Source: a virus. From it: a stretch of 64,000 nucleotides of DNA. Both the position numbers and the translations under genes were made by a program. Numbering within the stretch: position 1 is the stretch's first letter; each line of letters opens with the position of its first letter. Below are positions 1 through 64,000 of the stretch, piece after piece. The DNA is taken from the IMG/VR virus record IMGVR_UViG_3300045988_137804, positions 1 to 64,000 of that record; one strand, given 5' to 3'. The notes under the pieces are model-generated. The model searched no databases, had not been told where the DNA came from, and worked only from the letters and a program-made list of their open reading frames with translations.

Positions 1-238
1 TCAAATTCACAGAAGTTTACCAGTTTCCAATCTTTTTTGAATGAATTTATGCTTTTATCAGTATTCATAAAAATCCCTTATTTATAGGGGATTGCGCAAT
101 CTCTTTATTCTAGAATTTACCTGTTTTCACCTTTCTTAATTTTAAAAACTCCTCGCTTTCAAGGCATTTGCAACTACCATGTGAAAGCATAAATTCATTC
201 AAAAAAGATTGGAAACTGGTAAACTTCTGTGAATTTGA
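1..238. repeat. Perfect 55-bp inverted repeat (arms 1-55 and 184-238) with a 128-bp spacer; the left arm runs to the window edge and may extend beyond it
   Basis: The reverse complement of nt 1-55 equals nt 184-238 exactly. The right arm is the 5' coding sequence of the methyltransferase ORF. The spacer contains the hairpin aatccc-N10-gggatt at about 75-100. Confidence 0.85.
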
Positions 239-1679
239 TAAGTATGCAACAAAATCATACTGTGCAATTCATGGTGTAGATGAATCATTGAATCTTGGTG
301 ATATTACAAAAGTTGATGAGACAAATCTTGAACAATTTAATATGATTTGTGGAGGTAGCCCGTGTCAGGATTTTTCTGTAGCAGGTAAACAAAAGGGTTC
401 TGTTTGGACTTGTAAAGAATGTGGACATGAATATAATCCATTAACAGTTCATTGGGCTGAACGTGATAAGTGTCCAAATTGCAACAGTGAAAATATTGAA
501 AAGACAAGATCATCATTACTTGTTGAATATTTAAGAGTTATCAGAGCAAATAAACCAAATTTTGGAATTTATGAGAATGTAAAGAACATTGTCGGTAGAC
601 AGTTTAAAGACACAACATTTAAATTGTTTACTGATGAGTTGGAAGAATACGGATATAACGTGTATTGGAAGGTGCTTAATGCAAAGAATTATGGTATTCC
701 ACAAAATAGGGAGCGTGTGTATCTGATTTTTATTAAGAAAGATTTGGATAATGGTAAGTTTAAATTTCCAGAACCATTTGATAATGGTGTTAGATTGAAA
801 GATTTATTGGAAGACGTTGTTGATCAAAAATATTATCTTAGCAAAGAAGTTCAAGATAGATTCAAGCTAACTGATGATACTTTTACAAAAAATATTATTG
901 GCACAACAAAACCAGAGTTTAGAACAATCGGTCAAAGAGATTTGGTATATCAGAAAGATTCCGTAATGGGTGCATTAGTAGCAATAGATTATAAGCAACC
1001 GAAACAGATTTTGGATAATGATATTAAAACAGTTGCAATTCCACAAGCCACCAAAAAAGGTTACATAGAATGTGAAATTGGTGGAGTTGCAGATTTATCA
1101 TATCCAGATTCTAAAACTAGACGTGGAAGAGTACAAGATGGTGGTAATATTTGTCCAACATTAACTGCTACAGAGACAGGTGTATGTAGAATCGAATCTG
1201 TTGAAGACAAGCCTAAAGAAAGATTTTTTAGACAAGCATTAGATACATTTGATGATTCCGATGCAGAATATGGAGATACAATTGATGCATTTAATAAAAG
1301 AGTAAATAAATCGGGCTGTTCACCTACATTAACGACAAGACCAGAAGGGTTTAAAACAGCTATTTTGCCAGTAACAAATAATTTACGAGTAAGAAAATTA
1401 ACTCCGAAAGAATGCTTTAGACTTATGGGATTTTCGGATGAAAATTTCAATGCAGCACATAATGCAGGTATTTCAAATTCGCAGTTGTATAAGCAAGCTG
1501 GAAATTCAATCGTGGTAGATGTTTTATATTACATATTTGTTGAGCTGTATAAAGCCATGCCATATCTTTTTGATGATTTAAAGTTAAGCAGTTTCTTCTC
1601 AGGAATCGGAGCATTTGAAGTGGCATTGGACAGATTATACAAAGGAATTAATTTTGGAAATTTTACAAATTCACATTAA
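168..1679 (+). CDS. DNA (cytosine-5) methyltransferase, orphan, N-terminally truncated (motif I FxGxGG absent); carries an inserted C4 zinc ribbon
   Basis: Motif IV GGSPCQDFSVAG, motif VI ENV, motif VIII QNRERVYLI, motif IX RLMGF and motif X YKQAGNSIVV are present. EFDKYATKSY resembles HhaI EWDKYAQEVY. A CKECGH...CPNC ribbon sits between motifs IV and VI. The ORF begins at TTG, and no frame of nt 57-183 encodes motif I. Confidence 0.8.
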   Translation: MQLPCESINSFKKDWKLVNFCEFDKYATKSYCAIHGVDESLNLGDITKVDETNLEQFNMICGGSPCQDFSVAGKQKGSVWTCKECGHEYNPLTVHWAERDKCPNCNSENIEKTRSSLLVEYLRVIRANKPNFGIYENVKNIVGRQFKDTTFKLFTDELEEYGYNVYWKVLNAKNYGIPQNRERVYLIFIKKDLDNGKFKFPEPFDNGVRLKDLLEDVVDQKYYLSKEVQDRFKLTDDTFTKNIIGTTKPEFRTIGQRDLVYQKDSVMGALVAIDYKQPKQILDNDIKTVAIPQATKKGYIECEIGGVADLSYPDSKTRRGRVQDGGNICPTLTATETGVCRIESVEDKPKERFFRQALDTFDDSDAEYGDTIDAFNKRVNKSGCSPTLTTRPEGFKTAILPVTNNLRVRKLTPKECFRLMGFSDENFNAAHNAGISNSQLYKQAGNSIVVDVLYYIFVELYKAMPYLFDDLKLSSFFSGIGAFEVALDRLYKGINFGNFTNSH

Positions 1680-1699
1680 GCGAAAGGAACTGTCTATAT

Positions 1700-1993
1700 A
1701 TGGATAATTATTGTCTTAAATATTCAATTTATATTTTTGACGAAGAAGGAAAACTTTATGATTTAGTACATTCTAAATTTGGAATAAAAATAATTATGCA
1801 TACGAAAGAGAAAGGTCATAAAGAACCACATGTGCATGTCAAGTACGAAAATAAAGAAGCAGTGCTAAGTTTGATAGATGGAAGATTTATGAAAGGAAAC
1901 ATACATCCAAACAAAAGGAAATATGCGGAAGAATGGGTAATGAATAACAAAGAGGAACTTCTAAAAAGGTATAAAGAAGTGATTGTTTTATGA
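1700..1993 (+). CDS. DUF4160-family small protein
   Basis: HKEPHVHVKYENKEA matches the DUF4160 HEPPHVHV signature. Its stop overlaps the next start (ATGA). Confidence 0.5.
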   Translation: MDNYCLKYSIYIFDEEGKLYDLVHSKFGIKIIMHTKEKGHKEPHVHVKYENKEAVLSLIDGRFMKGNIHPNKRKYAEEWVMNNKEELLKRYKEVIVL

Positions 1994-2247
1994 ATCACAT
2001 AGAGAACACAATAGCTGTAAAATATGAAAACTTTAAGGAGAGAATAAACATTATGACGATTAAATTTATTAAAGATGTTGTCTTCAAAGACCAAAAAGAA
2101 GACAGTGTAAAGATTAAAAAAGGAAAGATTCTCACAGCAAAGGTTGTAAGAAACGAAGATGGTAAGGAAGAATATGAGATTACTCATAGGAAAAATACAT
2201 TCATGATTCCATCTTCTATGAAAGATGTAGTATTTGAGATTTTGTAA
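1990..2247 (+). CDS. DUF2442-like partner of the DUF4160 protein
   Basis: An 85-aa ORF translationally coupled to the DUF4160 gene, matching the typical two-gene cassette arrangement. Confidence 0.35.
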   Translation: MNHIENTIAVKYENFKERINIMTIKFIKDVVFKDQKEDSVKIKKGKILTAKVVRNEDGKEEYEITHRKNTFMIPSSMKDVVFEIL

Positions 2248-2249
2248 AT

Positions 2250-2819
2250 TTGTTCAGATTCTTTTGGAGAATAAGTAAGTATACAAATAATGATTGCGAG
2301 GTATATAAAATGCTTAACAAAGAACAAAAGAATCTGGTGGAAGAAAATTATAATCTTACATATAAATATGCAAAAGATCACAAGTTGGATATGGAAGAAT
2401 TCAGTGGATTGCTTTCTATTGGTTTGTGTAAAGCTGCGTTAAATTACGATTCAGATAAAACAAAGTTCTCTACGTTTGCATACAGATGTATGGGAAATGA
2501 AGTAAGTAATTATCTGAGAAAAGTTAATGCAGGTAAATACTTGAGACATGATGAAGTATATTCCATGGAAGCATTGAATGAAAACGAGAATAGAGCTATA
2601 GAAGAGACATTTCTTATGACTTCATCGGAGAATATTGAGATAGACTATATGTTCAAGGCTAAGTTTCAGAAAGAATATGACAAGCTGAAAGACCAGGTTA
2701 AGAACATTGTTGCTCTCAAATATCATGGATACACAAACAATGAAGTTGCAGAAATTATGAATATAAAAGCATCTACTATAAGTATGGCTTTGAAAAAGTT
2801 CAAATATGCGCTGGTATAA
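2250..2819 (+). CDS. Sigma-70 family (ECF-like) RNA polymerase sigma factor; the true start is probably the Met at 2310
   Basis: Region 2-like LSIGLCKAALNYD...FSTFAYRCMGNEVSNYLRK, and a region-4 HTH VALKYHGYTNNEVAEIMNIKASTISMALKKF. Confidence 0.65.
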   Translation: MFRFFWRISKYTNNDCEVYKMLNKEQKNLVEENYNLTYKYAKDHKLDMEEFSGLLSIGLCKAALNYDSDKTKFSTFAYRCMGNEVSNYLRKVNAGKYLRHDEVYSMEALNENENRAIEETFLMTSSENIEIDYMFKAKFQKEYDKLKDQVKNIVALKYHGYTNNEVAEIMNIKASTISMALKKFKYALV

Positions 2820-2977
2820 ATGCTATATTATGAGATATATAGATAATATTGTGTGTTGCAATAAATCGTAATACTACATGTAGTATATAAATATATCATC
2901 ACACACTATATATAGTATTAAAATATAGATGAAATGCGAATTTCATTGGTGGAGAATATATAAGCGGAGGTGATAAC

Positions 2978-3502
2978 GTGGGAACAAATTATTACATGAT
3001 GATGAAGGACAAGGAACTTGCAATGAAGTATTTCGATAATGAGTACGAGCTTACAGATACTCCGTATTTTGGCTATGAAGTACATATCATGAAACTGAGT
3101 TATGGTTGGAAACCTTTATTTGAGTGGCATGGGAATGCGTATAAATCAGTAGAAGATATGCTAAAGTTCTTGGAATTTCATAGAATGGATATTGATATTT
3201 TTGACGAATATAATCGAGAATATACCATTGAAGAATTAAAAGAAGAGTTCGTAAGTCATAAAAATGTAAAACCAAGATATATGAAACATATTCCAGAAGG
3301 CATTCCGAATCATACATTTGGTGGTAGAGATTATTTAGCTGAGTCCACTGAGGATGATTATGACATTAAAATGCCATATGACCATGTAGAGTATCATAAA
3401 TTAGATCCTTACAATGAAAAAAGATGGATAGATGAAAGTAGAGAGCCATTATATTTTCACGATAAGGATGGTTATGATTTTACGAAAGGATGGTTCGAAT
3501 AA
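2978..3502 (+). CDS. hypothetical protein (GTG start)
   Basis: An ORF with the RBS aagcggagg upstream; no recognisable motif. Confidence 0.4.
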   Translation: MGTNYYMMMKDKELAMKYFDNEYELTDTPYFGYEVHIMKLSYGWKPLFEWHGNAYKSVEDMLKFLEFHRMDIDIFDEYNREYTIEELKEEFVSHKNVKPRYMKHIPEGIPNHTFGGRDYLAESTEDDYDIKMPYDHVEYHKLDPYNEKRWIDESREPLYFHDKDGYDFTKGWFE

Positions 3503-3612
3503 TGAATAAACCAACATTATGGGTTATGGTTGGCTTGTCTGGAAGTGGTAAATCAAGTGTTGCAAAAGAAATCGCAGAGAATAATCCTAAGAAGGAGATG
3601 AATAACAAATAA
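3502..3612 (+). pseudogene. 36-aa remnant of a P-loop kinase (polynucleotide-kinase-like Walker A) truncated by the downstream homing endonuclease
   Basis: MNKPTLWVMVGLSGSGKSSVAKEIAENNPK resembles the T4 Pnk N-terminus ([20 protein letters not shown]); a stop codon follows immediately. Confidence 0.45.
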
Positions 3613-3641
3613 CAAAAAGAAAAATTTATTGTGGAATATAT

Positions 3642-4477
3642 ATGATACGCAATAAAATAAACGATAAAAAATATATAGGTCAAAGTATAGATATATGGTA
3701 TAGATATAGAAATCATTTGAGTGAATCATATAATGTAAACAAAAAAGCTTACAATATGGCAATTCATAAGGCGATAAGAAAATATGGTAAAAGTAATTTT
3801 GAATTAATTGTTTTAGAAGAATGTCCAAAAGAAAAATTAAATGAACGAGAAATTTATTGGATAGAATATTACGATACATACAATGATGGTTACAATCAAA
3901 CAATTGGTGGGGATACATTAAAAAATACAATTGATAGAGCAAATATATATATCGTCTGTGGGATGAAGGAAAATCTATTAAAGACATTCGTGAAATAACT
4001 AAGCATGGAAAACATCAAATTATTCGTATTTTAGAAGGTTATGATAAATATTCACCTGAAGAAAGCAAGAGAAGAGGATTTTCGTCTGCTTCAAAGACTA
4101 GGGGCAAAACTGTGTATAGATATCAAATGAATGGTGAATATATAGATGAATTTTGGTCAATTGCTGAAGCCGGAAGAAAAACAGGAACAAGAAATACAGA
4201 TATAAGTTTATGCTTAAATGGTTCTCAACAATCTGCAAATAATTATAGATGGAGTTTTGAGAAAAAAGATAATATCGGAGAATACAAAGCGGAGATGGCA
4301 AACAAAAAGAAAGCAGTTATAAAATATGATGAGGACAATAATTTTATTGAAGAATTTGCATCAATTACAGATGCGGCGAAATCAGTAGGGCTAAAAGGTT
4401 TATCTGGAATAATAAAATCATGTGAAAAAGATGTTTTGTGCAAAGGGTATAAGTGGAAATATAAATATCAAATCTAA
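3642..4477 (+). pseudogene. GIY-YIG homing endonuclease (I-TevI-like, with two NUMOD1/IENR DNA-binding repeats) split into two frames at an (AT)5 tract at 3943-3952
   Basis: The N-terminal part in frame 0 (3642-3998) reads KYIGQS...YRYRNH...NFELIVLE...REIYWIEYY...GYN. The C-terminal part in frame 2 (open from 3938 to 4477) reads VYRYQMNGEYIDEFWSIAEAGRKTG...SLCLNG and AVIKYDEDNNFIEEFASITDAAKSVG... Confidence 0.6.
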
Positions 4478-4552
4478 GGAACGTTGGAAGAAAAGGTTTG
4501 GAGAATATAAATATCAGATGCTTTTGGATTTTCATGAATGTGATAAAGTGAG

Positions 4553-4909
4553 GTGAGATACATGAGATGTAATACAGATTTGGAGACTTGGCTGCATGAT
4601 TTCGAAGACGATATATTCCGTATCTTAGTTTACAGAAAGCCTGGTCAGTATACTCCATACGAAGTGGAGAATAAGTTTAGTGATGAGTCTTTATATGTAG
4701 ACAATGAATACAAGAAAGTATTTATTGAAGACGTAATTGAACTACCGGACAAAGATGTTCTGATTGGATTTAGAGAAGTTCTTGATGTGAATCAAAATAA
4801 AGACGGAGAATATGAATGTGAGTTGGCAGATAGCATTGAATATTATAAGCTTTCTGAAATTAAACTGGAATGTTTTAAATGTGATCAAGTGATTGGAGGT
4901 GAGTTCTAA
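4553..4909 (+). CDS. hypothetical protein
   Basis: ORF only. Confidence 0.3.
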   Translation: MRYMRCNTDLETWLHDFEDDIFRILVYRKPGQYTPYEVENKFSDESLYVDNEYKKVFIEDVIELPDKDVLIGFREVLDVNQNKDGEYECELADSIEYYKLSEIKLECFKCDQVIGGEF

Positions 4910-5169
4910 TGGATATTTTCCAAAACATTGTATTGATCTTCATGGGAGTATTGCTCTTAGGAATTTTGGTTGCATTTTCAATCCTATTAGAGAAGTTCAT
5001 GGAGCTGTCAGACGAAGTACATAAGAAACTCTTTGAAATGTCAGTAGAGAATAATACAAATGTAGATGATGGATTCATTCTTGGAGATGAGTTCTTGACA
5101 GAAGACGAATTGACAAATGAAAGCGATGAAGATTCAAGAGAAGAATTCGGAATTTATTCTGAACGATAA
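4909..5169 (+). CDS. small membrane protein with an acidic C-terminus
   Basis: A transmembrane segment IVLIFMGVLLLGILVAFSILL followed by an acidic tail; ATG overlaps the previous stop. Confidence 0.3.
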   Translation: MDIFQNIVLIFMGVLLLGILVAFSILLEKFMELSDEVHKKLFEMSVENNTNVDDGFILGDEFLTEDELTNESDEDSREEFGIYSER

Positions 5170-5384
5170 AAGAGTAATAGTATTATGGTTATACGTCAGA
5201 TATGAGGACAAATTCTTGCCGTAATCGTTCAAGATTAACAATTGGATACTGAAAAATAAAGAACTGAATTTGCTCTATGTATATATCAAATAGTAAGCAA
5301 TATATGATGTATTTTTGGACTTAAATTAGCTTAATTAAACTAACTAATTTTTGTATAAATATTTAAAAAAGAGGAGAAAGAAAA

Positions 5385-6965
5385 ATGGTAAATGAGATTA
5401 TTAATGGACTTGGTGTTTTAGTTCCTGTAGTGATTGTAGGAGCAGGTGGAATTGGAATTGTTGGTTCTGGATATGTAAAAGCATCGCCAGATAAAGCCTA
5501 TATCATTTCTGGTTTAAGAAAAGATCCAAAAGTTCTTATTGGAAAAGCTGGGCTTAAGATTCCATTCTTTGAAAAGAAAGACGAGCTAAATCTTCAGTTA
5601 ATTCCAATTGATGTAAAAACATCAAGTGCAGTTCCAACAGCAGATTACATCAACATTAACGTTGATGCAGCAGTAAACGTAAAGGTAAGTAGCGACACAG
5701 AAAGACTTAAACTTGCAGCAGAGAACTTTCTTAATAAACCAACTGACTACATTGGACAGGTTGCAAGAGAAGTTCTTGAGGGTAATATGCGTGAGATTGT
5801 TGGCAAAATGAACTTGGAAGAAATGGTTTCCGATCGTCAGAAGTTTGCAGAACTCGTAAAAGAAAATGCCGAACCAGATCTTGCTGCAATGGGACTCGAC
5901 ATTGTGAGCTTCAATGTACAGAATTTTGTTGATGAAAATGGAGTAATTGAAAATCTTGGTGTTGACAACATTGTTAAAATTCAGAAAAATGCAGCTATTT
6001 CAAGAGCTGATAGCGAAAAAGAAATTGCCAAGGCTCGTGCTATGGCTAAAAAAGAAGCGAATGATGCAGAGGTAACTTCTGAATTGGAAATTGCAAATGC
6101 TCAGGCTGAAGCACAGAAGAAGAAAGCAATTGTACAGGCTAACGCAGATAGAGAGTCAAGAGAAGCTCAAATTGCAGCAGACACACTTATTGCACAGAAA
6201 GAAAATGAACTTGAAATTAAAAAAGCAGAACTTCAGAAAGATGCTGATACGAAAAAGGCTTCAGCAGATGCAGCTTATAGTATTCAGGAAGAAAATGAAA
6301 GAAAATCTGTGGAGATTGCTACGGCAGATGCTAATCTTGCTAAACAGGAAAAAGCTGTGGAGATTAAAGAGAAAGAGATTGCACTCACAGAAAAAACTCT
6401 TGAAGCTACTGTAAAGAAACAGGCTGAAGCAGAAAAATATGCAAAACAGCAGGAAGCAGATGCAAGACTGTATGAAACACAGAGAAAATCAGAAGCAAAT
6501 CTTTTTGAGAGACAGAAAAATGCTGAAGCAGAGAAGTTTGAACGTGAGAAAGAAGCTGAAGCTATGAAAGCAACAGCAGAAGCTAACAAATATGCTATGG
6601 AACAGGAAGCAGAAGGTATTCGTAGTAAAGGACAGGCTGAAGCCGATGCAATCAAAGCAAAAGCTCTTGCAGAAGCAGAAGGTATTCAGAAGAAAGCAGA
6701 AGCAATGAAACAGATGGGTGAAGCAGCAGTTCTTGATATGTATTTCAAAGCTATGCCAGAAATCGCCAAGAATATCGCAGAACCTCTTGCCAAAGTTGAC
6801 AAAATTACAATGTATGGAGATGGAAACTCTTCAAAATTGATGAAAGATATCATGAACACTCTTAATCAGGTTACAGATGGTATGAAAGAGTCAACTGGAA
6901 TCGACTTAAATTCTATTCTTGCAGGTTTTGCAGGTGCTAAAATTGCTGAATCTACAGACAAATAA
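5385..6965 (+). CDS. Flotillin-like SPFH/band-7 protein (FloT/YuaG-like)
   Basis: An N-terminal transmembrane segment, an SPFH core (IPIDVKTSSAVPTADYININVDAAVNVKV), a long EA-rich coiled coil and a flotillin C-terminus; a strong RBS aagaggag lies upstream. Confidence 0.75.
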   Translation: MVNEIINGLGVLVPVVIVGAGGIGIVGSGYVKASPDKAYIISGLRKDPKVLIGKAGLKIPFFEKKDELNLQLIPIDVKTSSAVPTADYININVDAAVNVKVSSDTERLKLAAENFLNKPTDYIGQVAREVLEGNMREIVGKMNLEEMVSDRQKFAELVKENAEPDLAAMGLDIVSFNVQNFVDENGVIENLGVDNIVKIQKNAAISRADSEKEIAKARAMAKKEANDAEVTSELEIANAQAEAQKKKAIVQANADRESREAQIAADTLIAQKENELEIKKAELQKDADTKKASADAAYSIQEENERKSVEIATADANLAKQEKAVEIKEKEIALTEKTLEATVKKQAEAEKYAKQQEADARLYETQRKSEANLFERQKNAEAEKFEREKEAEAMKATAEANKYAMEQEAEGIRSKGQAEADAIKAKALAEAEGIQKKAEAMKQMGEAAVLDMYFKAMPEIAKNIAEPLAKVDKITMYGDGNSSKLMKDIMNTLNQVTDGMKESTGIDLNSILAGFAGAKIAESTDK

Positions 6966-6998
6966 TCTGTACATAGTTTAATTTTACACATTCCAACT

Positions 6999-7535
6999 TT
7001 GCATAGTGTCACAGCTATGCAGAGTATTTCTAAAAATAATATGAGAGGAAGTGATTGTGTGGTTAATTTAGAACCACGGATGATGCAAAAAGTACAAAAG
7101 TGTTTAGAAACACATGTTGGTGGTGAAGCATATTTTAATGAATTAGACGCTGCGATTAAATCAGATGAAAATCTTTTGAAGTCTTTCATTAATCGCATTG
7201 TCATAGAAACGAAGTGTCGCAACTTTGTAATGTCAGGTGAAATTGGTGTTGTATATTCTAAATTATATTCATACGATGACATTCATTTGTTGTTGCTGCC
7301 AGGTGGCTTGAGACACGATAAAGAAATTCCTTATGACATTGGGAGAATATATGAAGGAATGGAATTTGTATTCGTAGACGATTCATATTACTCAGGAAAA
7401 ACTTTGAATGCTGTGAAGAAATATATGGAATCTACTGGTGCAAAAATCATTGCAAATTATGTTTTCTACGATGGTAGCAGAGAAAATAAAGATAATGTGA
7501 GATCAATTTACAGATATTATGATCATCACGAATAA
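6999..7535 (+). CDS. Phosphoribosyltransferase (PRTase type I) domain protein; start uncertain (candidate Met codons at 7042 and 7077)
   Basis: PRPP-binding-like motif EFVFVDDSYYSGKTLNAV. Confidence 0.45.
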   Translation: MHSVTAMQSISKNNMRGSDCVVNLEPRMMQKVQKCLETHVGGEAYFNELDAAIKSDENLLKSFINRIVIETKCRNFVMSGEIGVVYSKLYSYDDIHLLLLPGGLRHDKEIPYDIGRIYEGMEFVFVDDSYYSGKTLNAVKKYMESTGAKIIANYVFYDGSRENKDNVRSIYRYYDHHE

Positions 7536-7549
7536 GGAGAATAACATAT

Positions 7550-7747
7550 ATGGGAAGAAAATTCAGATGGTTGGATGCAATCAGGACAATGAATGTAAAT
7601 GATCTTGCACCATATTTAATAAAGGAATGTTTCAATTTTCATGATGGAACATGGTGGTCATCTCCAAGTGGTAATAAATTTGATTATCATGATGATGCTC
7701 TTGAAGATTGTATTCGGTGGTTAAATTCTAAATATGATGGGAGATAA
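7550..7747 (+). CDS. hypothetical protein
   Basis: ORF with the RBS ataaggaga. Confidence 0.3.
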   Translation: MGRKFRWLDAIRTMNVNDLAPYLIKECFNFHDGTWWSSPSGNKFDYHDDALEDCIRWLNSKYDGR

Positions 7748-7755
7748 TAATTATT

Positions 7756-8127
7756 ATGGGATGGTATGAAGAGTACAAGACTGATGAATATATAAAAAGT
7801 CTCCAGTCTGTAGTAGAAGGATTAAAAACAAAAGATAAGACAATTAATTCACTACAAGAAGAGAATAATAGATTGAGAGATGAACATTACAAGGATGGAG
7901 AGTTAAAGAAATTGCAAGAAAAAATTGATAAGTTGCAAGGCGACTGTAATAGAGGATTTCCAATTAGTTTCAATGAGCAAGAAGTGATTGATGAATTTCG
8001 AGAAGAACACAAGAAGGAATGTCCTCATTGTAGCTTCAAATACATATTTGAGCCTTATTCGATTGTTGAGTTTGGATATCTAAAATGCAATGTTTGTGGT
8101 GAAGAAATAAAATTTGCAGAACGGTGA
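7756..8127 (+). CDS. hypothetical coiled-coil protein with a C-terminal zinc ribbon
   Basis: CPHCSF...CNVCGEE. Confidence 0.3.
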   Translation: MGWYEEYKTDEYIKSLQSVVEGLKTKDKTINSLQEENNRLRDEHYKDGELKKLQEKIDKLQGDCNRGFPISFNEQEVIDEFREEHKKECPHCSFKYIFEPYSIVEFGYLKCNVCGEEIKFAER

Positions 8128-8169
8128 TGGAGAATAAGTAATTAAAGGTTATAGAAAGGAGTTTGTGAA

Positions 8170-8592
8170 ATGAGATTTTCTGAAGCAATCGAACATCTTC
8201 TTAACGGAGAACGCATAAAGGAAGCGTGTTGGGAAAATGGTTATTACATCAAGCTGGAAAACGACAAAATTGTGGATTGTGATGGATCAGCAGAAGTGTT
8301 CGATAGTAAAGACATTATATCTAACGATTGGGAGCTATATCAGCCTAAATTAGATGTAGGTGCGGTTATTCAATACAATGACGGTACAATCGGAATTGTG
8401 CTTAGTTTATCTGAACTAGATAAGGAATACATCATTTTAGATGAGAATTGGTGCGTAGAAACAGTGAATGAAAGCCAGGTTTCATTAATCAATATTGACT
8501 ATGGAAAAGTTAGTTTGCATGAAGATTCTGCGAGTAAAAATCTCAAAAGTATAGTTTTATCATTACAGATGATTTCAGAGTTAGTAAATTAA
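8170..8592 (+). CDS. hypothetical protein
   Basis: ORF with the RBS aaaggag. Confidence 0.3.
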   Translation: MRFSEAIEHLLNGERIKEACWENGYYIKLENDKIVDCDGSAEVFDSKDIISNDWELYQPKLDVGAVIQYNDGTIGIVLSLSELDKEYIILDENWCVETVNESQVSLINIDYGKVSLHEDSASKNLKSIVLSLQMISELVN

Positions 8593-8666
8593 TGATTTTA
8601 TCCACTACGAAGTGGAGAATAAATAAGTATAAAGTTTAAGTTTCAAAGATTAAAGGAGAAAACATT

Positions 8667-9311
8667 ATGAGTACAATTGAGAAAATGAGTGTTCACAAAG
8701 CATTAGCAGAGTTAAAGATTATTGATTCCAGAATTGAGAGATCAATTGATGATGCACAGTTCTGTGTAGCAAACAAACATTCTAATGAAAAGATTAATGG
8801 TATTCCGGTTGAGGACGCTAAGAAGTTAATGGTTGGAAGTTACGACAAAGCATCAGATCTTATTAAGAGAAGAAATGCAATCAAGAGAGCAGTTGTGCTT
8901 TCTAATGCTAAGACAATTGTTACGATTGCAGACAGAGAATATACTGTTGCAGAAGCAATTGAGATGAAAAATCATGGCATTGAGTTTGAGGAATTTCTTT
9001 TAAATGAAATGAGATGTCAATACGCAGATGCTAATAGAACTATCTCAGCAGAGAATGGCGAAAAACTGAGTGAAAGAGCAGATAAATTTGTCATTGACAT
9101 GTATGGATCAAAAGAGGGTAAAACAAATACTGCTGATTTTGAGAAAGCAAAGAAAGATTTTATCACAGCAAATTCTTATGACTTGGTTGATCCACTTGAT
9201 ATCAAGAAGAAGATTGATGAATTGGAAGAATATATCTCAAACTTCAAGACAGAAGTAGATGCTGCATTAAGTGTTAGCAATGCTATTACAGAAACTACTG
9301 TAGAGTATTAG
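8667..9311 (+). CDS. hypothetical protein
   Basis: ORF with the RBS aaaggagaa. Confidence 0.35.
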   Translation: MSTIEKMSVHKALAELKIIDSRIERSIDDAQFCVANKHSNEKINGIPVEDAKKLMVGSYDKASDLIKRRNAIKRAVVLSNAKTIVTIADREYTVAEAIEMKNHGIEFEEFLLNEMRCQYADANRTISAENGEKLSERADKFVIDMYGSKEGKTNTADFEKAKKDFITANSYDLVDPLDIKKKIDELEEYISNFKTEVDAALSVSNAITETTVEY

Positions 9312-9740
9312 AGAATATATAAATAGGAAATTATTTCACTGTTTGCTGAAAACTTAGAACTACAATCATTCAGACTTTTGCAAGTATAGCCTGAATCAAA
9401 ATAATAAAGAAGCTTGCAACATAATAAAACATAAAAAGCAAGTATAGCAAATTATTACAGGAATGCTTGATGCACAGTGTTGAGCGTTTATAAATTACAA
9501 GATGACTGTAAAGAGTAAAGTTCAAATGTCAAGTAGTAAAGCTCAAAATTCAAAGATTATTTTTTATGTAAAGTTTAAGCAGTAAATAGTAAAGATATAA
9601 AGTTTTATAAAATCTTCGACAAACAGTTTTCAGTATGATTGTACTTGGCTGTAAGTTGTCTGCGAAGCTAGTAAATGGTGAATTAATTAATAAATGTCAA
9701 CCTACATAATAATATGCATAGTTGTCGTGAGGGTTGGCAA
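9312..9740. repeat. AT-rich non-coding region with iteron-like direct repeats: AGTAAAG in at least 4 copies and GCAAGTATAGC in 2 copies
   Basis: gagtaaagttcaaa, tagtaaagctcaaaa, atgtaaagtttaag and tagtaaagatataaag; ttgcaagtatagcctg and aaagcaagtatagcaaat. Confidence 0.4.
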
Positions 9741-9744
9741 ATAT

Positions 9745-9833
9745 GGATCATTACATCAACTGGTAAGATGAGCTGCCTCATAAGCAGAAAGCCCTAATAA
9801 GGTATAAACTGGGTTCGACTCCCAGATGATCCA
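9745..9833 (+). tRNA. Class II (long variable arm) tRNA whose anticodon loop CUCAUAA gives anticodon CAU; identity unclear
   Basis: Acceptor ggatcat/atgatcc, D-arm catc-aactggtaa-gatg, anticodon stem gctgc/gcaga, 20-nt variable arm, T-arm ctggg-ttcgact-cccag. Confidence 0.5.
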
Positions 9834-9969
9834 CTGTATCTGAATATTCACAGAATGTGTTATTCGTTTCCTTTCTTTCTATGAACATTCTAGTTCAGAT
9901 ACAATGTTTTTCATAACTTCCTTTTGTTTGGTTGGCAACTTACCATATAGACAAAAAAGTTGCAATAAT

Positions 9970-10038
9970 GGGCTGTGGTGTAATGGTAGCACATAATACT
10001 TTGACTATTATAGATCCAGTTCAAATCTGGACAGCCTA
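9970..10038 (+). tRNA. tRNA-Gln (anticodon UUG)
   Basis: Acceptor gggctgt/acagcct (G1-U72 wobble), anticodon arm taata-cttTTGac-tatta, T-arm ccag-ttcaaat-ctgg. Confidence 0.6.
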
Positions 10039-10124
10039 GCTTGTGAGATTTTGGAACGTCTCACAAATATTACTCCTTTCATGGGTTATTTATAGTGCAA
10101 AAGATGTGCAGAAATGCACATCGA

Positions 10125-10208
10125 GCTGGCATGGCGGAATTGGTAGACGCAATGGACTTAAAATCCATCGGTAAAAACACACCATACGAGTTCGAGTCTC
10201 GTTGCCAG
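10125..10208 (+). tRNA. tRNA-Leu (anticodon UAA), class II
   Basis: Acceptor gctggca/tgccagt, anticodon arm atgga-cuUAAaa-tccat, variable arm ggtaaaaacacc, T-arm acgag-ttcgagt-ctcgt. Confidence 0.7.
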
Positions 10209-10367
10209 TATTAGCCATATGAGACACTTATTCCCTGAGCAAGAATGATGAAGTCGGTACAAAAGTGCTCAATTTCTGTATTTTACATTCGTGTGTTATG
10301 CAAGCAGCACGAATGACATATGGCATTAACCCCCAACATAGGGTATTTACATTTTACAAAAATGGTT

Positions 10368-10437
10368 TGGCTGTTAGTTCAGTGGGAAGAACATCTATTG
10401 CAAGAGAGGGTCACAGGTTCGAGTCCTGTACAGTCAA
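10368..10437 (+). tRNA. tRNA-like element, possibly a pseudogene: canonical acceptor, D- and T-arms but no foldable anticodon stem
   Basis: Acceptor tggctgt/acagtca, D-arm gttc-agtgggaa-gaac, T-arm acagg-ttcgagt-cctgt; only 20 nt lie between the D- and T-arms, and the stem there is poor. Confidence 0.3.
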
Positions 10438-10501
10438 CTTGACGCAGAAAACATTTGATTTTTGCATTCATGTTTTGCACGCCTCATTTCTTCAATGTGC
10501 A

Positions 10502-10623
10502 AAGTAGATTGTTAGTTCATTGGTAGAATATCTTATTGAAAAATAATGTAATCCTGTTCTTTTCGCTTTCTTAACGATGTGATGCATTATTAATAGGAAG
10601 AAACACGTTCGAATCGTGTGCAA
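10502..10623 (+). tRNA. tRNA-like element with a roughly 50-nt insertion at the anticodon-loop position (possible intron-containing or disrupted tRNA; the loop starts uuGAAaa)
   Basis: Acceptor agattgt/gcaatct, D-arm gttc-attggta-gaat, half-stems tctta (10527-31) and tagga (10590-94), T-arm acacg-ttcgaat-cgtgt. Confidence 0.3.
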
Positions 10624-10714
10624 TCTATCAGTCTTGGTTGACTTACCACTTTCAAACGAGGACTTTAAATTCGGTAGTAAAGTGGAGAATAATAATCATA
10701 GGTGGTGAAAAATT

Positions 10715-11056
10715 ATGAGATGTCCGTATTGTGACAAAGAAATGATTAAGAAGTACAAGATTAAGCACTTCTGTAATTTCGATGATCCGTGTGACTCATG
10801 GGAAAAAGAAATACATATCTGTAAGAAGTGTGGTATCAAGAAAGTAGATGGCAAGTGGAAGATTCCACATAAGTACAGAAGACCATCAACTAATCAGATT
10901 CGCAGATGCAAGACTTTAGCTAAGATACACGACATAGATTTTGAGCCACTTCTTGCCAGACAATGCAAGAGATTCATCACAACAATGCTGAAAAAGTTAT
11001 ATGTTCAGGATCATTATTGTGATGGAGAACTCCATATCATTGGAGAGAATAAATAA
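10715..11056 (+). CDS. hypothetical zinc-finger protein
   Basis: CPYC...CKKCG. Confidence 0.35.
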   Translation: MRCPYCDKEMIKKYKIKHFCNFDDPCDSWEKEIHICKKCGIKKVDGKWKIPHKYRRPSTNQIRRCKTLAKIHDIDFEPLLARQCKRFITTMLKKLYVQDHYCDGELHIIGENK

Positions 11057-11074
11057 GAAAAGGAGATAAGAAAC

Positions 11075-11314
11075 ATGACAAGAGAAGAAAGAATGCAGAA
11101 AAGAAGAGACGCAGGTAAGGTTTATACTTACAAGAAAAATCCTTACGAGAAAGGAACTAAAGAGTGGGTTAAGGAAGAATGTGCGAGAGCAGAGAAAAGA
11201 AAATCCAAGAAACCACATTACGCTAAGATGACTTCTGTGTTTGCCAAGTTAGATAATGAGCTTGCAAAGGCTGAACTTGCTGCAAAGAAGAAGTCTAAAA
11301 AAGAGGGTAAGTAA
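11075..11314 (+). CDS. small basic protein
   Basis: Lys/Arg-rich; RBS aaaggag. Confidence 0.3.
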   Translation: MTREERMQKRRDAGKVYTYKKNPYEKGTKEWVKEECARAEKRKSKKPHYAKMTSVFAKLDNELAKAELAAKKKSKKEGK

Positions 11315-11551
11315 ATGAGAGAAACTTTATTTTGGATTACCATTATCGTTGGAATCGGACTTGGTATTTACACTGGTGGTTGGTTGTTATTTATTAAACC
11401 GATTATTGTTGCATGTGCTGCATATGACGCAGGGACACTTACAGGAAGTATGATTGGATGGACAATTATCAAATGTTTGGTGTTTGCACCAATTGTTGCA
11501 AGAGTAATTATAAATGTTACACTTACGATTGCAGGAGATATTTTGGATTAA
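11315..11551 (+). CDS. small membrane protein (2-3 TM segments)
   Basis: Hydrophobic segments WITIIVGIGLGIYTGGWLLFI and LVFAPIVARVIINVTLTIA. Confidence 0.35.
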   Translation: MRETLFWITIIVGIGLGIYTGGWLLFIKPIIVACAAYDAGTLTGSMIGWTIIKCLVFAPIVARVIINVTLTIAGDILD

Positions 11552-11572
11552 TTTCAATAGGAGAACAAACCA

Positions 11573-11848
11573 ATGATAGAGATTATCGAAACTAATCTTG
11601 CTATAGATGAGAATAAAGATATTAGAGATCATCAGTCTAGAGTAGTTCTTGCAGATGATTGGGAGTCTTATTGCGAAGCATATGAAAAGTATGACGGATC
11701 AAGAGTGACATTTCCATCAAAGAGTCCTGGTGCTAGTATCTATGAAGACAGTAAAATAGAAGATTTAGAATATGACGAGTATCATTTGCATTGCAGAATT
11801 AATAAAGTATATTTTACAGATACAAGATTGGCATACAAAATCAGTTAA
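11573..11848 (+). CDS. hypothetical protein
   Basis: ORF with the RBS ggagaa. Confidence 0.3.
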   Translation: MIEIIETNLAIDENKDIRDHQSRVVLADDWESYCEAYEKYDGSRVTFPSKSPGASIYEDSKIEDLEYDEYHLHCRINKVYFTDTRLAYKIS

Positions 11849-11943
11849 TCACTTTTGAGCAATTCGCTCACAATTTCAAATCAAAATTGAATAGAGAATA
11901 TAAATTTAGAGGTTGCACAGCGTACCTTTGGTTTCTTGTAAAA

Positions 11944-11980
11944 TTGACACACTATATATAGTGTTTATAAATAATATAAA
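11944..11980 (+). promoter_or_regulatory. sigma-70-like promoter TTGACA-N16-TATAAA upstream of the SSB-like gene
   Basis: aaaattgacacactatatatagtgtttataaat; a second TTGACA follows about 45 bp downstream. Confidence 0.35.
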
Positions 11981-12133
11981 TACAATATATTGACATAAAA
12001 ACACCATAAAATCGCTGTTTCATATAGATTTTTGCATAAATTTATTTTTGTGTTCCGTCCGGTTGGGCGTTTAGATAGATTGTTTTATTAACAATATTTA
12101 CATAAATTTTTTATTTTTAAGGAGGATTTTCTG

Positions 12134-13162
12134 ATGGCAGAAAAGAAAAAAGGTATTGATTTACCACAGACAAAAGGAACATTTCAGGTAAGAGGTAAGG
12201 TTAGTGGTACACAGAAAGATAATTTCTATGTCGAAAAGCTTACAAAAACAAACAAGCCTTGGAGATCAACAAGTTTTGGAATTGAATTCAATCCAGGTTC
12301 TACAATGTATGTTGGTTTAAATGGAATGGAAAGAGATGTTGTCAAGTTTTCAAAAAAAGATAACGAAACAGGTAAATATGTTTCAAAAGATGTTCCTTGG
12401 AAAGACCGTTTTACATTCAATGAGGAAGGTTATGGGCTGATGGGTGTAAAAGTTGGTGTTGAAAAAGTAAAAGACGAAAAAGGCAACGATGTAAACAATA
12501 AGAAAACTCTTGTTGAATTTGATGCTGCAAAAGAGATTTCCGACCATCTCGTTGATGATAAGACAGTATTTGTAAAAGGAAGAATTGAGTATGGAAGTTA
12601 CAATGACAGTCATACAACAAAATTTGTTCCTAGTCAGGTATCACTTGCAAAAGATATTGACTTTGAAGCAGAAGATTTTAATTCACTTGCAGACTTCACA
12701 CAGACAATTGTATTTATGTCAGTCACACCAAACGATGATAAAACAAAAGCGACTGTTGAAGCAAAGATTGTTAATTACGATTCCATTGAAGATGCAGAAT
12801 TTGTAATTACAGATATGGGTCTTGCTCGTGTATTCGCAAAACAGCTTAAGCCATACACAAGTATCAAAGTATGGGGAAATATTTCTGTAGAAAAAGATAC
12901 AACAGAAGTTGAGACAACAGATTGTTGGGGACAGAAAAATAATATGGAGCGTGTAAACACACCTACAGTTCGTGAACTTATTATCACTGGTGCTGATCCG
13001 GAGACAATCGACACAGAAACATACACAGAAGCAGAGATTGACAGAGCAATCGAAACAATCAAGGCATCCAAAGAAGCTGCTAAAGACTTTGGTGGTTCTG
13101 AAAATGGTACATGGGGTTCAGTTCACGCAGGTTCAGAAGATGATGATAATGCAGGTTGGTAA
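12134..13162 (+). CDS. putative ssDNA-binding protein
   Basis: Heads the replication module and has an acidic C-terminal tail ending in an aromatic residue (SEDDDNAGW), typical of SSB C-termini. Confidence 0.4.
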   Translation: MAEKKKGIDLPQTKGTFQVRGKVSGTQKDNFYVEKLTKTNKPWRSTSFGIEFNPGSTMYVGLNGMERDVVKFSKKDNETGKYVSKDVPWKDRFTFNEEGYGLMGVKVGVEKVKDEKGNDVNNKKTLVEFDAAKEISDHLVDDKTVFVKGRIEYGSYNDSHTTKFVPSQVSLAKDIDFEAEDFNSLADFTQTIVFMSVTPNDDKTKATVEAKIVNYDSIEDAEFVITDMGLARVFAKQLKPYTSIKVWGNISVEKDTTEVETTDCWGQKNNMERVNTPTVRELIITGADPETIDTETYTEAEIDRAIETIKASKEAAKDFGGSENGTWGSVHAGSEDDDNAGW

Positions 13163-13217
13163 AAACCAATCTGCAACTAACGAAGTGATTATTTTTAAAA
13201 TTTAGGAGGAATTACAC

Positions 13218-14384
13218 ATGGCAACAGGACGTGGTGGAAAGAAAATTAAGACAAGACTTGGATTTTTACTTTATGGAGCATACGGAACATGGAAATCTAG
13301 CTTTTGTCTTGAGTCAATGAAACTTGTAAATGAAGATGGAAGTCCGTTTAAGGTATTGTTTATTGATCCAGAAAACGGTGGTATTGACACATACTTAGAT
13401 AAGTACGAAGAAGAGGGTTATGATCTTCAGAATATTTACATCGTATACACACAGTCACTTTCCGAGGTGAGCGAATTTATTAAGAGGGCAAAAGACGGAG
13501 ATGACTTTTACGAATTTGATGATGACGGAAATGAAACAGATGAAGTATATCTTGATTCTGATGGAAAACCATTTAGACCAGACATGATTGTTGTTGACGG
13601 AGCAACACTTCTTTACACAGCAAAACAGCAGAGTATTATTGAATTCTCAAAGAAGAGAGCAACCGTAAGAGCTAAGAAAAATGAACTTACAGGAATGTCA
13701 AAAGAAGTTGCAATCGAAGGCGCAGGAATGGAGCAGAAAGATTGGGGAACACTGAAGTTTGATGGTCAGAATTTAATTCTTGATCTTCTTGCATCTGGAA
13801 AACACTTTGCTGTTACATCAAGAGAGAAACCAGAAACCGATCAGTTTAAAGACAAGAATGGTGAGTTTAAAACTGTAAGAACTGGTGCATTTGTTCCTGA
13901 TGGATTTAAAGATGTTGGATACAACTGCAAAACTGTAATCCGTATGTTTAAAGACGATGATGGAATTATCAAAGGTCTTATTGACAACAAAGACAGAACT
14001 CTTGTACATCAGCAGAATGAAGTAATTATTGAACCATCCATTCTTGATTGGCAGACAGCAATCACAAAGAATAAAGACAAAAAAGACTTTGTTGTACAGA
14101 ACAACATGAACTCTGCGATCCAGAAAGAACTCAAGGCTGTTGAAAAAGATAATGCTAAGTATGATTCAGAGTTTGAAGAGAAGTCTGAAACAAATGTAGG
14201 TTCAGACCTTAAAACAGTAGAGGATTACTGTGATGCAATCAAAGCTGTTATTACAGCACTTCCTGCAACAGAAAAGAACAAAAAACAGACAGAGATTACA
14301 AAAGCAGGTCTTCCAAAGGCTTATATGAAGTTGACAGACATTGAAGAACTGAAGAAATATTACGATATTGTTTCTGCTAAATAA
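13218..14384 (+). CDS. P-loop NTPase, RecA/Sak4-like (putative recombination or helicase-loader ATPase)
   Basis: Walker A-like LYGAYGTWKSS, with IVVDGATLLY suggesting Walker B. Confidence 0.4.
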   Translation: MATGRGGKKIKTRLGFLLYGAYGTWKSSFCLESMKLVNEDGSPFKVLFIDPENGGIDTYLDKYEEEGYDLQNIYIVYTQSLSEVSEFIKRAKDGDDFYEFDDDGNETDEVYLDSDGKPFRPDMIVVDGATLLYTAKQQSIIEFSKKRATVRAKKNELTGMSKEVAIEGAGMEQKDWGTLKFDGQNLILDLLASGKHFAVTSREKPETDQFKDKNGEFKTVRTGAFVPDGFKDVGYNCKTVIRMFKDDDGIIKGLIDNKDRTLVHQQNEVIIEPSILDWQTAITKNKDKKDFVVQNNMNSAIQKELKAVEKDNAKYDSEFEEKSETNVGSDLKTVEDYCDAIKAVITALPATEKNKKQTEITKAGLPKAYMKLTDIEELKKYYDIVSAK

Positions 14385-14448
14385 ACTAAATTTATAAAAA
14401 CGTTACGCCAGTATATTTTTATATGCTGGTGTAACTATTGGAGAAAAA

Positions 14449-15135
14449 ATGGCTAGAAGTAAAAAATACAAATGCGGATATTGTAAAAATGAAATAAATT
14501 TAGAAAAAGAAGATGAGCAATCATATTTTTTTATAGTAGACGAAAAAAGAAATACTAGAAAATGTTTTCATTGTGATTGTTTTGTAGAACATCAGACTTC
14601 AAAAAAGAAAAAACCATTAACTGTCGATGAATGTATTGAAAAAATTGACCAATATAGAACATTGGAAAAACAGTACGAAGATAAAATCCAAAAAAGTGAA
14701 AATCCAAGAAATCAATTGTTTGAATATGTAATGGACATGTATGATTTAACTTTTGTGCCATCATATTTTTATGTAAGAATGAGCGAAGTTTTTAATGGTA
14801 GTTACAAAGGACTTAGCAAGCCAGTTCCACCGGAAGACTTATTGGACATGTGGCAACAAAAAAGAAATTTTCTTTTACAGAATGCGGAAAAACAAAGAAA
14901 ACGTGACAAGAATATAGATGGTATTTCAAGAGTATGGTATGACATGTCTATTTTGCTTTCCAGATACGATGCGTATTTAGATTGGAAAGAAAAACAAAAA
15001 TTAGCAATGATTGATATAGAAGAAAAGAAGAAAGAAAGCATTGACTTTGTTAAATACAATGACATTGTTAAAAATTCAAATACAAAGAAAGAGAATAATG
15101 CAATAGATATCAATTCAATGCTTGATGAAATTTAA
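14449..15135 (+). CDS. hypothetical protein with an N-terminal Cys cluster
   Basis: CGYCKNE...CFHCDC. Confidence 0.3.
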   Translation: MARSKKYKCGYCKNEINLEKEDEQSYFFIVDEKRNTRKCFHCDCFVEHQTSKKKKPLTVDECIEKIDQYRTLEKQYEDKIQKSENPRNQLFEYVMDMYDLTFVPSYFYVRMSEVFNGSYKGLSKPVPPEDLLDMWQQKRNFLLQNAEKQRKRDKNIDGISRVWYDMSILLSRYDAYLDWKEKQKLAMIDIEEKKKESIDFVKYNDIVKNSNTKKENNAIDINSMLDEI

Positions 15136-15141
15136 AGGCAG

Positions 15142-16671
15142 GTGTTTTCAATGGAGATAATTAGTAACGTAACAAATGAAATATTGCTCGTTGGAAGCAT
15201 ATACAAAAAACCAGATTTGTTTGTAGAACATGGTAATAACATTAGGTCAAAATATGATTTTTATGATGAAGCAACAAAGTTCTTTTATGACAATGCAGAA
15301 ATTTTATATAAGACTCGCAGCCAGGAATTTAACAGAAGTATTGTTAGTACATACATGGCAGAAGAATCTGAGAGATTAAGCCTGTATAAAAAATATGGTG
15401 GATGGAAAACAATTGAAAAATGGATGGAACTTTCAGTACCAGACAATATGGCTGGGTACTATGAAGTCCTTAAAAAGTATTCGTTACTTAGAGAATATCA
15501 AAGAAATGGTTTTGATGTAAGTAAGATTGTTTCTCATCCTAAATTTGAAATGTTATCAGCAATGGATATTTACAGATTGATCCGTTCAAAAACAGATAGA
15601 ATTCATACTGTAATTTTAACGAACGAAGAAGCTGAAATATTAAATAGCAATATTCGTACAACATTATTGCACTGTATGGAAACACCTGACTTGGGACTTC
15701 AAATGCCATTTCCTATTATGAATGATATCACAAGAGGAATGAAAAAGAAGTCTGTAATGGCTGTTGGTATGCTTAGTAATGCAGGTAAAAGTAGACTTAT
15801 GACAAAGTTAATTGCTTATATTACTTTGGTATTAAAAGAAAAAGTCTTTGTTCTTTTAAACGAGATGTCTGTTGAAGAAATAAGATATGCATTAATAACA
15901 ACTGTTATTAACAATCCAGAGTTCCAAGAAATTCACGGATTAAAGATAAAAAAGAAAGAAAAAGAATTCACTCTTGGGTTATACAAAGATAACAAAGGTG
16001 AATTTATTTATCAGAAACGTGACGAATGGGGAGATATTACAGAATCTATTGAAGATTATATAGAGAGAGTCGCTGCAAACTCTGACGAATACATAAAGAT
16101 TATGCAGATTGCAGACTGGATCGAACAAGAGACACAAGGTCTTATTTTTGTAAAAGATGTTGCTTCTGCATATGATGATAAAACACTTGAATTCGAAATA
16201 AGAAAAGCACATCTTACTCTTGGAATAGATTATTTTTTCTATGATACATTCAAAAATGACATTTCCACAACTGGTGATTGGGCAGCAATGAAAGTAACAG
16301 CAACAAGGCTTACAGAAGTTGCGAAGGATCTTAATATGTTTGGCTACTTGTCAATTCAGTTGACGGACGATGCAAACTTTGTAAAACCAGACGAGCTTAC
16401 ATCAAGTAACATTGCAAACTGTAAATCAATCAAACATGTCTTACATACATTGTTTTTATTCAAAGAAATTCCAAAATCAGATTTTCATAAATATGGATAT
16501 ACTACAACAACAGATTGGGGGACTAATACAGTTCATTCGTTAGACGAGACAAAACGATATTATTGTTGTGTTTGTGATAAGAACAGATTTGGCGCAAAGA
16601 AAAAAACATTATTTGAAATAAATTTAGATTACAACATTTGGTTGGAAGTCGGAGAAATTATTAAAAAATAA
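15142..16671 (+). CDS. DnaB-like replicative DNA helicase
   Basis: Walker A GMLSNAGKS in a RecA-like C-terminal domain; gene order helicase then primase. Confidence 0.55.
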   Translation: MFSMEIISNVTNEILLVGSIYKKPDLFVEHGNNIRSKYDFYDEATKFFYDNAEILYKTRSQEFNRSIVSTYMAEESERLSLYKKYGGWKTIEKWMELSVPDNMAGYYEVLKKYSLLREYQRNGFDVSKIVSHPKFEMLSAMDIYRLIRSKTDRIHTVILTNEEAEILNSNIRTTLLHCMETPDLGLQMPFPIMNDITRGMKKKSVMAVGMLSNAGKSRLMTKLIAYITLVLKEKVFVLLNEMSVEEIRYALITTVINNPEFQEIHGLKIKKKEKEFTLGLYKDNKGEFIYQKRDEWGDITESIEDYIERVAANSDEYIKIMQIADWIEQETQGLIFVKDVASAYDDKTLEFEIRKAHLTLGIDYFFYDTFKNDISTTGDWAAMKVTATRLTEVAKDLNMFGYLSIQLTDDANFVKPDELTSSNIANCKSIKHVLHTLFLFKEIPKSDFHKYGYTTTTDWGTNTVHSLDETKRYYCCVCDKNRFGAKKKTLFEINLDYNIWLEVGEIIKK

Positions 16672-16688
16672 AGGAAGTGGTGGTTTAA

Positions 16689-17711
16689 TTGGATATCGAA
16701 TCTCTCAAAGAAAATATACTAGAAAATGATTTAATACCAGTAGTTTTAGAAGAAGTTGGATGTCATCATATCAAACATAGAGATGGGTTTTATCAATGTG
16801 CAAATCCAGATGGTGATAACACAACAGCGGTTTGTGTGTATGAAAATACCAATTTAACCACCATTAATTATACAAGAGATATAACAAACGGAAGAAAAGG
16901 TTCTGATTTAATCTCTTTAGTTGAATTTTATAAGAACGAAACATTTCCACATGCAATCAAATGGATTTGTGATGTTCTTGATATAGATTACTATTCTAAT
17001 CCAGAAGATGAACTTCCAGAAAGTCTTAAATTGACGAAAATGTTGTTAGATTTACAGGAAAATGACAATGTGGAAGAAGAGGAAAAACCATTAAAACCAA
17101 TCTCTGAAAGAATTCTTTCCTATTATAAGCCTTATGTAAATGACATGTTTCTTGAAGATAATGTTGATTACGATACACAGTCAGAATTTGAGATTGGATA
17201 TGATGAAGAAAGTAACAGAATAACAATTCCTATAAGAGATGATTTGGGAAATTTAGTTGGTGTAAAAGCAAGGTATTTTTATAGAGAAGTGCCAGAAGAT
17301 ACTATGAAATTTATCTATCTTGAAAAATGTGCAAGGTCACAAATCTTATACGGTCTGTATAAAACAATCAATTTTATAAAACAGAAAAAAAGAGTATTTG
17401 TTGTAGAAGCAGAAAAGGGTGTTCAGCAATTATGGAATGCTGGATATCAAGAAGCTGTTGCAACTGGTGGAAAAAAGATAACGCAATGTCAAATTAATAA
17501 ACTAACAAGACTTTGTGTTCCGATCATTTTTGTTTTTGACAAGGATGTTGAAAAAGAAGAATTGGATTCTATAGCAAAGCGTTTTATAGACGAAGTTGAG
17601 ATTTATGCATTGATAGATAAAGATGGAATTTTATCTAAGAAAGAATCACCGACAGATAATATAGAAAAATTTGAACAATTATTAAATAAGAATATTTATA
17701 AATTACGATAG
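16689..17711 (+). CDS. DNA primase (DnaG-like; zinc-binding N-terminus plus Toprim domain)
   Basis: CHHIKHRDGFYQCANPDGD zinc-binding region; Toprim VFVVEAEKGV...IIFVFDKDVEKE. Confidence 0.65.
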   Translation: MDIESLKENILENDLIPVVLEEVGCHHIKHRDGFYQCANPDGDNTTAVCVYENTNLTTINYTRDITNGRKGSDLISLVEFYKNETFPHAIKWICDVLDIDYYSNPEDELPESLKLTKMLLDLQENDNVEEEEKPLKPISERILSYYKPYVNDMFLEDNVDYDTQSEFEIGYDEESNRITIPIRDDLGNLVGVKARYFYREVPEDTMKFIYLEKCARSQILYGLYKTINFIKQKKRVFVVEAEKGVQQLWNAGYQEAVATGGKKITQCQINKLTRLCVPIIFVFDKDVEKEELDSIAKRFIDEVEIYALIDKDGILSKKESPTDNIEKFEQLLNKNIYKLR

Positions 17712-17718
17712 GAGTGAT

Positions 17719-19446
17719 TTGTTGAAATATAGATTAATCAAAGACTCATTAAACGATGAGTACAACGTACAAAAAACGATCCTACTAAATCGTGGTGTAG
17801 AAAATTGGAAAGAATATTTAAACATAGACGAATCATGTATTAACGACTATTCGATGCTCGACAATATTCACGAAGCAGTTTTATGTTATATATCACATTT
17901 AGACAGAGGGTCAAAAATTCATGTAATTGTAGATCCTGATGTTGATGGCTTTTGTTCTGCCAGCGAGATTATAAGATATACAAAAAAGATAAATTCTGAA
18001 GCAAATATAACATATTCATTGCATACGCAAAAACAGCATGGAATTTCTGAAGATATTACAATTCCAGAAGATATAGATTTATTAATTGTACCAGACGCAG
18101 GAAGTAATGATGTAATTCAATGTAAGGAATTGAATGAAAACGGAATTGACGTTATCGTTTTAGATCATCATATTTGTGATAAAAAGAATCCGTATGCAAT
18201 TGTTGTAAATAATCAGATGTGCGATTATCCAAACAAAAACTTTTGTGGTGGCGGTATTGTATATAAGTTCTTAAAAGCTGTAGATGATGAGCTTTGGGAG
18301 AATTACGCAGATGATTTTCTTGATATGGTAGCACTGTCAAACATTAGTGATGTAATGGACATGAGAGAATTTGAGACAAGATATTATGTCAATACAGGAT
18401 TAAACAAGATTAGAAGTAAGGTTTTTAAAGCACTTATTGATAAGCAATCATACTCAATGAAAGATGTTGTGAACATTATTTCTGTGCAATTTTACGTAAC
18501 ACCAATCTTAAATGCAATGATTAGAGTTGGTAATCAGGATGACAAAGACTTATTATTCAGAGCGTTTATTGAAACTGATGAAGTGTTTAAGTATAAAAAA
18601 CGTGGTGCTACAGAAGAAACGGATGAAGATATTTACACAAGAGCAGCAAGACTTTGTTATAACGCTAAAAATAGACAGGGAAAAGAAGTGTCTAAAAGCG
18701 TTGATGAAATTGATAATATTATAAAACAGAACGAGTTATATAAGAACAAAGCAATTTTTGTCAATGTCTCTAATGTTCTTAGCCAAACATTGACTGGTCT
18801 TGTAGCAATGAAAATTGCAGATAAATATAATAAACCATGCTTATTATTACGAAGACAGAAGTTACGTGATGATGGTGGAATGTTCTATGGTGGTTCTTGC
18901 AGAAACTTTGATCATAGTCCAATTGGCAGTCTAAAGAATGAACTTGATAGCACCAATCTATTTGAGTTTGTACAAGGTCATGATAATGCAGCAGGTTTTA
19001 GTATCAACAGAAACAATGTTGAAAAAGCAATTAGTAGAATAAATACAATGTGGAAAAACATTGATTTTACAGCATATTACGAAGTTGATTTTGACAAAGA
19101 TGTTAGTGAGATTGATATATCATTTGTAAAAGAAATTGATGATATAAAAGACTTGTTTGGACAAGGGATCAAAGAACCTTATGTTCATATATCAAATATT
19201 CCTGTTGTAAAAGAAGATACATTTGTTATGGGGAAAGAGTCAAATAGTTGGAAAGTCATTTACAATGATGAACTTGCATTTGTAAAGTTCTCAGTTGATA
19301 AAGAAAAAGATGCAATTATCAATAGTATGTTTTCTGATACGGACGGACTTCTTGGAACAATGGATGTTGTAGGAACAGTTAGTTTAAATAATTACAAAGG
19401 AATTTTAACACCACAAGTAATTGTAAAAGACTATGAATTTAAGTAG
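17719..19446 (+). CDS. RecJ-like DHH-family ssDNA exonuclease / phosphoesterase
   Basis: DHH motifs VIVDPDVDGFCSAS and VLDHHI; DHHA1 motif GHDNAAGF. Confidence 0.6.
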   Translation: MLKYRLIKDSLNDEYNVQKTILLNRGVENWKEYLNIDESCINDYSMLDNIHEAVLCYISHLDRGSKIHVIVDPDVDGFCSASEIIRYTKKINSEANITYSLHTQKQHGISEDITIPEDIDLLIVPDAGSNDVIQCKELNENGIDVIVLDHHICDKKNPYAIVVNNQMCDYPNKNFCGGGIVYKFLKAVDDELWENYADDFLDMVALSNISDVMDMREFETRYYVNTGLNKIRSKVFKALIDKQSYSMKDVVNIISVQFYVTPILNAMIRVGNQDDKDLLFRAFIETDEVFKYKKRGATEETDEDIYTRAARLCYNAKNRQGKEVSKSVDEIDNIIKQNELYKNKAIFVNVSNVLSQTLTGLVAMKIADKYNKPCLLLRRQKLRDDGGMFYGGSCRNFDHSPIGSLKNELDSTNLFEFVQGHDNAAGFSINRNNVEKAISRINTMWKNIDFTAYYEVDFDKDVSEIDISFVKEIDDIKDLFGQGIKEPYVHISNIPVVKEDTFVMGKESNSWKVIYNDELAFVKFSVDKEKDAIINSMFSDTDGLLGTMDVVGTVSLNNYKGILTPQVIVKDYEFK

Positions 19447-19456
19447 GAGATAAAAT

Positions 19457-22400
19457 ATGGCTAGTTCATTACATAATCATAGTGAGTATTCAGTTTTGGA
19501 TGGATTTTCCCATCCTGAAGAATACTTAAAAAGAGCGCAAGAGATTGGACTACATGCTTTTGCCATTACGGAACACGGAAATGAATACAGTTGGATTTAT
19601 TTTGACAAGTTAAAAAGTAAGTATCCAGATGTGAAAATGATTTACGGAGTAGAACTTTACGAATGTTTTGATATAAAAGTGCAAGATCCAGACAATAAAT
19701 ACTTTCACTTGGTTGCACTTGCGAAGAATGAAAAAGGAAGAATTGCTTTAAACGAGATTGTTACAAAAAGTAATTTTGAAGGATTTTATTACAAGCCTAG
19801 AACAGATTTGAAAATGTTAAAACCATACGCAAAAGATTTAATCATTCTTTCTGCATGTTTGGCATCCAAAATTGCTCGTGAAAAAGACTTTGATAAATGC
19901 GTAGATTATATCAATGAATACAAAAGTATTTTTCCAAATTTCTTTCTTGAAATGCAAAGTCATAAAACAGAAGACCAATCTATTTACAATCAAAAAATTC
20001 TTAAATTATCAGAAGTAACAAATACACCATATACAATTACAACTGATTCTCATGCTGCCACAGAAGAAGATTTGTATTATCAAGCAAGACATGTTCAGAT
20101 TGCTCGTGATAATGAAACAATGACAGAACTATATGATGGTTGCTATGTACAATCAGAAAATGAAATTCATTCAATAATGGACAAACAAATCGGACATGAT
20201 AATGTGTCAAAAGGAATTGAAATGTCTGATTACATTGCTGATATGGTTGATGATGTAAGTATGCCATTTCAGTCTCCGCAGTTGCCTACATTTCCATTGC
20301 CTGATGGTTTTAAAGACAATTTTGAATACTTGAAATATCTTTGTGAAGATGGTTGGAAAACAAGAAAACTAGATGAATTGTCAGAAGAAGATAAAGAAAT
20401 AAGAAGAAAAAGACTTGATTATGAGCTTGGAATCATTCATCAAATGGGTTTTGACGGTTATTTCCTTATAGTTTGGGATTTTATAAAATGGTCAAAACAT
20501 AATGGCGTTTACGTAGGTGACGGAAGAGGAAGTGGCGGAGGATCTATTGTAGATTATCTGCTTGGAATTTCTCAGCTTGATCCAATTACATACAATCTGA
20601 TTTTTGAACGTTTTCTTAACCCAGAACGTGTATCTATGCCTGATATTGATACCGATTTCTCTGATAGAGAAAAAGTTGTTCAGTATCTAATGGATAAATA
20701 CGGTGCAGATAGGGTATGTCAGATTATCAACTTTTCTTATATCACTCCGGTTGTAGCGATTAAAGATGTTGGTCGTGTATTAAAGATTCCATATAAAATC
20801 TGTGACAAAATCAGCAAGAAGTTTACATATCCTACGTTTGAAGAATGCGTAGATAACAATCCATCATTGTATGAAGAATATGCAGACTACAAAGAACTAT
20901 TTGACATCGCAGGAAAAATAAGTGGAAGAGTTAGACAGACATCCGTTCATGCAGGTGGAGTTGGAATTGTAGATACAAAAGTTACAGATTACATGGCTAT
21001 GAAAGTTGGTAGCAAAGGTGAGCATGTAATTCAAGTAGACAAAAAGAACGTTGAAGAAATTGGAATTATTAAGTTTGACTGTTTGGGATTGGCAGATACA
21101 TTAAATACAATCAAATACGCTGTTGAATATGCAGGTATTGATGAATGGGAGATTGATGCAAATAATCCAGATTTCTTAAACAATAAGGAAATGTATGAAC
21201 TACTATGTTCAGCAAAAACAAATGGTGTGTTCCAAGTTGAATCACAGGGAATGAAAGACCTTCTATTAAGACTTCAACCATCAAATCTAGAAGATGTATC
21301 TGCTGTATTGGCTCTGTACAGACCTGACAGTATGGGTGCGTTGGATGAATATATTGAGTGCAAACACGGTAGAAAGACAGTTGAATATATGCATCCAGAT
21401 ATGAAACCAATTTTGGAAAGCACTTATGGTTGTATGATCTATCAAGAAGAAATGATGGATATAGTACGTATTTTTGGTGGAAGAACTTACGGTGGAGCAG
21501 ACAAGTTTCGTAAGGCTGTAGGCAAGAAGGATGTAAAGCTTATAAAAACAGAGTCTGAAAAAATATATAAAGAAATTATTGACTGTGGATATGGAGAAGA
21601 TATTGCAAAAGAAATTAGTGATTTTTTAGCAAGTAAGGGTAATTACCTCTTCAACAAAAGTCATTCCGCCCTGTACTCGCTTTTGACTCTTAAAACAGCA
21701 TATCTTAAAGCAAAATATCCAGTTGAATTCTTTTGTGCATTATTAAATCAAAAAAGAGATGATTATGGCGCATTGAACAAATATATTCTTGATGCAAAAG
21801 ACTTTGGAGTTGAACTTTTACCACCACATCTTAATCGTTCTGAACGTGGATTCAAAGTATTTAATGGCAAGATTTTGTTTGGTCTTGAAGCAATCAAGGG
21901 TGTTGGAGAAAAATTCGTAGATGCATTGATCGAAGAAAGAAATAAAAAACCATTTGAGAACTTTAAAGATTTCTACGAAAGAATGTCTCCGTCAGTGTCT
22001 ATTGTAGTATCACTTGCAAAGGCTGGTGCAATTCCATGTAAGGATAAGCGTCAATTATTAATTAATTTTGCAGCAGGTCAATATCAGAAAAAAGAATTTA
22101 CACCAGTAAAAACATTGCCAAAACTATCAATTCTTAAAGAAAAATATGGAATTGATGGTGGAGTTATCAAAGACAAAGAAGAGAGAATAAGATTATATAA
22201 CATAGAAAAAGAAAAAGAATTCAATAAATTGCAAAAAGAGAAGTTTGACAAGTCAATGCAGACGTTCTGTGACAAATACCTACAGAATGAAAACCTATGG
22301 GAATTTGAAGCATTATCTGTTTTTATTGACAAAAATCCATTTGTAGAAGCATACCAATATATTCAAAAAGATTTTGACGAAGTTGAAGATGGTGGAGATG

Positions 22401-22663
22401 GAGTTGTTGTAGGTATTGTTGCAAACATTCAAAAGAAAAAAGACAGAACAGGAAAACAGTTTGCTTTTGTATGGTTGTATTCTGCATATGGGCTTATAGA
22501 AGTAACTTGTTGGCATTCTCAATTAAAATCTTATGAAGACTTAATTAAAAAAGGAACACAAGTTTCTGTGTTGTATAGAAAGAGTGATGACAAAGCGATT
22601 GTAAAAGAGATGAAAACATACGAACAATGGCTTTCGGATCGTCACATACAAATGTCAAAATAA
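19457..22663 (+). CDS. dnaE: DNA polymerase III alpha subunit (DnaE-type) with an N-terminal PHP domain
   Basis: PHP domain LHNHSEYSVLDGFS...ITEHGN; GRGSGGGSIVDYLLGISQLDP; 1068 aa. Confidence 0.9.
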   Translation: MASSLHNHSEYSVLDGFSHPEEYLKRAQEIGLHAFAITEHGNEYSWIYFDKLKSKYPDVKMIYGVELYECFDIKVQDPDNKYFHLVALAKNEKGRIALNEIVTKSNFEGFYYKPRTDLKMLKPYAKDLIILSACLASKIAREKDFDKCVDYINEYKSIFPNFFLEMQSHKTEDQSIYNQKILKLSEVTNTPYTITTDSHAATEEDLYYQARHVQIARDNETMTELYDGCYVQSENEIHSIMDKQIGHDNVSKGIEMSDYIADMVDDVSMPFQSPQLPTFPLPDGFKDNFEYLKYLCEDGWKTRKLDELSEEDKEIRRKRLDYELGIIHQMGFDGYFLIVWDFIKWSKHNGVYVGDGRGSGGGSIVDYLLGISQLDPITYNLIFERFLNPERVSMPDIDTDFSDREKVVQYLMDKYGADRVCQIINFSYITPVVAIKDVGRVLKIPYKICDKISKKFTYPTFEECVDNNPSLYEEYADYKELFDIAGKISGRVRQTSVHAGGVGIVDTKVTDYMAMKVGSKGEHVIQVDKKNVEEIGIIKFDCLGLADTLNTIKYAVEYAGIDEWEIDANNPDFLNNKEMYELLCSAKTNGVFQVESQGMKDLLLRLQPSNLEDVSAVLALYRPDSMGALDEYIECKHGRKTVEYMHPDMKPILESTYGCMIYQEEMMDIVRIFGGRTYGGADKFRKAVGKKDVKLIKTESEKIYKEIIDCGYGEDIAKEISDFLASKGNYLFNKSHSALYSLLTLKTAYLKAKYPVEFFCALLNQKRDDYGALNKYILDAKDFGVELLPPHLNRSERGFKVFNGKILFGLEAIKGVGEKFVDALIEERNKKPFENFKDFYERMSPSVSIVVSLAKAGAIPCKDKRQLLINFAAGQYQKKEFTPVKTLPKLSILKEKYGIDGGVIKDKEERIRLYNIEKEKEFNKLQKEKFDKSMQTFCDKYLQNENLWEFEALSVFIDKNPFVEAYQYIQKDFDEVEDGGDGVVVGIVANIQKKKDRTGKQFAFVWLYSAYGLIEVTCWHSQLKSYEDLIKKGTQVSVLYRKSDDKAIVKEMKTYEQWLSDRHIQMSK

Positions 22664-22675
22664 AGGAGATATTCA

Positions 22676-24922
22676 ATGAAAGTTGGAGAAGAAGTAAAGT
22701 TTAAATGTGTTCCAGTTACAGAAAGATATTACAATGATGATTCTTCGTATGGGGTATTTGTATTCCATACGAAGGACGAAATACCAGAATACGATGAAGT
22801 TCCTGATTCTCCATTTGAAAGTATTGAATCAACTTCTGGTAAACGAATGTCTATATTAGCTGGAAACATGCAGCAGTTATATGTTGGATCAGAATACGAA
22901 GTAACTGCTACGTTAGATTACAATAGTAAATACAAATCTTATCAGTATAAGCCAAAGATTATTACATCTATAACGCCCAAAACAGAAGAACAACAAAAGA
23001 AATTCTTGCAATCAATTGTTACGAAAAACCAAGCAGAAACATTATTAGCAAAATATCCAAATATTGTAGAAGATATTATTAATGGCAATGATAATGTTGA
23101 TATTCGTTCTTTGAAAGGAATAGGGGACAGGACATATGCTTCAATTAAAAAGAAAGTAATTGATAATTATGTTATTTCAGACATTCTAACATTGCTTCAA
23201 CCACTTGGAGTTACTTATGCAAAAATCAAAAAGTTGCTTTCCAATGAACCAAATCCAACATTATTAAAAGAAAAGTTGCTAAGTAACCCATATATCATGC
23301 TTAATATTAGAGGGTTTGGATTCAAGACAGTGGATCAACTTGCGTTAAAACTAAATCCAGGAATCAAATGTTCTGCAAAAAGAACTTACGCTTTTATAAA
23401 ATATTACCTTAAAGATATTGGAAACAATCAAGGACATACATGGGTTGATATAGATGCACTTGAAAATGCTGTCATTGACAACATTAACGAATGCACAGAT
23501 ATTTTTAAATCAATCATTGAGAATGAGAAAAATAAAGAAATAAATCTTCATTTCTATTATGACAAAGTTGGTCTTATGGAGTATTACGAATCTGAAAAAA
23601 ATGTATTTGAACAGTTAAAAAGATTAAATAATACAACTCCGTTAAAGATAACTGAAGAAGATATAAGAATAGGAATAGAACAGTCAGAAAAGGATCAAGG
23701 TTTTACACTTACAGAAGAACAAAAAGAACTTGTCAAAAACAGCGTAAAAAGCAATGTTGTAATAGTAGTTGGATTCGCAGGTGTTGGTAAAACTTGTGTT
23801 TCAAGAGCAATTCTTAATGTTTACAAACATGCAAAATATTCAATTTCCTGTTGTGCTTTATCAGCAATGGCAGGTCAGAGAATAACTGAAGCAACAGGTT
23901 TTGAAGCATCTACAATTCATAGATTACTTGGCTATAGTCCAAATGGTTTTGCATTTAACTCAGATGTACCATTACAACAAGACGTTATTTTCGTAGATGA
24001 ATGTTCGATGATTAATTCGTATCTATTTGAATCAATCGTTTCTGCAATACAGACTGGCAAAAAAATTATCATGTGTGGTGATAACAGACAGTTACCACCA
24101 ATAGGATATGGAAATATATTTGGTGATTTGCTTGAAAAAACAGATGATTTCTCAATATTCAAATTGACAAAAGTTCTTAGACAGGCTGAAAAGTCTGGAA
24201 TTCTTATGGACGCAAATAAAATTCGTGAAGGAAAATTTCCAATAAAACAACCGGAATTGAAAATTATCAACGGTGAACTGCAAGATATGACATATATGTT
24301 CAGAGATTCAAGAGAAAGTCTATCGTCAATTGCAATAAAAACATATATGAAAGTAGTTGAAAAAGATGGTCTTGATAATGTTGTAATCATAACACCAAGA
24401 CGTGAGAATTGTGAGAACAGTGCAAACGAAATGAACAAAAAGATTGTGAATTTAATAGCAGACAAGACTCAAAAATATATGAAAATCGGAGATAAGACAT
24501 TTTATGTTGGTTCTAAAGTGATGCAGACAGATAACAACTATGACAAGAATGTATTTAATGGCGAGATAGGATATATCAAAGATATTAAAACTGAGTATGA
24601 CGGTAATGAAAAAACAACAGTTTTTAATGTTGAATATAAGATGAATGGGAAATCGAAAGTTGTTAAATACAATAGAAACGAATTAGGTCAGATTGATTTG
24701 GCGTATGCTATGACAGTTCATAAAGTACAGGGACAATCAATTAAATCTGTAATTATTATTACGGATATGACTCATTACACATTGCTTGATACATGTTTAT
24801 TATATACAGCAATAACTAGAGCAAAAGAAAGATGCTTGCTATTATCAGAGCCTATGGCATTTAAAATCTGTATGGAGAATAACAAAAGTAGAAACAGACA
24901 AACATGGTTAAGTTTAATGTAA
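22676..24922 (+). CDS. RecD-like SF1 ATP-dependent DNA helicase
   Basis: Walker A GFAGVGKT, Walker B FVDECSM, and helix-hairpin-helix motifs N-terminally. Confidence 0.8.
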   Translation: MKVGEEVKFKCVPVTERYYNDDSSYGVFVFHTKDEIPEYDEVPDSPFESIESTSGKRMSILAGNMQQLYVGSEYEVTATLDYNSKYKSYQYKPKIITSITPKTEEQQKKFLQSIVTKNQAETLLAKYPNIVEDIINGNDNVDIRSLKGIGDRTYASIKKKVIDNYVISDILTLLQPLGVTYAKIKKLLSNEPNPTLLKEKLLSNPYIMLNIRGFGFKTVDQLALKLNPGIKCSAKRTYAFIKYYLKDIGNNQGHTWVDIDALENAVIDNINECTDIFKSIIENEKNKEINLHFYYDKVGLMEYYESEKNVFEQLKRLNNTTPLKITEEDIRIGIEQSEKDQGFTLTEEQKELVKNSVKSNVVIVVGFAGVGKTCVSRAILNVYKHAKYSISCCALSAMAGQRITEATGFEASTIHRLLGYSPNGFAFNSDVPLQQDVIFVDECSMINSYLFESIVSAIQTGKKIIMCGDNRQLPPIGYGNIFGDLLEKTDDFSIFKLTKVLRQAEKSGILMDANKIREGKFPIKQPELKIINGELQDMTYMFRDSRESLSSIAIKTYMKVVEKDGLDNVVIITPRRENCENSANEMNKKIVNLIADKTQKYMKIGDKTFYVGSKVMQTDNNYDKNVFNGEIGYIKDIKTEYDGNEKTTVFNVEYKMNGKSKVVKYNRNELGQIDLAYAMTVHKVQGQSIKSVIIITDMTHYTLLDTCLLYTAITRAKERCLLLSEPMAFKICMENNKSRNRQTWLSLM

Positions 24923-24940
24923 AGGAGAAATAAGAATCAA

Positions 24941-25747
24941 ATGATTAAAATTTCATGTAAAGAATACGCAGCCAATCTAAAAGAAGAACTAAAAGAGTTA
25001 TGCGAAAAATCACCAAGACAGCGTTGCCTTACAGTGGTTCAGATTGGGAATGATGCAGCAAGTAACTCTTATGTAAATGGCAAAAGAAAAGATTGTGAGT
25101 ATGTTGGGATCAAGTTCAATCATGTACATATTACAGATTATGAAAATCTTGACGAATCAGATCTATGCCAAATTATTAAAGAACTTGATAAATCAGAGGA
25201 AGTAGATGGAATCATCATCCAGCTTCCTATTCCAGACAAATACAATGTAAAAATATTGCAGCAGTTCATTAGTCCAGAAAAAGATGTTGATGGTTTCAGA
25301 AAGGATTCGCTTTACAATCCATGCACTCCGCAAGGAATTATTGATTGGCTCGAAGCTAATGACATTGATTTAAGAGGTAAGTTAATAACTGTATTAGGAA
25401 GAAGTGAGATAGTAGGTAAGCCACTTGTAAACATGTTGATTGATAATGGTGCAACAGTTATTAATTGCAACAGCAAAACACCAGAGAATAAAATAAAGTA
25501 TTTTACTAGAATGTCAGATATTGTTGTTTCTGCAATTGGTAAACCACTTAAGTTAGATTGGATTTATTTTGATGATTATACAATTATTGTAGATGTTGGA
25601 ATCAATAGAGATAAGGACGGTAAGTTATGTGGAGATGTAAATACGAAAGACTTTGATAAATTCTTTTCATCTAATTATGTAACACCTGTTCCGGGTGGTG
25701 TTGGTCTGTTAACAAGGGTTACATTGCTGAAAAATGTGATGAGATAA
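24941..25747 (+). CDS. folD: Bifunctional methylenetetrahydrofolate dehydrogenase / methenyl-THF cyclohydrolase
   Basis: Aligns by eye along its whole length to E. coli FolD: YVNGKRKDCEYVGIKF, DGIIIQLPIP, EKDVDGF, NPCTPQGI, VLGRSEIVGKPL, DVGINR, PVPGGVGLLT. Confidence 0.85.
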   Translation: MIKISCKEYAANLKEELKELCEKSPRQRCLTVVQIGNDAASNSYVNGKRKDCEYVGIKFNHVHITDYENLDESDLCQIIKELDKSEEVDGIIIQLPIPDKYNVKILQQFISPEKDVDGFRKDSLYNPCTPQGIIDWLEANDIDLRGKLITVLGRSEIVGKPLVNMLIDNGATVINCNSKTPENKIKYFTRMSDIVVSAIGKPLKLDWIYFDDYTIIVDVGINRDKDGKLCGDVNTKDFDKFFSSNYVTPVPGGVGLLTRVTLLKNVMR

Positions 25748-25782
25748 GCAGATGAAAGAATCGTTTCATTAGGAGGAAACAT

Positions 25783-26112
25783 ATGAAAATGTTGTATACA
25801 GTAATGATTATTGCTTGTGCTATTGCTTACGTTGTTAGTGTTATTTCTCTTCTAAACCCAGATGGATGGAAAAGGAAGAAGTTCACAGCAGATGAGGCTA
25901 GGAAGATATCTGATGATTATTCTGAAGATATTGCCTTTATCGAGAAAGAAATTAAACAAACCGCTAAACAAAACAAAACTTCTGTCGAACTGACTATTAA
26001 CAGTGAAGAAGTAGTGAAGCATTTCGAGAACGCTAAATTTGTTGTAACACATGTCGATAAATGTATTTATAACATTGATTGGAGCAATGATGCAGAAAGT
26101 AAAAGACATTAG
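25783..26112 (+). CDS. small membrane-anchored hypothetical protein
   Basis: N-terminal transmembrane segment MLYTVMIIACAIAYVVSVISL. Confidence 0.3.
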   Translation: MKMLYTVMIIACAIAYVVSVISLLNPDGWKRKKFTADEARKISDDYSEDIAFIEKEIKQTAKQNKTSVELTINSEEVVKHFENAKFVVTHVDKCIYNIDWSNDAESKRH

Positions 26113-26932
26113 AGAATATTCAATAGAGGAAATAATCTATCCTAAAACATTGGAACTCCGAGTCAGTATGGAAGATTTCAAACGCTGGCTTGGAGTCGAT
26201 GAAGAAAGAAAATTTGGTTACACATTGGAGGAGAATAAAATGGGAACAGTAATAATTACAAAAGACACAACAAAATATCCTATCACAATGATTGGAAGAT
26301 ATGCAGGTGTATGTTGGGGAGCAAATACATCAGACAATGAAAAAAATTACAAACGTGGTTTGGATTGCATTGAAAGTGAACACGGAAGGACATGGGAGTT
26401 TCCAGATGTATATGCAATTATTGATGGATATTCAGCCAAGGTTTTGCGTGAATGGTATACACATGTAGGAGGTTTGCCAACCAGATTACAAGCATCTACG
26501 AGATATATCAATTATTCTAAGGGTGAAGGATTTAAATATGTAACTCCACCTACAATTGCAAATAATAATGATGCGTTGGCAGAGTGGTCATCAATGATGA
26601 GTAATATTAATGATATGATTAGCAAATTTATCAATGTATATAATATTCCGGTCGAAGATGCGACAATGGCACTACCTATAGCATATCAAAGTAAAATGGT
26701 AGACAAACGTAATTTTAGAAACGTTGTAGATATGTCAAATCAGAGAACTTGTACAAGAGCATATTGGGAATATAGAAATCAGTTAATGAAAGATTACCTT
26801 CATGCATTAAGAGAATATTCAGAAGAGTGGAAGACATTAATAGATATGAAATGCAAACCAAAATGTGAGAAAACAGGATTCTGTACAGAAAAGAAGACAT
26901 GTGAAAGAAAACCAAAAAGAGACGAAAAATAG
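26087..26932 (+). CDS. thyX: Flavin-dependent thymidylate synthase (ThyX-like); start set at the Met at 26087, which has a GGAG RBS
   Basis: YTHVGGLPTRLQASTRY resembles the ThyX RHR...QxSxRY signature; it lies between folD and other dNTP-metabolism genes. Confidence 0.55.
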   Translation: MMQKVKDIREYSIEEIIYPKTLELRVSMEDFKRWLGVDEERKFGYTLEENKMGTVIITKDTTKYPITMIGRYAGVCWGANTSDNEKNYKRGLDCIESEHGRTWEFPDVYAIIDGYSAKVLREWYTHVGGLPTRLQASTRYINYSKGEGFKYVTPPTIANNNDALAEWSSMMSNINDMISKFINVYNIPVEDATMALPIAYQSKMVDKRNFRNVVDMSNQRTCTRAYWEYRNQLMKDYLHALREYSEEWKTLIDMKCKPKCEKTGFCTEKKTCERKPKRDEK

Positions 26933-26945
26933 GAGAGTATTTATT

Positions 26946-27125
26946 ATGAATAAAAATATCGAAAAAGAAATTTTAAACAATCAAAAAGTAATTATGAGAG
27001 TATTACGCACAATTACGTCAGAAAAATACAATAATAACGATAATTCTAAATTGGATTATGACCTGCTCGAATACAGAATTGGGAAAACAGGTGAACTTTT
27101 AAGAACCTTGGAGGATGAAAATTAA
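26946..27125 (+). CDS. small hypothetical protein
   Basis: ORF; internal Met downstream of the thyX stop. Confidence 0.25.
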   Translation: MNKNIEKEILNNQKVIMRVLRTITSEKYNNNDNSKLDYDLLEYRIGKTGELLRTLEDEN

Positions 27126-27331
27126 TGAGAGATCCGAATAGAACATATCCATTTTGCAGAGAATTAGCAACAATTTGGAGTGAAAAATATCCTGACTTAA
27201 GATTTGGTCAGCTTATGTATAACTTCATTGTTTGGTGCAGCAATACAAAGAAGCGTGATATTTTCTTTCCAGAAGAAAAAGAATTTATGGAACTGTTTAA
27301 AGAATTTTGTGGAGTTGAAGAAGGAGAATAA
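27125..27331 (+). CDS. small hypothetical protein
   Basis: ORF; coupled ATGA start. Confidence 0.25.
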   Translation: MRDPNRTYPFCRELATIWSEKYPDLRFGQLMYNFIVWCSNTKKRDIFFPEEKEFMELFKEFCGVEEGE

Positions 27332-27334
27332 AGA

Positions 27335-27832
27335 ATGAACACATTAATGGGTTATTTATTACAACCAGACACAGTGATTTTCTTTGATGTGGACGGAGTA
27401 TTAGCACCGTATGAATTTGGTGTTAATAAACATTGTATTGATGACGAAGAATGGGATAGAAAAATGACAGCAGGAGAAGACATGTATTCTACGGTATCTC
27501 CAATTAGATTGTTCCAAAATTTTATTGAAAGAAAAGGAACAGATAATGTATATGTTTGCTCTAAAGCATCGACAGAAGAGTATGCGTCCAAAATGAAATT
27601 CTGCCAAGATGGATATGGTATTCCATCTGACCACATTTTTCTAGTTGCTTCTAAAAAGGAAAAGCTTGATATCCTGAGAAGTTTTTCAGTTGCTCTTGGT
27701 ATTCCAGAAGAAAAGATTGCAATGGTAGAGGATACAGTAGAAACGCTTGATATGATTTTTAATAATACAAATTGTGCAACAGTACATGTATCTTCGTTCC
27801 TTGATTATAATGATGAGGTAATTTATGAATAA
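27335..27832 (+). CDS. HAD-superfamily phosphatase (Pnk-phosphatase / nucleotidase-like)
   Basis: HAD motif I FFDVDGVLAP. Confidence 0.5.
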   Translation: MNTLMGYLLQPDTVIFFDVDGVLAPYEFGVNKHCIDDEEWDRKMTAGEDMYSTVSPIRLFQNFIERKGTDNVYVCSKASTEEYASKMKFCQDGYGIPSDHIFLVASKKEKLDILRSFSVALGIPEEKIAMVEDTVETLDMIFNNTNCATVHVSSFLDYNDEVIYE

Positions 27833-29780
27833 AGTAGATAGAATTAAAGAATTAATTTCAACACTCAACAAAGCATCAGACGCTTATTATAACAGTGGTA
27901 ATCCTATTATGACAGATTATGAATGGGATAACTTATATGATGAGCTTGCGAAATTAGAGAGAGAAACAGGTGTTGTTTATCTTAATAGTCCTACGCAACA
28001 GGTTGGATATGAGGTTAAAACAAAACTTGAAAAAGTAACTCATTCACATCCAATGCTTTCTCTTGGGAAAACAAAGTCTGTTAATGATTTAGTGAAATTT
28101 TCCAATGGGAGAGATTGTATTATTTCTCTTAAAATGGATGGTCTTACGGTTTTAAATACATATGAAGATGGCAAATTGACCCAAAGTGAGACTAGGGGGA
28201 ATGGTGAGGTTGGTGAATTGATTACTCACAACGCCAAAGTATTTGATAATTTACCTGTATCTATTGATATGGATAAGAAGTTTGAGATTGAGGGAGAAGC
28301 AATTATCACAAAAGAAGACTTCCACAATATTAATTTAAAACTTAAAAATGGTGAGAAATATAAGAACCCTCGTAACTTGGCAAGCGGATCAGTTAGACAG
28401 TTAGATAGTAAAATTACAAAAGACCGTCATGTAAAATTTATTGCTTGGAAGATTCCTCATGGATTTACAAGATTTACAGATGGTTTCAAATTTGCAGAAG
28501 AATTAGGCTTTGATGTTGTGCCTTATTCAAAATATAACAGTAAAACAGATGATATTAATGTAATTGTTGAATATCTAAAAGACCTTGCAGACGTAAAAGG
28601 TTATCCGATTGATGGTCTTGTTATTACATATGATAATGTAGAATATGGCAAATCACTTGGTAACACGGGACACCATCCTAGACATTCGTTGGCGTTCAAA
28701 TTTTATGATGAAGAAGAAGTTACCATATTAAAAGATATTGAATGGGGAATGGGTAAAACAGGACAGCTCACGCCAGTAGCAATTTTCGATGACGTAGAAA
28801 TTGATGGTACAACAGTTAATAGAGCATCACTCCATAATGTTTCCATTCTTAAAGAACTGCAACTTGGTATTGGGGATAAGATTACAGTATATAAAGCCAA
28901 TCAGATAATTCCTCAGCTACGAGAAAATCTTACAAAAAGCAATACAATCACAATCCCATCAACCTGTCCTATTTGTGGAAAACCTACAAAGATTGTAAAA
29001 GATAACGATTCAGAAGTTCTTATGTGTACGAATGATAACTGTGCAGGTAAACTTCTTGGTAAACTTTGTCATGCAGTTAGCAAAAATGCATTGAATATTG
29101 ATGGTTTATCTGAAGCAACAATTCAGAAATTCATTGACCTTGGCTGGTTAAAATCAATCAGAGATATCTATTACCTGCATCTTCATAAGATGGACATGTA
29201 TAAACTCGAAGGATTTGGTAAGAAGTCAGTAGATAAACTTCTTAAATCAATTGAAGAAAGTAGAAATACAGACTTAGTTAGATACATTTATGCACAATCA
29301 ATTCCTTTAATTGGACACACTGCAAGTAAAGCAATTTCTAGAGTGTGTAATGGAGATTTTGACATATTTTTAATGCGTATGTCTGGAATGGAGGATTATA
29401 ATTTTTCATCAATAGATGGCTTTGGGACAGAAATGGTCAAATCACTTAGTAGTTGGTGGGATAAAAATGCTTGGCAATTTACAGATACTGGTCACAACGA
29501 ATTTACATTTAAGAAGAAAGAAACAGTTAATGTATCAGGAACAGATTTAACAGGAAAAGTATTCGTAATCACCGGAAGCCTTAGTCAATTCAGAAATCGT
29601 GATGAGTTAAAAGAAGTGATTGAGAGTCTTGGTGGTAAAGTTTCTGGATCAGTAAGTACCAAAACAGCAGCTTTAATTAACAACGATATTGAATCTTCAA
29701 GTAGTAAGAATAAGAAAGCAAAAAGTCTTGGTATTCCGATTCTTACAGAGAATATGTTTATGGAGAAATATCTAAGATAA
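27825..29780 (+). CDS. ligA: NAD-dependent DNA ligase
   Basis: Adenylation motif KMDGLTV; C4 zinc finger CPICGKPT...CTNDNC; helix-hairpin-helix motifs; C-terminal BRCT (VFVITGSL). Confidence 0.9.
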   Translation: MNKVDRIKELISTLNKASDAYYNSGNPIMTDYEWDNLYDELAKLERETGVVYLNSPTQQVGYEVKTKLEKVTHSHPMLSLGKTKSVNDLVKFSNGRDCIISLKMDGLTVLNTYEDGKLTQSETRGNGEVGELITHNAKVFDNLPVSIDMDKKFEIEGEAIITKEDFHNINLKLKNGEKYKNPRNLASGSVRQLDSKITKDRHVKFIAWKIPHGFTRFTDGFKFAEELGFDVVPYSKYNSKTDDINVIVEYLKDLADVKGYPIDGLVITYDNVEYGKSLGNTGHHPRHSLAFKFYDEEEVTILKDIEWGMGKTGQLTPVAIFDDVEIDGTTVNRASLHNVSILKELQLGIGDKITVYKANQIIPQLRENLTKSNTITIPSTCPICGKPTKIVKDNDSEVLMCTNDNCAGKLLGKLCHAVSKNALNIDGLSEATIQKFIDLGWLKSIRDIYYLHLHKMDMYKLEGFGKKSVDKLLKSIEESRNTDLVRYIYAQSIPLIGHTASKAISRVCNGDFDIFLMRMSGMEDYNFSSIDGFGTEMVKSLSSWWDKNAWQFTDTGHNEFTFKKKETVNVSGTDLTGKVFVITGSLSQFRNRDELKEVIESLGGKVSGSVSTKTAALINNDIESSSSKNKKAKSLGIPILTENMFMEKYLR

Positions 29781-29793
29781 GGAGAACAAGAAT

Positions 29794-29997
29794 ATGATAG
29801 AAACTATGATCGTATTTTTTCTATTTCTATTTATAAATTCATTTGTAATTTCTATATTCTTTTCAGGAATTAGTGGTCTATCATTATGTAGGCGTATATT
29901 ATATTCCTTATTACTTGCTTTAGTACTTTCCGGTTTATTAACATTTTCAACTTTAGCTGTTTACTTTATAGATACAGGAGTGAATTTATTAATATGA
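29794..29997 (+). CDS. small hydrophobic membrane protein
   Basis: Two predicted transmembrane helices. Confidence 0.25.
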   Translation: MIETMIVFFLFLFINSFVISIFFSGISGLSLCRRILYSLLLALVLSGLLTFSTLAVYFIDTGVNLLI

Positions 29998-30545
29998 TTT
30001 ATGTATTACTTGGCAAAACAGCCAGTGGTAAGGACACCATAGCTTCAAAACTGGCTAAAAAAGGACTTAAACGGGTTGTAACTTACACAACCCGTCCACC
30101 AAGAAAAGGTGAAAAAGATGGCGAGAATTATCATTTTATCACTAACGATGAATTTGAAGGATTGATTCAAAGCGGATTTTTCGCAGAGTGGAGGTCTTAC
30201 GACACTGTAGATGGTGTTTGGTATTATGGATCGTCAATAGATAGCTATGATACAGATGAAGATAGAATTATAATTTTGAACCCTGATGGGTTTCATCAAA
30301 TCAAAAAAATCTTAGAACCTGAAAAGGTCAAATCAATTTATGTATATTCAAACATAAAAACAATCAGAAATAGATTAAAAAAACGTGGAGACAAGAAAGA
30401 AGAAGCTGAAAGACGTATTGAACACGACTTAATTGACTTCAAAGGTCTTGAAAATGAAGTAGATAAGATTATGTATAACAACGAAGATGATAATCTCGAT
30501 GACGTAGTTCAAAAAATTCTTTCTTATATAACAGAGAATAAGTAA
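29994..30545 (+). CDS. Guanylate kinase-like nucleoside-monophosphate kinase
   Basis: P-loop LLGKTASGKDTI with guanylate-kinase-like YTTRPPRKGEKDGENYHFI. Confidence 0.6.
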   Translation: MIYVLLGKTASGKDTIASKLAKKGLKRVVTYTTRPPRKGEKDGENYHFITNDEFEGLIQSGFFAEWRSYDTVDGVWYYGSSIDSYDTDEDRIIILNPDGFHQIKKILEPEKVKSIYVYSNIKTIRNRLKKRGDKKEEAERRIEHDLIDFKGLENEVDKIMYNNEDDNLDDVVQKILSYITENK

Positions 30546-30561
30546 GTGGAGGATTAGTTAA

Positions 30562-30756
30562 TTGGTATCAACGACAGCACAATTAGCTAGAGACTTGCAT
30601 AATTTAGGTGACAATTTTGTAATTGCAGTGGATGAAGATGGTGTGGAATACATCATCGATTCCATTGGCAAAGCGTGTAGACATTATGATAACCCATACG
30701 AATATTGTTTAGCACTTAAGTTAAAAAGAGCAAGTTCTGGCTGTATTAAAAGATAG
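30562..30756 (+). CDS. hypothetical protein
   Basis: ORF only. Confidence 0.2.
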   Translation: MVSTTAQLARDLHNLGDNFVIAVDEDGVEYIIDSIGKACRHYDNPYEYCLALKLKRASSGCIKR

Positions 30757-30768
30757 GAGAATATAGAA

Positions 30769-31002
30769 ATGTATATTAATTTTGCAACAGTTAATGACGT
30801 AGCATTATTTACAACAACGTGTGATAAATATGATGAAGATATAGATATCTACTTTGGTCACATGTGTTTTGATGCAAAATCTCTTGGAGCTAATATGAAT
30901 CTAATTGGCAAAGATGCAAAAGTTGTTATTCATACAGATGATGAGTCTGTGGAGAATAAATTTAAAGAGGATGTAAATTTGTGGATTGTAAAGAAAGGGT
31001 GA
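30769..31002 (+). CDS. small protein with a weak HPr-like pattern (no catalytic His)
   Basis: DAKSLGANMNLIGKDAKVVIHTDDES resembles HPr SAKSLFKLQTLGL..G..V.ISAEGEDE. Confidence 0.25.
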   Translation: MYINFATVNDVALFTTTCDKYDEDIDIYFGHMCFDAKSLGANMNLIGKDAKVVIHTDDESVENKFKEDVNLWIVKKG

Positions 31003-31008
31003 TTAAAG

Positions 31009-31248
31009 ATGTGGATTCTATTGAACGACACAACTGAATTAGTTGCATTTAGGAATGGTGCAAGGTTCTTTGATGGAACAATTGAAGTGCAGCAGGGCAG
31101 ATATATTATTGATGCCAAAAGTACACTTGGTCTGTTTAGCTTGGATCTTTCAAAGCCTGTAGATGTGACCATCACATGTGATAGTGAGAGAGTAAAAAAT
31201 AATTTCTATGATTATGTCAAGAAGTGGAGAGCAGAAGATGGCATTTAG
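31009..31248 (+). CDS. small protein with a weak HPr-like pattern (paralog of the preceding gene)
   Basis: DAKSTLGLFSLDLSKPVDVTITCDSE. Confidence 0.25.
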   Translation: MWILLNDTTELVAFRNGARFFDGTIEVQQGRYIIDAKSTLGLFSLDLSKPVDVTITCDSERVKNNFYDYVKKWRAEDGI

Positions 31249-31603
31249 GTATTCTGCATACAATACAACAATTTTCAATTGTCCATGTAAATGCTGTTTG
31301 ACGTGGGAAGAATGTAGCGTTACACAACCATCAAAATGTCAAAGAATATTGGATAATTATGTGGACTACTACGAAAGTAAAAAGAAAATAACTAATAAAA
31401 CAAGATATTCCGAAACAAAGAAATCTAAAGCTATCCGTGAAAAACTTGAGAAAGATTCAAATGACATTGAGAAGTTAATTCTGCAATTGTCAAAAGATGG
31501 ATGTAAAAACGACAATAACGAACTTGTTTTTCTCACATCCAGGTATTCATACATAAAAGAATTGCTTAAAAAATATTGGAAAGATGGTGAGAAAAATGAA
31601 TAA
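31208..31603 (+). CDS. hypothetical Cys-rich protein
   Basis: ORF only. Confidence 0.3.
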   Translation: MIMSRSGEQKMAFRYSAYNTTIFNCPCKCCLTWEECSVTQPSKCQRILDNYVDYYESKKKITNKTRYSETKKSKAIREKLEKDSNDIEKLILQLSKDGCKNDNNELVFLTSRYSYIKELLKKYWKDGEKNE

Positions 31604-32192
31604 ACCTAAACTATTTTTAGATTTTGACAACACAATCGTAGATACAATCGCAGCAGTTGTGTCTCTATACAATGAAGATTACGCATCTAATGAAGGCTTT
31701 GTTCAGATTAATCCTGAAGATGTAACAAGTTGGGAGTTTACCGAATGTAATCTTGCTACATATGAAGAGATTGACAGATATTTTGGTGATGAAAGATTCT
31801 TCCAAAGAGTCAAATTGTATCCAAGTGCAGGTCAAGTCTTACGATCGTTATCCCATAGATATGATATCACTATTGTCTCACATGGGTATGCTAACAATTT
31901 GAGACTGAAAGAAAAATGGGTAAAAGATAATTTGTTTAAAGAAATCTTCGATAGTAGTTGCAATGCTGAATTTGTTGGTGTTGATTGGGAAACACATAAC
32001 GACAAATCTCATGTAGACATGTCTAATTCTATTTTCGTAGATGATTCTATCAGAAATCTCGAAACAAGTAGTGCAAAATATAAAATCTTATATGGAGAAT
32101 ATATGGATTGGAATAATACAAATATTGAGTTCATTCGATGCAAGAATTGGCTCGATTTGAACAATCAGATTTGTCTGATCGAAAGATTTTAA
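31584..32192 (+). CDS. 5'(3')-deoxyribonucleotidase-like HAD nucleotidase (NT5C family)
   Basis: DxDxT motif LFLDFDNTIVDT. Confidence 0.5.
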   Translation: MVRKMNKPKLFLDFDNTIVDTIAAVVSLYNEDYASNEGFVQINPEDVTSWEFTECNLATYEEIDRYFGDERFFQRVKLYPSAGQVLRSLSHRYDITIVSHGYANNLRLKEKWVKDNLFKEIFDSSCNAEFVGVDWETHNDKSHVDMSNSIFVDDSIRNLETSSAKYKILYGEYMDWNNTNIEFIRCKNWLDLNNQICLIERF

Positions 32193-32206
32193 GGAGGTAT
32201 CTGAAA

Positions 32207-32383
32207 ATGGTAGTAACTAATTTTTTATGTTTTTTAGTTGGTGCAGTTATTGGAGTCATAATGACGTGTTTTTGTAATGTTAATTACGATGATTCTCGTG
32301 AAAGAGAATGGAATGAATGGAAAAGTGATATGGAAGAATTCGAACTTGATGAAGATTTGAAAGAAACAAAGGAGGATAAGTAA
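32207..32383 (+). CDS. small membrane protein
   Basis: RBS aaggaggt 10 nt upstream; transmembrane segment NFLCFLVGAVIGVIMTCF. Confidence 0.35.
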   Translation: MVVTNFLCFLVGAVIGVIMTCFCNVNYDDSREREWNEWKSDMEEFELDEDLKETKEDK

Positions 32384-32385
32384 TA

Positions 32386-35300
32386 ATGGTAAGAGTTATT
32401 AAAAGAGATTGCTCTGAAGTTGATTTTGATAAGAATAAAATTTCAACGGCAATCTTAAAGGCTATGAAAAATGGTAGCGGAATTGTTAAACCCAAAATTG
32501 CGGAATCTATTGCAGATGAGATTGAAAAGGAATGTAAGGATCGAGAAGAGATTGATATTTCTGAAATTGAAGCAATGGTATTTGACAAGCTGATTACCAA
32601 AAAACAGAGACTTACTGCAAGAGCATATGAAGGTTATAGAAGTACAAGAGAATTCCAGAGAGAGAATGAGAATACTGTTGACGAGGAAATTCTTGGAATT
32701 GTAGAAGCAAACAACGAAGAATGGAAAGATGAAAATGCGAATAAAAATCCAGCATTAAACCCTACAATTCGTGATTATATTGCTGGATCTGTAAGTAAAG
32801 ACGCAACAAAAAGATTTTTATTATCTCCAGAAATTATTCAGAGTCATTTAGAAGGAATTATTCATTTCCATGATTCAGATTACTTTATTCAACATATGCA
32901 TAACTGCGGATTAGTAAATCTTGAAGATATGCTTCAGAATGGTACTGTTATTAGTGAAACAATGATTGAAAAGCCACATAGTTTTTCTACAGCATGTACC
33001 GTGACTACTCAGATCATTGCTCAAGTTGCATCTAGTCAGTATGGTGGACAGAGTATCTCACTTGCACATCTGGCACCGTTTGTGGATGTTTCCAGAGAGA
33101 AGATCCGTAAGGAAGTGATCAGCGAGCAGGAACTGGTCGGAATGGAATATCCGGAAGATGTGCTCAATGAGATCGTAGAGAGAAGACTGAAAAAAGAGAT
33201 TACAAAAGGTGTTCAAACAATTCAGTACCAGTTAATCACACTTATGACAACAAATGGGCAAGCACCGTTCATCACAATTTTTATGTATCTGAATGAAGCA
33301 AAGAATGAGAGAGAAAAGAAAGACCTAGCGATGTTAATTGAAGAAATGTTACTTCAGAGAAAACTTGGTGTGAAAAATGAAGATGGTGTTTATATTGCAC
33401 CAGCATTTCCAAAACTCATTTATGTTCTTGAGGATGACAATTGTAACGAATCAACAGAATATTGGTATTTAACAGAACTTGCTGCCGAATGCACGTCAAA
33501 AAGATTAGTTCCAGATTACATCTCTGAAAAAGTAATGAAAGAACTTAAAGGTGATGTGTATACATGCATGGGATGTGTTGATGGAAAAGAACTTGTTACA
33601 TATACATATAACAATAATCTTTACGTTGAATCATTTGAAAGAATGTGGAATAGACTTTCTGATAGATTTGAAATAAAACATCAGTATAATGACAACAACC
33701 CAAATCTATATATGGATTTGAGCGATGTAGAAATCTATGACACAGACAAAGGATTTGTTAATACAGAGAGAATAATCAGAAATATATCAACCTCTTGGCT
33801 TGATGTTAATTTTTCCAACGGAAGAAGATTACTTTGTACAGAAGATCACCCACTTACATTAAGAGATGGAAGAACAATCCATGCATCTGAATTAAAATTA
33901 AAGGATAGAATTCTCATTAATTCACATCAGTATAATGAAGAAAATATTGTATTCAATGAAGACAAGGCGTGGTTGTTAGGTTTTATGCTTTGTGATGGAT
34001 GTTATCAAGGCTCTTTATTTTCTTCAATTGCAGCAGAAAATGAAGATGAAATTGCAGATAAGTTTTCAGAAACAATGAAGAAATATTTTGATCTCGATAT
34101 TGAAAAAAAATTACAGCAAAGAGGTAAGAAAGGAACATATTACGATTTGATTGCACATAGTCAGAATGAAAAAATATCTGTGTATTGTAATTATTTCGCT
34201 AAAAAATTCGAAGGTCTGAATAAGATTGATAGACATGTTCCTAATGAAGTATTTTCATGGAATTATTCGTCAAAACTTGCTTTCCTGGCAGGAATGATTG
34301 ATGCAGATGGGTACATTAATAGTTCTCAGAATAAAGGATTTTCTATAGTTCAAATTGGTTCTACAAACAAAGAACTTGCATTACAACAAATGGCACTTGC
34401 ACAGTCTTTAGGTATGCCAGCAAAGCTGTACCATAACCATTACAGTAAACGTAACCCAGAATTGATTAGATACAGAGTTGAGTTTTATCCAACAGATGAA
34501 CTAATTAATTATATTGTATGTAAAAAGAAATATGATAATTATATTGATTCAAATGTATCTAGTTATAATCATGAATCTGAAGTTACTGAAATCAACAAAA
34601 TTAATAAAAAAATGTTTTCTTACGATGTAACAACAACAAGTGAGCATTTTGAAATTAGCGGAATCTATAGTCATAATTGTAGGTCTTTTTTAACTGTTGA
34701 TAGATTTTCTGATAAAGTTGGAAACATTTCTAACGCTAAAAACTTTAATGGAAAACATAAATATTACGGAAGATTTAATCAGGGTGTTGTTACAATTAAT
34801 CTTCCAGATATTGCATTTTCATCTGATGGCGACATGGATAAGTTTTGGGGAATTTTCGAAGAAAGAACAGAATTATGCCATAAGGCTTTAAAGGCTAGAC
34901 ATAACCGTTTGCTTAAAACTTCTTCTGATATTGCACCAATCCTGTGGCAGAACGGAGCATATGCAAGACTTAAAAAACATGAACCAATTGACAAACTTTT
35001 ATTTGATGGATATTCAACGATTTCTCTTGGATATGCAGGACTTTATGAGTGTGTGAAATATATGACAGGAAAATCCCATACAGATGGTGATGTAGGAGAA
35101 AAGTTTGGATTGGAAGTAATGCAAGCATTAAATGATAAATGTAATCAGTGGAAAGAAGCTGAAAACATTGATTATAGTTTGTATGGCAGCCCAATCGAAA
35201 GCACTACGTATAAATTTGCAAAGTGCTTAAAAAATAGATTCGGTGATGATATTTTTATTAAACTTGATGGATTTGATAGAAATTATATTACAAATAGTTA

Positions 35301-35730
35301 TCACGTTCCTGTGTTTGAAAGAATTACAGCATTTGACAAATTTAAAATTGAATCAAAATTCCAAAACCTTAGTCCAGGAGGCGCAATTTCGTATTGTGAA
35401 ATCCCATCAATTAACGTAAATATTCCAGCATTATTGGAAGTAATTAAATTTATTTATGACAATATTATGTACGCAGAAATCAATACAAAAGATTGTTATT
35501 GCGAAGTGTGTGGATACGATGGAGACATTCCACTTATTGACGATGATAACGGTAAACTTGTATGGGAATGCCCTAATTGTGGCAACACAGATAATACAAA
35601 AATGGACATCGCATTTAGAGTTTGTGGTTATGTTGGTACTGCAAAAAATGGTGGAAACCAAGGAAGATATGGAGATATCCACGATAGAGTTTACCACATC
35701 GATGACTTTGAATACGAGGAAAATGAATAA
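32386..35730 (+). CDS. nrdD: Anaerobic ribonucleoside-triphosphate reductase (class III) with an N-terminal ATP-cone and an in-frame intein
   Basis: ATP-cone VIKRDCSEVDFDKNKIS; glycyl-radical motif RVCGYVGT; zinc site CEVCGY...CPNCGN; the extein junction MG|C...SHN|CRSFL. Confidence 0.9.
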   Translation: MVRVIKRDCSEVDFDKNKISTAILKAMKNGSGIVKPKIAESIADEIEKECKDREEIDISEIEAMVFDKLITKKQRLTARAYEGYRSTREFQRENENTVDEEILGIVEANNEEWKDENANKNPALNPTIRDYIAGSVSKDATKRFLLSPEIIQSHLEGIIHFHDSDYFIQHMHNCGLVNLEDMLQNGTVISETMIEKPHSFSTACTVTTQIIAQVASSQYGGQSISLAHLAPFVDVSREKIRKEVISEQELVGMEYPEDVLNEIVERRLKKEITKGVQTIQYQLITLMTTNGQAPFITIFMYLNEAKNEREKKDLAMLIEEMLLQRKLGVKNEDGVYIAPAFPKLIYVLEDDNCNESTEYWYLTELAAECTSKRLVPDYISEKVMKELKGDVYTCMGCVDGKELVTYTYNNNLYVESFERMWNRLSDRFEIKHQYNDNNPNLYMDLSDVEIYDTDKGFVNTERIIRNISTSWLDVNFSNGRRLLCTEDHPLTLRDGRTIHASELKLKDRILINSHQYNEENIVFNEDKAWLLGFMLCDGCYQGSLFSSIAAENEDEIADKFSETMKKYFDLDIEKKLQQRGKKGTYYDLIAHSQNEKISVYCNYFAKKFEGLNKIDRHVPNEVFSWNYSSKLAFLAGMIDADGYINSSQNKGFSIVQIGSTNKELALQQMALAQSLGMPAKLYHNHYSKRNPELIRYRVEFYPTDELINYIVCKKKYDNYIDSNVSSYNHESEVTEINKINKKMFSYDVTTTSEHFEISGIYSHNCRSFLTVDRFSDKVGNISNAKNFNGKHKYYGRFNQGVVTINLPDIAFSSDGDMDKFWGIFEERTELCHKALKARHNRLLKTSSDIAPILWQNGAYARLKKHEPIDKLLFDGYSTISLGYAGLYECVKYMTGKSHTDGDVGEKFGLEVMQALNDKCNQWKEAENIDYSLYGSPIESTTYKFAKCLKNRFGDDIFIKLDGFDRNYITNSYHVPVFERITAFDKFKIESKFQNLSPGGAISYCEIPSINVNIPALLEVIKFIYDNIMYAEINTKDCYCEVCGYDGDIPLIDDDNGKLVWECPNCGNTDNTKMDIAFRVCGYVGTAKNGGNQGRYGDIHDRVYHIDDFEYEENE
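33574..34677 (+). mobile_element. Intein (368 aa) carrying a LAGLIDADG homing-endonuclease domain, inserted in nrdD at the conserved MGCRSF site
   Basis: Starts with Cys (CVDGKE), ends with HN followed by Cys; LAGLIDADG motifs LLGFMLCDGCY and LAGMIDADGYI. Confidence 0.75.
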
Positions 35731-36275
35731 TGAAATATAACTCAATTAGATACATGGACATCAGTAATGGAGAGGGCGTTGGAGTCGCCCTTTTCGTACA
35801 AGGCTGCAATTTCCATTGTCCTTCTTGTTTTAACCAAGATACTTGGGACTTCAATGGTGGCAAAGAATGGACAGAAAAAACTAAAGAAACATTTCTTAAA
35901 TTAGCAGATAAACCATACATAAAAAGAGTTTCATTTCTTGGTGGAGAATGTTTAGCAAATGAAAATCTTGAAGGAGTTTATGATGTTATCAAAGATGTAA
36001 ACGAATTATTTCCTGATAAAAAGATATGGATGTATACAGGCTATACTTGGGAATCTATTTTTAATCCAATTGTGACTGACAATCTTGATCTGGAAAGAGA
36101 TAGACTTATTGAACTCAGAAAAATGATTGTTAAAATGACAGATGTTCTTATTGATGGACAATATATTCATGAACAAAGAGATATGAATTTAAAATTCCGT
36201 GGCAGCAAAAATCAGTGTGTTATTGATACAAAAAAATCTCTTGATCAGGGCAAAATAGTTCTATATCTTGATTAA
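35730..36275 (+). CDS. nrdG: Anaerobic RNR activating enzyme (radical SAM)
   Basis: CNFHCPSCFN CxxxCxxC motif; ATG overlaps the nrdD stop. Confidence 0.85.
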   Translation: MKYNSIRYMDISNGEGVGVALFVQGCNFHCPSCFNQDTWDFNGGKEWTEKTKETFLKLADKPYIKRVSFLGGECLANENLEGVYDVIKDVNELFPDKKIWMYTGYTWESIFNPIVTDNLDLERDRLIELRKMIVKMTDVLIDGQYIHEQRDMNLKFRGSKNQCVIDTKKSLDQGKIVLYLD

Positions 36276-36331
36276 TTAATTATAATGAGGACGCATTAAT
36301 TTGTGTCCTCTTAATTAAAAGGAGCAACAAA

Positions 36332-36604
36332 ATGAACGAAGAAATCAAACCAAAACAAGTTCTATATTATGCACAAATTCTTCCGACAGTTGGTATTTAT
36401 CATGTATTAGAAATGAAAGTAGCAACAGTCTATGATACTTATTTTGCAGTCACAGAAAAGCGTGATAAACATCGCTATTTGTTCAATTATGAAGATGTTG
36501 GTAGAACCATTTTCTTCAATAGAAGTGAGTGTTTAGAAAAAGTAAAATACGCTGAAGCTCATGGCAAAAAAGTAAGCAACGAAACATATTACGAAGAAGA
36601 TTAA
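36332..36604 (+). CDS. hypothetical protein
   Basis: ORF with the RBS aaaggag. Confidence 0.3.
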   Translation: MNEEIKPKQVLYYAQILPTVGIYHVLEMKVATVYDTYFAVTEKRDKHRYLFNYEDVGRTIFFNRSECLEKVKYAEAHGKKVSNETYYEED

Positions 36605-36615
36605 GGTGATAAAAC

Positions 36616-37365
36616 ATGGCGAATAAATTATTAGAATATAAAAATAGATTTCGTTTACGTGTACCTATTTGCGAATCAACTCATGATTTTTCACGTAAGC
36701 TAGATGGAAGTTTAGAAGATATTGATATCTATGTTGATTGTGCTTGTGATTGTAAAATTTTTCATTATGGTCATAAAATTTTTGAAGCATATATTCCATC
36801 TATACAAAGAGGACATAACATTTTAAAACAATTATATTATGAAAATATTAATCCAAATAATGTAAATGTTACTGAGAAAGAAATGGTAGCAAGAGGAACA
36901 AAAACAACAAAACTTTCTTACCATATCATCGACAATGATCTATATAAATCAGAATTAAAATCATCAGATTTTTTCCCATTTATTCAGGAATCAGATTCAG
37001 AAGTTATCTTTAGATTTCACGAAAAAGATTTTGAGAAAGTAATTAAATTATTAAAACCAAAAACTCTTGGTGCAGGTATTTCTCCATTCAGTACGAAGAA
37101 TTTACCTAAACGAAAGTATGAAATAAGTGATGACCAGTTAAGAGAATATAAGAGTATAAACGACTCTATTCCTCAGTCTGATAAATTAAAGCTCTCAAGA
37201 ATTACGAGCGATTTTATCAACAATATTATGTCGAAAAACAAACGATATAATATTGTTGATATGAAAAAATTAATGAGAAAAAAGATGCTAAATGGTAAAG
37301 AATTTATTCACGAAGAAGGTTTCTGGAATGAATATATTTCTTATTTAAAGAAGAGATTGTGGTGA
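36616..37365 (+). CDS. hypothetical protein
   Basis: ORF only. Confidence 0.3.
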   Translation: MANKLLEYKNRFRLRVPICESTHDFSRKLDGSLEDIDIYVDCACDCKIFHYGHKIFEAYIPSIQRGHNILKQLYYENINPNNVNVTEKEMVARGTKTTKLSYHIIDNDLYKSELKSSDFFPFIQESDSEVIFRFHEKDFEKVIKLLKPKTLGAGISPFSTKNLPKRKYEISDDQLREYKSINDSIPQSDKLKLSRITSDFINNIMSKNKRYNIVDMKKLMRKKMLNGKEFIHEEGFWNEYISYLKKRLW

Positions 37366-37371
37366 AGAAAA

Positions 37372-37719
37372 ATGAAACAATTAAAGTTGAGTAAAAAATG
37401 CAAGCATGAAGATTTAGTTGCGTATGGTTTCAGAAAACACGGACTGAATTATAAACTTTCAGTTCCATTATATACATATAAAAAGATTCCGGTTATTAGT
37501 GTAAGTTTTCTCGTTTCATGTCTTGATAATTATGTTGGTTATGATGTGATCGACAACAATTCTGACATGATTTACACAGCTTATTATGACACAAGTTTGT
37601 GCGGAGAGAATAAAGTATTAGAGAAAGTTAAACGAAAACTTGATGAAGTTTTTGAGGAAATGACTGAGAAAAATATTTTAAAAGGAGATAAAGAAGATGC
37701 AGAGAATTGCGAAATTTAG
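37372..37719 (+). CDS. hypothetical protein
   Basis: ORF only. Confidence 0.3.
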   Translation: MKQLKLSKKCKHEDLVAYGFRKHGLNYKLSVPLYTYKKIPVISVSFLVSCLDNYVGYDVIDNNSDMIYTAYYDTSLCGENKVLEKVKRKLDEVFEEMTEKNILKGDKEDAENCEI

Positions 37720-38203
37720 TAAAGTTAGTTTTGAACAGTTTAAAAAAGATTGGATTGATACATTTGGAGATGTAACAGAAGATAAGATTAAAGAGGTTTA
37801 TGATAACATTAAATTGCCAAAAAGAGCTACTGCAATGTCAGCAGGTCATGATATAAGCATTCCATTTGATACAAGTATTAAGAATGGCGAGGTTGTAAAA
37901 ATTCCTACCGGAATTCGATGCAAAATGGATGATGGATATGTAATGTTTGTGTTCCCCCGAAGTAGCATGGGAATTAAAAAAGGAATGGTAATTTGTAATA
38001 CTATTCCTGTAATTGATGGAGATTATTTTGGAGCAGATAACGAAGGTCATATCTTTATTTGTGTCACAAATACATACAAAAAATCAATAGAATTAAATTC
38101 TGGGGATAATATTGTACAGGCAGTTTTCACTAAATTTGGTGTAGCAGATGACGAAAAAATTACAGAAAAACGATTGGGAGGAGTTGGTAGCACTGGATTA
38201 TAA
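37697..38203 (+). CDS. dut: dUTP diphosphatase
   Basis: Motif 3 PVIDGDYFG and the C-terminal motif 5 RLGGVGSTGL. Confidence 0.8.
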   Translation: MQRIAKFSKVSFEQFKKDWIDTFGDVTEDKIKEVYDNIKLPKRATAMSAGHDISIPFDTSIKNGEVVKIPTGIRCKMDDGYVMFVFPRSSMGIKKGMVICNTIPVIDGDYFGADNEGHIFICVTNTYKKSIELNSGDNIVQAVFTKFGVADDEKITEKRLGGVGSTGL

Positions 38204-38855
38204 ACCTATAGATTTTGACGAATCAAAAGAAGTATGGAAATTATGTGATGATTATCCTGGCAATTATATTAGTAATTATGGAAGAGTTAAAAGGGATTCT
38301 TATACATATCATTATAAAAATGGAAAAATAAAAAATTACAAGCCTATAATAAAAAAATTAACTGAAACTAGCAAAAGGAAAGGTACAATTCAAGGGTATT
38401 TATGTACTCGAATGATTGGTTCTGATGGAAATAGTAAATGTGAAATGGGTCATAGGCTTGTAGCAAAAGCTTTTATTCCTAACCCAAATAACCTACCTAC
38501 AGTAAATCATAAAAATGGCAATAAACATGATAACCGAGTAGAAAATTTAGAATGGACTTCTTATTCTGACAACAATCAACATGCATACGCAAATGGCTTA
38601 AAAGGCGATAATGTTATAATGCTACAAGTTGACCAAGATAATTATATCAAACAAATATATTTTTCTGAAGAATATGCAGCGTTATGTAATTGTTTATCTA
38701 CGAAAAACATTAGAAATAGTTCTGAGAAAAATACGTTAGATTATTATAATAATAAATGGATTAGATTTTATCCAAACAAATACAAAATTACAGTAGACGA
38801 CAACGCAACGGAAGTTCGCAATGGTGGTTTCGGATCTACAACAAAATCTAAATAA
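38148..38855 (+). CDS. HNH homing endonuclease with an N-terminal NUMOD4-like motif; its 5' end overlaps the dut 3' end by 56 nt in another frame
   Basis: NUMOD4-like YPGNYISNYGRVKR; HNH motif VNHKNGNKHDNRVENLEW. Confidence 0.7.
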   Translation: MTKKLQKNDWEELVALDYKPIDFDESKEVWKLCDDYPGNYISNYGRVKRDSYTYHYKNGKIKNYKPIIKKLTETSKRKGTIQGYLCTRMIGSDGNSKCEMGHRLVAKAFIPNPNNLPTVNHKNGNKHDNRVENLEWTSYSDNNQHAYANGLKGDNVIMLQVDQDNYIKQIYFSEEYAALCNCLSTKNIRNSSEKNTLDYYNNKWIRFYPNKYKITVDDNATEVRNGGFGSTTKSK

Positions 38856-38871
38856 ACACATGTAATAATTA

Positions 38872-38899
38872 TTGACAGGAATGCATAGTGTGGTAAAAT
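38872..38899 (+). promoter_or_regulatory. Strong sigma-70-like promoter TTGACA-N16-TGgTAAAAT (extended -10), embraced by the inverted repeat ggaatgcat / atgcattcc (38878-86 and 38911-19)
   Basis: attgacaggaatgcatagtgtggtaaaatg; it points toward the repeat region and tnsA. Confidence 0.45.
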
Positions 38900-39039
38900 G
38901 ATACTAACAAATGCATTCCTCTATGTCCCTATGCAATCCAAATTTGCATTTTTTCATCAAAATTGTGTAAATTATTTTTGCACTTTTGTCGAGCGTCAAA
39001 TAAACGAAATAGTTTACAAAATAGACATAGAAGGTAGTG

Positions 39040-39441
39040 TTTTTGGGAAAATCTAAGAAAATGGTTTTAGTACCCAATTTTTGCTCTATGTCGAGTTCGA
39101 AAAATGGCTTAAAATAAGGCTTTTTTGAGGGTCAAAATCCTAATGAAATACCAATTTCATTCGAACTCAAAATCCACATTAAAAAGTAAAAATAAAGGGT
39201 ACTAGACTTAGCAAATTGCTGGTTTAGTACCCTTTTATAAAACGCAAAAATTATTTGCCCCAAAAGTGCAAAATTAGATTACACAATGACATAGAGAATT
39301 TCCCAAAAACGATTTTTGGGAAGAAGATGAAAATGCCGATAAAGCCCGTGGTTGACACGTTTTCTCTTTCCCAAAAATTTTCCCAAAAATGAAGAAAAAG
39401 TTCCCAAAAACGATTTTTGGGGAAAATAGCCATTTTTGGGA
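39040..39441. repeat. Array of 8 copies of a 9-bp motif (TCCCAAAAA forward, TTTTTGGGA inverse), including two 21-bp perfect palindromes; candidate TnsB-binding or operator sites immediately upstream of tnsA
   Basis: Palindromes tcccaaaaa-cga-tttttggga at 39301-39321 and 39402-39422. Other copies at 39040, 39369, 39381 and 39433. The TTGGGAA core resembles the Tn7 end-repeat core. Confidence 0.6.
39197..39238. terminator. Hairpin gggtacta-N20-tagtaccc (with an inner palindrome agcaa-t-ttgct) followed by ttttat; a possible bidirectional terminator or attenuator
   Basis: aaagggtactagacttagcaaattgctggtttagtacccttttataaa, with an A-run upstream and a T-run downstream. Confidence 0.4.
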
Positions 39442-39518
39442 AGCTTTATTCTTACACATGAATGCATTTGTTATTCATCAAAAACTGTATAAACATACAG
39501 ATGAAAGGAGCAAATGCT

Positions 39519-39863
39519 ATGCAGAAAAAGAATTACAAAGGTCGCTGCGAGAAATTAACAGTGCCAAAATCTAAGGATGTCTGCCATATCTATAATGACA
39601 TCCAAAAGTCTTATCTATTACAACTTCAGGACGATCCAAACATCAAAGAGATAAAATGTAATGTCCTTATGCTTGGATTGGAACTTGGAGAATTCACATC
39701 TGATTTTCAGTGTGTTACAGCAGACAACAATCTAATAGTGCGTGAATGTATCTCACGAGATGCTATCGCCAAACCAATGACAGCAAAACGATTAGATGCT
39801 TCAAGAGAGTATTGGTTTCGTCATGGCATAACAGATTGGGGGATTGTAACCGATGAAAAATAA
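39519..39863 (+). CDS. tnsA: TnsA-like small protein (putative PD-(D/E)xK endonuclease fold, possibly degenerate) at the first position of a Tn7-like operon
   Basis: RBS aaaggag 9 nt upstream; TSDF...IVREC resembles the TnsA TPDF...VEVK region but the lysine is not conserved; the stop overlaps the tnsB start. Confidence 0.4.
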   Translation: MQKKNYKGRCEKLTVPKSKDVCHIYNDIQKSYLLQLQDDPNIKEIKCNVLMLGLELGEFTSDFQCVTADNNLIVRECISRDAIAKPMTAKRLDASREYWFRHGITDWGIVTDEK

Positions 39864-41661
39864 GAGTCTATTTTATAATCCAAAAACCAAAGAAATATTT
39901 CGTGTGTTAGACAGTAAAGGTTCAAAAGTTCTTATCATTAATTGCACAAAGAAACAGATGCCTTATTGGACAGAATTCGATTCAATTTCTTCCTGTCGTT
40001 TAATCACAGAAGATGAATTACAGGACATGACTGGCACACATTTTCAAGAACTAACTGTACCATCAAAAGAATACAGATATGTTCAAGAAAGGTTTTCACT
40101 GATTTCAAATATCATTCCTATCATCGGAAATAAAAGCAAGCGTACTCAGATGATACGAATCATATCTGAAACAAATAATTGCAGTAAACAAACAATCAAA
40201 AACATCTTGTGCCAGTATCTCATCTATCAAAATATTTCTGCATTAGCACCGCAAAAGAGCAATGAAAAAGAACTAACAACAGATGAGAAAAACATGCGTT
40301 GGGCATTAAATAAGTTCTTCTATACAAAGAATAAGAATTCATTATCAACCGCTTACGTCATGATGCTTAAAGAAAAATATACAGATGAATACAACAACTT
40401 ATTACCACACCCAACCATTCATCAGTTCCGTTATTTCTATCGCAAAACAAAAAAGATGGAAACGTATTATATCTCAAGAGATGGCATAAAAGATTACCAA
40501 AGAAATCACAGACCATTGCTAGGAGAAGGAATTAGAACAGTTGCAAATAGCATTGGAACAGCTATGTTGGATTATACAATCTGTGATATTTATCTCGTAA
40601 ACGATAAACAAGAATTAATTGGTCGTCCATTAATGACAGCTTGCATTGATGTCTACAGCGGATTGTGTTGTGGTTACTCATTAACATGGGAAGGTGGAAT
40701 GTACAGTTTGCGTTCTTTGATGTTAAATGTGGTCACTAATAAGAAAGAACATTGTAGAAAGTTTGGAATAAATATCGAAGAATCCGACTGGAATTGTCAT
40801 CAATTACCTGCAACATTAATCACAGATAAAGGTTCAGAATATGCGTCAGAAAACTTTGAACAACTTACAGATTTAGGAGTGTCTATTATAAATCTACCAG
40901 CCTATAGACCAGAGTTAAAAGGATCAGTTGAAAAGTTTTTTGATATGATTCAATCACTTTATAAGCCACAGTTACTAGGAAAAGGTGTCATAGAATCTGA
41001 TTTCCAGGAACGTGGCTCACATGATTATAGAAGAGATGCTTGTCTAACATTAGAACAATTTGAAAAAATAATTCTTCGTTGCATCATCTATTATAATACA
41101 CAGAGAATTATCAAAAATTCACCACTGATTGAACAAAATATTCCGCCACATTCTTGTGACATATGGAACTATTATTTGACCTATAATGATGACTTTTTGA
41201 TAAGAATATCGCCACAGAATCTACTTTTATGTTTGCTACCAAGAACGAAAGGAGTGTTTAAAAGAAATGGTTTAAACGTCAATAGTCTCCGCTATAAGCA
41301 TAAAACATACACCGAAATGTATCTTGTAGGAGGAGATGTAACAGTAGCCTACAATCCAGAAGATGTTTCTTACATTTGGCTCATTGAAGAAAATGGAACG
41401 TATGTAAAATTTGAATTAATCAATTCTCAGTTCTATGGAAAGGATTTATCATTTGTAGAAAAATATATGGAGTCATCTAAGAAGCTAATTGCAGAAAATA
41501 CCGATGATAATTTACGAGCAAAAGTTACGCTTTCAAAAGATATAGATTTTGTAATTTCTGAAAGTGTACGTTCTAATGTAAGCACAAAAAATATCCGCAA
41601 GAATCGTCAGAAAGAACAGGAACTTACTCATAGAGATTTCGTAAAGGAGTATGAATTATGA
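39853..41661 (+). CDS. tnsB: Tn7-like transposase TnsB (Mu-type DDE transposase / rve integrase core)
   Basis: DDE core with LITDKGSEY and KGSVEKFFDMIQ; an N-terminal DNA-binding region; 602 aa. Confidence 0.85.
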   Translation: MKNKSLFYNPKTKEIFRVLDSKGSKVLIINCTKKQMPYWTEFDSISSCRLITEDELQDMTGTHFQELTVPSKEYRYVQERFSLISNIIPIIGNKSKRTQMIRIISETNNCSKQTIKNILCQYLIYQNISALAPQKSNEKELTTDEKNMRWALNKFFYTKNKNSLSTAYVMMLKEKYTDEYNNLLPHPTIHQFRYFYRKTKKMETYYISRDGIKDYQRNHRPLLGEGIRTVANSIGTAMLDYTICDIYLVNDKQELIGRPLMTACIDVYSGLCCGYSLTWEGGMYSLRSLMLNVVTNKKEHCRKFGINIEESDWNCHQLPATLITDKGSEYASENFEQLTDLGVSIINLPAYRPELKGSVEKFFDMIQSLYKPQLLGKGVIESDFQERGSHDYRRDACLTLEQFEKIILRCIIYYNTQRIIKNSPLIEQNIPPHSCDIWNYYLTYNDDFLIRISPQNLLLCLLPRTKGVFKRNGLNVNSLRYKHKTYTEMYLVGGDVTVAYNPEDVSYIWLIEENGTYVKFELINSQFYGKDLSFVEKYMESSKKLIAENTDDNLRAKVTLSKDIDFVISESVRSNVSTKNIRKNRQKEQELTHRDFVKEYEL

Positions 41662-42917
41662 TTAATATGAATAAAGTAATCAAAGAACTTCCTGATATGC
41701 TGTCCGGAAATGAACTTCAGAAAGCAATGTCTATTATTCCAAAATACGACAAACAGATTCAGGAAGATGGAAGTATGACCGAAAGACTTTTGAAATTATC
41801 TGACCTTTATAGCATTTATATTCCATCACAAATGTCTACTGAAATTTATAGCAAACTATATCTTGGAATCATTCGTTCTATGCAGAAAAAAGGAAACAAG
41901 TTAACTGTACAACAATTCAATTCAACTTATAGAACGATGCAGAATATTAAGAATAAAACTGGCAATCAGCAATATGATGGAATCATAGGTGGATCAGATT
42001 CATTTACAATTATTGGTGCAAGTGGGATAGGAAAATCATCAGCTATTTCTCGTGCATTGAATCTGATTGAAGCAAATCATGTAATAGAAATTGAACAGCC
42101 TTACACTAAAATACTTCCATGCTTAACAGTGCAATGTCCATTCGATTCTTCTGTAAAAGGATTATTACTTGAAATTCTTCGCAAAGTTGATGAGCAGTTA
42201 GGAACAGATTATGCACAAACAAAAAGGTTCACGACTGATATGCTTATAGGTGCTGTTAGTCAGGTGTGTTTAAATCATATTGGCTTGCTTGTTGTAGACG
42301 AAATACAGAACGTAGTTAATTCAAAGAACGGCAAGAACTTAATCGGATCATTGACGCAGCTAATCAACAATTCAGGCATTAGCATCTGCATGGTTGGAAC
42401 ACCAGATAGTGAAATATTCTTTGAACAGGCTATGCAATTAGCTCGTAGAAGTGTCGGATTAAAATACACAGCTTTGCCATACGATGAACATTTTTGCGAA
42501 GTATGTGAATGCTTATTTTCTTACCAATATGTAAAAAATATCACATATATAAATAGCACGACTATAGAATGGTTGTATCAACACAGTGCAGGAGTTATCT
42601 CTATTGTTGTATCATTAATTCATGATGCACAAGAGATTGCAATCTTAAATGGGAGAGAAGTATTAGATATTAAATCGTTAGACGAAGCATACAACAATAG
42701 ACTTTCTATGTTGCACGATTATATTAGACCTACTATGAGAAAGAAATCTATCGGCAATAATAAAATAAAGAAACAAAATATCATTACAACTTTGTCGATA
42801 AAAAATAGCGCAGATATTCAAACAGATTTAATACAAAGTCTTGCGAAAGAATGTAAGAAAGATGGAACAGATATTGTAGAAATACTGAGTCAACATATTA
42901 CAATTGAGGTGATTTAA
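41658..42917 (+). CDS. tnsC: Tn7-like AAA+ transposition regulator TnsC/TniB
   Basis: Walker A IIGASGIGKSSAIS and Walker B LLVVDEIQNV; coupled to tnsB and tnsD. Confidence 0.8.
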   Translation: MINMNKVIKELPDMLSGNELQKAMSIIPKYDKQIQEDGSMTERLLKLSDLYSIYIPSQMSTEIYSKLYLGIIRSMQKKGNKLTVQQFNSTYRTMQNIKNKTGNQQYDGIIGGSDSFTIIGASGIGKSSAISRALNLIEANHVIEIEQPYTKILPCLTVQCPFDSSVKGLLLEILRKVDEQLGTDYAQTKRFTTDMLIGAVSQVCLNHIGLLVVDEIQNVVNSKNGKNLIGSLTQLINNSGISICMVGTPDSEIFFEQAMQLARRSVGLKYTALPYDEHFCEVCECLFSYQYVKNITYINSTTIEWLYQHSAGVISIVVSLIHDAQEIAILNGREVLDIKSLDEAYNNRLSMLHDYIRPTMRKKSIGNNKIKKQNIITTLSIKNSADIQTDLIQSLAKECKKDGTDIVEILSQHITIEVI

Positions 42918-44318
42918 ATGATTGGATTTATGCCTAAATTATATCCAGATGAATTAGTGTATAGTTGGATTGCTAGGTATCATGTAAGAACTGGACATTA
43001 TAGTTATCAGCAAACAGCAAAACATCTACTAGATAAGAAAGCAAATATTGTCTCGAAAAAGTTTTTAAACGAATACTCAAATGAATTTTTTAACATCATC
43101 AAAAAGAATATTCCAATAAAAGAGTTAGTAATAAATCATAGTATGCTGTCAGCTTATATTAAATTTTTGCCAAAAGATAAGCGCAATAATCTAATAGAAT
43201 CCTATGAAAACAATTTAAGATATAAAGAGTCATCAATTGGATTTAAGACAAGAAGTAATGGTATTAGTATGCGATATTGTCCTATATGTGTAAAGGAAGA
43301 TCGAGAAAAATATGGAGAAACTTACTGGCACAGAGAACATCAATTTGTTGGAATTAATGTATGCACAAAGCATAAATGTTATCTTATAGATTCCAAAATG
43401 TCTGTAAAAAGTATTGATAAGTCTGAGTTTTATACCGCAGAATATGTCATAGAACAACATGATGATGTTAAGATTTCCAATAATGAGTATGAGATAAAGT
43501 TTGCCAAGTATTTTACAGAAGTCATAAATACAGAGTCAAATAATGACTCAAATATTGTGGAATATCTCAATACTATATTATTGAACTCAAAGTATAGAGC
43601 AAATGGATGTATGCTAAAAGATTTTAATAAATTGTACGATGATTATTCTGAATTATGCGAAAAGATTAATGTAAATATAATTTCTTCACAACCATCGTTA
43701 AGAGAGATATTAAAAAATAAACGCAGAACATTGGATATTTGTATCCTTGGAATGCTATTGAATATTTCGCCTTACGATCTCGTGAATAGAGTATTGCCAA
43801 ATACAAACAAAGAGGATATCAGAGAGCAAGTCATATTTTTAAGAGATGTAAAAAAGATGAGTTATAATCGTATTGCAAAAGAATTAAACGCAAGTAGAAG
43901 AGCAGTTGGTACAATATATCATAGTAAAAAAACTGAAAATGATTTAGATGTTCTTAAACTTCTTAAAGATGAACTGCCAAAATTCTATAATGGAGATTTA
44001 ACTAATGGAAGACCGCAAAAAATAACAGTATACACAGTTGAAAAACAATTTGATATTCCACAAAAAGTATTAATAAATAATAAATCCTATTATAACGAAA
44101 TAATCAAGTATGAAGAGTCTTATCCTGAATATTGGGCGAGAGAATTAGTATGGTCTTATAATAAACTAAAGGAAGATAAAGCATATATAAGTCAAAATAA
44201 AATAACCAAACAAATAAATATTCGTAAGGAGCAACCTGTAAAAGCTATACCATACATCTCTAAATATACAGACAAAGAAACTGCTGAAGCTATTAAATCA
44301 TTATTGCAAAAATCGTAA
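42918..44318 (+). CDS. tnsD: TniQ/TnsD-family target-selection protein
   Basis: TniQ N-terminus MPKLYPDELVYSWIARYHV; zinc finger CPICVKEDREKYGETYWHREHQFVGINVCTKHKC; C-terminal HTH MSYNRIAKELNASRRAVGTIY. Confidence 0.8.
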   Translation: MIGFMPKLYPDELVYSWIARYHVRTGHYSYQQTAKHLLDKKANIVSKKFLNEYSNEFFNIIKKNIPIKELVINHSMLSAYIKFLPKDKRNNLIESYENNLRYKESSIGFKTRSNGISMRYCPICVKEDREKYGETYWHREHQFVGINVCTKHKCYLIDSKMSVKSIDKSEFYTAEYVIEQHDDVKISNNEYEIKFAKYFTEVINTESNNDSNIVEYLNTILLNSKYRANGCMLKDFNKLYDDYSELCEKINVNIISSQPSLREILKNKRRTLDICILGMLLNISPYDLVNRVLPNTNKEDIREQVIFLRDVKKMSYNRIAKELNASRRAVGTIYHSKKTENDLDVLKLLKDELPKFYNGDLTNGRPQKITVYTVEKQFDIPQKVLINNKSYYNEIIKYEESYPEYWARELVWSYNKLKEDKAYISQNKITKQINIRKEQPVKAIPYISKYTDKETAEAIKSLLQKS

Positions 44319-44324
44319 AAAAAT

Positions 44325-44360
44325 GGGGAATAGAAGAGTATTAAATCTCAACTATTCCCC
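44325..44360. terminator. Bidirectional rho-independent terminator between convergent tnsD and the endolysin gene
   Basis: ggggaatag-N18-ctattcccc, flanked by an A-run on one side and a T-rich stretch on the other strand. Confidence 0.5.
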
Positions 44361-44378
44361 ATAATTAATTATAGAAAA

Positions 44379-45524
44379 TTATTTTAAAGCACCGCTTGAA
44401 TTAAAGCTATATTCTTTTCCACCTATTTTAATTATTTCATTACAAGCCATTGATCCATCATCTTTAAGATAATATTTTGTGCCTTTATCTGTAACCCAAT
44501 GATTTCTCATCATTGCTCCGACTGGGATACAATCCTTATCTTTATTATACCAATACCATTTATTATTTTTTTTTAACCAACCAGTTACCATTGAACATCC
44601 TGGAAATCCAGAGACTTCTCCACTTGATACAAAATAATAATCATTTGTCCCATCATTATATTCGCCTAAAACTGCTGAACCAGTTTGATGATTTTTACCT
44701 CCACTTGTTCTCAATAGATACCAAAAACCATCAATTTTTCTCCAACCCGTAACCATCGCACCGATTGCATAATATGGCGTATTAGATTCACTTAAATAAT
44801 ACCAGTCGCCATTATCACAAAGCCAACCAGTTTTCATACTGCAATCATCATTAAAATAATACCAATGTCCATTTATTGATTCCCATTTATTATTTATAGC
44901 ATAACCATTTTTGTCAAAGTAGTACCAAACGTTATCTAGACATTTCCACTGTTCCTTTGGGTATGATTCGTCATCATTTCTATACCACCAGCCAATATTG
45001 TCTTTTTTCCAACCAACAGATATTTTATTAGTAATATCTTTCTTGAACTGATTCCAAATAGAAGAGTCACAACCGTTTGCACCCCAACCTGTCCAACCTG
45101 GACAAGACTTAGAGCATACATCCCAATGACGAACAACATGAGCTGCATCGATGTTATATTTCTTCATAAGTGTTTTAGTAAGTTCAACTGTATTTCTATA
45201 TGTTCCATCAGAAATCTTTCCGTCTGTAGAACACATTTCGATGCTAATTGAATTACTATTCGTACATTTTCCAAATAAGTTATTTGAACCGTAATTTCTT
45301 CCAACAGCCCAAGCCGTGTCACTATCGGAAACTACCTGTACTACGTTCTCTGTATCAACGAAATAATGAGCAGATGCACCACGGTTAGTACTTTTAAAGT
45401 AGTTGCCGTTGTTCACAGATTTGTCCCACCAATTTCCTGTGTAGTGAATTACAATATACTTTCTTCCGTTATTACCTTTTGTGTAATTAACTTTAGTAAG
45501 GTTTTGAATAAGTTTGTAAGCCAT
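44379..45524 (-). CDS. Endolysin: N-acetylmuramoyl-L-alanine amidase (PGRP/Amidase_2) with C-terminal choline-binding-like cell-wall-binding repeats
   Basis: Amidase_2-like N-terminal domain (IVIHYTGN...ASAHYFVD); C-terminal tandem repeats such as GWKKDNIGWWYRNDD, WYYFDKNGYA, HWYYFNDD and GWLKKNNKWYWYN. Confidence 0.85.
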   Translation of the reverse strand: MAYKLIQNLTKVNYTKGNNGRKYIVIHYTGNWWDKSVNNGNYFKSTNRGASAHYFVDTENVVQVVSDSDTAWAVGRNYGSNNLFGKCTNSNSISIEMCSTDGKISDGTYRNTVELTKTLMKKYNIDAAHVVRHWDVCSKSCPGWTGWGANGCDSSIWNQFKKDITNKISVGWKKDNIGWWYRNDDESYPKEQWKCLDNVWYYFDKNGYAINNKWESINGHWYYFNDDCSMKTGWLCDNGDWYYLSESNTPYYAIGAMVTGWRKIDGFWYLLRTSGGKNHQTGSAVLGEYNDGTNDYYFVSSGEVSGFPGCSMVTGWLKKNNKWYWYNKDKDCIPVGAMMRNHWVTDKGTKYYLKDDGSMACNEIIKIGGKEYSFNSSGALK

Positions 45525-45624
45525 AAAAATACCTCCTTTGAAATAAAAGAACTTTATAGATACAAAAAGAGAGCAACGAATAAAATCGTCACTCTCTGAA
45601 TTAATAAAATTAGATATTTAGTTG

Positions 45625-46887
45625 TTAGATTCCTCTGGTTACTAGTAATGTTCCACTTGTAAGATCTGGTAATCCTGTAAGTTTTCCATTAGATACCCCT
45701 AGTGTAATAGAAGTGGCAGATGGTGTTCCATATGTTACAGATTTATAATAACTTGTTCCGTTGAATGCATACATAGTAGTGGTTGAAGTTCCCCATGAAC
45801 TTGAACTGGAAGCTGTAGCATAACCATACGCTTTGATTGTCCCAGATGTAGTTTTAAATGATACTGTTGGGTTTGTAACATCAATCAAATAAGCTTCGCA
45901 ATTGTTATTGGACGATGTTGAAGATGAAGAATCTCCAGTATATGTACCAGTTACTCCAAGAATTGATACTCCAGATTTGATATTAGAAGCAATAATTTTA
46001 TTTTGTTCTGTAGAAGAAATTGATACTTTTCCAGAGCCATTATGGTATCCGGATGGAATAGTATATGTTCCAGCTTTAGTAGAAATTGTTCCAGTAACCG
46101 CACCATTATTTGTCATTGTACCTGTAGTTTTACCACTACTAATATAAGCGGTTTTACCAGAGAGAATGTTTGTTGCTGTAGCTGTTGCATCTGAAGTGTT
46201 TGTGCCTGTGGAAGTACCAGAAGAGGAGACATCGAGTGTTCCAGTCAATTTAACGCCGTTAATTGATGTAAATGTAACACCTTTTTTTACTTCTCTAACA
46301 GAAGCATTACCAAATTTGCTTGCATCCACAAGCAAAGTCAAATCTTGATCACCTACATATGCGCCGATTTTATCATCATTATTAGGATTCCAAGTCCCAG
46401 TTATTTTTGCAAATTTTAAATTATAACCTCCAATCGAGCTTACATGTGTTTCTACTGAAGACACGGTATGTGCAACATCTGGATTTCTAGGTAATGTTCC
46501 ACTAATATTTACGCCATTCGCACTTGTAAAAGTATAGCCTGATACAACAGCGTCTTGTGGCGCGTCACCAAATTTATTAGCTCTTGTTGTTGTTGTTAAA
46601 ATATCGCCCTGTTGAACAATTGCTTTGTTTGTATCTGCATTAGATCCCAAATTATTTACATTTTGTGAAATACTAATACTTGCTGATGTACCGCTTTTAT
46701 TATATATAGGATCTGTACCAACTGAGCCATATTGAAACAAATCTGTTCTATGTTCAAGCGTACCAGTAATAGCAGTACCACTTTTATTATGAGCCTTTAC
46801 GCCACTTGCCATACCACTCGCAGTAACCGTATCCCCTGTCAAATCAATCAGAGTTTTTCCATTATAAACAACTTTATTTGTCGCCAT
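45625..46887 (-). CDS. Ser/Thr/Gly-rich tail-fibre-like structural protein
   Basis: Low-complexity beta-rich sequence with repeated GT(L/I)... blocks; position in the tail module. Confidence 0.4.
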   Translation of the reverse strand: MATNKVVYNGKTLIDLTGDTVTASGMASGVKAHNKSGTAITGTLEHRTDLFQYGSVGTDPIYNKSGTSASISISQNVNNLGSNADTNKAIVQQGDILTTTTRANKFGDAPQDAVVSGYTFTSANGVNISGTLPRNPDVAHTVSSVETHVSSIGGYNLKFAKITGTWNPNNDDKIGAYVGDQDLTLLVDASKFGNASVREVKKGVTFTSINGVKLTGTLDVSSSGTSTGTNTSDATATATNILSGKTAYISSGKTTGTMTNNGAVTGTISTKAGTYTIPSGYHNGSGKVSISSTEQNKIIASNIKSGVSILGVTGTYTGDSSSSTSSNNNCEAYLIDVTNPTVSFKTTSGTIKAYGYATASSSSSWGTSTTTMYAFNGTSYYKSVTYGTPSATSITLGVSNGKLTGLPDLTSGTLLVTRGI

Positions 46888-46899
46888 ATAATCCCTCCT

Positions 46900-48618
46900 T
46901 TATCCTATTGTTACAGTAGTACCAGAGCTATTTGACTCTTCCTTATACGGAATCGCACTTACTGATACGTTATCTTTCATGACCTTACCGCTTGTACTAA
47001 GTGACTGTGTGGTAGCTGACGGAGTTACACTATATGAGCCTGAATAAGTCTCTGGAAGTTTAGCGATAATTGCTTTAAGAATTGAAGTCACATCTGAGCC
47101 ATAAGATGAGAGAGAAGATAAGTCTCCCAGTTTTGTATTGATTTCTGATTCTGTGTAATAACGATCATCGTGCGTATGACTTGAAGCTGCTTTTCCATTA
47201 AGAGCGGTAGTAATTGTACTCTGTGTCATAGTACCATCTGTTGCAGTACCCGTACCTGTATAAAGTTTTGTAAGACCTGCTGTTGATGTTGTTCCTGTAC
47301 TGTAAGTAGTATTTGTAGGAACTACCCATGTACCATCTCCACGTAAAAATGATGCTTGTTTTCCAGCCGCAGGAGCCGGAACTAAACCTGCTTTTCCAGC
47401 AGCACTTGCTGTAGCGGCAGTCATATTGCTATAAGTTGTATTATTATCCGGTGGAACAGTCCAAGTTCCATCCTCTCTAAGATATTTTGTAGTACCTGCT
47501 GTTGTAGATGGAGCAGGTACAAGACCAGCCTTTGCTCCAGAACCAGACTTAACAAAATTTGAATATGTTGTGTTGTTATCTGCTCCCCAAACAGCAGTAC
47601 CATCCGCTGACCATCTAAGAATTTGCCCAGAAGACCCTCCGGATGGAATATGTTTATTTCCAGATGTTGTTGGGTGAGTATATACTGTATCTGTGAATTT
47701 TGCCCCGGATGGAACATCTGCATTAACTGTATGATTATTTACTTTTGATGCATTTGTTGCAGTTGAAGCATTTCCACTTAAAGCACCTTTAAAGGTTGTT
47801 GCTCTGATTGTTCCAGAAGACGGCTGAACAGACAATCCAGCACTTGAGAAAACTTGATCCGTAACAGTTGTTGGCGAGAATCCTTCTGTAGCACTATTTG
47901 AAGCACCCCAAACCAATGATCTCCAGTTTGTATAATCTGAATCTTTTACAGCTGCCTGTGTTACCTTTGTGTCCGTATTCGTATCACTTCCAGGAATACC
48001 TAATCCTGTAATATCTGCCTTTGTAACAGCAGTAGCAGCACTAACATGTCCTGTTGCATCAACTGTAACTTTGTAAAGTCCAGAAGATTTTGCTGTGTAA
48101 CTTGGATGGGTATAAACTGTATTATTATCAGTTAATTCGATAGTTGTGTTCCCAGATTGGTTCATAGTAAAAGTCCCTTTACTAGTGCCATTTTGTTTGA
48201 CAGTCACTGTACCATTACCAACTGACGGTATTGTAGCAGAACTATAAGCAAGAGAACCAAGTCCAAGCCATGATTTCAATGCGTCTTTACTGACATCCTT
48301 GATTTTTGCAATATTTGAACCACCGTCTCCGCCTGTATATCCTGCAATGAATTTAATGTTATCTCCTGTAATTCCACTTCCGCTATAACCAATCTTAATA
48401 TTTTTTGATGTATTTCCATAATCGACTACAGTAGTAGCCGAATCCGCACTTGTTGCTTTAGTCGCAGTATCTGCATTTCCCTGTAATTTTCCAATAAATG
48501 TTGGAGCTGTAACTGAGTCGCTTACATATAATTTTGACAAAAGCCTCGAAACTCCCGTTACGATTAGATTGCTTAACTGAGCCAAGTTAACTCCTCCTTT
48601 CGTATATTTAAAAATCAA
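46900..48618 (-). CDS. Tail fibre protein (shares modules with the 54527-57607 gene)
   Basis: The shared block TVYTHPSYTAKSSGLYKVTVDATGHVS...ADITGLGIP and IELTDNNT. Confidence 0.5.
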   Translation of the reverse strand: MIFKYTKGGVNLAQLSNLIVTGVSRLLSKLYVSDSVTAPTFIGKLQGNADTATKATSADSATTVVDYGNTSKNIKIGYSGSGITGDNIKFIAGYTGGDGGSNIAKIKDVSKDALKSWLGLGSLAYSSATIPSVGNGTVTVKQNGTSKGTFTMNQSGNTTIELTDNNTVYTHPSYTAKSSGLYKVTVDATGHVSAATAVTKADITGLGIPGSDTNTDTKVTQAAVKDSDYTNWRSLVWGASNSATEGFSPTTVTDQVFSSAGLSVQPSSGTIRATTFKGALSGNASTATNASKVNNHTVNADVPSGAKFTDTVYTHPTTSGNKHIPSGGSSGQILRWSADGTAVWGADNNTTYSNFVKSGSGAKAGLVPAPSTTAGTTKYLREDGTWTVPPDNNTTYSNMTAATASAAGKAGLVPAPAAGKQASFLRGDGTWVVPTNTTYSTGTTSTAGLTKLYTGTGTATDGTMTQSTITTALNGKAASSHTHDDRYYTESEINTKLGDLSSLSSYGSDVTSILKAIIAKLPETYSGSYSVTPSATTQSLSTSGKVMKDNVSVSAIPYKEESNSSGTTVTIG

Positions 48619-49295
48619 TATTCGATAAAGTCATCGAACTCTATTTTGTTTTCGTATATCTTGTTTGAATTTGGGATAGAATAAATCCCGTGAATTTGAT
48701 CATTATAAGACGGTCTATAAATTTCTGTTCCTTCATGGATTCTAAGACCTGTAAATAAAATGTATCCTTGTGTAAACGTATTTTCCAAATTTGGGTTTGG
48801 GTAAAACATAATATAAATCTTTCCATCATCTGCATTTGATCTAAATTTTGCCCAAACCAATATCACTTTTCCTTTTGTAGTGTCTACAATACTCCACGAG
48901 TTACCGTTTGTATTATATTTTTCTGTATACGAACAACCATGTTCTAAATGTAATCGAAAATCCGCATCACAATCCTCAGAAACATAAGCGTACATGCTTA
49001 CTGTGAAATCTCCATTTTTTATTCTTTCTTTTTGCCAATCGAGAATATAAGAGTAAACCATGAATCGTTTTGTATTATTCCAATATTTTCGTTTCTCCTC
49101 TGATACGGGATTAATTTTTTTACAAGTATCAAATCCATAAGGAAGAAAAATATCCGTCTTATAGTTAGATTCACAGGTACAATTACTATTTGCTATATTT
49201 TGTTTTCCTAAATATAAATTTTGCGGGGGGGGGGTAACAGAATAGTTTACATCAATTATCCCATTTTCATTAAGTTGCGTCATTCTATCCTCCAA
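48615..49295 (-). CDS. hypothetical structural protein carrying a C10 (plus-strand G10) homopolymer in codons 21-24
   Basis: G10 at 49225-49234 encodes TPPPQ. Confidence 0.3.
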   Translation of the reverse strand: MEDRMTQLNENGIIDVNYSVTPPPQNLYLGKQNIANSNCTCESNYKTDIFLPYGFDTCKKINPVSEEKRKYWNNTKRFMVYSYILDWQKERIKNGDFTVSMYAYVSEDCDADFRLHLEHGCSYTEKYNTNGNSWSIVDTTKGKVILVWAKFRSNADDGKIYIMFYPNPNLENTFTQGYILFTGLRIHEGTEIYRPSYNDQIHGIYSIPNSNKIYENKIEFDDFIEY

Positions 49296-49313
49296 AAATC
49301 CATTTAAATAAGG

Positions 49314-49709
49314 CTAAAATTCAATGAAATCTGCCGATGAAATTCCACTTTCATTAAAAGTACATTTTGATGTTATTTCTGTGTCTATGCGGTAATATAA
49401 GTCGTAATAACCATCTATAACCACTTCTCCAAGTGTAGATGGAATACCACCATTAAATTTATTCCAACAACCGATAGCTCCCCACCAGTTACTGCTATAT
49501 GTATTGTTCATACAGAGATAAGTATTACCTTTCTTTAGATAAACTCCACCGTAACTACTTGAAGTCCAATATTCATCACCTGTATAGACCTCAACATCAT
49601 CGTGACCCACATCTGCGAAAGCAGCAGTCATCGGATTTACATTTTGAATAAACCTATATTTAAAATCTGGATTACTTTCTGTTATTTTTGAATTGTCATA
49701 AGTTCCCAT
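49314..49709 (-). CDS. hypothetical structural protein
   Basis: ORF only. Confidence 0.3.
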   Translation of the reverse strand: MGTYDNSKITESNPDFKYRFIQNVNPMTAAFADVGHDDVEVYTGDEYWTSSSYGGVYLKKGNTYLCMNNTYSSNWWGAIGCWNKFNGGIPSTLGEVVIDGYYDLYYRIDTEITSKCTFNESGISSADFIEF

Positions 49710-49960
49710 TTGCCTGACGTGTTGTAATTACATAATGAAACATTAAACCATGCATTTTCGTTCTTGTATACATGTGTTGCAAATGAGTCAGATTCTGAGA
49801 ATAAGTTAAAAGAACCGTCAGATAAGACGGGAGTATGATGAAAGACTCTTACCCATACTGATCCATCTGATTCAGTATAAAAGTTTGAGTCATACATATT
49901 AATAATAGGAGAGGTAGCAAATGCAGTTGCAAGGATGTTTCCATTTTTACAAATATTCAT
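49682..49960 (-). CDS. hypothetical protein
   Basis: ORF only. Confidence 0.25.
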   Translation of the reverse strand: MNICKNGNILATAFATSPIINMYDSNFYTESDGSVWVRVFHHTPVLSDGSFNLFSESDSFATHVYKNENAWFNVSLCNYNTSGKWELMTIQK

Positions 49961-49962
49961 AA

Positions 49963-50523
49963 TTACACCTCCTCAATCTGTATTGCTACGATTTTATCTG
50001 AAGCAATTGAACCAGATTTAGTAGAGTTGTCAATAGCATATTCTGCTGGCATAACCTTGATATTTGAGAATGTAATTCTTCCTATACCATTCGAATAGTC
50101 ACTACGAACTCCTAAGTATTGTCGTGTCCATTTGTCGTCTTTATTATTAAAGAATCCAGATACAAATTTTGATCCAGATTTTGCACTAAGAACCAAATCT
50201 TTGTTTAATACTTTATTTACAACAGTACACATCGAGTTTCCACTAGACCAATAATATGTATTATCATTTTTGTTAAACGTTGATCCTTGCGCCCATATAT
50301 CAAAATTATCTGCAACATTTTCTTGAAATCCGTCCCAAGAAATAAGAAGCTCAATGTAATACCTTTTAGTTCCTTCAAATCCAGCAATTGATTCTCCAGT
50401 TAATGTTGAGTTATTAGTATCTTTCCTTGGAACATATGTAACACTTTTGACATTATTCATCAACACTCCACCATGCTCATACATTTCAGTTCCAGTTACA
50501 TTACCATTCTTATATATACTCAT
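49963..50523 (-). CDS. hypothetical structural protein
   Basis: ORF only. Confidence 0.3.
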   Translation of the reverse strand: MSIYKNGNVTGTEMYEHGGVLMNNVKSVTYVPRKDTNNSTLTGESIAGFEGTKRYYIELLISWDGFQENVADNFDIWAQGSTFNKNDNTYYWSSGNSMCTVVNKVLNKDLVLSAKSGSKFVSGFFNNKDDKWTRQYLGVRSDYSNGIGRITFSNIKVMPAEYAIDNSTKSGSIASDKIVAIQIEEV

Positions 50524-50524
50524 A

Positions 50525-50770
50525 TTAAACCACCGCCTTCCGGTAATTTAGATTTCCATAACTTCTCTTGTTGGTCTGTTTTGTCATATAATAATATATT
50601 TTTCCTGGCGTTATATGGCAATACTGATTTGTTATTGTATATATATCATTACTTATTCCGGAAAGAACATATGGATTTTCTTTTGTATATTTCTCAGAAT
50701 TTACTAATATATTCATCGCATCTGATTCATATATATTTTCTTTTTTAATATTTCCATTTTTATTTATCAC
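50525..50770 (-). CDS. hypothetical protein
   Basis: ORF only. Confidence 0.25.
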   Translation of the reverse strand: MINKNGNIKKENIYESDAMNILVNSEKYTKENPYVLSGISNDIYTITNQYCHITPGKIYYYMTKQTNKRSYGNLNYRKAVV

Positions 50771-52575
50771 TGCTCAATAAATTCTCCTTGTGTCATTAGA
50801 GTACCTGTATTAGTAATAGATACAGGTGTCTTATATAAGTTCATAACATCTTCAGCAGAGAGTGCTGTGGCGTAGATACGAAAGTCAGAAAGATAACCGT
50901 TAGTCCAATTACCTTTTGGGATTCCATTATCAGAATTTTCCGATCCTCCAATTGTCCCTTTTGTGCCAACTCCTTGTAATGTCCCAACTTCATCTTTTGT
51001 CGAAACTAAATTTCCATCTACGTATAATTTTTTGGCTGTGTTACTTCTTGTTACACAAATATGATGCCAACAATTTGTGGTCACAAGATAATCAAATTCT
51101 GTATGTACTTCATCATCAAGTCTTATTACACCTCCAAGAAAGAATACGGCTACTCCAACACCAACGGCTGTTCTTGCAGTATATATAGTGTGCACAGTAT
51201 TTTTTGTAAAATAAGCCCAACAAGCAATAGAAAAATCTGTAGCTGTAGAATTGATTGGATTTTGGACTCCGATATAATTTGAACTACCATTAAATTTATA
51301 ACAACAATTATATCTAGGTGAATCATTATAGATGGTAGGAGCAGAAGAGGAAGTAATCCATCCGTGATGACCAAAGCCAGAAGTATCATAGATTGTGTTA
51401 TCATACATTTCTGGAGTATCTTTTAGAGATGTCATATAAGGAGTGGGAGATGAACCAAGTTCCACTTTTGCATTCTTTACATAAAGATCAGCATTATATC
51501 CGCCTCCGACACAAAAGTAATCAGAATCTTTGCCAGTATACAAATCTCTTAATGTCACGGTTACAGAATATCTTGTCCATTCATCACTTTTAACATCATC
51601 CATTAAATCTCCAAACTCGCGTCTGTTCCAGAAATCAATAGAAGAAGTTGTTGTACTCCAATACTGAATATAAGGACTTCCGCTATCTATAGTTCCTTTT
51701 ACATCAACTGAAAAGGTTACAACATCTCCTGTTTTTAATCCGGAATTCTTACGTTCAAAATTTATACAAATCCCATTTGAATTAAAAATGCCAGTATTTC
51801 CAGTTTTAAAATGCCAACCTTCCGATGTTACTTCGTTGATGATGATATTATTTATTACACCATCACCCCAGTTTCTCCCATTCCAATCAATTAACCCTGA
51901 AGAATCTAATAAGTTTCTTCCAATGATATTTCCATCAATCATACTCATCGGATAATGGCACATTAACCCTTGAGATAAAAGACGAACTTCTTTAGGAGAT
52001 ATGGCATTATTGTAAATACGATAATCATTAAACATATGATATTCTGAATTGTAAATCATCTGTGTGTCATAAGCAAATGTAGAAGAGTTACTAACTTTTC
52101 CGCCTTCAGACCATTTTAGTTGTCCATTAATATAGATATTAATAGTAGGATTTTTATATACAACTGCAACATGTGTCCATTGATAGGATGGAAGTACACC
52201 TTTTATAAAATTTCCACAAAATATTGTATTTTCAGCATCATTCATCCAACTCCAATGAAAGTCATTACATGTAGGATATTGAAATAATGAAAACTTTCTA
52301 CTATTGTTTGCTGTCATATTATCGTTTCCAAATATCCTTGTGCGATTTGTAGTACTTCCTTCTTCCGCATTTACATATATCCAGAAAGCAATAGTAAGTT
52401 CATCATTATTTAGAACCTTTTCTGTACCTTCAGCCGGAATCAAAACTCCGCCTTTATTTAAACACTTTCCAAGTTTTCCGTCTTTGTAAGTTGCTCCTGT
52501 AACTTGTAAATCTACGTCCAGTAATCCCTGATTATTAGTATGTCCGTTCAGTGGCAGGTGTATCATCAAACTCAT
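50767..52575 (-). CDS. Tail / receptor-binding protein with Laminin-G (concanavalin-A-like lectin) domains
   Basis: LamG_3-like signatures LTIAFWIYV and FSIACWAYF; the C-terminus LSAEDVMNLYKTPVSITNTGTLMTQGEF is shared with the next gene. Confidence 0.45.
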   Translation of the reverse strand: MSLMIHLPLNGHTNNQGLLDVDLQVTGATYKDGKLGKCLNKGGVLIPAEGTEKVLNNDELTIAFWIYVNAEEGSTTNRTRIFGNDNMTANNSRKFSLFQYPTCNDFHWSWMNDAENTIFCGNFIKGVLPSYQWTHVAVVYKNPTINIYINGQLKWSEGGKVSNSSTFAYDTQMIYNSEYHMFNDYRIYNNAISPKEVRLLSQGLMCHYPMSMIDGNIIGRNLLDSSGLIDWNGRNWGDGVINNIIINEVTSEGWHFKTGNTGIFNSNGICINFERKNSGLKTGDVVTFSVDVKGTIDSGSPYIQYWSTTTSSIDFWNRREFGDLMDDVKSDEWTRYSVTVTLRDLYTGKDSDYFCVGGGYNADLYVKNAKVELGSSPTPYMTSLKDTPEMYDNTIYDTSGFGHHGWITSSSAPTIYNDSPRYNCCYKFNGSSNYIGVQNPINSTATDFSIACWAYFTKNTVHTIYTARTAVGVGVAVFFLGGVIRLDDEVHTEFDYLVTTNCWHHICVTRSNTAKKLYVDGNLVSTKDEVGTLQGVGTKGTIGGSENSDNGIPKGNWTNGYLSDFRIYATALSAEDVMNLYKTPVSITNTGTLMTQGEFIEQ

Positions 52576-52659
52576 ACAACTACCTCCAGAATATTCAGAC
52601 AGTTTCTATCTATTTTTTTTTTTTTTTTTGAATAATTTCTTCGCATCTCGTTCATTTTC

Positions 52660-54513
52660 CTACATCTCCTTAAATTCACCCTGAGTCATTAATGTTCCAG
52701 TATTCGTAAGTGACACTGGCGTATTGTATAATTCTTTTATATCTTGATCCGATAGAGCAGTAGCATACATTCTGAAATCTGATATAGAATAATCAGAAGT
52801 GGAAGAGCTGTCCTCACTATAACAATTACCAATACGATGTAATGCATGTGCTGATGCATACTCGGTATCTATATTGCTGTGTGTAACAGTTTTTCTCAAC
52901 ACGCCATTTAAATAATATTTGGCTGTATGTGTTTCTAAATCCCATGTGATTGTGAACATATTCCATACATTTAAATTAACATCAAACGTACATGTATTAC
53001 TGCAACAATCCATTGTAATAGCTTGTGCCCCTGTAGAACCAATTATAATAAAATCATATTTGTTTCCTGTCCAGTTATAACCATTTGCAAAAAATAGATA
53101 AGTTCTCCATGTATTGCTAGTTGAATGTCTATTAATCCAGAGATTTGCTGTTCCCTGAGACATATTTTCAAATGAAAAATTCGGTGTAATTATTCCTGTT
53201 TGCGCACCATTTAATAGTTTGCATGAACCATCATATCTTGGAGCATCGTTGTTATATGAAATATAATCTTTATTATACATTGTTCCATGATTCCCATAAC
53301 CACTTGTATCATAAACAATTCCATCATTCCAAGCACCATTACTTATAGGAGTATCAACATCACATTCTGATACTTGCACATCTTTAAGGTCAAAATCAAA
53401 TGAAAAAGTTGCGTCTTTAGTAGCCATAGCACTTGTATAAAATTCTAAGATTGGGTTAGTTTTATAAGTTGTTCCAGATCTATCTGATGTTTCTTCAAGT
53501 TGGATAATTAAATGATGTTCTCGCCATTTACCATCAGCCAAACTTGACGAGCAGACTGTTGAATTTTTAGGTCTAGCCCAGTCATTATCCATTCTACTTG
53601 CTCTTAATTCAAAAGATACATTAGAAGTACATGTATTGCATCTAGTCTTACAACTATAATCATATTTCTTTCCTGCCGTGAAATTAAATACTGGAAAGCT
53701 AATTGACTTCCAACTATTTGTTCCAGTACCTGTATATGTATATTTATAATTATATCCACGTTCATCTGTTAGCTTTGTACATGTTATATCATTTACACCA
53801 CCATTGGCTCTTCCTTCAAAGAAATCTCCGGAATATTTATTAATAGAAGCAGTAGGATACGGATCGTTTAAAGGATAGTGACAGATCATACCTTTTGCTA
53901 ATTCTTTAATTTCGCGTGGTGATAGGGCGTTGTCGTAGATGCGGATGTCTGACATATAAGATTGATACATCATATCGCCTTTAATTCTAGAGCCAATTGT
54001 AATTGATTTGTTTGAACCCCAAATATCAGACAAGTTATTAACCTTTGTTTTTTCTACTATTAAAGAACCATTAACATAAAATTTTCTACTTGTTCCATCA
54101 ATTATAAATGCAATATGATGCCATTTGTCATTTGACAAATTAAAAAGACATGTATTTCCACCAATTAAACCTTTTGAGTCTGAAAACCAATAGTAACCAG
54201 TCGTCGTATTTACTTCTAACCGATTATCATATTCGCCTATTGCAAATATATCTGACCATGCTCTAGGTGTCTTTGGTTTTACCCATAATGCAATAGTCAA
54301 TTCTTCTGAGTCATATTCCCACGGGACTCTTAAACAATAATCTCCCATAGATATACTCTTACCAAATTTATCATCTATATACGAAGGACTTGATGATGCT
54401 GTAATATTCATCGTACCAAGTCCATGATTTTCTAAGTTGTTCTGTGTGTTTAACCACACTTGTAAAGCCAATAAAGACCACTCCCTTTCTTTGAAAAAAG
54501 GAGCAGAATTCAT
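52660..54513 (-). CDS. Paralogous Laminin-G lectin-domain tail protein; the start is probably the internal Met at 54513 (RBS AAGGAG), not 54609
   Basis: LTIALWVKPKT; the C-terminus LSDQDIKELYNTPVSLTNTGTLMTQGEF; the longer ORF would overlap the upstream gene by 83 nt. Confidence 0.45.
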   Translation of the reverse strand: MNSAPFFKEREWSLLALQVWLNTQNNLENHGLGTMNITASSSPSYIDDKFGKSISMGDYCLRVPWEYDSEELTIALWVKPKTPRAWSDIFAIGEYDNRLEVNTTTGYYWFSDSKGLIGGNTCLFNLSNDKWHHIAFIIDGTSRKFYVNGSLIVEKTKVNNLSDIWGSNKSITIGSRIKGDMMYQSYMSDIRIYDNALSPREIKELAKGMICHYPLNDPYPTASINKYSGDFFEGRANGGVNDITCTKLTDERGYNYKYTYTGTGTNSWKSISFPVFNFTAGKKYDYSCKTRCNTCTSNVSFELRASRMDNDWARPKNSTVCSSSLADGKWREHHLIIQLEETSDRSGTTYKTNPILEFYTSAMATKDATFSFDFDLKDVQVSECDVDTPISNGAWNDGIVYDTSGYGNHGTMYNKDYISYNNDAPRYDGSCKLLNGAQTGIITPNFSFENMSQGTANLWINRHSTSNTWRTYLFFANGYNWTGNKYDFIIIGSTGAQAITMDCCSNTCTFDVNLNVWNMFTITWDLETHTAKYYLNGVLRKTVTHSNIDTEYASAHALHRIGNCYSEDSSSTSDYSISDFRMYATALSDQDIKELYNTPVSLTNTGTLMTQGEFKEM

Positions 54514-54526
54514 CCGCTCCTTAATA

Positions 54527-57500
54527 TTAATTAAATGTAAAGTCAATACACTTATTTGTGCTGTTGTATGTAATAGTCGCTCCGCCACCAAGCTGGAATG
54601 ATGTGGCACTTGTTTCTAGTTTACCTGATGCAGAAGAACCAATATTACATAAATTTGTTCCATCTGATTTAACAAAAGTTGCTTTAGGTGATCCATTAAG
54701 ACCTTTAATTCCAAGTGAACCAGTTTTATCATGGTCGCCAATGGCAACATCGTCACCAAGCGTATTCCATGTATTATTTGCAAGGTTTAATGCGCCCGTC
54801 ATGGTTCCTCCAGAGAGTTTTAAATATGTTGAATCATGATTGTGTGTAGCCGGAGTAAATGTACTTGGTTTTCCAGATACATTAGCCCATGTAACTGAGT
54901 TAGCTACTTTTGCTACATCCGCAGTTCCAGCTGTGTTTGCTTTACCAGAATAAATACCGTTGGTATCAATGTATGTATGTGTTGCACCTGCAATACCATT
55001 ATTGCAATTAGTGTAAAAGTCAATATTGCCATCATTTGTAAGGAATAATTTTTCATCTCCGCCATTACTAAGCAATGATTTAGCTGCATCTGCGGATTCT
55101 CCACCACCAACGATAGTTGCTCCACCTCCGCCAATTACAACACCATTACCATATACATCTGAGGTATTGTCGATAAATTTAATCATCTCATAAGTAGATT
55201 TTGAACCTTTGTAGCTAATATTCCCTGTCATCACACCACCAGTTAGCTTCAAATAACTACTATCATGATTATGACTACTTGGTGGGTAAGTAGCAGGTTT
55301 ACCAGTAATTCCACTCCAAGGTGCAGAAGTAGCACTACCAGCGGTATAAACTGTATATCCATCTTCAGAAGATAACTTCGTATCATCTATAACGAAATAC
55401 ATCTTTCCTGTGCCTGTAACTTTTACAGTATCACCTTTCTGGATACTTGCTGTAGTTAATTTAAAACGATCCGTATCGTCAGCTACAATAACACAGCGTT
55501 CTAATGCACCTTGAGGAAGACGAGCAATATCAATTGTTCCTGTAGTGATTTTACTTGCATCTACAGATGTAATAGTAGAATTATCATGATTATGAGTTGA
55601 TGGAGTATAAGTAGATGGTTTATTTTTTACATTATTCCATTCTACAGATTGTGCAGAAGCTGCGGTTGTCGCAGATGTTGCGCTTTTAACTGAAGCATTT
55701 GCAATATCTGTAATCTGAGAAATTGTATGATTGTGAGAAGTGTTTGCCTTACCACTAAGTTTTGAATCTACTTCAGATTCAGTGTAATATCTATCATCAT
55801 GGGTGTGAGAAGATGGTGTGAATGTGGAAGGTTTGCCTGTGACATTTCCCCAAGCTACAGCACCAGCAGAATTTGCGTAGTTTACAGAACCTCCGTCGGA
55901 CGAAGTAACTGTTGCTGTTGGAGTGGCGGATTCTGGTGTGTCATTACTTTTTATTTCCATGTTCCAATTGTTAGAAGTGTTAGTTGACTCTAAAACACGG
56001 ACTTTCATTCTGCCATATTGATTTTGATGGTTATAAATATAAAGAGTCCACGTATTTCCATTTGTGTTGATGATTGCATCACCAGGCAAGAAAGCTGTGC
56101 CTGTTCTTGATTCCCATTTTAATTCTCTTACATATATAGTGGTAGAATTATCACATCTTATATGCAAATCTAAAATAGCAGAACCGATATTACCATATCC
56201 ATATGTAAAGAGTAATCTCGCAACATGATTTGAGTATCCGGTTAATGTCGTACTATAAACTTTATACCAACCTGCTGTATTAGCCTTATCTGAACCAATA
56301 TAAGCTACGCTACCTATTTTGTCTAGTGAGACATGTGTATGCCCCGTATCTGATTTCCCATCCAAAACACTCTTAATAGCAGCTTGTGTCATTGTTCCGT
56401 CAGTAGCTGTTCCGGTTCCAGTATATAACTTAGTCAATCCGGAAGTAGAAGCAGTACCCGTAGAATATGTTGTATTTGTACTTGGGATTCCAAGAGCTGT
56501 GATATCAGATTTTGCTACCGCAGTTGTTCCAGAAACATGACCTGTAGAATCTACAGTTACTTTGTATAATCCATTTGTTTTAGCAGTATAAGAAGGATGC
56601 GTGTAGACGGTATCGGTGAGTTTTTCTTCTGTCCAGTTTCCCCATGTGCCATCTTGACAAAATCTTCTATACGATTTGTTTATTGTTGTAGAGCCAGTTG
56701 TAAATAGAATTTGGGTATAATATGTTCCATTTGCTGTATGCGATACAATTAATCCAAAATTGTCAACTCCAGATGGTTTATTTGAAACGGTATTTCCACC
56801 ACCAGCGTTATAAAAACCAGGAGTAGTAACACTATTTAAATTTTGATTTGTAAGTGTCATCATTGCGGCTTTATTTTCATTTAACCACTTACCCTGTGCT
56901 GCACTCAAACTTTTATCTGTCGCTGTAGAAGTAAGATTATCTATAACATCACGCCATGTATTTGTATTATTATCTGTAAGTTCAATAGTGGTTGCACCAG
57001 ACTGATTAGTTGTAAATGATCCTTTTACAGCTCCAGCCTGCTTTATTGTAATTGTTCCATTACCTACACTTGGAATAGTAGGCTTATTAGAAAGATCATT
57101 ATAAGAACCACTGATAGCAACCTTATGTAATTTACTTTTAATGTATTCAAATAATGCTTTCAATGGTCTACGATGATAAGTAGTTGTTGTAGTTCCTCCA
57201 CCTGCGTATTGAGACACGTAATAGTCATCATCATTCGGTGTGGCAGTTCCGGTTGTTAACGTATTAATCATCGTAGATAAATCATGTGTATGATTTGTAT
57301 TTGATTTTCCAGCCAAAGCAGAATTTACAACTTTATTTTGCACTGGATTTGTAGAAGTAGAACTCAACGCAGAGTCTACAGTTGTTTTATTGGCTCCAGA
57401 TGCGATGCCATCAAGTTTGGAACGGTCGTCTGGAGATAAGGATTCGTAAAGTGGAAGTTCTGACCATTTCTTAGAACCATCTCCAATTTTAAAATTGCCA

Positions 57501-57607
57501 GAATTTTTTACAAACCCGAGTTCGTCTTCACCGAGAACTGGGTTGGTGGATTCCCAGTTCTTTTCAGTGTCTGATCTTTGTAAAAGTTTAACTGATAAAG
57601 TTTTCAT
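54527..57607 (-). CDS. Large tail fibre protein (1026 aa)
   Basis: Ser/Thr/Gly-rich; shares TGTIDIARLPQGALER...GDTVKVTGTGKMY with 60286-62025 and TVYTHPSYTAKTNGLYKVTVDSTGHVS with 46900-48618. Confidence 0.5.
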   Translation of the reverse strand: MKTLSVKLLQRSDTEKNWESTNPVLGEDELGFVKNSGNFKIGDGSKKWSELPLYESLSPDDRSKLDGIASGANKTTVDSALSSTSTNPVQNKVVNSALAGKSNTNHTHDLSTMINTLTTGTATPNDDDYYVSQYAGGGTTTTTYHRRPLKALFEYIKSKLHKVAISGSYNDLSNKPTIPSVGNGTITIKQAGAVKGSFTTNQSGATTIELTDNNTNTWRDVIDNLTSTATDKSLSAAQGKWLNENKAAMMTLTNQNLNSVTTPGFYNAGGGNTVSNKPSGVDNFGLIVSHTANGTYYTQILFTTGSTTINKSYRRFCQDGTWGNWTEEKLTDTVYTHPSYTAKTNGLYKVTVDSTGHVSGTTAVAKSDITALGIPSTNTTYSTGTASTSGLTKLYTGTGTATDGTMTQAAIKSVLDGKSDTGHTHVSLDKIGSVAYIGSDKANTAGWYKVYSTTLTGYSNHVARLLFTYGYGNIGSAILDLHIRCDNSTTIYVRELKWESRTGTAFLPGDAIINTNGNTWTLYIYNHQNQYGRMKVRVLESTNTSNNWNMEIKSNDTPESATPTATVTSSDGGSVNYANSAGAVAWGNVTGKPSTFTPSSHTHDDRYYTESEVDSKLSGKANTSHNHTISQITDIANASVKSATSATTAASAQSVEWNNVKNKPSTYTPSTHNHDNSTITSVDASKITTGTIDIARLPQGALERCVIVADDTDRFKLTTASIQKGDTVKVTGTGKMYFVIDDTKLSSEDGYTVYTAGSATSAPWSGITGKPATYPPSSHNHDSSYLKLTGGVMTGNISYKGSKSTYEMIKFIDNTSDVYGNGVVIGGGGATIVGGGESADAAKSLLSNGGDEKLFLTNDGNIDFYTNCNNGIAGATHTYIDTNGIYSGKANTAGTADVAKVANSVTWANVSGKPSTFTPATHNHDSTYLKLSGGTMTGALNLANNTWNTLGDDVAIGDHDKTGSLGIKGLNGSPKATFVKSDGTNLCNIGSSASGKLETSATSFQLGGGATITYNSTNKCIDFTFN

Positions 57608-57628
57608 TAATTATTTACTCCAATCTTT

Positions 57629-60271
57629 TTATTCAAGTTTCGTATTTATAAGTTTATACAAAGATGCTCCAAAATCTATAGGAGTGCCTTTGTACCCAGC
57701 CGACACAGCTCCAGCATATATACTACCAGCAATGTCTATCTTTTCTCCTTTTAAATCATAACAATAAACACTACCTTTTTCTGTAATATATAAAGCGTTT
57801 CTAAATTTTGAAGGAGTTAAATTTTCCTGTTCTTCATTAATTCTACATAATCTCAACGAAGCATTAGTGGATGATTTTCCACGTATGGACACCTCCTCGT
57901 CCAAATCATACATATATACATCATCTAATGTTAATGTTACATTTGTACCGAATCCAAAACTTTGGAAGCCAACACACAAGCTTGTTGCATTATCTGGAAT
58001 GGTATATCTTATACAACATATTTTTTCACCAGACCACACATCTGATTTATTTTTTGTATTACTATACAAACGCACTGTGTTTGGATTATCTGTATTAACT
58101 CCTAATCCAAAAGCATAATTTACCCATCCGTTAGATGCTGTTCCTAATCCAGTTGATCCATCAGAAAACACAAATGTTGAACAGCCAAGTTCTATAGTGT
58201 GTCCTCTTAAAGCTATGACATCATCTCCACTATATTTGTATTTAGACCATCCCCATGCATTAGTATGTGATATATTGTAATCATATACTTTCCAACCATT
58301 CTTTGTATCTGGTGTCATTTTTGCACTCATTTCTGATGAATTATTGAAGCTTGTTGGAAAAATATTTGTATACCATTTTTTTGAAACTTCGTCTGAATGT
58401 TCGCCAAGATCAATGAGGTATGCGTTTTTAAGTGTCACTGTTCCATTAAACTTTTCGTTCTCTGGTGCATGAAACCATACTCTTATATTGTAAGAAGTAA
58501 ATATATCTTCAGACGTTTTATCATAGTATCCAGTTGCCGTACCAAGATCACTTCCAACACCACTGATTTTATAGTTTGTTACAGCATCCCCGTTTAAAGG
58601 TTGCATATCAACATAGATGTAAAAAGATGGCACAGACCATAACCATTTCGCATCATATACTGTTCCATTTGGTAAAGTCCAACTATCTTCTGACATATCA
58701 AACACAACGTCAGAAAAACCGAATTCTAGCCCTTTACCTGTTTGTTTAAAGTCTTCGTAGTTTGTTGGTTGTATAACATTCAAATAAATTCCACCTTGGT
58801 TCAAATCTGTATAGCTACAAACAATATCAGTTGTTCCATCAGAATTTTGAACAACTTCAATCGCTCCTCCAGAAATTCCATGACTTTCTGAGTCAGTTGA
58901 TATAAAATTTGTGTAATCCGAAAATGATAATGTGTTATTCCAGTCATCGATTGCCATTCTCCAGTATGAAACAGCGTTTCTTTTTGAATCAGCAGTGGCA
59001 TTATTTACAAGGTCTGATAAGGTAGTAATTTCGTCCATCAGTTCATGTTCAATAACTGGTGCAGTTAGGAATCCATTATTGAACTTATGTCCATCTAAAA
59101 TACAGTAATTTTTAATTGCTGTTTCTTTAGATACTTTACCAGATAAATTTTTCCATTTATGAACCTCTAAAACATGAGAATTAACTTTTAATTGATAGAT
59201 ATTGTCATCAATTTTTTTGATAACTTTTGTATTCCCTTTAGAAAACATATCTACAAATTCAGGCTTTTCAATACAATTAAACGTCCCCATAGATACATAT
59301 CCACCGCCACAAGCTAGTGTTGTGGCGCATAAATATGTAAGCAAAATATCTTTATAGTCTCCAGCATCATTTGGAAGATAATTCAATGTCCAAATTTTTG
59401 CTTTACATTTTCCAGTTGAATACCAATTCGCACAATAATCATATATGTTTGTTTGACCGTTTTGCCAAGCATAATCATCTTTATAATTTGTTGAAGAAAT
59501 CAAACACGATTCTAAACATATAACGTCATCAGCATTTAGAGATGAATACCAATCCCCAACAGTAAATGGCATTCCACCATTAGTGATAACAAATAAACCT
59601 CTTGAATAACAGGCATTGATAAGAGTAATCCATTTCTGATTTAATGCTTCGTTTTTATCTTTGAAGTTATCTGGCTTCCATCCAAATTGATAACAAATAT
59701 CTTCTTTTGTAAAATCATATCCCCAATCATCAAAGAACACACCATCTGTGCCAGATCCTTTAAAATAATCTAACCAGTCACAAATTTGCTGGAATGTATA
59801 TATTCTTGTACAACCAGATAAATCTGCTGTTGAACCGTCCCATGAACCATCTGAATTCAGATGTGCATGATCTCCGTTATATGTAAAATCAGTACGTCCA
59901 CTTTCTGATTGGAGATATTCAAATGTACGTAATTTTGGATTTAATTCTTTGGCACGTTTTAGTATTTTTGTTGTATTATCTGTGAAAGTCGGTCTTGAAT
60001 CGGCTAATCTATTTAAATTTAAACGTTGCATTCCAACAAGATCATGTTTTGAAAACATAATTGCATCATTTTCAATTCCGTTTCCACGTTCAATATTATT
60101 ACTCCAACCTAACCAAACAAGTCCCAAACTTTGATCTATAGGCATTGTGTTTTCATATTTCTCAAGCGATTTATTGATTTCATCAATTGAATTTCGAGAT
60201 GCTTCATCCATAATCTCATATACTGGAGAATTATTTATGGCAAAAGTTTTCATAACTTTATTCGTGCTCAA
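57629..60271 (-). CDS. Tail-associated putative glycoside hydrolase (TIM-barrel GH114/GHL-like depolymerase)
   Basis: DGVFFDDWGYDF-type motif and a long N-terminal catalytic-like region; a beta-rich C-terminus. Confidence 0.35.
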   Translation of the reverse strand: MSTNKVMKTFAINNSPVYEIMDEASRNSIDEINKSLEKYENTMPIDQSLGLVWLGWSNNIERGNGIENDAIMFSKHDLVGMQRLNLNRLADSRPTFTDNTTKILKRAKELNPKLRTFEYLQSESGRTDFTYNGDHAHLNSDGSWDGSTADLSGCTRIYTFQQICDWLDYFKGSGTDGVFFDDWGYDFTKEDICYQFGWKPDNFKDKNEALNQKWITLINACYSRGLFVITNGGMPFTVGDWYSSLNADDVICLESCLISSTNYKDDYAWQNGQTNIYDYCANWYSTGKCKAKIWTLNYLPNDAGDYKDILLTYLCATTLACGGGYVSMGTFNCIEKPEFVDMFSKGNTKVIKKIDDNIYQLKVNSHVLEVHKWKNLSGKVSKETAIKNYCILDGHKFNNGFLTAPVIEHELMDEITTLSDLVNNATADSKRNAVSYWRMAIDDWNNTLSFSDYTNFISTDSESHGISGGAIEVVQNSDGTTDIVCSYTDLNQGGIYLNVIQPTNYEDFKQTGKGLEFGFSDVVFDMSEDSWTLPNGTVYDAKWLWSVPSFYIYVDMQPLNGDAVTNYKISGVGSDLGTATGYYDKTSEDIFTSYNIRVWFHAPENEKFNGTVTLKNAYLIDLGEHSDEVSKKWYTNIFPTSFNNSSEMSAKMTPDTKNGWKVYDYNISHTNAWGWSKYKYSGDDVIALRGHTIELGCSTFVFSDGSTGLGTASNGWVNYAFGLGVNTDNPNTVRLYSNTKNKSDVWSGEKICCIRYTIPDNATSLCVGFQSFGFGTNVTLTLDDVYMYDLDEEVSIRGKSSTNASLRLCRINEEQENLTPSKFRNALYITEKGSVYCYDLKGEKIDIAGSIYAGAVSAGYKGTPIDFGASLYKLINTKLE

Positions 60272-60285
60272 AAAATCACCTCCAT

Positions 60286-62025
60286 TTAAATAGTTAAAAC
60301 AACGTTGCCGTTATCATCATCTGCTACAGAAATTTCCTTCCCAGCAAGCTGTGTGTCTCCGTTACTATCAGTAACAGTAGAACTTACAACACTGGTAACT
60401 TTAAGATTTCCATCATTATTTGATACATAAGTTGTTGCGCCACCGGCATTTCCACCATCAAGAATTAATAATTCAGTCCCTTGAACCAAATAATTTGTTG
60501 ATACATTCGCCTCTACAGGAATACCATTTGCAAAATATACTGGATGTGTTGTAGAACCTGCGTTTGTTCCTAATTTACTTGCAGTTGTAGCATTAGTAGC
60601 AGAACTAGCAGATCCTGCACTTGTTGCATATTTAACAGATTTATCCTTATCTGCCGTATTATCTACATTTCCAAGACCTACTTCCGATTTCGTGTAAGTT
60701 GGCTTTTTTGCTGCTTTCGCCCATGCAGGAACGTCAGATGCAGGTAGAGTAGTAGGATAAGCTGGAAGAGTTACCGTAGTTCCGGATTTATATTCTGTTG
60801 TACCAATTTTTACAGACTGAACAGCGCTATCAGCTTTTGCTCCCTGTGCAGCCGTAGCTTTTCCATCAAGAGCAGCCTGTAATCCTGTAATAGTGCTAAT
60901 TGCCTGATTATGCGCAGATGGTGTATATGATGTTGGTTTGCCTGTTACACCAGACCACGGAACAGAAGTAGCTGATCCGGCTGTGTAAATCTCATAACCT
61001 TCTTCACTTGAAAGTTTGCTTTCGTCAACAACATAGTACATTTTTCCAGTACCAGTTACTTTGACTGTATCACCAAGCTGTACATTAGTTTTTGTAAGCT
61101 TAAATCTTGCAGTGTCATCTGCAACGATTGTTAATCTTTCAAGAGCACCTTGAGGCAATCTTGCGATATCAATCGTTCCTGTTGTAATCTTTCCTGCATC
61201 AATTGCTGTGATATCAGCATTTCCATGTGTATGATGTTTAGCGGCGGCATCTGTAATTCCATAACCACCTAAAGTTGTAGGATTAGAACCACCTGTTACA
61301 TGTCCCTGTGCATTCACCGTAACTTTAGTGTATGTACCAGCAGAAACTCCGGAAGTAGGATGTGAATATTTTGTATCTGTAGAATTGACTACAATTGCCC
61401 CATTAGCATCTGTTGTTACAGAAGTAGCTCCGGAACCTTTAATTGTAACAGACTGTTTCTTGGAGTCGCTGTCTACAATATCTACGGTCGCATTACCATT
61501 CGTTGCATTTGTTGGAGTTCCAAGAGTGTATGTTGTATTTTTATAAGAAGAAATATAATTCTTATCGTTTGTAAGTTCTGAGACTTTGGTTGGTACTTTT
61601 ACATTTACAGCCTTAGAATTTGGTGTGAGGGCAGTACCATTTACTTTCACAGTCTCAATTACGTTAGCCTGTGCATTACTTGGAGCATGTGCTGACTGAG
61701 AATGCGTAAAAGCTTTATCATAATTTGATTTTAATCCTGTTGTAAATGAAGCTGTAATAGCATCTAGGATCGCTTTATTTGAGTGAGAATGTGAAGCTGC
61801 CTTAACCGCAGCATTAATAGCATTTGTAATTTCTGTTGGAGTATTTGTAAGATAAGGAAGGTCTGCAAATTTGTCTGTACCATTACCAACCTTTACTTTC
61901 GGTTCTCCGCTTTCAGGAAATTCAATAGCGTACTCACCTTTTAGCAGTACTTTTTCAGAAGTCCCCCAATTTGCAGTAGTATCGTTACAAATAACCAGTC
62001 TTGTGTTTAAAGTATTATTTGCCAT
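60286..62025 (-). CDS. Tail fibre protein (paralog sharing modules with 54527-57607)
   Basis: TGTIDIARLPQGALERLTIVADDTARFKLT...KVTGTGKMYYVVDESKLSSEEGYEIYTAGSATSVPWSGVTGKP. Confidence 0.5.
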   Translation of the reverse strand: MANNTLNTRLVICNDTTANWGTSEKVLLKGEYAIEFPESGEPKVKVGNGTDKFADLPYLTNTPTEITNAINAAVKAASHSHSNKAILDAITASFTTGLKSNYDKAFTHSQSAHAPSNAQANVIETVKVNGTALTPNSKAVNVKVPTKVSELTNDKNYISSYKNTTYTLGTPTNATNGNATVDIVDSDSKKQSVTIKGSGATSVTTDANGAIVVNSTDTKYSHPTSGVSAGTYTKVTVNAQGHVTGGSNPTTLGGYGITDAAAKHHTHGNADITAIDAGKITTGTIDIARLPQGALERLTIVADDTARFKLTKTNVQLGDTVKVTGTGKMYYVVDESKLSSEEGYEIYTAGSATSVPWSGVTGKPTSYTPSAHNQAISTITGLQAALDGKATAAQGAKADSAVQSVKIGTTEYKSGTTVTLPAYPTTLPASDVPAWAKAAKKPTYTKSEVGLGNVDNTADKDKSVKYATSAGSASSATNATTASKLGTNAGSTTHPVYFANGIPVEANVSTNYLVQGTELLILDGGNAGGATTYVSNNDGNLKVTSVVSSTVTDSNGDTQLAGKEISVADDDNGNVVLTI

Positions 62026-62050
62026 TGTTCCTCCAATCTAAAAAGGAACT

Positions 62051-62482
62051 CTAAGAGTTAGAGTTCCCACAGTTTATAATATTAATTTCATCATAATTGC
62101 TACCTACGCAATAGTATTTTGTATTCTCGTTGTCCCAACGATAAATACGATTTGTTTTAGTAGCAACATAAATATGATATGTATCTCCCATAGTCGGGAA
62201 AGAATATATTGTATCTTTTGTCACGATAGGAGATTCATTCAGTTCAATCCATTCTCCGTTAAAATAATATAATGTATTTGGTAAGAGCAAATAAATTTTA
62301 TTAGCTAATGGAGCAAGAGGAAGTTCTGAACAAATAACCAAATCAGATGACATTTTTATTCGTGTTGTTGCATCATCTTTATAAAAATTCCCCGTATCTC
62401 TACAGAAAATCAATTGACCATCTGTAATAGGGATGTCTGACAAACGAGACTGTGATGCTTCTGTAAGAGATAAAAATCCCAT
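62051..62482 (-). CDS. hypothetical structural protein
   Basis: ORF only. Confidence 0.3.
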   Translation of the reverse strand: MGFLSLTEASQSRLSDIPITDGQLIFCRDTGNFYKDDATTRIKMSSDLVICSELPLAPLANKIYLLLPNTLYYFNGEWIELNESPIVTKDTIYSFPTMGDTYHIYVATKTNRIYRWDNENTKYYCVGSNYDEINIINCGNSNS

Positions 62483-62517
62483 ATCATCCTCCTTTTATAA
62501 CATCCCATAAGGAAAAA

Positions 62518-63456
62518 TTATGCAATTTCTGTCCAAGTAATTGCGTTTTCAGTTGCTTTTACTCTTGTATCCATTGCTCCATTAAGACCATCGGCATAGG
62601 CTTTTGCATCATTAAGAGCCTTTGTAGCTTTTTCCTGTGCATCTGTTGCAGCCGCATCGATCGCAGCCTGTTTTGCTGTATCAATAGCAGAATTGATAGT
62701 CTGTACTTTTTCATCAATCTGCTCTTTTGTATAGTAGTCCTCAAGAGATTTTGTAACTTCTGCAAATTTGTCATTGATTGCTTTTGTCACAGCTTCAGTT
62801 GTTGCATAAGCAGAGAGGTCTACTGTAAATCCAAGAAGCTCCCAAGCTGTTCCTGTATATACATACTCTTTACCATCGTCATTTGTATGCCATACATCAC
62901 CTGTAACCATACCCTTAACTGCTTCGAGTTCTTTGTAATTCTCTTTAGCTCCTTTAAATCTAAAAACGGACGCTACCTTAGAATCAATCTGCTGCTGAAG
63001 TTCTGATTTTGCGTCATTAACTTTCTTTGTTGCGTCAGCAGAAGCTGTTTCTGTTGCAGACTTAATAGCATCCTCTTTTGCTGCATCAATCTTAGCCTGA
63101 ATTGCTTCGGAGCCTTCTACGCCCTTAAGCTTTTTGGCAAGATAAGTCTTTACGGCAGCCTGTGTTACAACTTTTCCATCATTGTCTGTTGTATCACCAA
63201 TAGTACCGATTGTACCTACTGCAAGATCAACATAATCTGCACCTGTATAAATTTTTGCTGAATAATCATCCAGAACATAAATTACTCCCTGTGATGGTGT
63301 TCCTGGAAGAGCAGAAACTTTTACAACTTTCTGGCTGTATACTTTGTCTCCTTTAAAAATCTGACCATCTGCAAAATAGAGTGTGTCATTGTCTTTTGTT
63401 TCAATTGCATTATACTTATCAAGAGTACCAAATTTAAAATTAATAATGTTATTCAT
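62518..63456 (-). CDS. Ala-rich coiled-coil structural protein
   Basis: Heptad-like Ala/Lys/Asp/Glu-rich sequence. Confidence 0.3.
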   Translation of the reverse strand: MNNIINFKFGTLDKYNAIETKDNDTLYFADGQIFKGDKVYSQKVVKVSALPGTPSQGVIYVLDDYSAKIYTGADYVDLAVGTIGTIGDTTDNDGKVVTQAAVKTYLAKKLKGVEGSEAIQAKIDAAKEDAIKSATETASADATKKVNDAKSELQQQIDSKVASVFRFKGAKENYKELEAVKGMVTGDVWHTNDDGKEYVYTGTAWELLGFTVDLSAYATTEAVTKAINDKFAEVTKSLEDYYTKEQIDEKVQTINSAIDTAKQAAIDAAATDAQEKATKALNDAKAYADGLNGAMDTRVKATENAITWTEIA

Positions 63457-63471
63457 CGATTTTCTCCTTTA

Positions 63472-63837
63472 CTAAAATTCTGTCCATACCATACCTGCAC
63501 CGGAAATCTGTGTAATTACTGGTTCTACAGTAAATGAAGAAGTTCCCTGTTGTACAAGATATGGATAAAACTTACCGTCTGAAGCACTTTTAATTACTAC
63601 TGGTTGTCCGGCATATGTATCTGAGCTTTTATTGACTGTAGTAGTAGCTTCCTCAGTACTATTGAAACAAAGAATACGTGGGCGAATTGCCTGTTTTTCT
63701 TTGTTGTCGGTAATATAGAAAAGCTCTGCTGTATCTTTTGTCAGAACCAAATCTCTTTCATCAATGATTCCATTTTCAATTGCAGTATCAAGATTCGCAA
63801 TATTACCGTAACCAAATTTCATAGATGTGTCTGCCAT
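63472..63837 (-). CDS. hypothetical structural protein
   Basis: ORF only. Confidence 0.3.
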   Translation of the reverse strand: MADTSMKFGYGNIANLDTAIENGIIDERDLVLTKDTAELFYITDNKEKQAIRPRILCFNSTEEATTTVNKSSDTYAGQPVVIKSASDGKFYPYLVQQGTSSFTVEPVITQISGAGMVWTEF

Positions 63838-63860
63838 GATGTACCTCCTTTGAATTTATT

Positions 63861-64000
63861 AAAATTCGACCACTTCAATTTTGCCTGGATTATCAGTGCC
63901 AGGATCAGGACTTGTTCCTTTTGAAATGTCAATTTTATTTCCAATTGGTGTACCATTTGCAAGTAACTGGAGAATATTATCTCTAAGAGTAATATTGTCA
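63861..64000 (-). CDS. 3' end of a structural gene that continues beyond the right edge of the window
   Basis: An open frame on the minus strand ending in GKIEVVEF-stop. Confidence 0.3.

What the first reader, a model, noticed from the sequence alone, without database searches (positions are those of the whole stretch)
1..240. Perfect 55-bp inverted repeat at the window start that coincides with loss of methyltransferase motif I
The reverse complement of nt 1-55 is identical to nt 184-238, which is the 5' coding sequence of the C5-methyltransferase ORF. The left arm reaches the window edge and could be longer. The MTase has motifs IV, VI, VIII, IX and X in the canonical order but no FxGxGG (motif I). 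No frame of the 128-bp spacer encodes it, and the ORF starts at a TTG right at the repeat boundary. This suggests an inversion or fold-back rearrangement with a breakpoint inside the MTase 5' end, giving an inactive or alternatively initiated enzyme. Other readings are an invertible segment switching MTase expression, a terminal inverted repeat or hairpin end of a linear genome, or a chimeric assembly artefact. The spacer also holds a hairpin (aatccc-N10-gggatt with a T-run on the minus strand) that would terminate leftward transcription.
Basis: seen in the sequence. Interest (0 to 1): 0.55.

Follow-up and report, generated by a model that had tools for sequence, protein, structure and literature searches.

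The report
Flip-switch for a phage DNA methyltransferase
The perfect 55-base inverted repeat is an assembly scar left by a real 128-bp invertible DNA cassette that supplies or removes the start codon of a methyltransferase gene in a ~205-kb gut phage, and the enzyme is intact because its "missing" motif I sits at the C-terminus.

Summary
The repeat is real: window 1-55 is the exact reverse complement of 184-238.

Window 47-11,993 is identical to a 204.6-kb phage genome (LR756492.1). Only bases 1-46 differ; there the reference has the end of another methyltransferase (MTase) gene.

The true element is a 127-129-bp cassette (window 56-183) between 9-bp cores (TTATGCTTT / AAAGCATAA). Public assemblies hold it in both orientations with identical breakpoints. 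One orientation supplies a ribosome-binding site, ATG and the codons MNTD in frame with the MTase (ON). The window's orientation leaves only a weak TTG (OFF).

Among close relatives, 20 protein clusters are ON and 24 are OFF. Four ON/OFF pairs are otherwise identical.

The window joins an ON-type left junction to an OFF-type right junction. This is the path a k=55 de Bruijn assembler would take through a mixed population.

The MTase is not truncated. Motif I (FFSGIGAFE, 1593-1619) follows motif X, a circular permutation conserved in 118 of 120 relatives.

No recombinase was found, and switching within one sample is inferred, not shown from reads.

The parts
1..46 (-). Reverse-complement copy of MTase codons (of 193-238). 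This is the flank of an ON-type junction and is not the true genomic neighbour.
   Evidence: These are the only positions that differ from LR756492.1 over 11,993 compared bases: 34 mismatches, all at or before position 46. In the reference the 3' end of a 308-aa C5-MTase gene lies here. The same R'-core-S junction is seen, inside long contigs, in ON-state assemblies L016, L017, L019 and L020.
47..55 (.). Left 9-bp core inverted repeat, TTATGCTTT (crossover region). With flanks it is an imperfect ~13-bp repeat, GAAWTTATGCTTT.
   Evidence: It is the identical boundary of the flipped segment in every locus.
56..183 (-). Invertible cassette S (128 bp; 127-129 bp in relatives). Its coding-sense strand is the minus strand in the window, so the window shows the OFF orientation.
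   Evidence: Both orientations occur between the same flanks. L019 and L020 are ON; L021-L026 are OFF with identical flanks. L016, L017 and L029 are ON; L001, L013 and L015 are OFF.
66..68 (-). ATG start codon carried by the cassette. After a flip it reads ATG AAT ACT GAT AAA AGC ATA AAT TCA TTC = MNTDKSINSF.
   Evidence: Flipping S in silico gives a 502-aa ORF, MNTDKSINSFKKDWKLVNFCEFD.... Natural proteins with this N-terminus exist: P0003, P0004, P0034, P0035 and others.
74..78 (-). Shine-Dalgarno-like AGGGA, 5 nt upstream of the cassette ATG.
   Evidence: Sequence ataAGGGAtttttATG. Function is inferred.
72..93 (.). On the ATG-sense strand it overlaps the SD-like element.
   Evidence: It is present in the minimum-free-energy folds of both strands, but overall z-scores are only -1.4 and -2.4. 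The terminator scan did not call it.
151..164 (-). Terminator-like hairpin plus T-run at the upstream end of the cassette (in the ATG sense).
   Evidence: It is the only terminator-like site found in 1-400. A role in insulating the switch from read-through is inference.
184..192 (.). Right 9-bp core inverted repeat, AAAGCATAA. It lies inside the coding sequence, within codons 5-7 of the ON protein (AAA AGC ATA = K-S-I).
168..1679 (+). C5-cytosine DNA methyltransferase ORF as it reads in the OFF orientation (TTG start, MQLPCE...). The sequence from 184 onward is shared by both states.
   Evidence: PF00145 match, E=4e-59. It is 100% identical to public P0001/DAR44076.1. The AF2 model matches M.HhaI with E=8e-19 and TM 0.70 per target.
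351..377 (+). Motif IV, GGSPCQDFS (catalytic Cys).
   Evidence: P65 and C66 are nearly invariant (at least 90%) in the 60-sequence alignment.
408..503 (+). Zinc-ribbon insertion between motifs IV and VI, shared with the SPbeta MTase.
   Evidence: Pfam Zn_ribbon_8/HypA hits at residues 41-114. It aligns with the equivalent CxxC...CxxC segment of M.SPbeta.
1494..1517 (+). Motif X, QAGNSIVV.
   Evidence: G445 and N446 are invariant.
1593..1619 (+). Relocated motif I (FFSGIGAFE; SAM-binding glycine loop), now C-terminal to motif X.
   Evidence: It is present in 118 of 120 relatives, and none of the 120 has an N-terminal motif I. S478, G479, G481, A482 and E484 are invariant across 60 sequences down to 43% identity. 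It aligns to M.HhaI residues 12-30 and M.SPbeta residues 4-20. AF2 predicts strand 471-476 and helix 482-495 at pLDDT 91-96.

Best explanation
Three things are superimposed.

(1) A site-specific invertible cassette.
- It spans window 56-183 between 9-bp cores at 47-55 and 184-192.
- It sits between two MTase genes of an uncultured ~205-kb phage.
- One strand carries an SD-like element, an ATG and the codons MNTD.
- The right core lies inside the MTase reading frame.
- In one orientation the MTase is read as MNTDKSINSF... (ON).
- In the other, shown in the window, only a TTG with a poor ribosome-binding site remains, and the cassette ATG reads into a 16-codon dead end (OFF).
- The phage population holds both states. 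I infer a phase-variation or bet-hedging switch for self-methylation: protection from host restriction enzymes versus exposure to methylation-dependent restriction.

(2) An assembly chimera.
- The window's contig was assembled from such a mixture.
- Its first 55 nt (46 nt of reverse-complemented MTase plus the 9-bp core) is the k=55 de Bruijn vertex of the ON junction.
- It is joined through the shared cassette to the OFF junction.
- This gives a perfect inverted repeat that no single molecule has.

(3) A circularly permuted enzyme.
- The MTase is complete.
- It belongs to a large natural family related to the SPbeta-type multispecific enzymes.
- The first strand, glycine loop and helix (motif I) have moved behind motif X.

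Shown: the anatomy, both orientations in independent assemblies, the permutation and its conservation.
Inferred: the expression effect, active switching within one population, the k=55 origin, and the biological role.
For: Repeat and chimera:
- The repeat is exact.
- Window 47-11,993 has 0 mismatches to LR756492.1. All 34 differences lie in 1-46. There the reference has the end of a 308-aa C5-MTase gene.

Inversion:
- With S held fixed, the OFF layout is L|core|S|core|R, in L001, L010, L013, L015 and L021-L026.
- The ON layout is R'|core|S|core|L', in L016, L017, L019 and L020.
- The window is R'|core|S|core|R.
- L019/L020 (ON) and L021-L026 (OFF) share identical flanks. They come from eight sequencing runs, three with neighbouring accession numbers.
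- The ON state lies inside a 108.6-kb MEGAHIT-style (k141) contig.
- There are 20 ON and 24 OFF protein clusters. Four ON/OFF pairs are identical at every residue after the leader.

Contig ends cluster at the cassette:
- The SPAdes-style (NODE_) contig L003 starts at window 138, which is 192-54.
- L015 ends at 192.
- L027 starts 61 nt before the core.
- L011 ends 22 nt after the core.
- L029 starts 52 nt before the left core.

Start codon: an in-silico flip gives a 502-aa ORF behind AGGGA-N5-ATG.

Same leader and core on other MTases:
- Y in L012 matches PF00145, E=5e-30.
- X in L014 matches phrog_757, DNA methyltransferase, E=1e-57.

Permutation:
- The de-permuted sequence aligns with M.SPbeta, E=1e-69.
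- The PF00145 score rises from 200.8 to 209.2 bits on de-permutation.
- The C-terminal segment aligns to M.HhaI motif I.
- 118 of 120 relatives carry it, and its residues are invariant.
- At least 33 full-length permuted clusters occur among the best 150 representatives at 50% identity.
- AF2 gives pLDDT 91-98 over residues 411-490, and the model has the M.HhaI fold.
- Engineered M.MpeI and M.SssI permutants with new N-termini at residues 35 and 33 are active in vivo (PMC5944983).
Against: - No serine or tyrosine recombinase was found in the 64-kb window, within 10 kb upstream of the cassette or 10 kb past the window's end, or in any fetched locus (Pfam; PHROGs; phmmer with Hin, XerD, FimB and Cre; contexts). 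About 120 kb of the genome could not be read.
- The perfect core is only 9 bp.
- No sigma-70-type promoter was detected in the cassette.
- The OFF state keeps a TTG with AAGG 3 nt upstream, so OFF may mean low rather than zero.
- No reads were available. Coexistence of both states in one sample rests on the window's own structure and on contig breakpoints.
- I could not verify that window position 1 is a contig end, or that k=55 was used.
- No methylation or expression data exist.
Confidence: 0.8

Rival explanations
1. The two orientations are fixed differences between phage strains. The inversions were rare past events and there is no programmed switch. The window start is a chance mis-join.
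For: No recombinase gene was found near the cassette. The repeat core is only 9 bp. ON and OFF versions of the same allele were found in different samples, never demonstrably in the same one.
Against: Four allele pairs are identical over about 500 residues but differ in orientation. The flanks are also identical. This implies repeated recent flips with exact breakpoints. At least six contigs from different assemblies end within about 70 nt of the cassette. The window itself needs k-mers of both junction types from one assembly.
Confidence: 0.1
2. The repeat is a pure technical fold-back artefact, such as a template-switch or snap-back chimeric read extending a contig end, with no biological inversion behind it.
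For: The left arm sits at the window edge. The arms are 100% identical. The switch point coincides with a short natural inverted repeat.
Against: The same R'-core-S junction is present inside long, independently assembled contigs, read as an intact ATG-initiated gene. A technical artefact would not recur with the same breakpoints in other data sets and assemblers.
Confidence: 0.05
3. This particular genome really carries an inverted duplication of the MTase 5' end (R'-S-R), possibly much longer than 55 bp.
For: The left arm reaches the window edge, so its length is unknown.
Against: The window is base-for-base identical to LR756492.1 from position 47 to 11,993, and that genome has the other MTase gene upstream. 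All five contigs carrying the identical 503-aa protein have mostly the same neighbours. None of the roughly 20 cassette-bearing contigs fetched has R'-S-R. An arm of exactly 46+9=55 nt fits a common assembler k-mer.
Confidence: 0.04
4. One reading: a rearrangement truncated the MTase, removing motif I and inactivating it or forcing alternative initiation.
For: There is no N-terminal FxGxG, and there is a TTG start without a good ribosome-binding site in the window orientation.
Against: Motif I is present at the C-terminus and is as conserved as the catalytic motifs. No family member has it at the N-terminus, including bacterial members at 55-72% identity. Dozens of clusters at 50% identity share the topology.
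Confidence: 0.01

Closest known systems
Invertible expression switches (invertons): E. coli fimS (9-bp repeats, FimB/FimE), Clostridioides difficile flgB and cwpV switches (RecV), Bacteroides invertible promoters
   Same: A short DNA segment bounded by short inverted repeats is flipped precisely. Orientation decides whether the adjacent gene has its expression signals. Populations hold both states. The size (128 bp) and the 9-bp perfect core resemble fimS and the C. difficile flg switch (from my own knowledge and PMC5386303, listed).
   Different: Here the cassette carries the ribosome-binding site, the start codon and the first codons. The right-hand recombination core lies inside the coding sequence. 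No sigma-70 promoter was detected in it. It is on a large phage genome, and no recombinase gene is nearby.
Gene-altering programmed inversions with sites in the 5' coding region (Mycoplasma pulmonis vsa/hsd expression-site system; phage Mu Gin and P1 Cin tail-fibre switches; Type I hsdS 'epigenetic invertons')
   Same: The recombination site is embedded in coding sequence, so an expression site with a start and leader is joined to alternative downstream sequences. Targets are specificity or defence-related genes, including DNA methylation systems (PMC9881135; PMC7672463).
   Different: There is a single downstream gene per genome, so the switch is ON/OFF rather than a choice among silent copies. 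The alternative MTases R, X and Y occur in different genomes, not as a shufflon in one genome. The repeats are far shorter than the 22-bp minimum used in that survey.
Phase-variable DNA methyltransferases (phasevarions; inverton-controlled MTases of gut bacteria)
   Same: Stochastic ON/OFF control of a DNA methyltransferase (PMC7394358 listed; PMC11741434 listed).
   Different: Those are bacterial, mostly N6-adenine Type I or III enzymes, and many switch by repeat-tract slippage. This one is an orphan C5 MTase of a phage, where the methylated genome is the phage's own.
Naturally circularly permuted C5-MTases (M.BssHII, M.Alw26I, M2.Eco31I, M.Esp3I, M2.BsaI) and engineered permutants of M.MpeI, M.SssI and M.HaeIII
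   Same: Conserved C5-MTase motifs occur in circularly permuted order. This is compatible with the close N- and C-termini of the fold and with a duplication-and-truncation origin (PMC5944983).
   Different: All natural cases reported there are cut in the variable region, so motifs IX-X precede I-VIII. Here only motif I is moved, giving the order II-III-IV...X-I. The cut is between motifs I and II, close to the engineered cp35M.MpeI and cp33M.SssI. That paper's REBASE search found no natural permutant other than the variable-region type.
SPbeta/phi3T-type multispecific phage C5-MTases (M.SPBetaI, mtbP)
   Same: It is the closest characterised relative I compared: 33% identity over 433 residues after de-permutation. 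The zinc-ribbon insertion after motif IV is the same, and the target-recognition region is variable and of multi-domain length.
   Different: The SPbeta enzymes have motif I at the N-terminus and are not known to be controlled by an invertible cassette.
De Bruijn-graph mis-joins at invertible regions
   Same: The contig starts exactly one k-mer (55 nt) into a path that re-enters its own reverse complement. Other assemblies break at the same element.
   Different: The artefact here points to real heterogeneity rather than being noise.

Membership tests
Inverton (site-specific invertible phase-variation switch) | Segment bounded by inverted repeats | tested here: met
   9-bp perfect cores TTATGCTTT/AAAGCATAA, about 13 bp with one mismatch, flank a 127-129-bp segment in all loci.
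Inverton (site-specific invertible phase-variation switch) | Both orientations occur in nature with identical breakpoints | tested here: met
   OFF in L001, L013, L015 and L021-L026; ON in L016, L017, L019, L020 and L029; flanks are the same. There are 20 ON and 24 OFF protein clusters, and 4 ON/OFF pairs are identical at every residue after the leader.
Inverton (site-specific invertible phase-variation switch) | Both orientations coexist within one population or sample | tested here: inconclusive
   Support is indirect only. The window joins an ON-type junction and an OFF-type junction, and contigs end at the cassette. No reads were available.
Inverton (site-specific invertible phase-variation switch) | A cognate serine or tyrosine recombinase | tested here: not met
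   None was found in the window, within 10 kb upstream of the cassette or 10 kb past the window's end, or in 28 related loci. About 120 kb of the phage genome and the host genome could not be searched, so absence is not shown.
Inverton (site-specific invertible phase-variation switch) | Orientation changes expression of the adjacent gene | not testable with these tools
   At sequence level, SD+ATG is in frame in only one orientation. No transcript, protein or methylation data exist.
C5-cytosine DNA methyltransferase (Pfam PF00145) | Catalytic motifs IV (PCQ), VI (ENV), VIII (QxRxR) and X (GN) | tested here: met
   PF00145 match, E=4e-59. Invariant residues E136, N137, V138, Q179, R181, R183, G445 and N446; P65 and C66 are nearly invariant. 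The AF2 model matches M.HhaI, E=8e-19.
C5-cytosine DNA methyltransferase (Pfam PF00145) | Motif I (FxGxG SAM loop) present | tested here: met
   FFSGIGAFE at residues 476-484. It aligns to M.HhaI 12-30 and M.SPbeta 4-20.
C5-cytosine DNA methyltransferase (Pfam PF00145) | Canonical motif order I to X | tested here: not met
   Motif I follows motif X.
C5-cytosine DNA methyltransferase (Pfam PF00145) | Methylates cytosine C5 in DNA | not testable with these tools
   Needs an enzyme assay or methylome data.
M.BssHII-type circularly permuted C5-MTases | New N-terminus in the variable region, so motifs IX-X precede I-VIII | tested here: not met
   The N-terminus lies between motifs I and II. Motifs II-X keep the canonical order. 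Definition from PMC5944983.
SPbeta-type multispecific phage MTases | Sequence family with a zinc-ribbon insert after motif IV and a long multi-TRD variable region | tested here: met
   E=1e-69 to mtbP, with the zinc ribbon aligned. Variable-region length differs among alleles, 437-619 aa. Multispecificity itself was not tested.
Terminal inverted repeat or hairpin telomere of a linear genome | Located at the physical end of the genome in related genomes | tested here: not met
   The locus is internal, at 33.6 kb of 204.6 kb and about 70 kb of 108.6 kb.
Assembly chimera at a contig end | The adjacency is absent from independent assemblies of the same sequence | tested here: met
   LR756492.1 is identical from window 47 onward but different in 1-46. 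No other contig shows R'-S-R.
Assembly chimera at a contig end | Lies at a contig end, with arm length equal to the assembler's k | not testable with these tools
   The window's source contig was not found. 55 = 46+9 matches a common SPAdes k. SPAdes-style (NODE_) contig L003 starts at 192-54.

The most novel reading that the evidence does not exclude
This would be a virus-encoded epigenetic bet-hedging switch. A large gut phage would flip a 128-bp start-codon cassette to produce both methylated and unmethylated progeny. The recombinase is unidentified and not encoded nearby, so it could be host-encoded or of a non-canonical type. The recombination core is embedded in a shared MNTDKSINSF leader. 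That leader would mark a 'methyltransferase slot' into which at least three unrelated MTase genes have been exchanged among related phages. One of them represents a natural C5-MTase topology (motif I last) that a 2018 REBASE survey did not find in nature.
Probability: 0.35. Interest if true: 0.8.

Novelty: new variant of a known kind. Interest (0 to 1): 0.6.

Why it matters
- Phase variation of DNA methylation is known as a bacterial strategy. Finding it on a phage genome would mean viruses also hedge between evading classical restriction (methylated) and evading methylation-dependent restriction (unmethylated). This is directly testable with existing metagenomic reads and long-read methylation calls.
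- A 2026 paper claims the first putative invertons on gut viral genomes (PMC13501310). This locus would be a clear, mechanistically readable example.
- It gives a natural, widespread example of a C5-MTase permuted between motifs I and II. All natural permutants surveyed in 2018 were of another type (PMC5944983).
- Public annotations of this gene (TTG start, MQLPCE...; for example DAR44076.1) describe the OFF state and mis-place the N-terminus.
- Perfect k-mer-length inverted repeats at contig starts can be used as flags for invertible DNA.

Tried and rejected
- **Source contig.** An exact search for the window's left junction in IMG/VR found nothing. A search for the cassette found 1 viral and 4 metagenome contigs, none being the window's contig. 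I therefore could not show that position 1 is a contig end.
- **Recombinase hunt.** I ran Pfam on 30 further ORFs of at least 150 aa, PHROGs on 10 unannotated ORFs, and phmmer with Hin, XerD, FimB and Cre against 366 ORFs of the window and all loci (best E=0.8). Nothing was found. Walking further along the genome was blocked, because only window proteins can be looked up. One step past the window end showed only structural genes.
- **Promoter.** No sigma-70-like site lies in the cassette, and no cassette 11-mer recurs elsewhere in the window in a way that suggests a phage promoter motif.
- **RNA.** There are no Rfam matches in 1-6000. Cassette folding is not exceptional.
- **First AF2 run.** With 39 close homologues it was unusable (mean pLDDT 42.9). 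A 60-sequence alignment with diverse permuted members gave pLDDT 74.3 and pTM 0.75.
- **Bacterial genomes.** The cassette core is absent from GTDB representative genomes. A degenerate junction probe gave 3 hits in unrelated taxa, about the ~1 I calculated for random sequence. I judged these chance hits and did not inspect them.
- **Same-sample ON/OFF pairs.** Three allele pairs were looked up, and the ON and OFF contigs came from different samples.
- **Cultured relatives.** There are none. The helicase's best hit is 34.6% identity to Geobacillus virus E3. DNA hits covered only short MTase segments.
- **Accession LR756492.** It is not mentioned in the searchable literature.
Full report
**Observation**

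The reverse complement of window 1-55 equals 184-238 exactly, with 128 nt between the arms. No such match occurs in 100 shuffles. The arm at 184-238 is the 5' part of a 503-aa ORF (168-1679, TTG start) that matches Pfam PF00145, C5 DNA methylase, with E=4e-59. So the repeat is real in the window.

**What the neighbourhood looks like elsewhere**

An exact look-up of the downstream 97-aa gene and of the MTase itself found the same locus in a 204,597-bp phage record, LR756492.1. An ungapped comparison shows 0 mismatches between window 47-11,993 and that record. All 34 differences fall in window 1-46. In the reference, the sequence left of position 47 is the 3' end of a separate, complete 308-aa C5-MTase gene. 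Only the 9-mer TTATGCTTT (47-55) and its complement AAAGCATAA (184-192) form a natural inverted repeat there. Window 1-46 is therefore not the true neighbour of position 47.

**The real element**

I collected about 20 contigs that contain the 128-bp 'spacer' (S) and lined them up with S in one orientation. Two layouts appear.
- OFF layout: upstream MTase (L) | TTATGCTTT | S | AAAGCATAA | 503-aa MTase (R). It occurs in L001, L010, L013, L015 and L021-L026.
- ON layout: R' | core | S | core | L', meaning S is flipped relative to both flanks. It occurs in L016, L017, L019, L020 and L029.

L019 and L020 (flipped) and L021-L026 (unflipped) have identical flanks, and the breakpoints are always the 9-bp cores. 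L016 is an internal part of a 108.6-kb MEGAHIT-style (k141) contig. The flipped state is therefore not a contig-end effect.

**What the flip does**

On the strand that is 'minus' in the window, S ends with ...ataAGGGAtttttATGaatactgatAAAAGCATAA. When S is flipped, this ATG reads MNTDKSINSFKKDWKLVNFCEFD..., in frame with the whole MTase, giving a 502-aa protein. Proteins with exactly this N-terminus are in the public collection: P0003, P0004, P0034, P0035 and others.

In the window's orientation the frame has only three possible starts:
- a TTG at 168, with AAGG 3 nt upstream;
- a TTG at 288;
- the first in-frame ATG at codon 59.

In that orientation the cassette ATG reads into a 16-codon ORF, antisense to the upstream gene.

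Among the 120 best 90%-identity clusters, 20 start with MN..KSIN (ON) and 24 with MQLPCESIN (OFF). Four ON/OFF pairs are identical at every residue after the leader. I infer an ON/OFF (or high/low) translational switch. No expression data exist.

**Why the window has a perfect 55-bp repeat**

The window is R'(46 nt) | core | S | core | R. Its left junction is the ON-type junction and its right junction is the OFF-type junction. In a de Bruijn graph with k=55, the 55-mer AAAGCATAA plus 46 nt of R (184-238) is the first vertex shared by both states. A path that starts at its reverse complement, runs through the shared cassette and re-enters R gives exactly a 55-nt perfect inverted repeat at the contig start.

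The junction k-mers (window 1-56 through 46-101) cannot come from OFF-state molecules. The source data must therefore have contained ON-state junctions as well.

Contig ends cluster at the cassette, which is consistent with this:
- SPAdes-style (NODE_) contig NODE_6_length_160806 starts at window 138, the 55-mer ending at 192.
- L015 ends at 192.
- L027 starts 61 nt before the core.
- L011 ends 22 nt after the core.
- L029 starts 52 nt before the left core.

As an arithmetic aside only: a 204,834-bp JGI contig carries this gene. That length is within 1 nt of 204,597+238, the size expected for the circle plus cassette-and-flank copies at both ends.

I could not retrieve the source contig. The contig-end and k=55 steps therefore remain inference.

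**The methyltransferase is not truncated**

The ORF ends ...QAGNSIVVDVLYYIFVELYKAMPYLFDDLKLSSFFSGIGAFEVALDRLYKGINFGNFTNSH. The segment after motif X is a motif I.
- Moved to the front, the protein aligns collinearly with the Bacillus phage SPbeta MTase from LRVMSLFSGIGAFEAAL (residue 4) to residue 433, E=1e-69.
- The segment aligns to M.HhaI residues 12-30.
- De-permutation raises the PF00145 score from 200.8 to 209.2 bits.
- 118 of 120 relatives carry FxSGxGAFE in the last 60 residues, and none has motif I at the N-terminus. These include proteins named from Anaerobutyricum, Coprococcus, Coprobacillus and Eubacterium.
- In a 60-sequence alignment reaching 43% identity, S478, G479, G481, A482 and E484 are invariant. 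So are the catalytic residues ENV, QxRxR and GN.
- Of the best 150 representatives at 50% identity, at least 33 full-length sequences are permuted. There are also 16 C-terminal and about 12 N-terminal fragments of the same type. These sit beside about 38 canonical sequences.
- An AlphaFold2 model from the diverse alignment (mean pLDDT 74.3, pTM 0.75) predicts strand 471-476, a loop and helix 482-495. pLDDT is 91-98 over residues 411-490.
- The model's best PDB match is M.HhaI, E=8e-19, TM 0.70 per target.

**Literature on the permutation**

A 2018 study reports that all natural permuted C5-MTases (M.BssHII and others) are cut in the variable region. It also reports that a REBASE search found no other natural type. 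Engineered M.MpeI and M.SssI permutants starting at residues 35 and 33 were active in vivo (PMC5944983). I found no later description of a motif-I-last class. That search covers open-access text only.

**A methyltransferase slot**

The same cassette, core and SINSF leader precede two other enzymes in related phages.
- Y in L012 (OFF; PF00145, E=5e-30).
- X in L014 and L011 (ON; phrog_757 'DNA methyltransferase', E=1e-57; no Pfam hit).

Both have the same downstream genes, including the sigma factor, as the window. The upstream gene is always another C5-MTase.

**What is missing**

- No serine or tyrosine recombinase is encoded in the window, within 10 kb upstream of the cassette or 10 kb past the window's end, or in any fetched locus. 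About 120 kb of the genome and the host were out of reach.
- No sigma-70-like promoter was found in the cassette. A terminator-like hairpin lies at its upstream end (164-151, minus strand).
- Rfam finds nothing in 1-6000.

**Comparison and verdict**

The element works like an inverton of the fimS or C. difficile flg type. It resembles expression-site systems whose recombination site lies in the 5' coding region. It differs in three ways:
- it carries the start codon;
- it sits on a phage;
- it lacks a nearby recombinase.

Phase-variable MTases are known in bacteria. Putative invertons on gut viral genomes were first claimed in 2026 (PMC13501310). I rate this a new variant of a known kind, with interest 0.6.

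The finding as written is a mis-read assembly scar. Underneath it is a real and rather neat biological switch, plus an unrecognised enzyme topology.

Noticed in passing
window 39853-44318 (+): Three consecutive ORFs look like a Tn7/Tn5053-type transposition module inside the phage genome. The first is a 602-aa protein with a Mu-transposase C-terminal domain. The second is a 419-aa TniB/AAA_22 ATPase. The third is a 466-aa TniQ protein.
   Followed up: no
window 3490-4556: A 296-aa AAA_33/KTI12-type kinase gene is intact in relative L016 (13602-14492). In the window it survives only as residues 1-29 (3502-3588) and 269-296 (4470-4553). The middle is replaced by a GIY-YIG/NUMOD homing-endonuclease gene. 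That endonuclease is itself split into two ORFs (3642-3998 and 4112-4477). It is one 277-aa ORF in L014.
   Followed up: partly
related proteins P0031, P0038, P0048, P0049 (homologues of window 168-1679): Some alleles of the same MTase carry a ~390-aa intein (Pfam PF14890 and PF13403). It is inserted in motif IV, between GGSPC and QDFS.
   Followed up: no
L012:1527-2498; L014:8054-8812 (-): The slot downstream of the cassette holds different MTase genes in related phages. One is a 323-aa C5 MTase. Another is a 252-aa phrog_757 MTase with no Pfam match and no PDB sequence match. All are fused to the same SINSF leader and recombination core.
   Followed up: partly
window 168-185; public protein DAR44076.1 (P0001) and JGI P0002: Public gene calls give this MTase a TTG start and the N-terminus MQLPCE (or LQLPCE). 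That is the OFF-orientation reading. The biologically meaningful N-terminus is probably MNTDK, from the flipped cassette.
   Followed up: yes
L019-L022 and L024 about 5160-6300 (locus coordinates vary): In one sub-lineage an IS605 OrfB/TnpB (Cas12f-like) gene of 381 aa lies about 1.1 kb downstream of the switched MTase. It is absent from the window.
   Followed up: no
window 44379-45524 (-): An endolysin combines an Amidase_2 domain with choline-binding repeats. The MTase relatives come from Lachnospiraceae-type bacteria. Together these point to a Gram-positive gut host.
   Followed up: no
window 24941-38203: There is a dense nucleotide-metabolism and replication block. It includes FolD, ThyX, an NAD-dependent DNA ligase, guanylate kinase, a 5'-nucleotidase, a radical-SAM activase and dUTPase. 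RecJ, a DnaB-like helicase and a primase lie upstream at 15142-19446.
   Followed up: no
window 1700-2247: A DUF4160 gene (97 aa) and an overlapping 85-aa ORF sit directly after the MTase in this lineage. Relatives L019-L026 have a 64-aa ORF there instead.
   Followed up: no

What the first reader, a model, noticed from the sequence alone, without database searches (positions are those of the whole stretch)
38872..39461. Highly structured 600-bp leader upstream of tnsA: strong promoter, terminator-like hairpin and an 8-copy TCCCAAAAA / TTTTTGGGA repeat array
A near-consensus promoter (TTGACA-N16-TGgTAAAAT) sits at 38872-38899, framed by the inverted repeat ggaatgcat / atgcattcc. It overlaps a TGTGG pentamer, the usual first five bases of Tn7-family termini. 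About 300 nt downstream a GC-clamped hairpin with a T-run (39197-39238) would end a short non-coding transcript or act as an attenuator. Four copies of CTATGTC / GACATAG and two of GAGTTCGAA / TTCGAACTC are scattered in mixed orientation. The last 150 bp before the tnsA RBS holds 7 copies of a 9-mer arranged partly as two perfect 21-bp palindromes, and an eighth copy lies at 39040. This could be a Tn7-type right end (terminus plus TnsB sites, with TnsB autoregulating the tnsAB promoter), an operator set for a dimeric repressor, or a small regulatory RNA locus.
Basis: seen in the sequence. Interest (0 to 1): 0.55.

Follow-up and report, generated by a model that had tools for sequence, protein, structure and literature searches.

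The report
Mini-transposon that integrates a jumbo phage
The "leader" in front of the transposase genes of this roughly 205-kb gut phage contains a complete 368-bp mini-transposon, and its transposition into a specific bacterial site appears to carry the whole phage into the chromosome, which is an unusual way for a phage to become a prophage.

Summary
The interpretation needs changing.

- **The element.** Window 38924-39291 is a 368-bp mini-transposon ("arc") with inverted TGTC...GACA termini and two TnsB-type sites at each end. It lies beside a tnsA-like/tnsB/tnsC/tniQ operon, not around it.
- **States found at one chromosomal locus in other metagenomes:**
  - an empty site, 35 bp after a polysaccharide-deacetylase gene;
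  - a solo arc with a 5-bp duplication (ACACA);
  - host|arc|tns genes and phage;
  - phage and promoter P1|arc|host.
- **A second site.** A solo arc in a radical-SAM gene has an AAGGT duplication, and removing it restores the reading frame.
- **Assembly breaks.** Contigs from at least 10 samples break exactly at the arc's right terminus.
- **Resulting structure.** The prophage is flanked by two direct arc copies, as in a cointegrate.
- **Mechanism (inferred).** The 114-aa TnsA homologue lacks two catalytic residues, so replicative transposition is inferred.
- **9-mer array.** It lies outside the arc. It is conserved across the family, and its motif changes in concert between lineages. It is probably an operator array for a protein encoded by the module.
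- **P1 and the hairpin.** Promoter P1 sits at a fixed distance from the arc in five lineages. The hairpin is a terminator carried inside the arc.

I found no description of this arrangement in the searchable literature.

The parts
38872..38899 (+). Promoter P1 (TTGACA-N16-TGgTAAAAT). It lies in the phage backbone and points into the arc. Its -10 ends 24 nt before the arc terminus.
   Evidence: Scores 11/12 with an extended -10. A 10-12/12 promoter sits 22-25 nt before the TGT terminus in five lineages: window, L004, L042, L045 and L053/L057.
38878..38919 (.). Operator-like inverted repeat GGAATGCAT / ATGCATTCC around the -10 and the start of P1. A third GAATGCAT copy lies at 39460-39467.
   Evidence: Coordinates. 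All three copies change together in L004, to GTAATGCAT / ATGCATTAC / GTAATGCAT.
38905..38918 (+). TAACAAATGCATTC, perfectly complementary to 39460-39473 in the tns leader. Either a shared operator or an RNA-RNA pairing.
   Evidence: 14-nt perfect inverted repeat. It is 16 nt in L004 and 13 nt in L023, and absent in distant lineages.
38919..38923 (.). Left donor flank CTCTA. It is phage backbone and is not transferred.
   Evidence: In integrated copies it is replaced by host sequence.
38924..39291 (.). The arc: a 368-bp mini-transposon with 5'-TGTC...GACA-3' termini.
   Evidence: Solo copies carry 5-bp target duplications: AAGGT in L021, and ACACA in L076 and L077, compared with the empty site L078. 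L014 begins exactly at TGTC. Contig breaks fall exactly at ...GACA|.
38924..38953 (+). Terminal transposase-type site A (TGTCCCTATGCAATCCAAATTTGCA...).
   Evidence: Host|TGTC junctions in L006, L017, L025, L021, L022, L076 and L077.
38958..38988 (+). Subterminal site B (..ATTGTGTAAATTATTTTTGCAC..).
   Evidence: The pattern ATTGTGTAANNWAWTTTTGCAC matches only here and at site C in the whole 64 kb. Alignment.
38999..39027 (-). Internal right-end-like site E, ending ...AGACA|TAGAA. A pseudo-terminus.
   Evidence: The arc looks like two tandem mini-elements (38924-39027 and 39089-39291) separated by a 61-bp backbone-like spacer.
39040..39048 (+). The one copy of the 9-mer TTTTTGGGA that lies inside the arc, in the 61-bp spacer.
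   Evidence: It is retained in the solo arcs L076 and L077.
39089..39121 (+). Internal left-end-like site F (CTCTA|TGTC...). A pseudo-terminus, weak in this lineage.
   Evidence: In the L006-type arcs the same position reads TGTTGATTTTGTAAAATCC, which resembles site E by eye.
39194..39235 (.). Strong hairpin carried inside the arc. Terminator-like on both strands.
   Evidence: Folds at -24.7 kcal/mol, z = -6.7, on the plus strand and -19.1 kcal/mol, z = -4.5, on the minus strand. The arc inserts into the loop of the host's own terminator-like hairpin. The arcs of L004, L042, L045 and L053 each carry a different hairpin followed by a T-run (read by eye).
39239..39265 (-). Subterminal site D.
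39262..39291 (-). Terminal site C (reverse complement TGTCATTGTGTAATCTAATTTTGCAC...).
   Evidence...GACA|host junctions in L021, L027, L028, L076 and L077.
39292..39296 (.). Right donor flank TAGAG. It is phage backbone.
   Evidence: Conserved as TAGAG, TAGTA, TAGAA, TAGTG or TATAG in relatives. Replaced by host DNA at right junctions.
39299..39445 (.). 9-mer array (TCCCAAAAA / TTTTTGGGA; 6 exact copies and 1 variant here). It lies outside the arc and flanks a conserved TTGACA.
   Evidence: An array in the same place occurs in 40-odd relatives, with lineage-specific motifs TCCCAAAAA, TCCTAAAAA, TCCCCAAAA and TCCGAAAAA.
39352..39357 (+). Conserved -35-like TTGACA between the two halves of the array. 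No good -10 follows it.
   Evidence: The block GATAAAGCCCGTGGTTGACAC is conserved in L004 and L006. The promoter scan did not call it.
39519..39863 (+). Mini-TnsA: a 114-aa homologue of the TnsA N-terminal domain, predicted to be catalytically impaired.
   Evidence: Pfam PF08722, E = 0.094 for the window protein, and 24 of 31 family members match, best E = 8e-8. A family profile hits Tn7 TnsA 1F1Z at E = 0.0011. hhalign probability is 84.5%. D62 corresponds to D114 and is conserved. Q29 stands at the position of E63, and I/V78 at the position of K132.
39853..41661 (+). TnsB-type DDE transposase (602 aa).
   Evidence: Pfam Mu-transpos_C. Precomputed HTH_TnsB domain on homologues. D240, D325 and E360 are invariant among 12 homologues; I read these as the DDE triad.
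41658..42917 (+). TnsC/TniB-type AAA+ ATPase (419 aa).
   Evidence: Pfam TniB, E = 5.8e-13, and AAA_22.
42918..44318 (+). TniQ/TnsD-type target selector (466 aa) with a helix-turn-helix in the C-terminal half.
   Evidence: Pfam TniQ, E = 6.3e-21, and Sigma70_r4_2 at residues 303-332.

Best explanation
Window 38872-39461 is the integration locus of a roughly 205-kb phage. It contains a 368-bp mini-transposon (the arc, 38924-39291) that sits next to its transposition genes rather than around them. Those genes encode a mini-TnsA, TnsB, TnsC and TniQ.

**Proposed mechanism.**
1. TnsB binds sites A and B and sites D and C at the two arc ends.
2. TniQ recognises the 3' end of a host polysaccharide-deacetylase gene and, through TnsC, directs insertion about 35 bp downstream. 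The insertion point is the loop of a hairpin that looks like the host terminator, and the orientation is fixed.
3. The TnsA homologue lacks two catalytic residues, so only the 3' ends of the arc are cut. Transposition from the circular phage genome is therefore replicative.
4. The product is a cointegrate: host | arc | TAGAG, 9-mer array, tns genes ... whole phage ... P1, CTCTA | arc | host, with a 5-bp target duplication. That cointegrate is the prophage.
5. Recombination between the two direct arc copies would release the phage circle and leave a solo arc as a scar.

**Roles of the other features.**
- The arc carries its own two-way terminator. This would replace the host hairpin it splits and shield the tns operon from read-through.
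- The 9-mer array lies in the backbone between the arc and the operon. It is most likely an operator or enhancer-like array for a protein encoded by the module, TnsB being the first candidate, controlling tns expression.
- P1 is a conserved strong promoter at a fixed distance from the left terminus. Its role is unresolved.

**Shown versus inferred.** Shown: the arc boundaries, the target duplications, the empty site, the solo arc, both junction types, the fixed orientation and distance, and conservation across lineages. Inferred: the replicative chemistry, who binds the 9-mers, how the prophage excises, and what P1 does.
For: **Boundaries and mobility.**
- L021 has a solo arc inside a radical-SAM gene, flanked by AAGGT on both sides. 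Removing the arc and one AAGGT copy restores a 532-codon reading frame.
- L076 and L077, from two samples, have a solo arc flanked by ACACA. The empty site L078 has a single ACACA.

**Prophage junctions at the same chromosomal locus.**
- Left junction: deacetylase stop, then 34-38 bp, then |TGTC-arc-GACA|TAGAG, array, tns genes, lysin and tail genes. Seen in L006, L025 and L017.
- Right junction: nrdD, dUTPase, HNH, P1, CTCTA|arc|, then the ABC-F and patatin genes, in L027. That flank is 95% identical to the right side of the empty site L078.
- A further left junction (L022) and a further right junction (L028) lie at other sites.

**Free phage form, with one arc.** Seen in the window, L018, L019 and L023, and in the 79%-identity lineage L004. 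The phage record is 204,597 bp.

**Assembly-graph signature.** Contigs built with k = 31 (7 samples), k = 141 (2 samples) and k = 115 (1 sample) begin exactly 30, 141 and 115 nt before ...GACA|. L014 begins exactly at TGTC.

**Machinery.**
- TnsB, TniB and TniQ domains are present.
- The mini-TnsA is homologous to TnsA, but has Q at the position of E63 and I or V at the position of K132 across the family, and has no C-terminal domain.
- Tn7-type systems without functional TnsA give cointegrates that include the donor backbone (PMC8188705; PMC8649781).

**Generality.** 44 viral contigs, many of 200-222 kb, carry the module at 48-58% TnsB identity. Those examined show an arc-like inverted repeat, an ACA|TAG right junction and a lineage-specific repeat array. 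A P1-type promoter was found in five lineages.
Against: - No single contig that I could read shows both prophage junctions with the same duplication. The left and right junctions at the deacetylase locus come from different samples.
- The same structure would arise if a solo arc were seeded first and the phage then entered by homologous recombination.
- Loss of TnsA activity is predicted from sequence only. D62 and E76 are conserved, so some activity cannot be excluded.
- No resolvase or excision function was identified.
- The binder of the 9-mers is unknown. Resemblance between the 9-mer and the inner half of the end sites is seen in two lineages but not in a third.
- Strong terminators inside the arcs argue against P1 driving the tns operon directly.
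- Metagenome assemblers can pick any path through a 368-bp repeat, so an individual scaffold could be chimeric.
Confidence: 0.65

Rival explanations
1. Two-step, Campbell-type integration. The arc transposes on its own into the att site. The phage then integrates by homologous recombination between its own arc and the chromosomal solo arc, through RecA or a phage recombinase. On this view the arc is a portable homology patch and the prophage is not a direct transposition product.
For: Solo arcs with target duplications exist at exactly the site where prophages are found (versus 20). The final structure would be identical to a cointegrate. Arc remnants at the site show repeated use.
Against: A simple insertion by cut-and-paste needs 5'-strand cleavage, and the TnsA homologue lacks two catalytic residues. 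With replicative chemistry, the first product from a circular phage donor is already the cointegrate, so solo arcs are more simply explained as excision scars. L022 shows a host|arc|phage junction at a non-att site, a radical-SAM gene. For that, a solo arc would have had to be seeded there first.
Confidence: 0.2
2. The region is a conventional Tn7-type right end that encloses the tns genes. The 9-mers are the TnsB end-binding sites, and a left end lies elsewhere.
For: The region is next to tnsA-like and tnsB genes. The 9-mers are conserved across the family and change in concert with the module. In Tn7, TnsB binding at the right end represses the tnsAB promoter (my own knowledge of Tn7).
Against: The 9-mers occur nowhere else in the 64 kb. 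The end-site pattern also matches only inside the arc, so no second end was found. Both termini lie within 368 bp and face outwards. Host junctions fall at 38924 and 39291, and solo arcs lack the array and the tns genes. The sequence left of 38924 shows no matching inverted repeat or end-site pattern, yet it is the prophage's other boundary.
Confidence: 0.04
3. The main product of the locus is a small non-coding RNA, running from P1 to the hairpin (about 330 nt). It would regulate or guide transposition, for example by pairing through its 5' 14 nt with the tns leader at 39460-39473.
For: The P1 promoter is conserved at a fixed distance from the arc in five lineages, and each arc examined has a terminator-like hairpin. 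There is a 14-16-nt complementarity that changes in step in L004.
Against: No Rfam family matches. The strong fold of the region (z = -9.4) is an automatic consequence of the DNA-level inverted repeats. The complementarity is absent in the L042, L045 and L053 lineages. A third GAATGCAT copy lies upstream of the transcription start, which fits a DNA operator better. The arc interior is not conserved between lineages.
Confidence: 0.1
4. Assembly artefact. The host-phage junctions and solo arcs are chimeric paths through a repeat, and the phage never integrates.
For: All evidence comes from short-read metagenome assemblies. A 368-bp repeat is longer than any k-mer used.
Against: A repeat node needs at least two real contexts to exist at all. 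The junctions are precise to the base in more than 20 independent samples and four assembler settings. Target duplications match the empty site. Removing the arc restores a reading frame. Left and right flanks map to the two sides of one chromosomal locus.
Confidence: 0.02

Closest known systems
Tn7 and Tn7-like transposons, TnsD/TniQ attachment-site pathway
   Same: It has a TnsB-type DDE transposase, a TnsC/TniB ATPase and a TniQ selector. Termini are TGT...ACA with several binding sites per end, and the target duplication is 5 bp. Insertion is in one orientation at a fixed short distance downstream of a conserved gene: deacetylase here, and guaA in the relative L012.
   Different: The transposition genes lie outside the ends. 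The mobile unit is 368 bp with no genes. The TnsA homologue is only the N-terminal domain and lacks two catalytic residues. What ends up integrated is the whole donor replicon, a 205-kb phage.
Cointegrate formation by Tn7-type systems without functional TnsA (type V-K CAST, TnsA mutants; PMC8188705, PMC8649781)
   Same: The predicted chemistry and the product are the same: duplicated transposon copies flanking the inserted donor backbone. The usual laboratory set-up, a mini-transposon on a vector, has the same layout.
   Different: In the laboratory the cointegrate is treated as an unwanted by-product. Here it appears to be the selected natural outcome, serving as a phage's route to lysogeny, and no resolvase lies next to the module.
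Transposable phages (Mu and Mu-like)
   Same: These are phages that use a DDE transposase with a Mu-type C-terminal domain, plus an AAA+ partner, to enter the host chromosome with a 5-bp duplication.
   Different: In Mu the whole genome is the transposon, with ends at the genome termini. Integration is near-random, and replication is by repeated transposition. Here the ends are 368 bp apart at one spot in a circular map, integration is site-specific through TniQ, and the prophage carries a duplicated mini-element at both borders.
Tn5053/Tn402 family (TniA-TniB-TniQ-TniR)
   Same: It shares a TniA/TnsB-like transposase, TniB and TniQ, and replicative transposition through a cointegrate.
   Different: That family carries a resolvase and a res site inside the element, and its genes lie between the ends. 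No resolvase gene is present in the module here. A TnsA-like gene is present.
Replicon fusion by replicative transposons and IS elements, and Campbell-type phage integration
   Same: The outcome is the same: a circular replicon inserted into the chromosome between two direct repeats, able to leave again by recombination between them.
   Different: Targeting is by a dedicated Tn7-type selector, not random. The repeat is a purpose-built mini-transposon kept next to its enzymes. No tyrosine or serine integrase with an attP/attB core is involved.

Membership tests
Tn7-like transposon | TnsB-type DDE transposase | tested here: met
   Pfam Mu-transpos_C, E = 1.5e-7. Homologues carry a precomputed HTH_TnsB domain. 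D240, D325 and E360 are invariant in 12 homologues.
Tn7-like transposon | TnsC/TniB AAA+ regulator and TniQ/TnsD target selector encoded next to tnsB | tested here: met
   Pfam TniB, E = 5.8e-13, and TniQ, E = 6.3e-21, in the two genes that follow tnsB.
Tn7-like transposon | Inverted termini 5'-TGT...ACA-3' with several transposase-binding repeats at each end | tested here: met
   Termini TGTC (38924) and GACA (39291). Sites A and B face sites D and C. Protein binding itself was not tested.
Tn7-like transposon | 5-bp target-site duplication | tested here: met
   AAGGT in L021. ACACA in L076 and L077, against a single copy in the empty site L078.
Tn7-like transposon | Orientation-specific insertion at a fixed distance downstream of a conserved gene | tested here: met
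   The insertion lies 34-38 bp after the deacetylase stop codon, with the same end proximal to the gene, in L006, L017, L025, L076 and L077, even where the spacer sequence differs. The relative L012 sits 7 bp after guaA.
Tn7-like transposon | Transposition genes carried between the two ends | tested here: not met
   The operon starts 228 bp beyond the right terminus. Solo arcs contain no genes.
TnsA endonuclease (Tn7 type) | Homology to the TnsA N-terminal restriction-enzyme-like domain | tested here: met
   A family profile hits 1F1Z at E = 0.0011 as the top match. 24 of 31 members match PF08722. hhalign probability is 84.5%.
TnsA endonuclease (Tn7 type) | Catalytic residues E63, D114 and K132 | tested here: not met
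   D62 corresponds to D114 and is invariant. The K132 position is I or V throughout the family. The E63 position is mostly Q.
TnsA endonuclease (Tn7 type) | C-terminal domain | tested here: not met
   The protein ends at residue 114. Most family representatives listed are about 105-200 aa, and nearly all of the full-length matches are 110-125 aa.
Tn5053/Tn402 family | Resolvase (TniR) and res site within the element | tested here: not met
   No recombinase domain was found in the genes from 36616 to 48618. The rest of the 205-kb genome was not searched.
Mu-like transposable phage | The whole phage genome is bounded by the transposase-binding ends | tested here: not met
   The two ends are 368 bp apart and face outwards. 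No end-site pattern matches elsewhere in the 64 kb. The prophage borders are two copies of the arc.
Known RNA family (Rfam) | Covariance-model match at or above the gathering score | tested here: not met
   The best match is rli56 at 27.2 bits against a gathering score of 47, E = 0.037.
Intrinsic terminator | G+C-rich hairpin followed by a U-run | tested here: inconclusive
   The hairpin is strong, -24.7 kcal/mol, z = -6.7. The plus-strand tail is only UUUUAUAAAA. The minus-strand tail, UUUAUUUUU, is better. The consensus scan did not call it.

The most novel reading that the evidence does not exclude
A whole clade of roughly 200-220-kb gut phages establishes lysogeny without an integrase. It would use TniQ-targeted replicative transposition of a gene-less mini-transposon of a few hundred bp, kept beside (not around) a domesticated Tn7-type operon. 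One transposition event would then insert more than 200 kb at a defined chromosomal site and leave a reusable solo copy on excision. The conserved promoter 22-25 nt outside the left terminus, and the backbone repeat array, would be dedicated control elements of this transposition-as-integrase module.
Probability: 0.55. Interest if true: 0.88.

Novelty: new variant of a known kind. Interest (0 to 1): 0.82.

Why it matters
- **Phage biology.** If right, this is a route to lysogeny distinct from integrases and from Mu-type whole-genome transposition. It would be used by abundant jumbo phages of the human gut, a group usually discussed as lytic.
- **Transposon annotation.** A Tn7-type machine can be selected for cointegrate formation, with its genes outside the ends. 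This changes how such elements should be delimited in genomes, because pipelines that look for ends around the tns genes would miss or mis-bound them.
- **Chromosomal scars.** It explains the solo mini-elements and remnants at the att site as traces of past lysogeny.
- **Engineering.** It offers a natural, protein-targeted system in which the payload does not have to sit between transposon ends. That is relevant to the insertion of very large DNA.

Tried and rejected
- **Rfam scan of 38700-39700 at permissive thresholds.** Nothing credible.
- **Similarity searches.** Megablast of 38000-45000 against GenBank phages gave no match. tblastn with TnsB found only distant Acinetobacter tniA genes. 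The single-protein scan and the end-sequence scan of IMG/VR found nothing. Only an alignment-based scan found the viral relatives.
- **Whole phage as a Mu-like transposon.** Rejected. The sequence left of 38924 shows no matching inverted repeat or end-site pattern, and no other end-site pattern match exists in the window.
- **Contig breaks caused by a perfect inverted repeat.** Rejected. Sites A, B and C are not identical over 30 nt, and the break scales exactly with k at ...GACA|.
- **Arc interior as a captured copy of the host att site.** I considered this because 30 nt of the L017 flank equals 39152-39181. I rejected it after L027 and L078 showed that the flank is a decayed resident arc and that the true empty site is unrelated.
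- **The 9-mer as the inner half of the TnsB end site.** There is a partial resemblance in the window lineage and in L042, but not in L053, so this is undecided.
- **P1 5' end pairing with the tns leader as a general feature.** Seen only in the close lineages.
- **Structure prediction of the mini-TnsA.** Not run. The family alignment came from a search whose hits that tool does not accept.
Full report
**1. What the window is**

The window is low in G+C (about 33%). Genes run on the plus strand up to about 44.3 kb and on the minus strand after that. Upstream of the finding lie phage nucleotide-metabolism genes: an nrdD with an intein, a dUTPase and an HNH endonuclease. Downstream lie a choline-binding amidase lysin and tail-fibre genes.

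An exact protein look-up places the sequence in NCBI record LR756492.1 (assembly GCA_902729495.1), which is 204,597 bp. The window appears to correspond to about 33,590-97,589 of that record. It is therefore a jumbo phage.

Between the dUTPase/HNH genes and the lysin lies a four-gene operon:
- a 114-aa protein, 39519-39863;
- a TnsB-type transposase, 39853-41661;
- a TniB/TnsC-type ATPase, 41658-42917;
- a TniQ protein, 42918-44318.

**2. The observation**

- The promoter at 38872-38899 scores 11/12 with a TG extension.
- The GGAATGCAT/ATGCATTCC repeat frames it.
- The hairpin at 39194-39235 folds at -24.7 kcal/mol, z = -6.7.
- The 9-mer TTTTTGGGA occurs 7 times against 1.3 expected. All copies lie within 39040-39441, with an eighth variant copy.
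- CTATGTC/GACATAG occurs four times here. GAGTTCGAA/TTCGAACTC occurs twice, and these are its only copies in the window.
- The TGTGG pentamer is uninformative, with 74 copies in the window.
- Only one of the two palindromes has perfect arms.

Long inverted repeats pair 38919-38988 with 39261-39296.

**3. The inverted repeats are the two ends of a mini-transposon**

Four sites share a common pattern: TGTC, then aTTGTGyAAt, then about four bases, then aWTTTTGCAc.
- Site A (38924) and site B (38958) lie on the plus strand.
- Site D (39265) and site C (39291) lie on the minus strand.
- Together they delimit 38924-39291, a 368-bp unit I call the arc. On each strand it begins 5'-TGTC.

Evidence that this unit moves:
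- **L021.** The arc sits inside a radical-SAM gene, flanked by a direct AAGGT repeat. Deleting the arc and one AAGGT copy restores a 532-codon reading frame.
- **L076 and L077.** In two separate samples the arc sits 35 bp after the stop codon of a polysaccharide-deacetylase gene, flanked by ACACA.
- **L078.** The same locus is empty and has a single ACACA. It lies in the loop of what looks like the terminator hairpin shared by the deacetylase gene and a convergent ABC-F gene.

**4. The phage is integrated through this unit**

At the same chromosomal locus:
- **Left junction (L006, L025, L017; three samples).** Deacetylase stop codon, 34-38 bp, then |TGTC-arc-GACA|TAGAG, the 9-mer array, the tns operon, lysin and tail genes. 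L006 is a 287,853-bp scaffold with at least 9 kb of bacterial genes to the left.
- **Right junction (L027).** It reads nrdD, dUTPase, HNH, P1, CTCTA|TGTC-arc-GACA|. A decayed partial arc and a toxin-antitoxin pair follow. Then come the ABC-F and patatin genes, which are 95% identical to the right side of the empty site L078.

At other sites:
- L028, a 209,343-bp scaffold, shows a right junction.
- L022 shows a left junction at the radical-SAM site.

The free-phage arrangement has a single arc between P1 and the array. It is found in the window, L018 (a 160,806-bp contig), L019 and L023. It is also found in L004, whose TnsB is only 79% identical.

The integrated phage is therefore bounded by two direct copies of the arc. 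This is the structure of a cointegrate between a circular donor and the chromosome.

**5. An independent signature from assembly graphs**

- Seven Logan contigs (k = 31) begin exactly 30 nt before ...GACA|.
- Two MEGAHIT k141 contigs begin 141 nt before it, and one k115 contig begins 115 nt before it.
- L014 begins exactly at TGTC.
- In distant lineages, two IMG/VR contigs begin 55 nt before the equivalent terminus.

This is what a de Bruijn graph gives when a sequence has two different right-hand neighbours diverging at one base. It shows that the junction 39291|39292 is polymorphic in at least ten further samples.

**6. Why replicative transposition is inferred**

The 114-aa protein belongs to a family of mostly short proteins. 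There are 420 representatives at 50% clustering, and nearly all full-length matches are 110-125 aa.
- Its profile finds Tn7 TnsA (1F1Z) as the top match among solved structures, E = 0.0011.
- 24 of 31 members match Pfam Tn7_TnsA-like_N.
- hhalign covers TnsA residues 42-170 at 84.5% probability. Residues 110-167 agree.

In these alignments:
- D62 corresponds to D114 and is invariant.
- E76 corresponds to Q130.
- The catalytic K132 position is I or V in the whole family.
- The E63 position is mostly Q.
- The TnsA C-terminal domain is missing.

Published work shows that Tn7-type systems lacking functional TnsA transpose by copy-and-paste. The resulting cointegrates contain duplicated transposon copies and the donor backbone (PMC8188705, abstract; PMC8649781, sections 11 and 13).

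With the tns genes in the backbone of a circular phage, the cointegrate is the prophage. This step is an inference. The same end product could come from a solo arc followed by homologous recombination, which is the main rival.

**7. Targeting**

- The insertion point lies 34-38 bp after the deacetylase stop codon in five loci.
- The A end is always proximal to the gene.
- This holds even in L017, where the spacer sequence is unrelated because it is an old arc remnant.

Fixed distance and orientation from a sequence inside the 3' end of a gene is how TnsD/TniQ-directed insertion behaves in Tn7. That comparison rests on my own knowledge of Tn7 biology. The binding itself was not tested.

A relative in a metagenome-assembled genome (L012) sits 7 bp after guaA. 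The radical-SAM site and the L028 site show that other sites are used as well.

**8. The 9-mer array**

The array lies outside the arc, from 5 bp beyond the right terminus to about 70 bp before the start codon. It flanks a conserved TTGACA that has no good -10. One further copy lies inside the arc, in a 61-bp spacer.

In relatives, the commonest 9-mer upstream of tnsB is a lineage-specific variant:
- TCCCAAAAA;
- TCCTAAAAA, in another group of 200-220-kb phages;
- TCCCCAAAA;
- TCCGAAAAA.

In the loci read in detail, the array lies between an ...ACA|TAG junction and the small gene. All copies change together within a lineage, and the array travels with the module even where the neighbouring genes are defence genes rather than recognised phage genes. 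Both points suggest a binder encoded by the module.

TnsB is the first candidate, by analogy with Tn7 TnsB repressing its own promoter and with MuA binding the Mu enhancer/operator (both analogies from my own knowledge). The sequence resemblance to the end sites is inconsistent between lineages, so I hold this loosely.

**9. P1 and the hairpin**

A near-consensus promoter, scoring 10-12 of 12, ends 22-25 nt before the left terminus and points into the arc. This holds in five lineages whose TnsB is 48-79% identical to the window's.
- In a cointegrate, P1 ends up about 205 kb away from the tns operon, at the other prophage border.
- Each arc examined also carries a terminator-like hairpin, which differs in sequence between lineages.
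- Because the arc inserts into the host's terminator-like loop, this hairpin plausibly restores termination for the two convergent host genes. It would also insulate the tns operon from read-through.
- What P1 is for remains open. It could make a short end-spanning transcript, interfere with end binding, or regulate in a way that depends on whether the phage is free or integrated.
- In the window lineage, three GAATGCAT boxes link P1 and the tns leader and change together in L004. One of them lies upstream of the transcription start. This favours a shared DNA operator over RNA pairing.

**10. Internal structure of the arc**

Pseudo-termini lie at ...AGACA|TAGAA (ending 39027) and CTCTA|TGTC (starting 39089). 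They divide the arc into two mini-elements separated by a backbone-like 61-bp spacer that holds one 9-mer. This looks like the trace of an old duplication of the whole end-plus-backbone arrangement.

The interior, 38953-39261, is not conserved in L004. The ends and both flanks are.

**11. Spread**

- TnsB relatives at 91-96% identity occur in many gut metagenome contigs.
- An alignment-based scan of IMG/VR found 44 viral loci at 48-58% identity. Ten of them are on contigs of 200-222 kb.
- The host deacetylase gene belongs to clusters with thousands of member sequences and has no named close relative. The nearest named proteins are from Mediterraneibacter and Dubosiella, at 51-56% identity.

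**12. Comparison with what is known**

The parts belong to the Tn7 family:
- the machinery;
- TGT/ACA ends with several sites each;
- the 5-bp duplication;
- att-site targeting.

Two defining features fail. The genes are not between the ends, and the TnsA homologue lacks catalytic residues and the C-terminal domain.
- It is not a Mu-type phage, because the ends do not bound the genome.
- It is not a Tn5053-type element, because there is no resolvase in the module and a TnsA-like gene is present.

Functionally, it is the natural counterpart of the cointegrates seen with mini-transposon donor plasmids in TnsA-deficient systems.

Seven full-text searches found no description of phage integration by this route. 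They combined Tn7-like, TniQ, TnsB, prophage, cointegrate, lysogeny, jumbo or huge phage, and the accession numbers. That library lacks most subscription journals, so prior description cannot be excluded.

**13. Verdict**

It is wrong about which bases are the terminus, about the element enclosing the genes, and about the 9-mers being end sites.
- I consider the structural conclusion secure: a 368-bp mobile arc, with the prophage flanked by two copies at a TniQ-type att site.
- The replicative mechanism is likely.
- The roles of the 9-mer array and of P1 are reasoned guesses.

Noticed in passing
window 37697-38855: The HNH endonuclease ORF (38148-38855) overlaps the 3' end of the dUTPase ORF and ends with the tail ...NGGFGSTTKSK. 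In L004, which has no HNH gene, a near-identical tail is the C-terminus of the dUTPase itself. The HNH gene therefore looks like a homing-endonuclease insertion, possibly intron-borne, near the 3' end of the dUTPase gene.
   Followed up: partly
window 32386-35730; L027/L028 2832-6159: In this phage the anaerobic ribonucleotide reductase gene nrdD carries an intein with a LAGLIDADG domain. In close relatives the same gene is split into two ORFs by an I-HmuI-like HNH gene. Different selfish elements occupy the same gene.
   Followed up: no
window 1-238: There is a perfect 55-nt inverted repeat (1-55 and 184-238) with a 128-nt spacer, between two DNA-methylase genes. It is the longest inverted repeat in the window. 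The 160,806-bp contig of L018 appears to end inside it.
   Followed up: no
L027 10677-10796 and L017 97-134: A decayed partial arc lies at the att site, beside the newly inserted prophage. It comprises an interior segment, the hairpin, sites D' and C', and the terminus. The site has therefore been used repeatedly, and any target immunity is not absolute. In L027 a Gp49/HTH toxin-antitoxin pair lies between this remnant and the ABC-F gene.
   Followed up: partly
window 39093-39135 versus L006 9236-9290: The arc interior exists in two quite different alleles among otherwise 93-97% identical arcs. The window, L017, L025, L027 and L028 share one allele. L006, L014, L023, L076 and L077 share the other, and L021 and L022 carry a variant of it.
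   Followed up: no
window 44379-45524 and the lysin genes of L006, L013, L014, L017: The lysin next to tniQ is swapped among near-identical phages. Versions seen are Amidase_2 with choline-binding repeats, Amidase_3 with or without choline-binding repeats, and one with a GIY-YIG gene next to it.
   Followed up: no
L001 7567-7965; L073 7633-8031: Some close relatives carry a 132-aa ORF with a weak Phage_integrase match between the lysin and the tail-fibre genes. The window has no counterpart at that position. It is too short to be a complete recombinase.
   Followed up: no
window 44325-44372: A hairpin (GGGGAATAG...CTATTCCCC) fills the 60-bp gap between the convergent tniQ and lysin genes. It is presumably a two-way terminator. 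It leaves no room for a transposon end on that side of the operon.
   Followed up: partly
L009 2235-8977; L010 11021-11923: In metagenome-assembled genomes, modules of this family lie next to defence genes: an MmeI-type restriction-modification enzyme, a protein with a Schlafen/AlbA_2 domain, an AAA-ATPase with a PD-(D/E)xK nuclease domain, and Abi_2. These contigs begin or end close to or within the module or its arc, so I could not tell whether those elements are phages or other replicons.
   Followed up: partly

What the first reader, a model, noticed from the sequence alone, without database searches (positions are those of the whole stretch)
49225..49234. G10/C10 homopolymer inside a structural gene of a roughly 33%-GC genome
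A 10-nt G run (C10 on the coding strand, codons 21-24, TPPPQ) lies in ORF 48615-49295 within the tail-fibre region. A tract of this length is extremely unlikely by chance at this base composition. It is a classic slipped-strand mispairing site that would switch the ORF on and off, giving phase-variable expression of a host-range accessory protein, and it is also an obvious sequencing-error hotspot.
Basis: seen in the sequence. Interest (0 to 1): 0.5.

Follow-up and report, generated by a model that had tools for sequence, protein, structure and literature searches.

The report
Switchable poly-C tract in phage tail gene
A run of ten C's near the start of a small sugar-binding tail gene of an uncultured human-gut phage is found in nature at different lengths, full-length or frameshifted, so the phage population very likely makes virions with and without this protein, as already known for Campylobacter phages.

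Summary
The G10 run (C10 on the coding minus strand) at 49225-49234 is real. It is the only G or C run longer than 5 in the 64-kb window, and 20.9 kb of adjoining tail module has none of 6 or more. About 0.001 such runs are expected by chance, and the codon choice is about 3e-7 likely given T-P-P-P. It occupies codons 17-20 of a 222-aa gene (48615-49283, minus). The gene encodes a stand-alone CBM4/22-like beta-sandwich and sits directly upstream of a tail-fibre gene. Metagenome contigs of the same strain carry C10 (full length) or C9 (stop after 24 codons), with no other difference in up to 6.4 kb. Five strain backgrounds have exact ON/OFF allele pairs. In-frame lengths seen are C6, C7, C9 and C10; out-of-frame lengths are C8 and C9. 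A clade with only 55% protein identity keeps the same C9/C10 toggle, while more distant homologues lack the tract. This is a contingency locus switching a lectin-like tail accessory protein, as in Fletchervirus polyG tracts. It is a new member of a known kind. Not shown here: tract mixtures within one sample, reversibility, presence in the virion, any effect on host range.

The parts
49225..49234 (-). C10 homopolymer (G10 on the + strand), codons 17-20 (ACC CCC CCC CCG = T-P-P-P): the hypermutable tract
   Evidence: C9 in same-strain contigs L017-L020 and L026.
48615..49283 (-). 222-aa gene for a stand-alone CBM4/22-like beta-sandwich protein (tail accessory protein); the stop codon is included
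49289..49293 (-). Shine-Dalgarno GGAGG, 5 nt upstream of the ATG at 49283
   Evidence: conserved in L002, L003, L007 and L032.
49208..49210 (-). TAG reached when the tract is one base shorter (C9): product MTQLNENGIIDVNYSVTPPRKIYI*, 24 aa
   Evidence: Simulation of C6-C13; C9 alleles read directly.
49059..49061 (-). Internal ATG (Met75) from which gene callers annotate the OFF allele as a 148-aa product (P0053)
46900..48585 (-). Tail-fibre gene immediately downstream (561 aa from TTG 48585, with its own GGAGGA at 48592-48597)
   Evidence: PHROG hits to tail-fibre repeat regions.
49314..49960 (-). Neighbouring accessory gene 'B'. It is split into 92 + 131 aa in this strain at ATTC-A5-TAACA (A-run 49685-49689). 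It is one 216-aa gene in relatives with A7.
   Evidence: A5, A7, A10, A11, A14 and A15 in different strains.
52613..52629 (-). A17 tract (T17 on the + strand), 37 nt upstream of the ATG of the 602-aa Laminin_G_3 gene. It is length-polymorphic within the strain (A17 / A18).
50767..54609 (-). Two Laminin_G_3 (ConA-like lectin) tail proteins that share the C-terminal (E/D)F(I/K)E motif with the small accessory ORFs

Best explanation
The C10 tract is a contingency locus. During phage DNA replication the homopolymer misaligns (slipped-strand mispairing) and gains or loses a base. C10, C7 or C13 keep the 222-aa frame, varying only the number of prolines in a linker. C9 or C11 end translation after 24-32 codons. 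The gene encodes a small beta-sandwich carbohydrate-binding-module-like protein. It sits among lectin-like tail genes, directly upstream of a tail fibre. The tract lies in the disordered linker between a short N-terminal motif shared with neighbouring accessory ORFs (xxxKNGxI) and the folded core. The phage population should therefore be a mixture of genomes that make virions with or without this module, a bet-hedge against variable host surface glycans. Shown here: the tract, its statistical oddity, its length polymorphism in otherwise identical DNA, the frame consequences, the fold and the gene context. Inferred: slippage as the mechanism, reversibility, mixtures within one population, incorporation of the protein into the virion, and any effect on adsorption or host range.
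For: (1) The tract is unique and improbable.
(2) Same strain, different lengths. L001/L025 are C10. L017, L018, L019, L020 and L026 are C9. Against the window, L017-L020 have 0 mismatches and the tract is the only real gap over 6447, 3730, 2478 and 1404 bp. L026 differs at 5 mismatches and 4 gap positions over 5.4 kb.
(3) Exact ON/OFF protein pairs, in which the truncated product is an exact suffix of the full-length one: P0053/P0001, P0056/P0057, P0067/P0063, and P0065 with P0061 and P0054. P0007/P0079 matches at 181 of 182 residues.
(4) DNA read for OFF alleles shows the tract as the only lesion: L007, L033 and L034 carry C8+AG; L032 carries C9+G; L016 carries C9.
(5) I predicted the ON form of L016 (C10, APPPPTINLY) from its DNA and then found it as P0079.
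(6) The tract is kept across about 7% nucleotide divergence (L002, L003, L007) and in a clade at 55% protein identity. Homologues at 48% identity or less have a 3-residue gap exactly there.
(7) Similar tracts recur in neighbouring tail genes of relatives. L021 and L024 differ over 8609 bp only by G9 versus G7 in a fibre gene, intact versus split. L008, L036 and L037 carry C9 in a neighbouring gene; in L008 it is a homologue of the window's 186-aa ORF.
(8) The fold and context point to a carbohydrate-binding tail accessory protein.
(9) There is precedent in Fletchervirus polyG tracts and in T2/T4 contingency loci.
Against: No reads were available, so heterogeneity within one sample and the switching rate are unknown. 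Several window-strain contigs probably come from one study, and some may be re-assemblies of the same read sets: ERZ1748955 and SAMN03283271 both give a 15,310-bp contig. The count of independent samples is therefore lower than the contig count; at least three biosamples carry C9. Two C9 contigs have low coverage (4.4x and 1.6x). OFF alleles are at least as frequent as ON alleles, and some lineages have interrupted or decayed tracts with a broken N-terminus (L008-L015, L035). This fits a dispensable gene drifting towards loss. This phage has only one long G/C tract in about 84 kb, unlike the multi-tract Fletchervirus genomes. The protein has no Pfam or PHROG match, and its presence in the virion is untested.
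Confidence: 0.72

Rival explanations
1. Neutral mutational hotspot in a dispensable gene. The tract is simply fragile DNA, frameshifts are tolerated because the protein is not needed, and the locus is on its way to pseudogenisation. No switching function has been selected.
For: OFF alleles are roughly as common as ON alleles or more so (about 33 versus about 21 contigs, from the contig counts). About 20 more contigs carry interrupted tracts locked out of frame (L010-L015, L035). L008 and L009 have a decayed tract plus a second frameshift in the N-terminus. The neighbouring gene B is also broken in most strains.
Against: An uninterrupted C9-C10 built from codons that are otherwise almost unused (CCC 0.7% of Pro) persists across many strains and in a clade at 55% identity. 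The body of the gene stays intact and 100% identical in OFF alleles. In-frame lengths C6, C7, C9 and C10 all occur, so the frame has been regained repeatedly. Tracts recur in other tail genes of relatives.
Confidence: 0.17
2. Sequencing or assembly artefact. The real genome has one fixed tract length, and C9 versus C10 reflects homopolymer miscalls.
For: Long G/C homopolymers are error-prone. Two C9 contigs have 1.6x and 4.4x coverage, while the C10 contig has 22.7x. Assemblies also disagree at the A17/A18 tract and break there.
Against: C9 recurs in at least 3 biosamples and with different assemblers. Other strains have C6, C7, C8 and C9, including interrupted tracts that cannot be miscalls. 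The same ON/OFF pattern appears in five backgrounds from unrelated studies. Distant loci show G9 versus G7, a 2-nt difference.
Confidence: 0.04
3. Leaky recoding. 'ON minus one' alleles such as C9 are partly rescued by -1 ribosomal frameshifting on C_CCC_CCC, helped by polyproline stalling, or by RNA-polymerase slippage. The tract would then set the protein dose rather than a strict ON/OFF state. This could act in addition to DNA slippage.
For: Every OFF allele read at DNA level is exactly one base shorter than an ON length: C9G in two strains, C8AG, and C9 in the distant clade. The C9 allele contains a perfect X_XXY_YYZ heptamer in frame. The N-terminal leader ORF and its SD are conserved even in lineages that are locked out of frame.
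Against: No stable RNA structure follows the tract (z = +0.66). The bias towards 'minus one' is also what a deletion bias of long tracts would give (own knowledge of C. jejuni polyG dynamics; not checked in the library). With four lineages, p is only about 0.06. ON alleles need no recoding.
Confidence: 0.07

Closest known systems
Hypermutable polyG tracts in receptor-binding-protein genes of Campylobacter Fletchervirus phages (Sorensen et al., Cell Rep 2021, 35:109214; seen only as cited and summarised in PMC12823448 and bioRxiv 10.1101/2025.10.21.683753)
   Same: A G/C homopolymer of 7-11 nt lies inside a phage tail or host-recognition gene. Length changes switch the reading frame and give subpopulations that differ in tail composition. 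Both are low-GC phages of the gut environment.
   Different: The protein family is unrelated: tblastn against 50,697 phage records finds nothing. The phage is an uncultured, roughly 160-205-kb phage, probably of Gram-positive gut bacteria. It has a single G/C tract in about 84 kb rather than several. The switched gene is a small accessory CBM-like protein rather than the main RBP. The evidence here is comparative metagenomics, not experiment.
Phage contingency loci in T2 agt / T4 rIIA (Gomez, Barrick and Waters, bioRxiv 10.1101/2025.10.21.683753)
   Same: Short homopolymers in phage ORFs give reversible frameshifts by polymerase slippage, interpreted as bet-hedging.
   Different: Those tracts are about 6 nt or longer and sit in defence-evasion or lysis-timing genes. 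That study found such repeats under-represented in tail-fibre genes of coliphages. Here a 10-nt tract sits in the tail module and is conserved across a phage lineage.
Bacterial contingency loci (polyG/polyC phase-variable surface genes of Campylobacter, Haemophilus, Neisseria)
   Same: The tract lies near the 5' end of the ORF in a tolerant region, toggles between C9 and C10, and uses atypical codons to maintain the repeat.
   Different: It is carried by a virus and replicated by the phage's own DnaE-type polymerase. The phenotype is virion composition, not cell surface.
Accessory carbohydrate-binding baseplate and tail modules (e.g. Tuc2009 tripod BppA, phi812 CBM-cenC baseplate protein, Pa193 gp46)
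   Different: There is no detectable sequence similarity and no Pfam hit. The protein is stand-alone, with short terminal motifs shared with its neighbours. Sugar binding has not been shown.
Other phage tropism switches: DGR (BPP-1 Mtd), invertible G/C segments (Mu Gin, P1 Cin)
   Same: They generate heterogeneity in host-recognition proteins within a phage population.
   Different: The mechanism is entirely different. None of the window ORFs that were scanned against PHROGs or Pfam matched a reverse transcriptase or an invertase. The switch here is a binary frameshift, not sequence diversification or cassette exchange.

Membership tests
Contingency locus (simple-sequence-repeat phase-variable gene) | Uninterrupted homopolymer, about 7 nt or longer, within the ORF (or promoter), far longer than composition predicts | tested here: met
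   C10 at 49225-49234. About 0.001 expected per 64 kb; the next-longest G/C run is 5. Codon choice has P of about 3e-7.
Contingency locus (simple-sequence-repeat phase-variable gene) | Tract length is polymorphic among otherwise identical or near-identical genomes | tested here: met
   C10 versus C9 with 0 substitutions over up to 6447 bp. Exact ON/OFF pairs in five backgrounds.
Contingency locus (simple-sequence-repeat phase-variable gene) | Length changes alone toggle between a full-length and a truncated product; several in-frame lengths exist | tested here: met
   Simulation. ON alleles C6AG, C7G, C9AG and C10G; OFF alleles C8AG and C9G, with an intact downstream frame.
Contingency locus (simple-sequence-repeat phase-variable gene) | High, reversible switching rate within a clonal population (mixed lengths in reads, reversion) | not testable with these tools
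   No read data or cultures. Only consensus assemblies were available.
Contingency locus (simple-sequence-repeat phase-variable gene) | A phenotype that differs between ON and OFF | not testable with these tools
   Function is inferred from the fold and the context only.
Fletchervirus-type polyG tracts in phage RBP genes | G/C homopolymer of 7-11 nt inside a phage tail or receptor-binding gene | tested here: met
   C6-C10 in a tail-cluster gene. An RBP role for the product is inferred, not shown.
Fletchervirus-type polyG tracts in phage RBP genes | Several such tracts per genome | tested here: not met
   One G/C run of 6 or more in the 64-kb window plus 20.9 kb of further tail module. Related phages do have 2-3 in 8.6 kb.
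Fletchervirus-type polyG tracts in phage RBP genes | Homology of the tract-bearing protein or the phage to Campylobacter phages | tested here: not met
   tblastn of the protein and megablast of 7 kb against 50,697 phage records: no match. The best DNA-polymerase hit is 34% identical, in Brevibacillus phage Sundance.
CBM4/CBM22 (CenC-like) carbohydrate-binding modules | Beta-sandwich (jelly-roll) fold superimposable on solved CBM4/22 structures | tested here: met
CBM4/CBM22 (CenC-like) carbohydrate-binding modules | Sequence-profile membership (Pfam CBM_4_9 or similar) | tested here: not met
   No Pfam or PHROG family at E <= 0.01.
CBM4/CBM22 (CenC-like) carbohydrate-binding modules | Demonstrated glycan binding or a conserved binding cleft | not testable with these tools
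   No ligand data.
Programmed -1 ribosomal frameshift site | Slippery heptamer X_XXY_YYZ in the zero frame | tested here: met
   C_CCC_CCC is present in C9 alleles, read from the sequences. This is a by-product of any C9 run.
Programmed -1 ribosomal frameshift site | Downstream stimulatory RNA structure | tested here: not met
   MFE -13.5 kcal/mol, z = +0.66 against shuffles.
Programmed -1 ribosomal frameshift site | The two-frame arrangement is conserved in relatives | tested here: not met
   Many alleles, including the window, are in a single frame.

The most novel reading that the evidence does not exclude
The tail module of this phage lineage may be a multi-locus switchboard. It holds several lectin- or CBM-like accessory proteins that share short terminal motifs (N-terminal KNGxI, C-terminal (D/E)F(I/V)E-x). 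These motifs may serve for docking; that role is conjecture. Each protein would be toggled independently by its own homopolymer: poly-C in this gene, poly-C in the 181/186-aa-type neighbour in relatives, poly-A in gene B, poly-G in fibre genes of relatives, and A17/18 upstream of a Laminin_G_3 gene. Most of these tracts lie between a terminal motif and the rest of the protein, or in a promoter region. The result would be combinatorial virion types, with 'ON minus one' alleles possibly leaky through -1 slippage so that dose as well as presence is tuned.
Probability: 0.2. Interest if true: 0.7.

Novelty: new member of a known kind. Interest (0 to 1): 0.5.

Why it matters
So far, experimental evidence for hypermutable homopolymers that switch phage host-recognition genes comes essentially from Campylobacter phages. 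A recent survey found such repeats depleted in coliphage tail-fibre genes. This locus shows the same device in an unrelated, uncultured, large human-gut phage lineage. ON and OFF alleles segregate in natural populations, and the tract is conserved across deep divergence. The practical consequence is that frameshifted or truncated tail genes next to homopolymers in viromes should not be dismissed as errors or pseudogenes. The locus is also a concrete place where read-level tract counts could measure phage bet-hedging in vivo.

Tried and rejected
- Megablast of 46000-53000 against 50,697 phage records gave no match. tblastn of the protein against the same set also gave no match.
- Pfam and PHROG scans of the 222-aa protein found no family.
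- Exact-flank pattern scans with a variable gap found nothing in IMG/VR or in JGI metagenomes. The informative relatives came instead from exact-protein look-ups.
- A profile scan of 185,579 species genomes for a prophage copy or host found no relative. The host is therefore only inferred, from the Amidase_2 plus choline-binding-repeat endolysin whose best hits are phages of Gram-positive bacteria, most often Streptococcus and Bacillus phages; the repeat region is closest (42%) to gut Clostridium phages.
- hhalign of the family against the window's 602-aa Laminin_G_3 protein, to test for an embedded paralogous domain, gave probability 0.4%; rejected.
- A search for an RNA structure downstream of the tract as a frameshift stimulator found none.
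- A promoter and terminator scan showed nothing near the tract. The only strong terminator-like site on the minus strand is at 45597-45568.
- I considered that L019's second gap was another variable site. It is a scaffold N-run.
- I considered that gene B's poly-A is a clean ON/OFF switch like the C tract. This is not established. In the window strain the lesion is a net -4 (A5 plus loss of a CA), and L002 also has a nonsense codon.

Full report
**Observation**

The + strand reads tttgc-G10-taaca, with the run at exactly 49225-49234. On the coding (minus) strand this is GTT ACC CCC CCC CCG CAA, i.e. V-T-P-P-P-Q. The window is 33.2% GC. No other G or C run exceeds 5 nt. A run of 10 or more is expected 0.0003-0.002 times per 64 kb under independent-base or first-order Markov models. 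A further 20.9 kb of the same phage's tail module (L028) has no G/C run of 6 or more.

The tract is not a by-product of coding. In 34 other ORFs (16,100 codons), CCC is 3 of 411 proline codons, ACC is 5% of threonine codons, and PPP never occurs. The chance of this codon string given T-P-P-P is about 3e-7.

The ORF listed from TTG 49295 most likely starts at ATG 49283, 5 nt downstream of GGAGG at 49289-49293. All public gene calls use this start, giving 222 aa. The tract is therefore codons 17-20.

**Context**

The window belongs to a large uncultured phage; contigs carrying the identical protein are 160,806 and 204,834 bp. NCBI names the protein 'MAG TPA ... Caudoviricetes sp.'.

- It encodes a DnaE-type polymerase, NAD-dependent ligase, a RecD-like helicase and NrdD.
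- No cultured relative is closer than 34% in the polymerase.
- The endolysin is Amidase_2 plus choline-binding repeats. Its best matches are phages of Gram-positive bacteria, most often Streptococcus and Bacillus phages, and the repeat region is closest (42%) to gut Clostridium phages. A Gram-positive host is an inference.
- The gene lies in a minus-strand tail operon, and a terminator-like site follows at 45597-45568.
- Upstream are two Laminin_G_3 proteins and several small ORFs. Immediately downstream is a 561-aa tail fibre with its own SD and a TTG start at 48585.

**The protein**

The family is small: 35 representatives at 50% identity among 1.84 billion proteins. It has no Pfam or PHROG match. 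In some relatives the domain is fused inside or behind Laminin_G_3 tail proteins of 565-1470 aa.

An AlphaFold2 model built from 23 sequences has pLDDT 81 and pTM 0.77. It shows a confident beta-sandwich for residues about 25-190. The N-terminus (residues 1-13, with confidence still low to about residue 20, so including the PPP) and the C-terminus are low confidence.

- BFVD hits are tail and host-specificity proteins.

The small ORFs of the cluster share an N-terminal xxxKNG(N/I)(I/V) motif. Several of them, and both LamG proteins, share a C-terminal (D/E)F(I/K)E-x motif. The tract thus sits in a linker between a terminal motif and the core. That these motifs are docking elements is my conjecture.

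**Comparative test**

*Same strain.* A look-up of the window's own truncated product (from Met75, 148 aa) found six contigs. The four loci shown (L017-L020) carry C9. Against the window they have 0 mismatches, and the tract is the only real gap over 6447, 3730, 2478 and 1404 bp; L019's other gap is scaffold Ns. A fifth C9 contig, L026, differs from the window at 5 mismatches and 4 gap positions over 5.4 kb. The C10 allele is on four contigs.

*Frame consequences.* Simulation shows that C7, C10 and C13 give 221-223 aa. C6, C9 and C12 stop after 23-25 codons, and C8 and C11 after 31-32 codons.

*Close relatives (about 93% nucleotide identity).*

| Locus | Tract | State |
|---|---|---|
| L002 | C10 | ON |
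| L003-L006 | C6+AG (TPQQ) | ON |
| L007 | C8+AG | OFF, tract is the only lesion |

The 'AG' form is the C10 tract with its last C changed to A.

*Cluster members.* They reveal exact ON/OFF pairs, in which the truncated product is an exact suffix of a full-length product:

| OFF product | ON product(s) | Match |
|---|---|---|
| P0053 | P0001 | 148/148 |
| P0056 | P0057 | 170/170 |
| P0067 | P0063 | 170/170 |
| P0065 | P0061 (TPQQ) and P0054 (TPPQQ) | 152/152 |
| P0007 | P0079 | 181/182 |

DNA confirms C9+G for P0056 (L032) and C8+AG for P0065 (L033, L034).

*Distant clade.* In the clade at 55% identity, L016 carries C9 and is out of frame. From its DNA I predicted the C10 product ...NFAPPPPTINLYTKQ. 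That exact protein exists as P0079.

*More distant homologues.* Those at 48% identity or less have an intact N-terminus and a 3-residue gap exactly where PPP sits. The tract is therefore a lineage-specific insertion that has been maintained since.

**Related tracts**

- In IMG/VR relatives (42% identity, 27.7% GC) the homologue lacks the tract. L021 and L024 differ over 8609 bp only by G9 versus G7 in the adjacent fibre-like gene, which is 319 aa intact versus split 118 + 157.
- L008, L036 and L037 carry a C9 in a neighbouring gene, about 20-25 codons before its C-terminal motif, with flanks resembling the window's. In L008 that gene is a 181-aa homologue of the window's 186-aa ORF.
- Neighbouring gene B (49314-49960) is one 216-aa gene with A7 in L003. 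It has A5, A10, A11, A14 or A15 elsewhere and is split in the window strain.
- The A17 tract upstream of the 602-aa LamG gene is A18 in another contig of the same strain, and assemblies break there.

**Interpretation**

The simplest reading is a contingency locus. Replication slippage toggles C9 and C10, switching a non-essential carbohydrate-binding tail accessory protein on and off.

Sequencing error is very unlikely as a general explanation. C9 recurs across at least 3 biosamples and different assemblers. Other lengths and interrupted variants occur in other strains. Elsewhere the difference is 2 nt.

Independence is limited, however. Many window-strain contigs seem to derive from one study, and some may be re-assemblies of the same reads. 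Two C9 contigs have low coverage.

A neutral 'fragile, dispensable gene' reading is not excluded. OFF alleles are at least as common as ON alleles. Some lineages carry interrupted, out-of-frame tracts (L010-L015, L035) or a decayed N-terminus (L008, L009). Against it:

- A pure C-run built from almost unused codons is retained across deep divergence.
- In-frame lengths have been regained repeatedly.
- The gene body is intact in OFF alleles.
- Tracts recur in neighbouring tail genes of relatives.

All OFF alleles read at DNA level are one base shorter than an ON length. This could reflect a deletion bias of long tracts or leaky -1 slippage on C_CCC_CCC. There is no downstream RNA structure, so I rate recoding low.

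**Comparison with what is known**

Fletchervirus phages carry 7-11-nt polyG tracts in RBP genes, and T2/T4 carry contingency loci. The Gomez et al. preprint reports that such repeats are under-represented in coliphage tail-fibre genes. The present locus works like these but is not homologous to them. It lies in an unrelated gut phage lineage. It is a new member of a known kind, with unusually good natural-population evidence.

**Verdict**

Interest is moderate (0.5).

Noticed in passing
window 52613-52629: T17 (A17 on the coding strand), 37 nt upstream of the ATG of the 602-aa Laminin_G_3 tail gene. It is A18 in another contig of the same strain, and several assemblies end exactly there. It may be a second variable tract, in a promoter or leader.
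   Followed up: partly
window 49314-49960 (minus); A-run 49685-49689: Two overlapping ORFs (92 + 131 aa) are one 216-aa gene in relatives. The break is at a poly-A tract that is A5 here and A7 (intact), A10, A11, A14 or A15 in other strains.
   Followed up: partly
window 39853-44318 (plus): A Tn7/Tn5053-like transposition module inside the phage genome: a Mu-transposase-like protein, a TniB AAA ATPase and TniQ, lying between the replication and nucleotide-metabolism genes and the lysis gene.
   Followed up: no
window 32386-35730 (plus): The anaerobic ribonucleotide reductase NrdD (1114 aa) is interrupted by an intein with a LAGLIDADG homing endonuclease, at about residues 436-764.
   Followed up: no
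window 9335-10438 (plus): A RAGATH-27 RNA (80 bits, above the gathering score) is followed by a cluster of four tRNA calls: a 90-nt tRNA-Met call that Rfam did not report at the gathering threshold, then Gln, Leu, and one with an abnormal anticodon loop.
   Followed up: no
window 48615-54609 (minus): Small tail-cluster ORFs share an N-terminal xxxKNG(N/I)(I/V) motif. Several of them, and both Laminin_G_3 proteins, end in (D/E)F(I/K)E-x. This suggests a common docking element for interchangeable lectin-like modules.
   Followed up: partly
L010-L015 (e.g. L010:2940-3010), L035:2610-2700: In about 20 contigs of a sister clade the tract is interrupted (ACACCCCCTCCT or ACCCCTCCC). The 18-codon leader, still intact with a good SD, is out of frame with the intact gene body. 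In L010 the leader's TAA lies 2 nt before the TTG that gene callers take as the start. Whether this is a pseudogene, reinitiation or recoding is unresolved.
   Followed up: partly
L021:5011-5019 vs L024:5011-5017; also L021:1463-1470 and L021:7000-7006: In more distant relatives from IMG/VR, a fibre-like gene next to the homologue carries G9 (intact, 319 aa) or G7 (split). This is the only difference in 8609 bp. Further G7-G8 runs lie in neighbouring tail genes.
   Followed up: partly
L029:1658-3163 / L030:1658-3163: In one sample's version of this phage, a 501-aa large serine recombinase lies next to the tail module, where the ERZ1748977 contig (L028) has a 2394-aa DUF6273 protein. This points to mosaicism or a temperate variant.
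   Followed up: no
L026:1-205: Homology with the window ends about 25 nt upstream of the A17 tract. This is a mosaic boundary next to the homopolymer.
   Followed up: no
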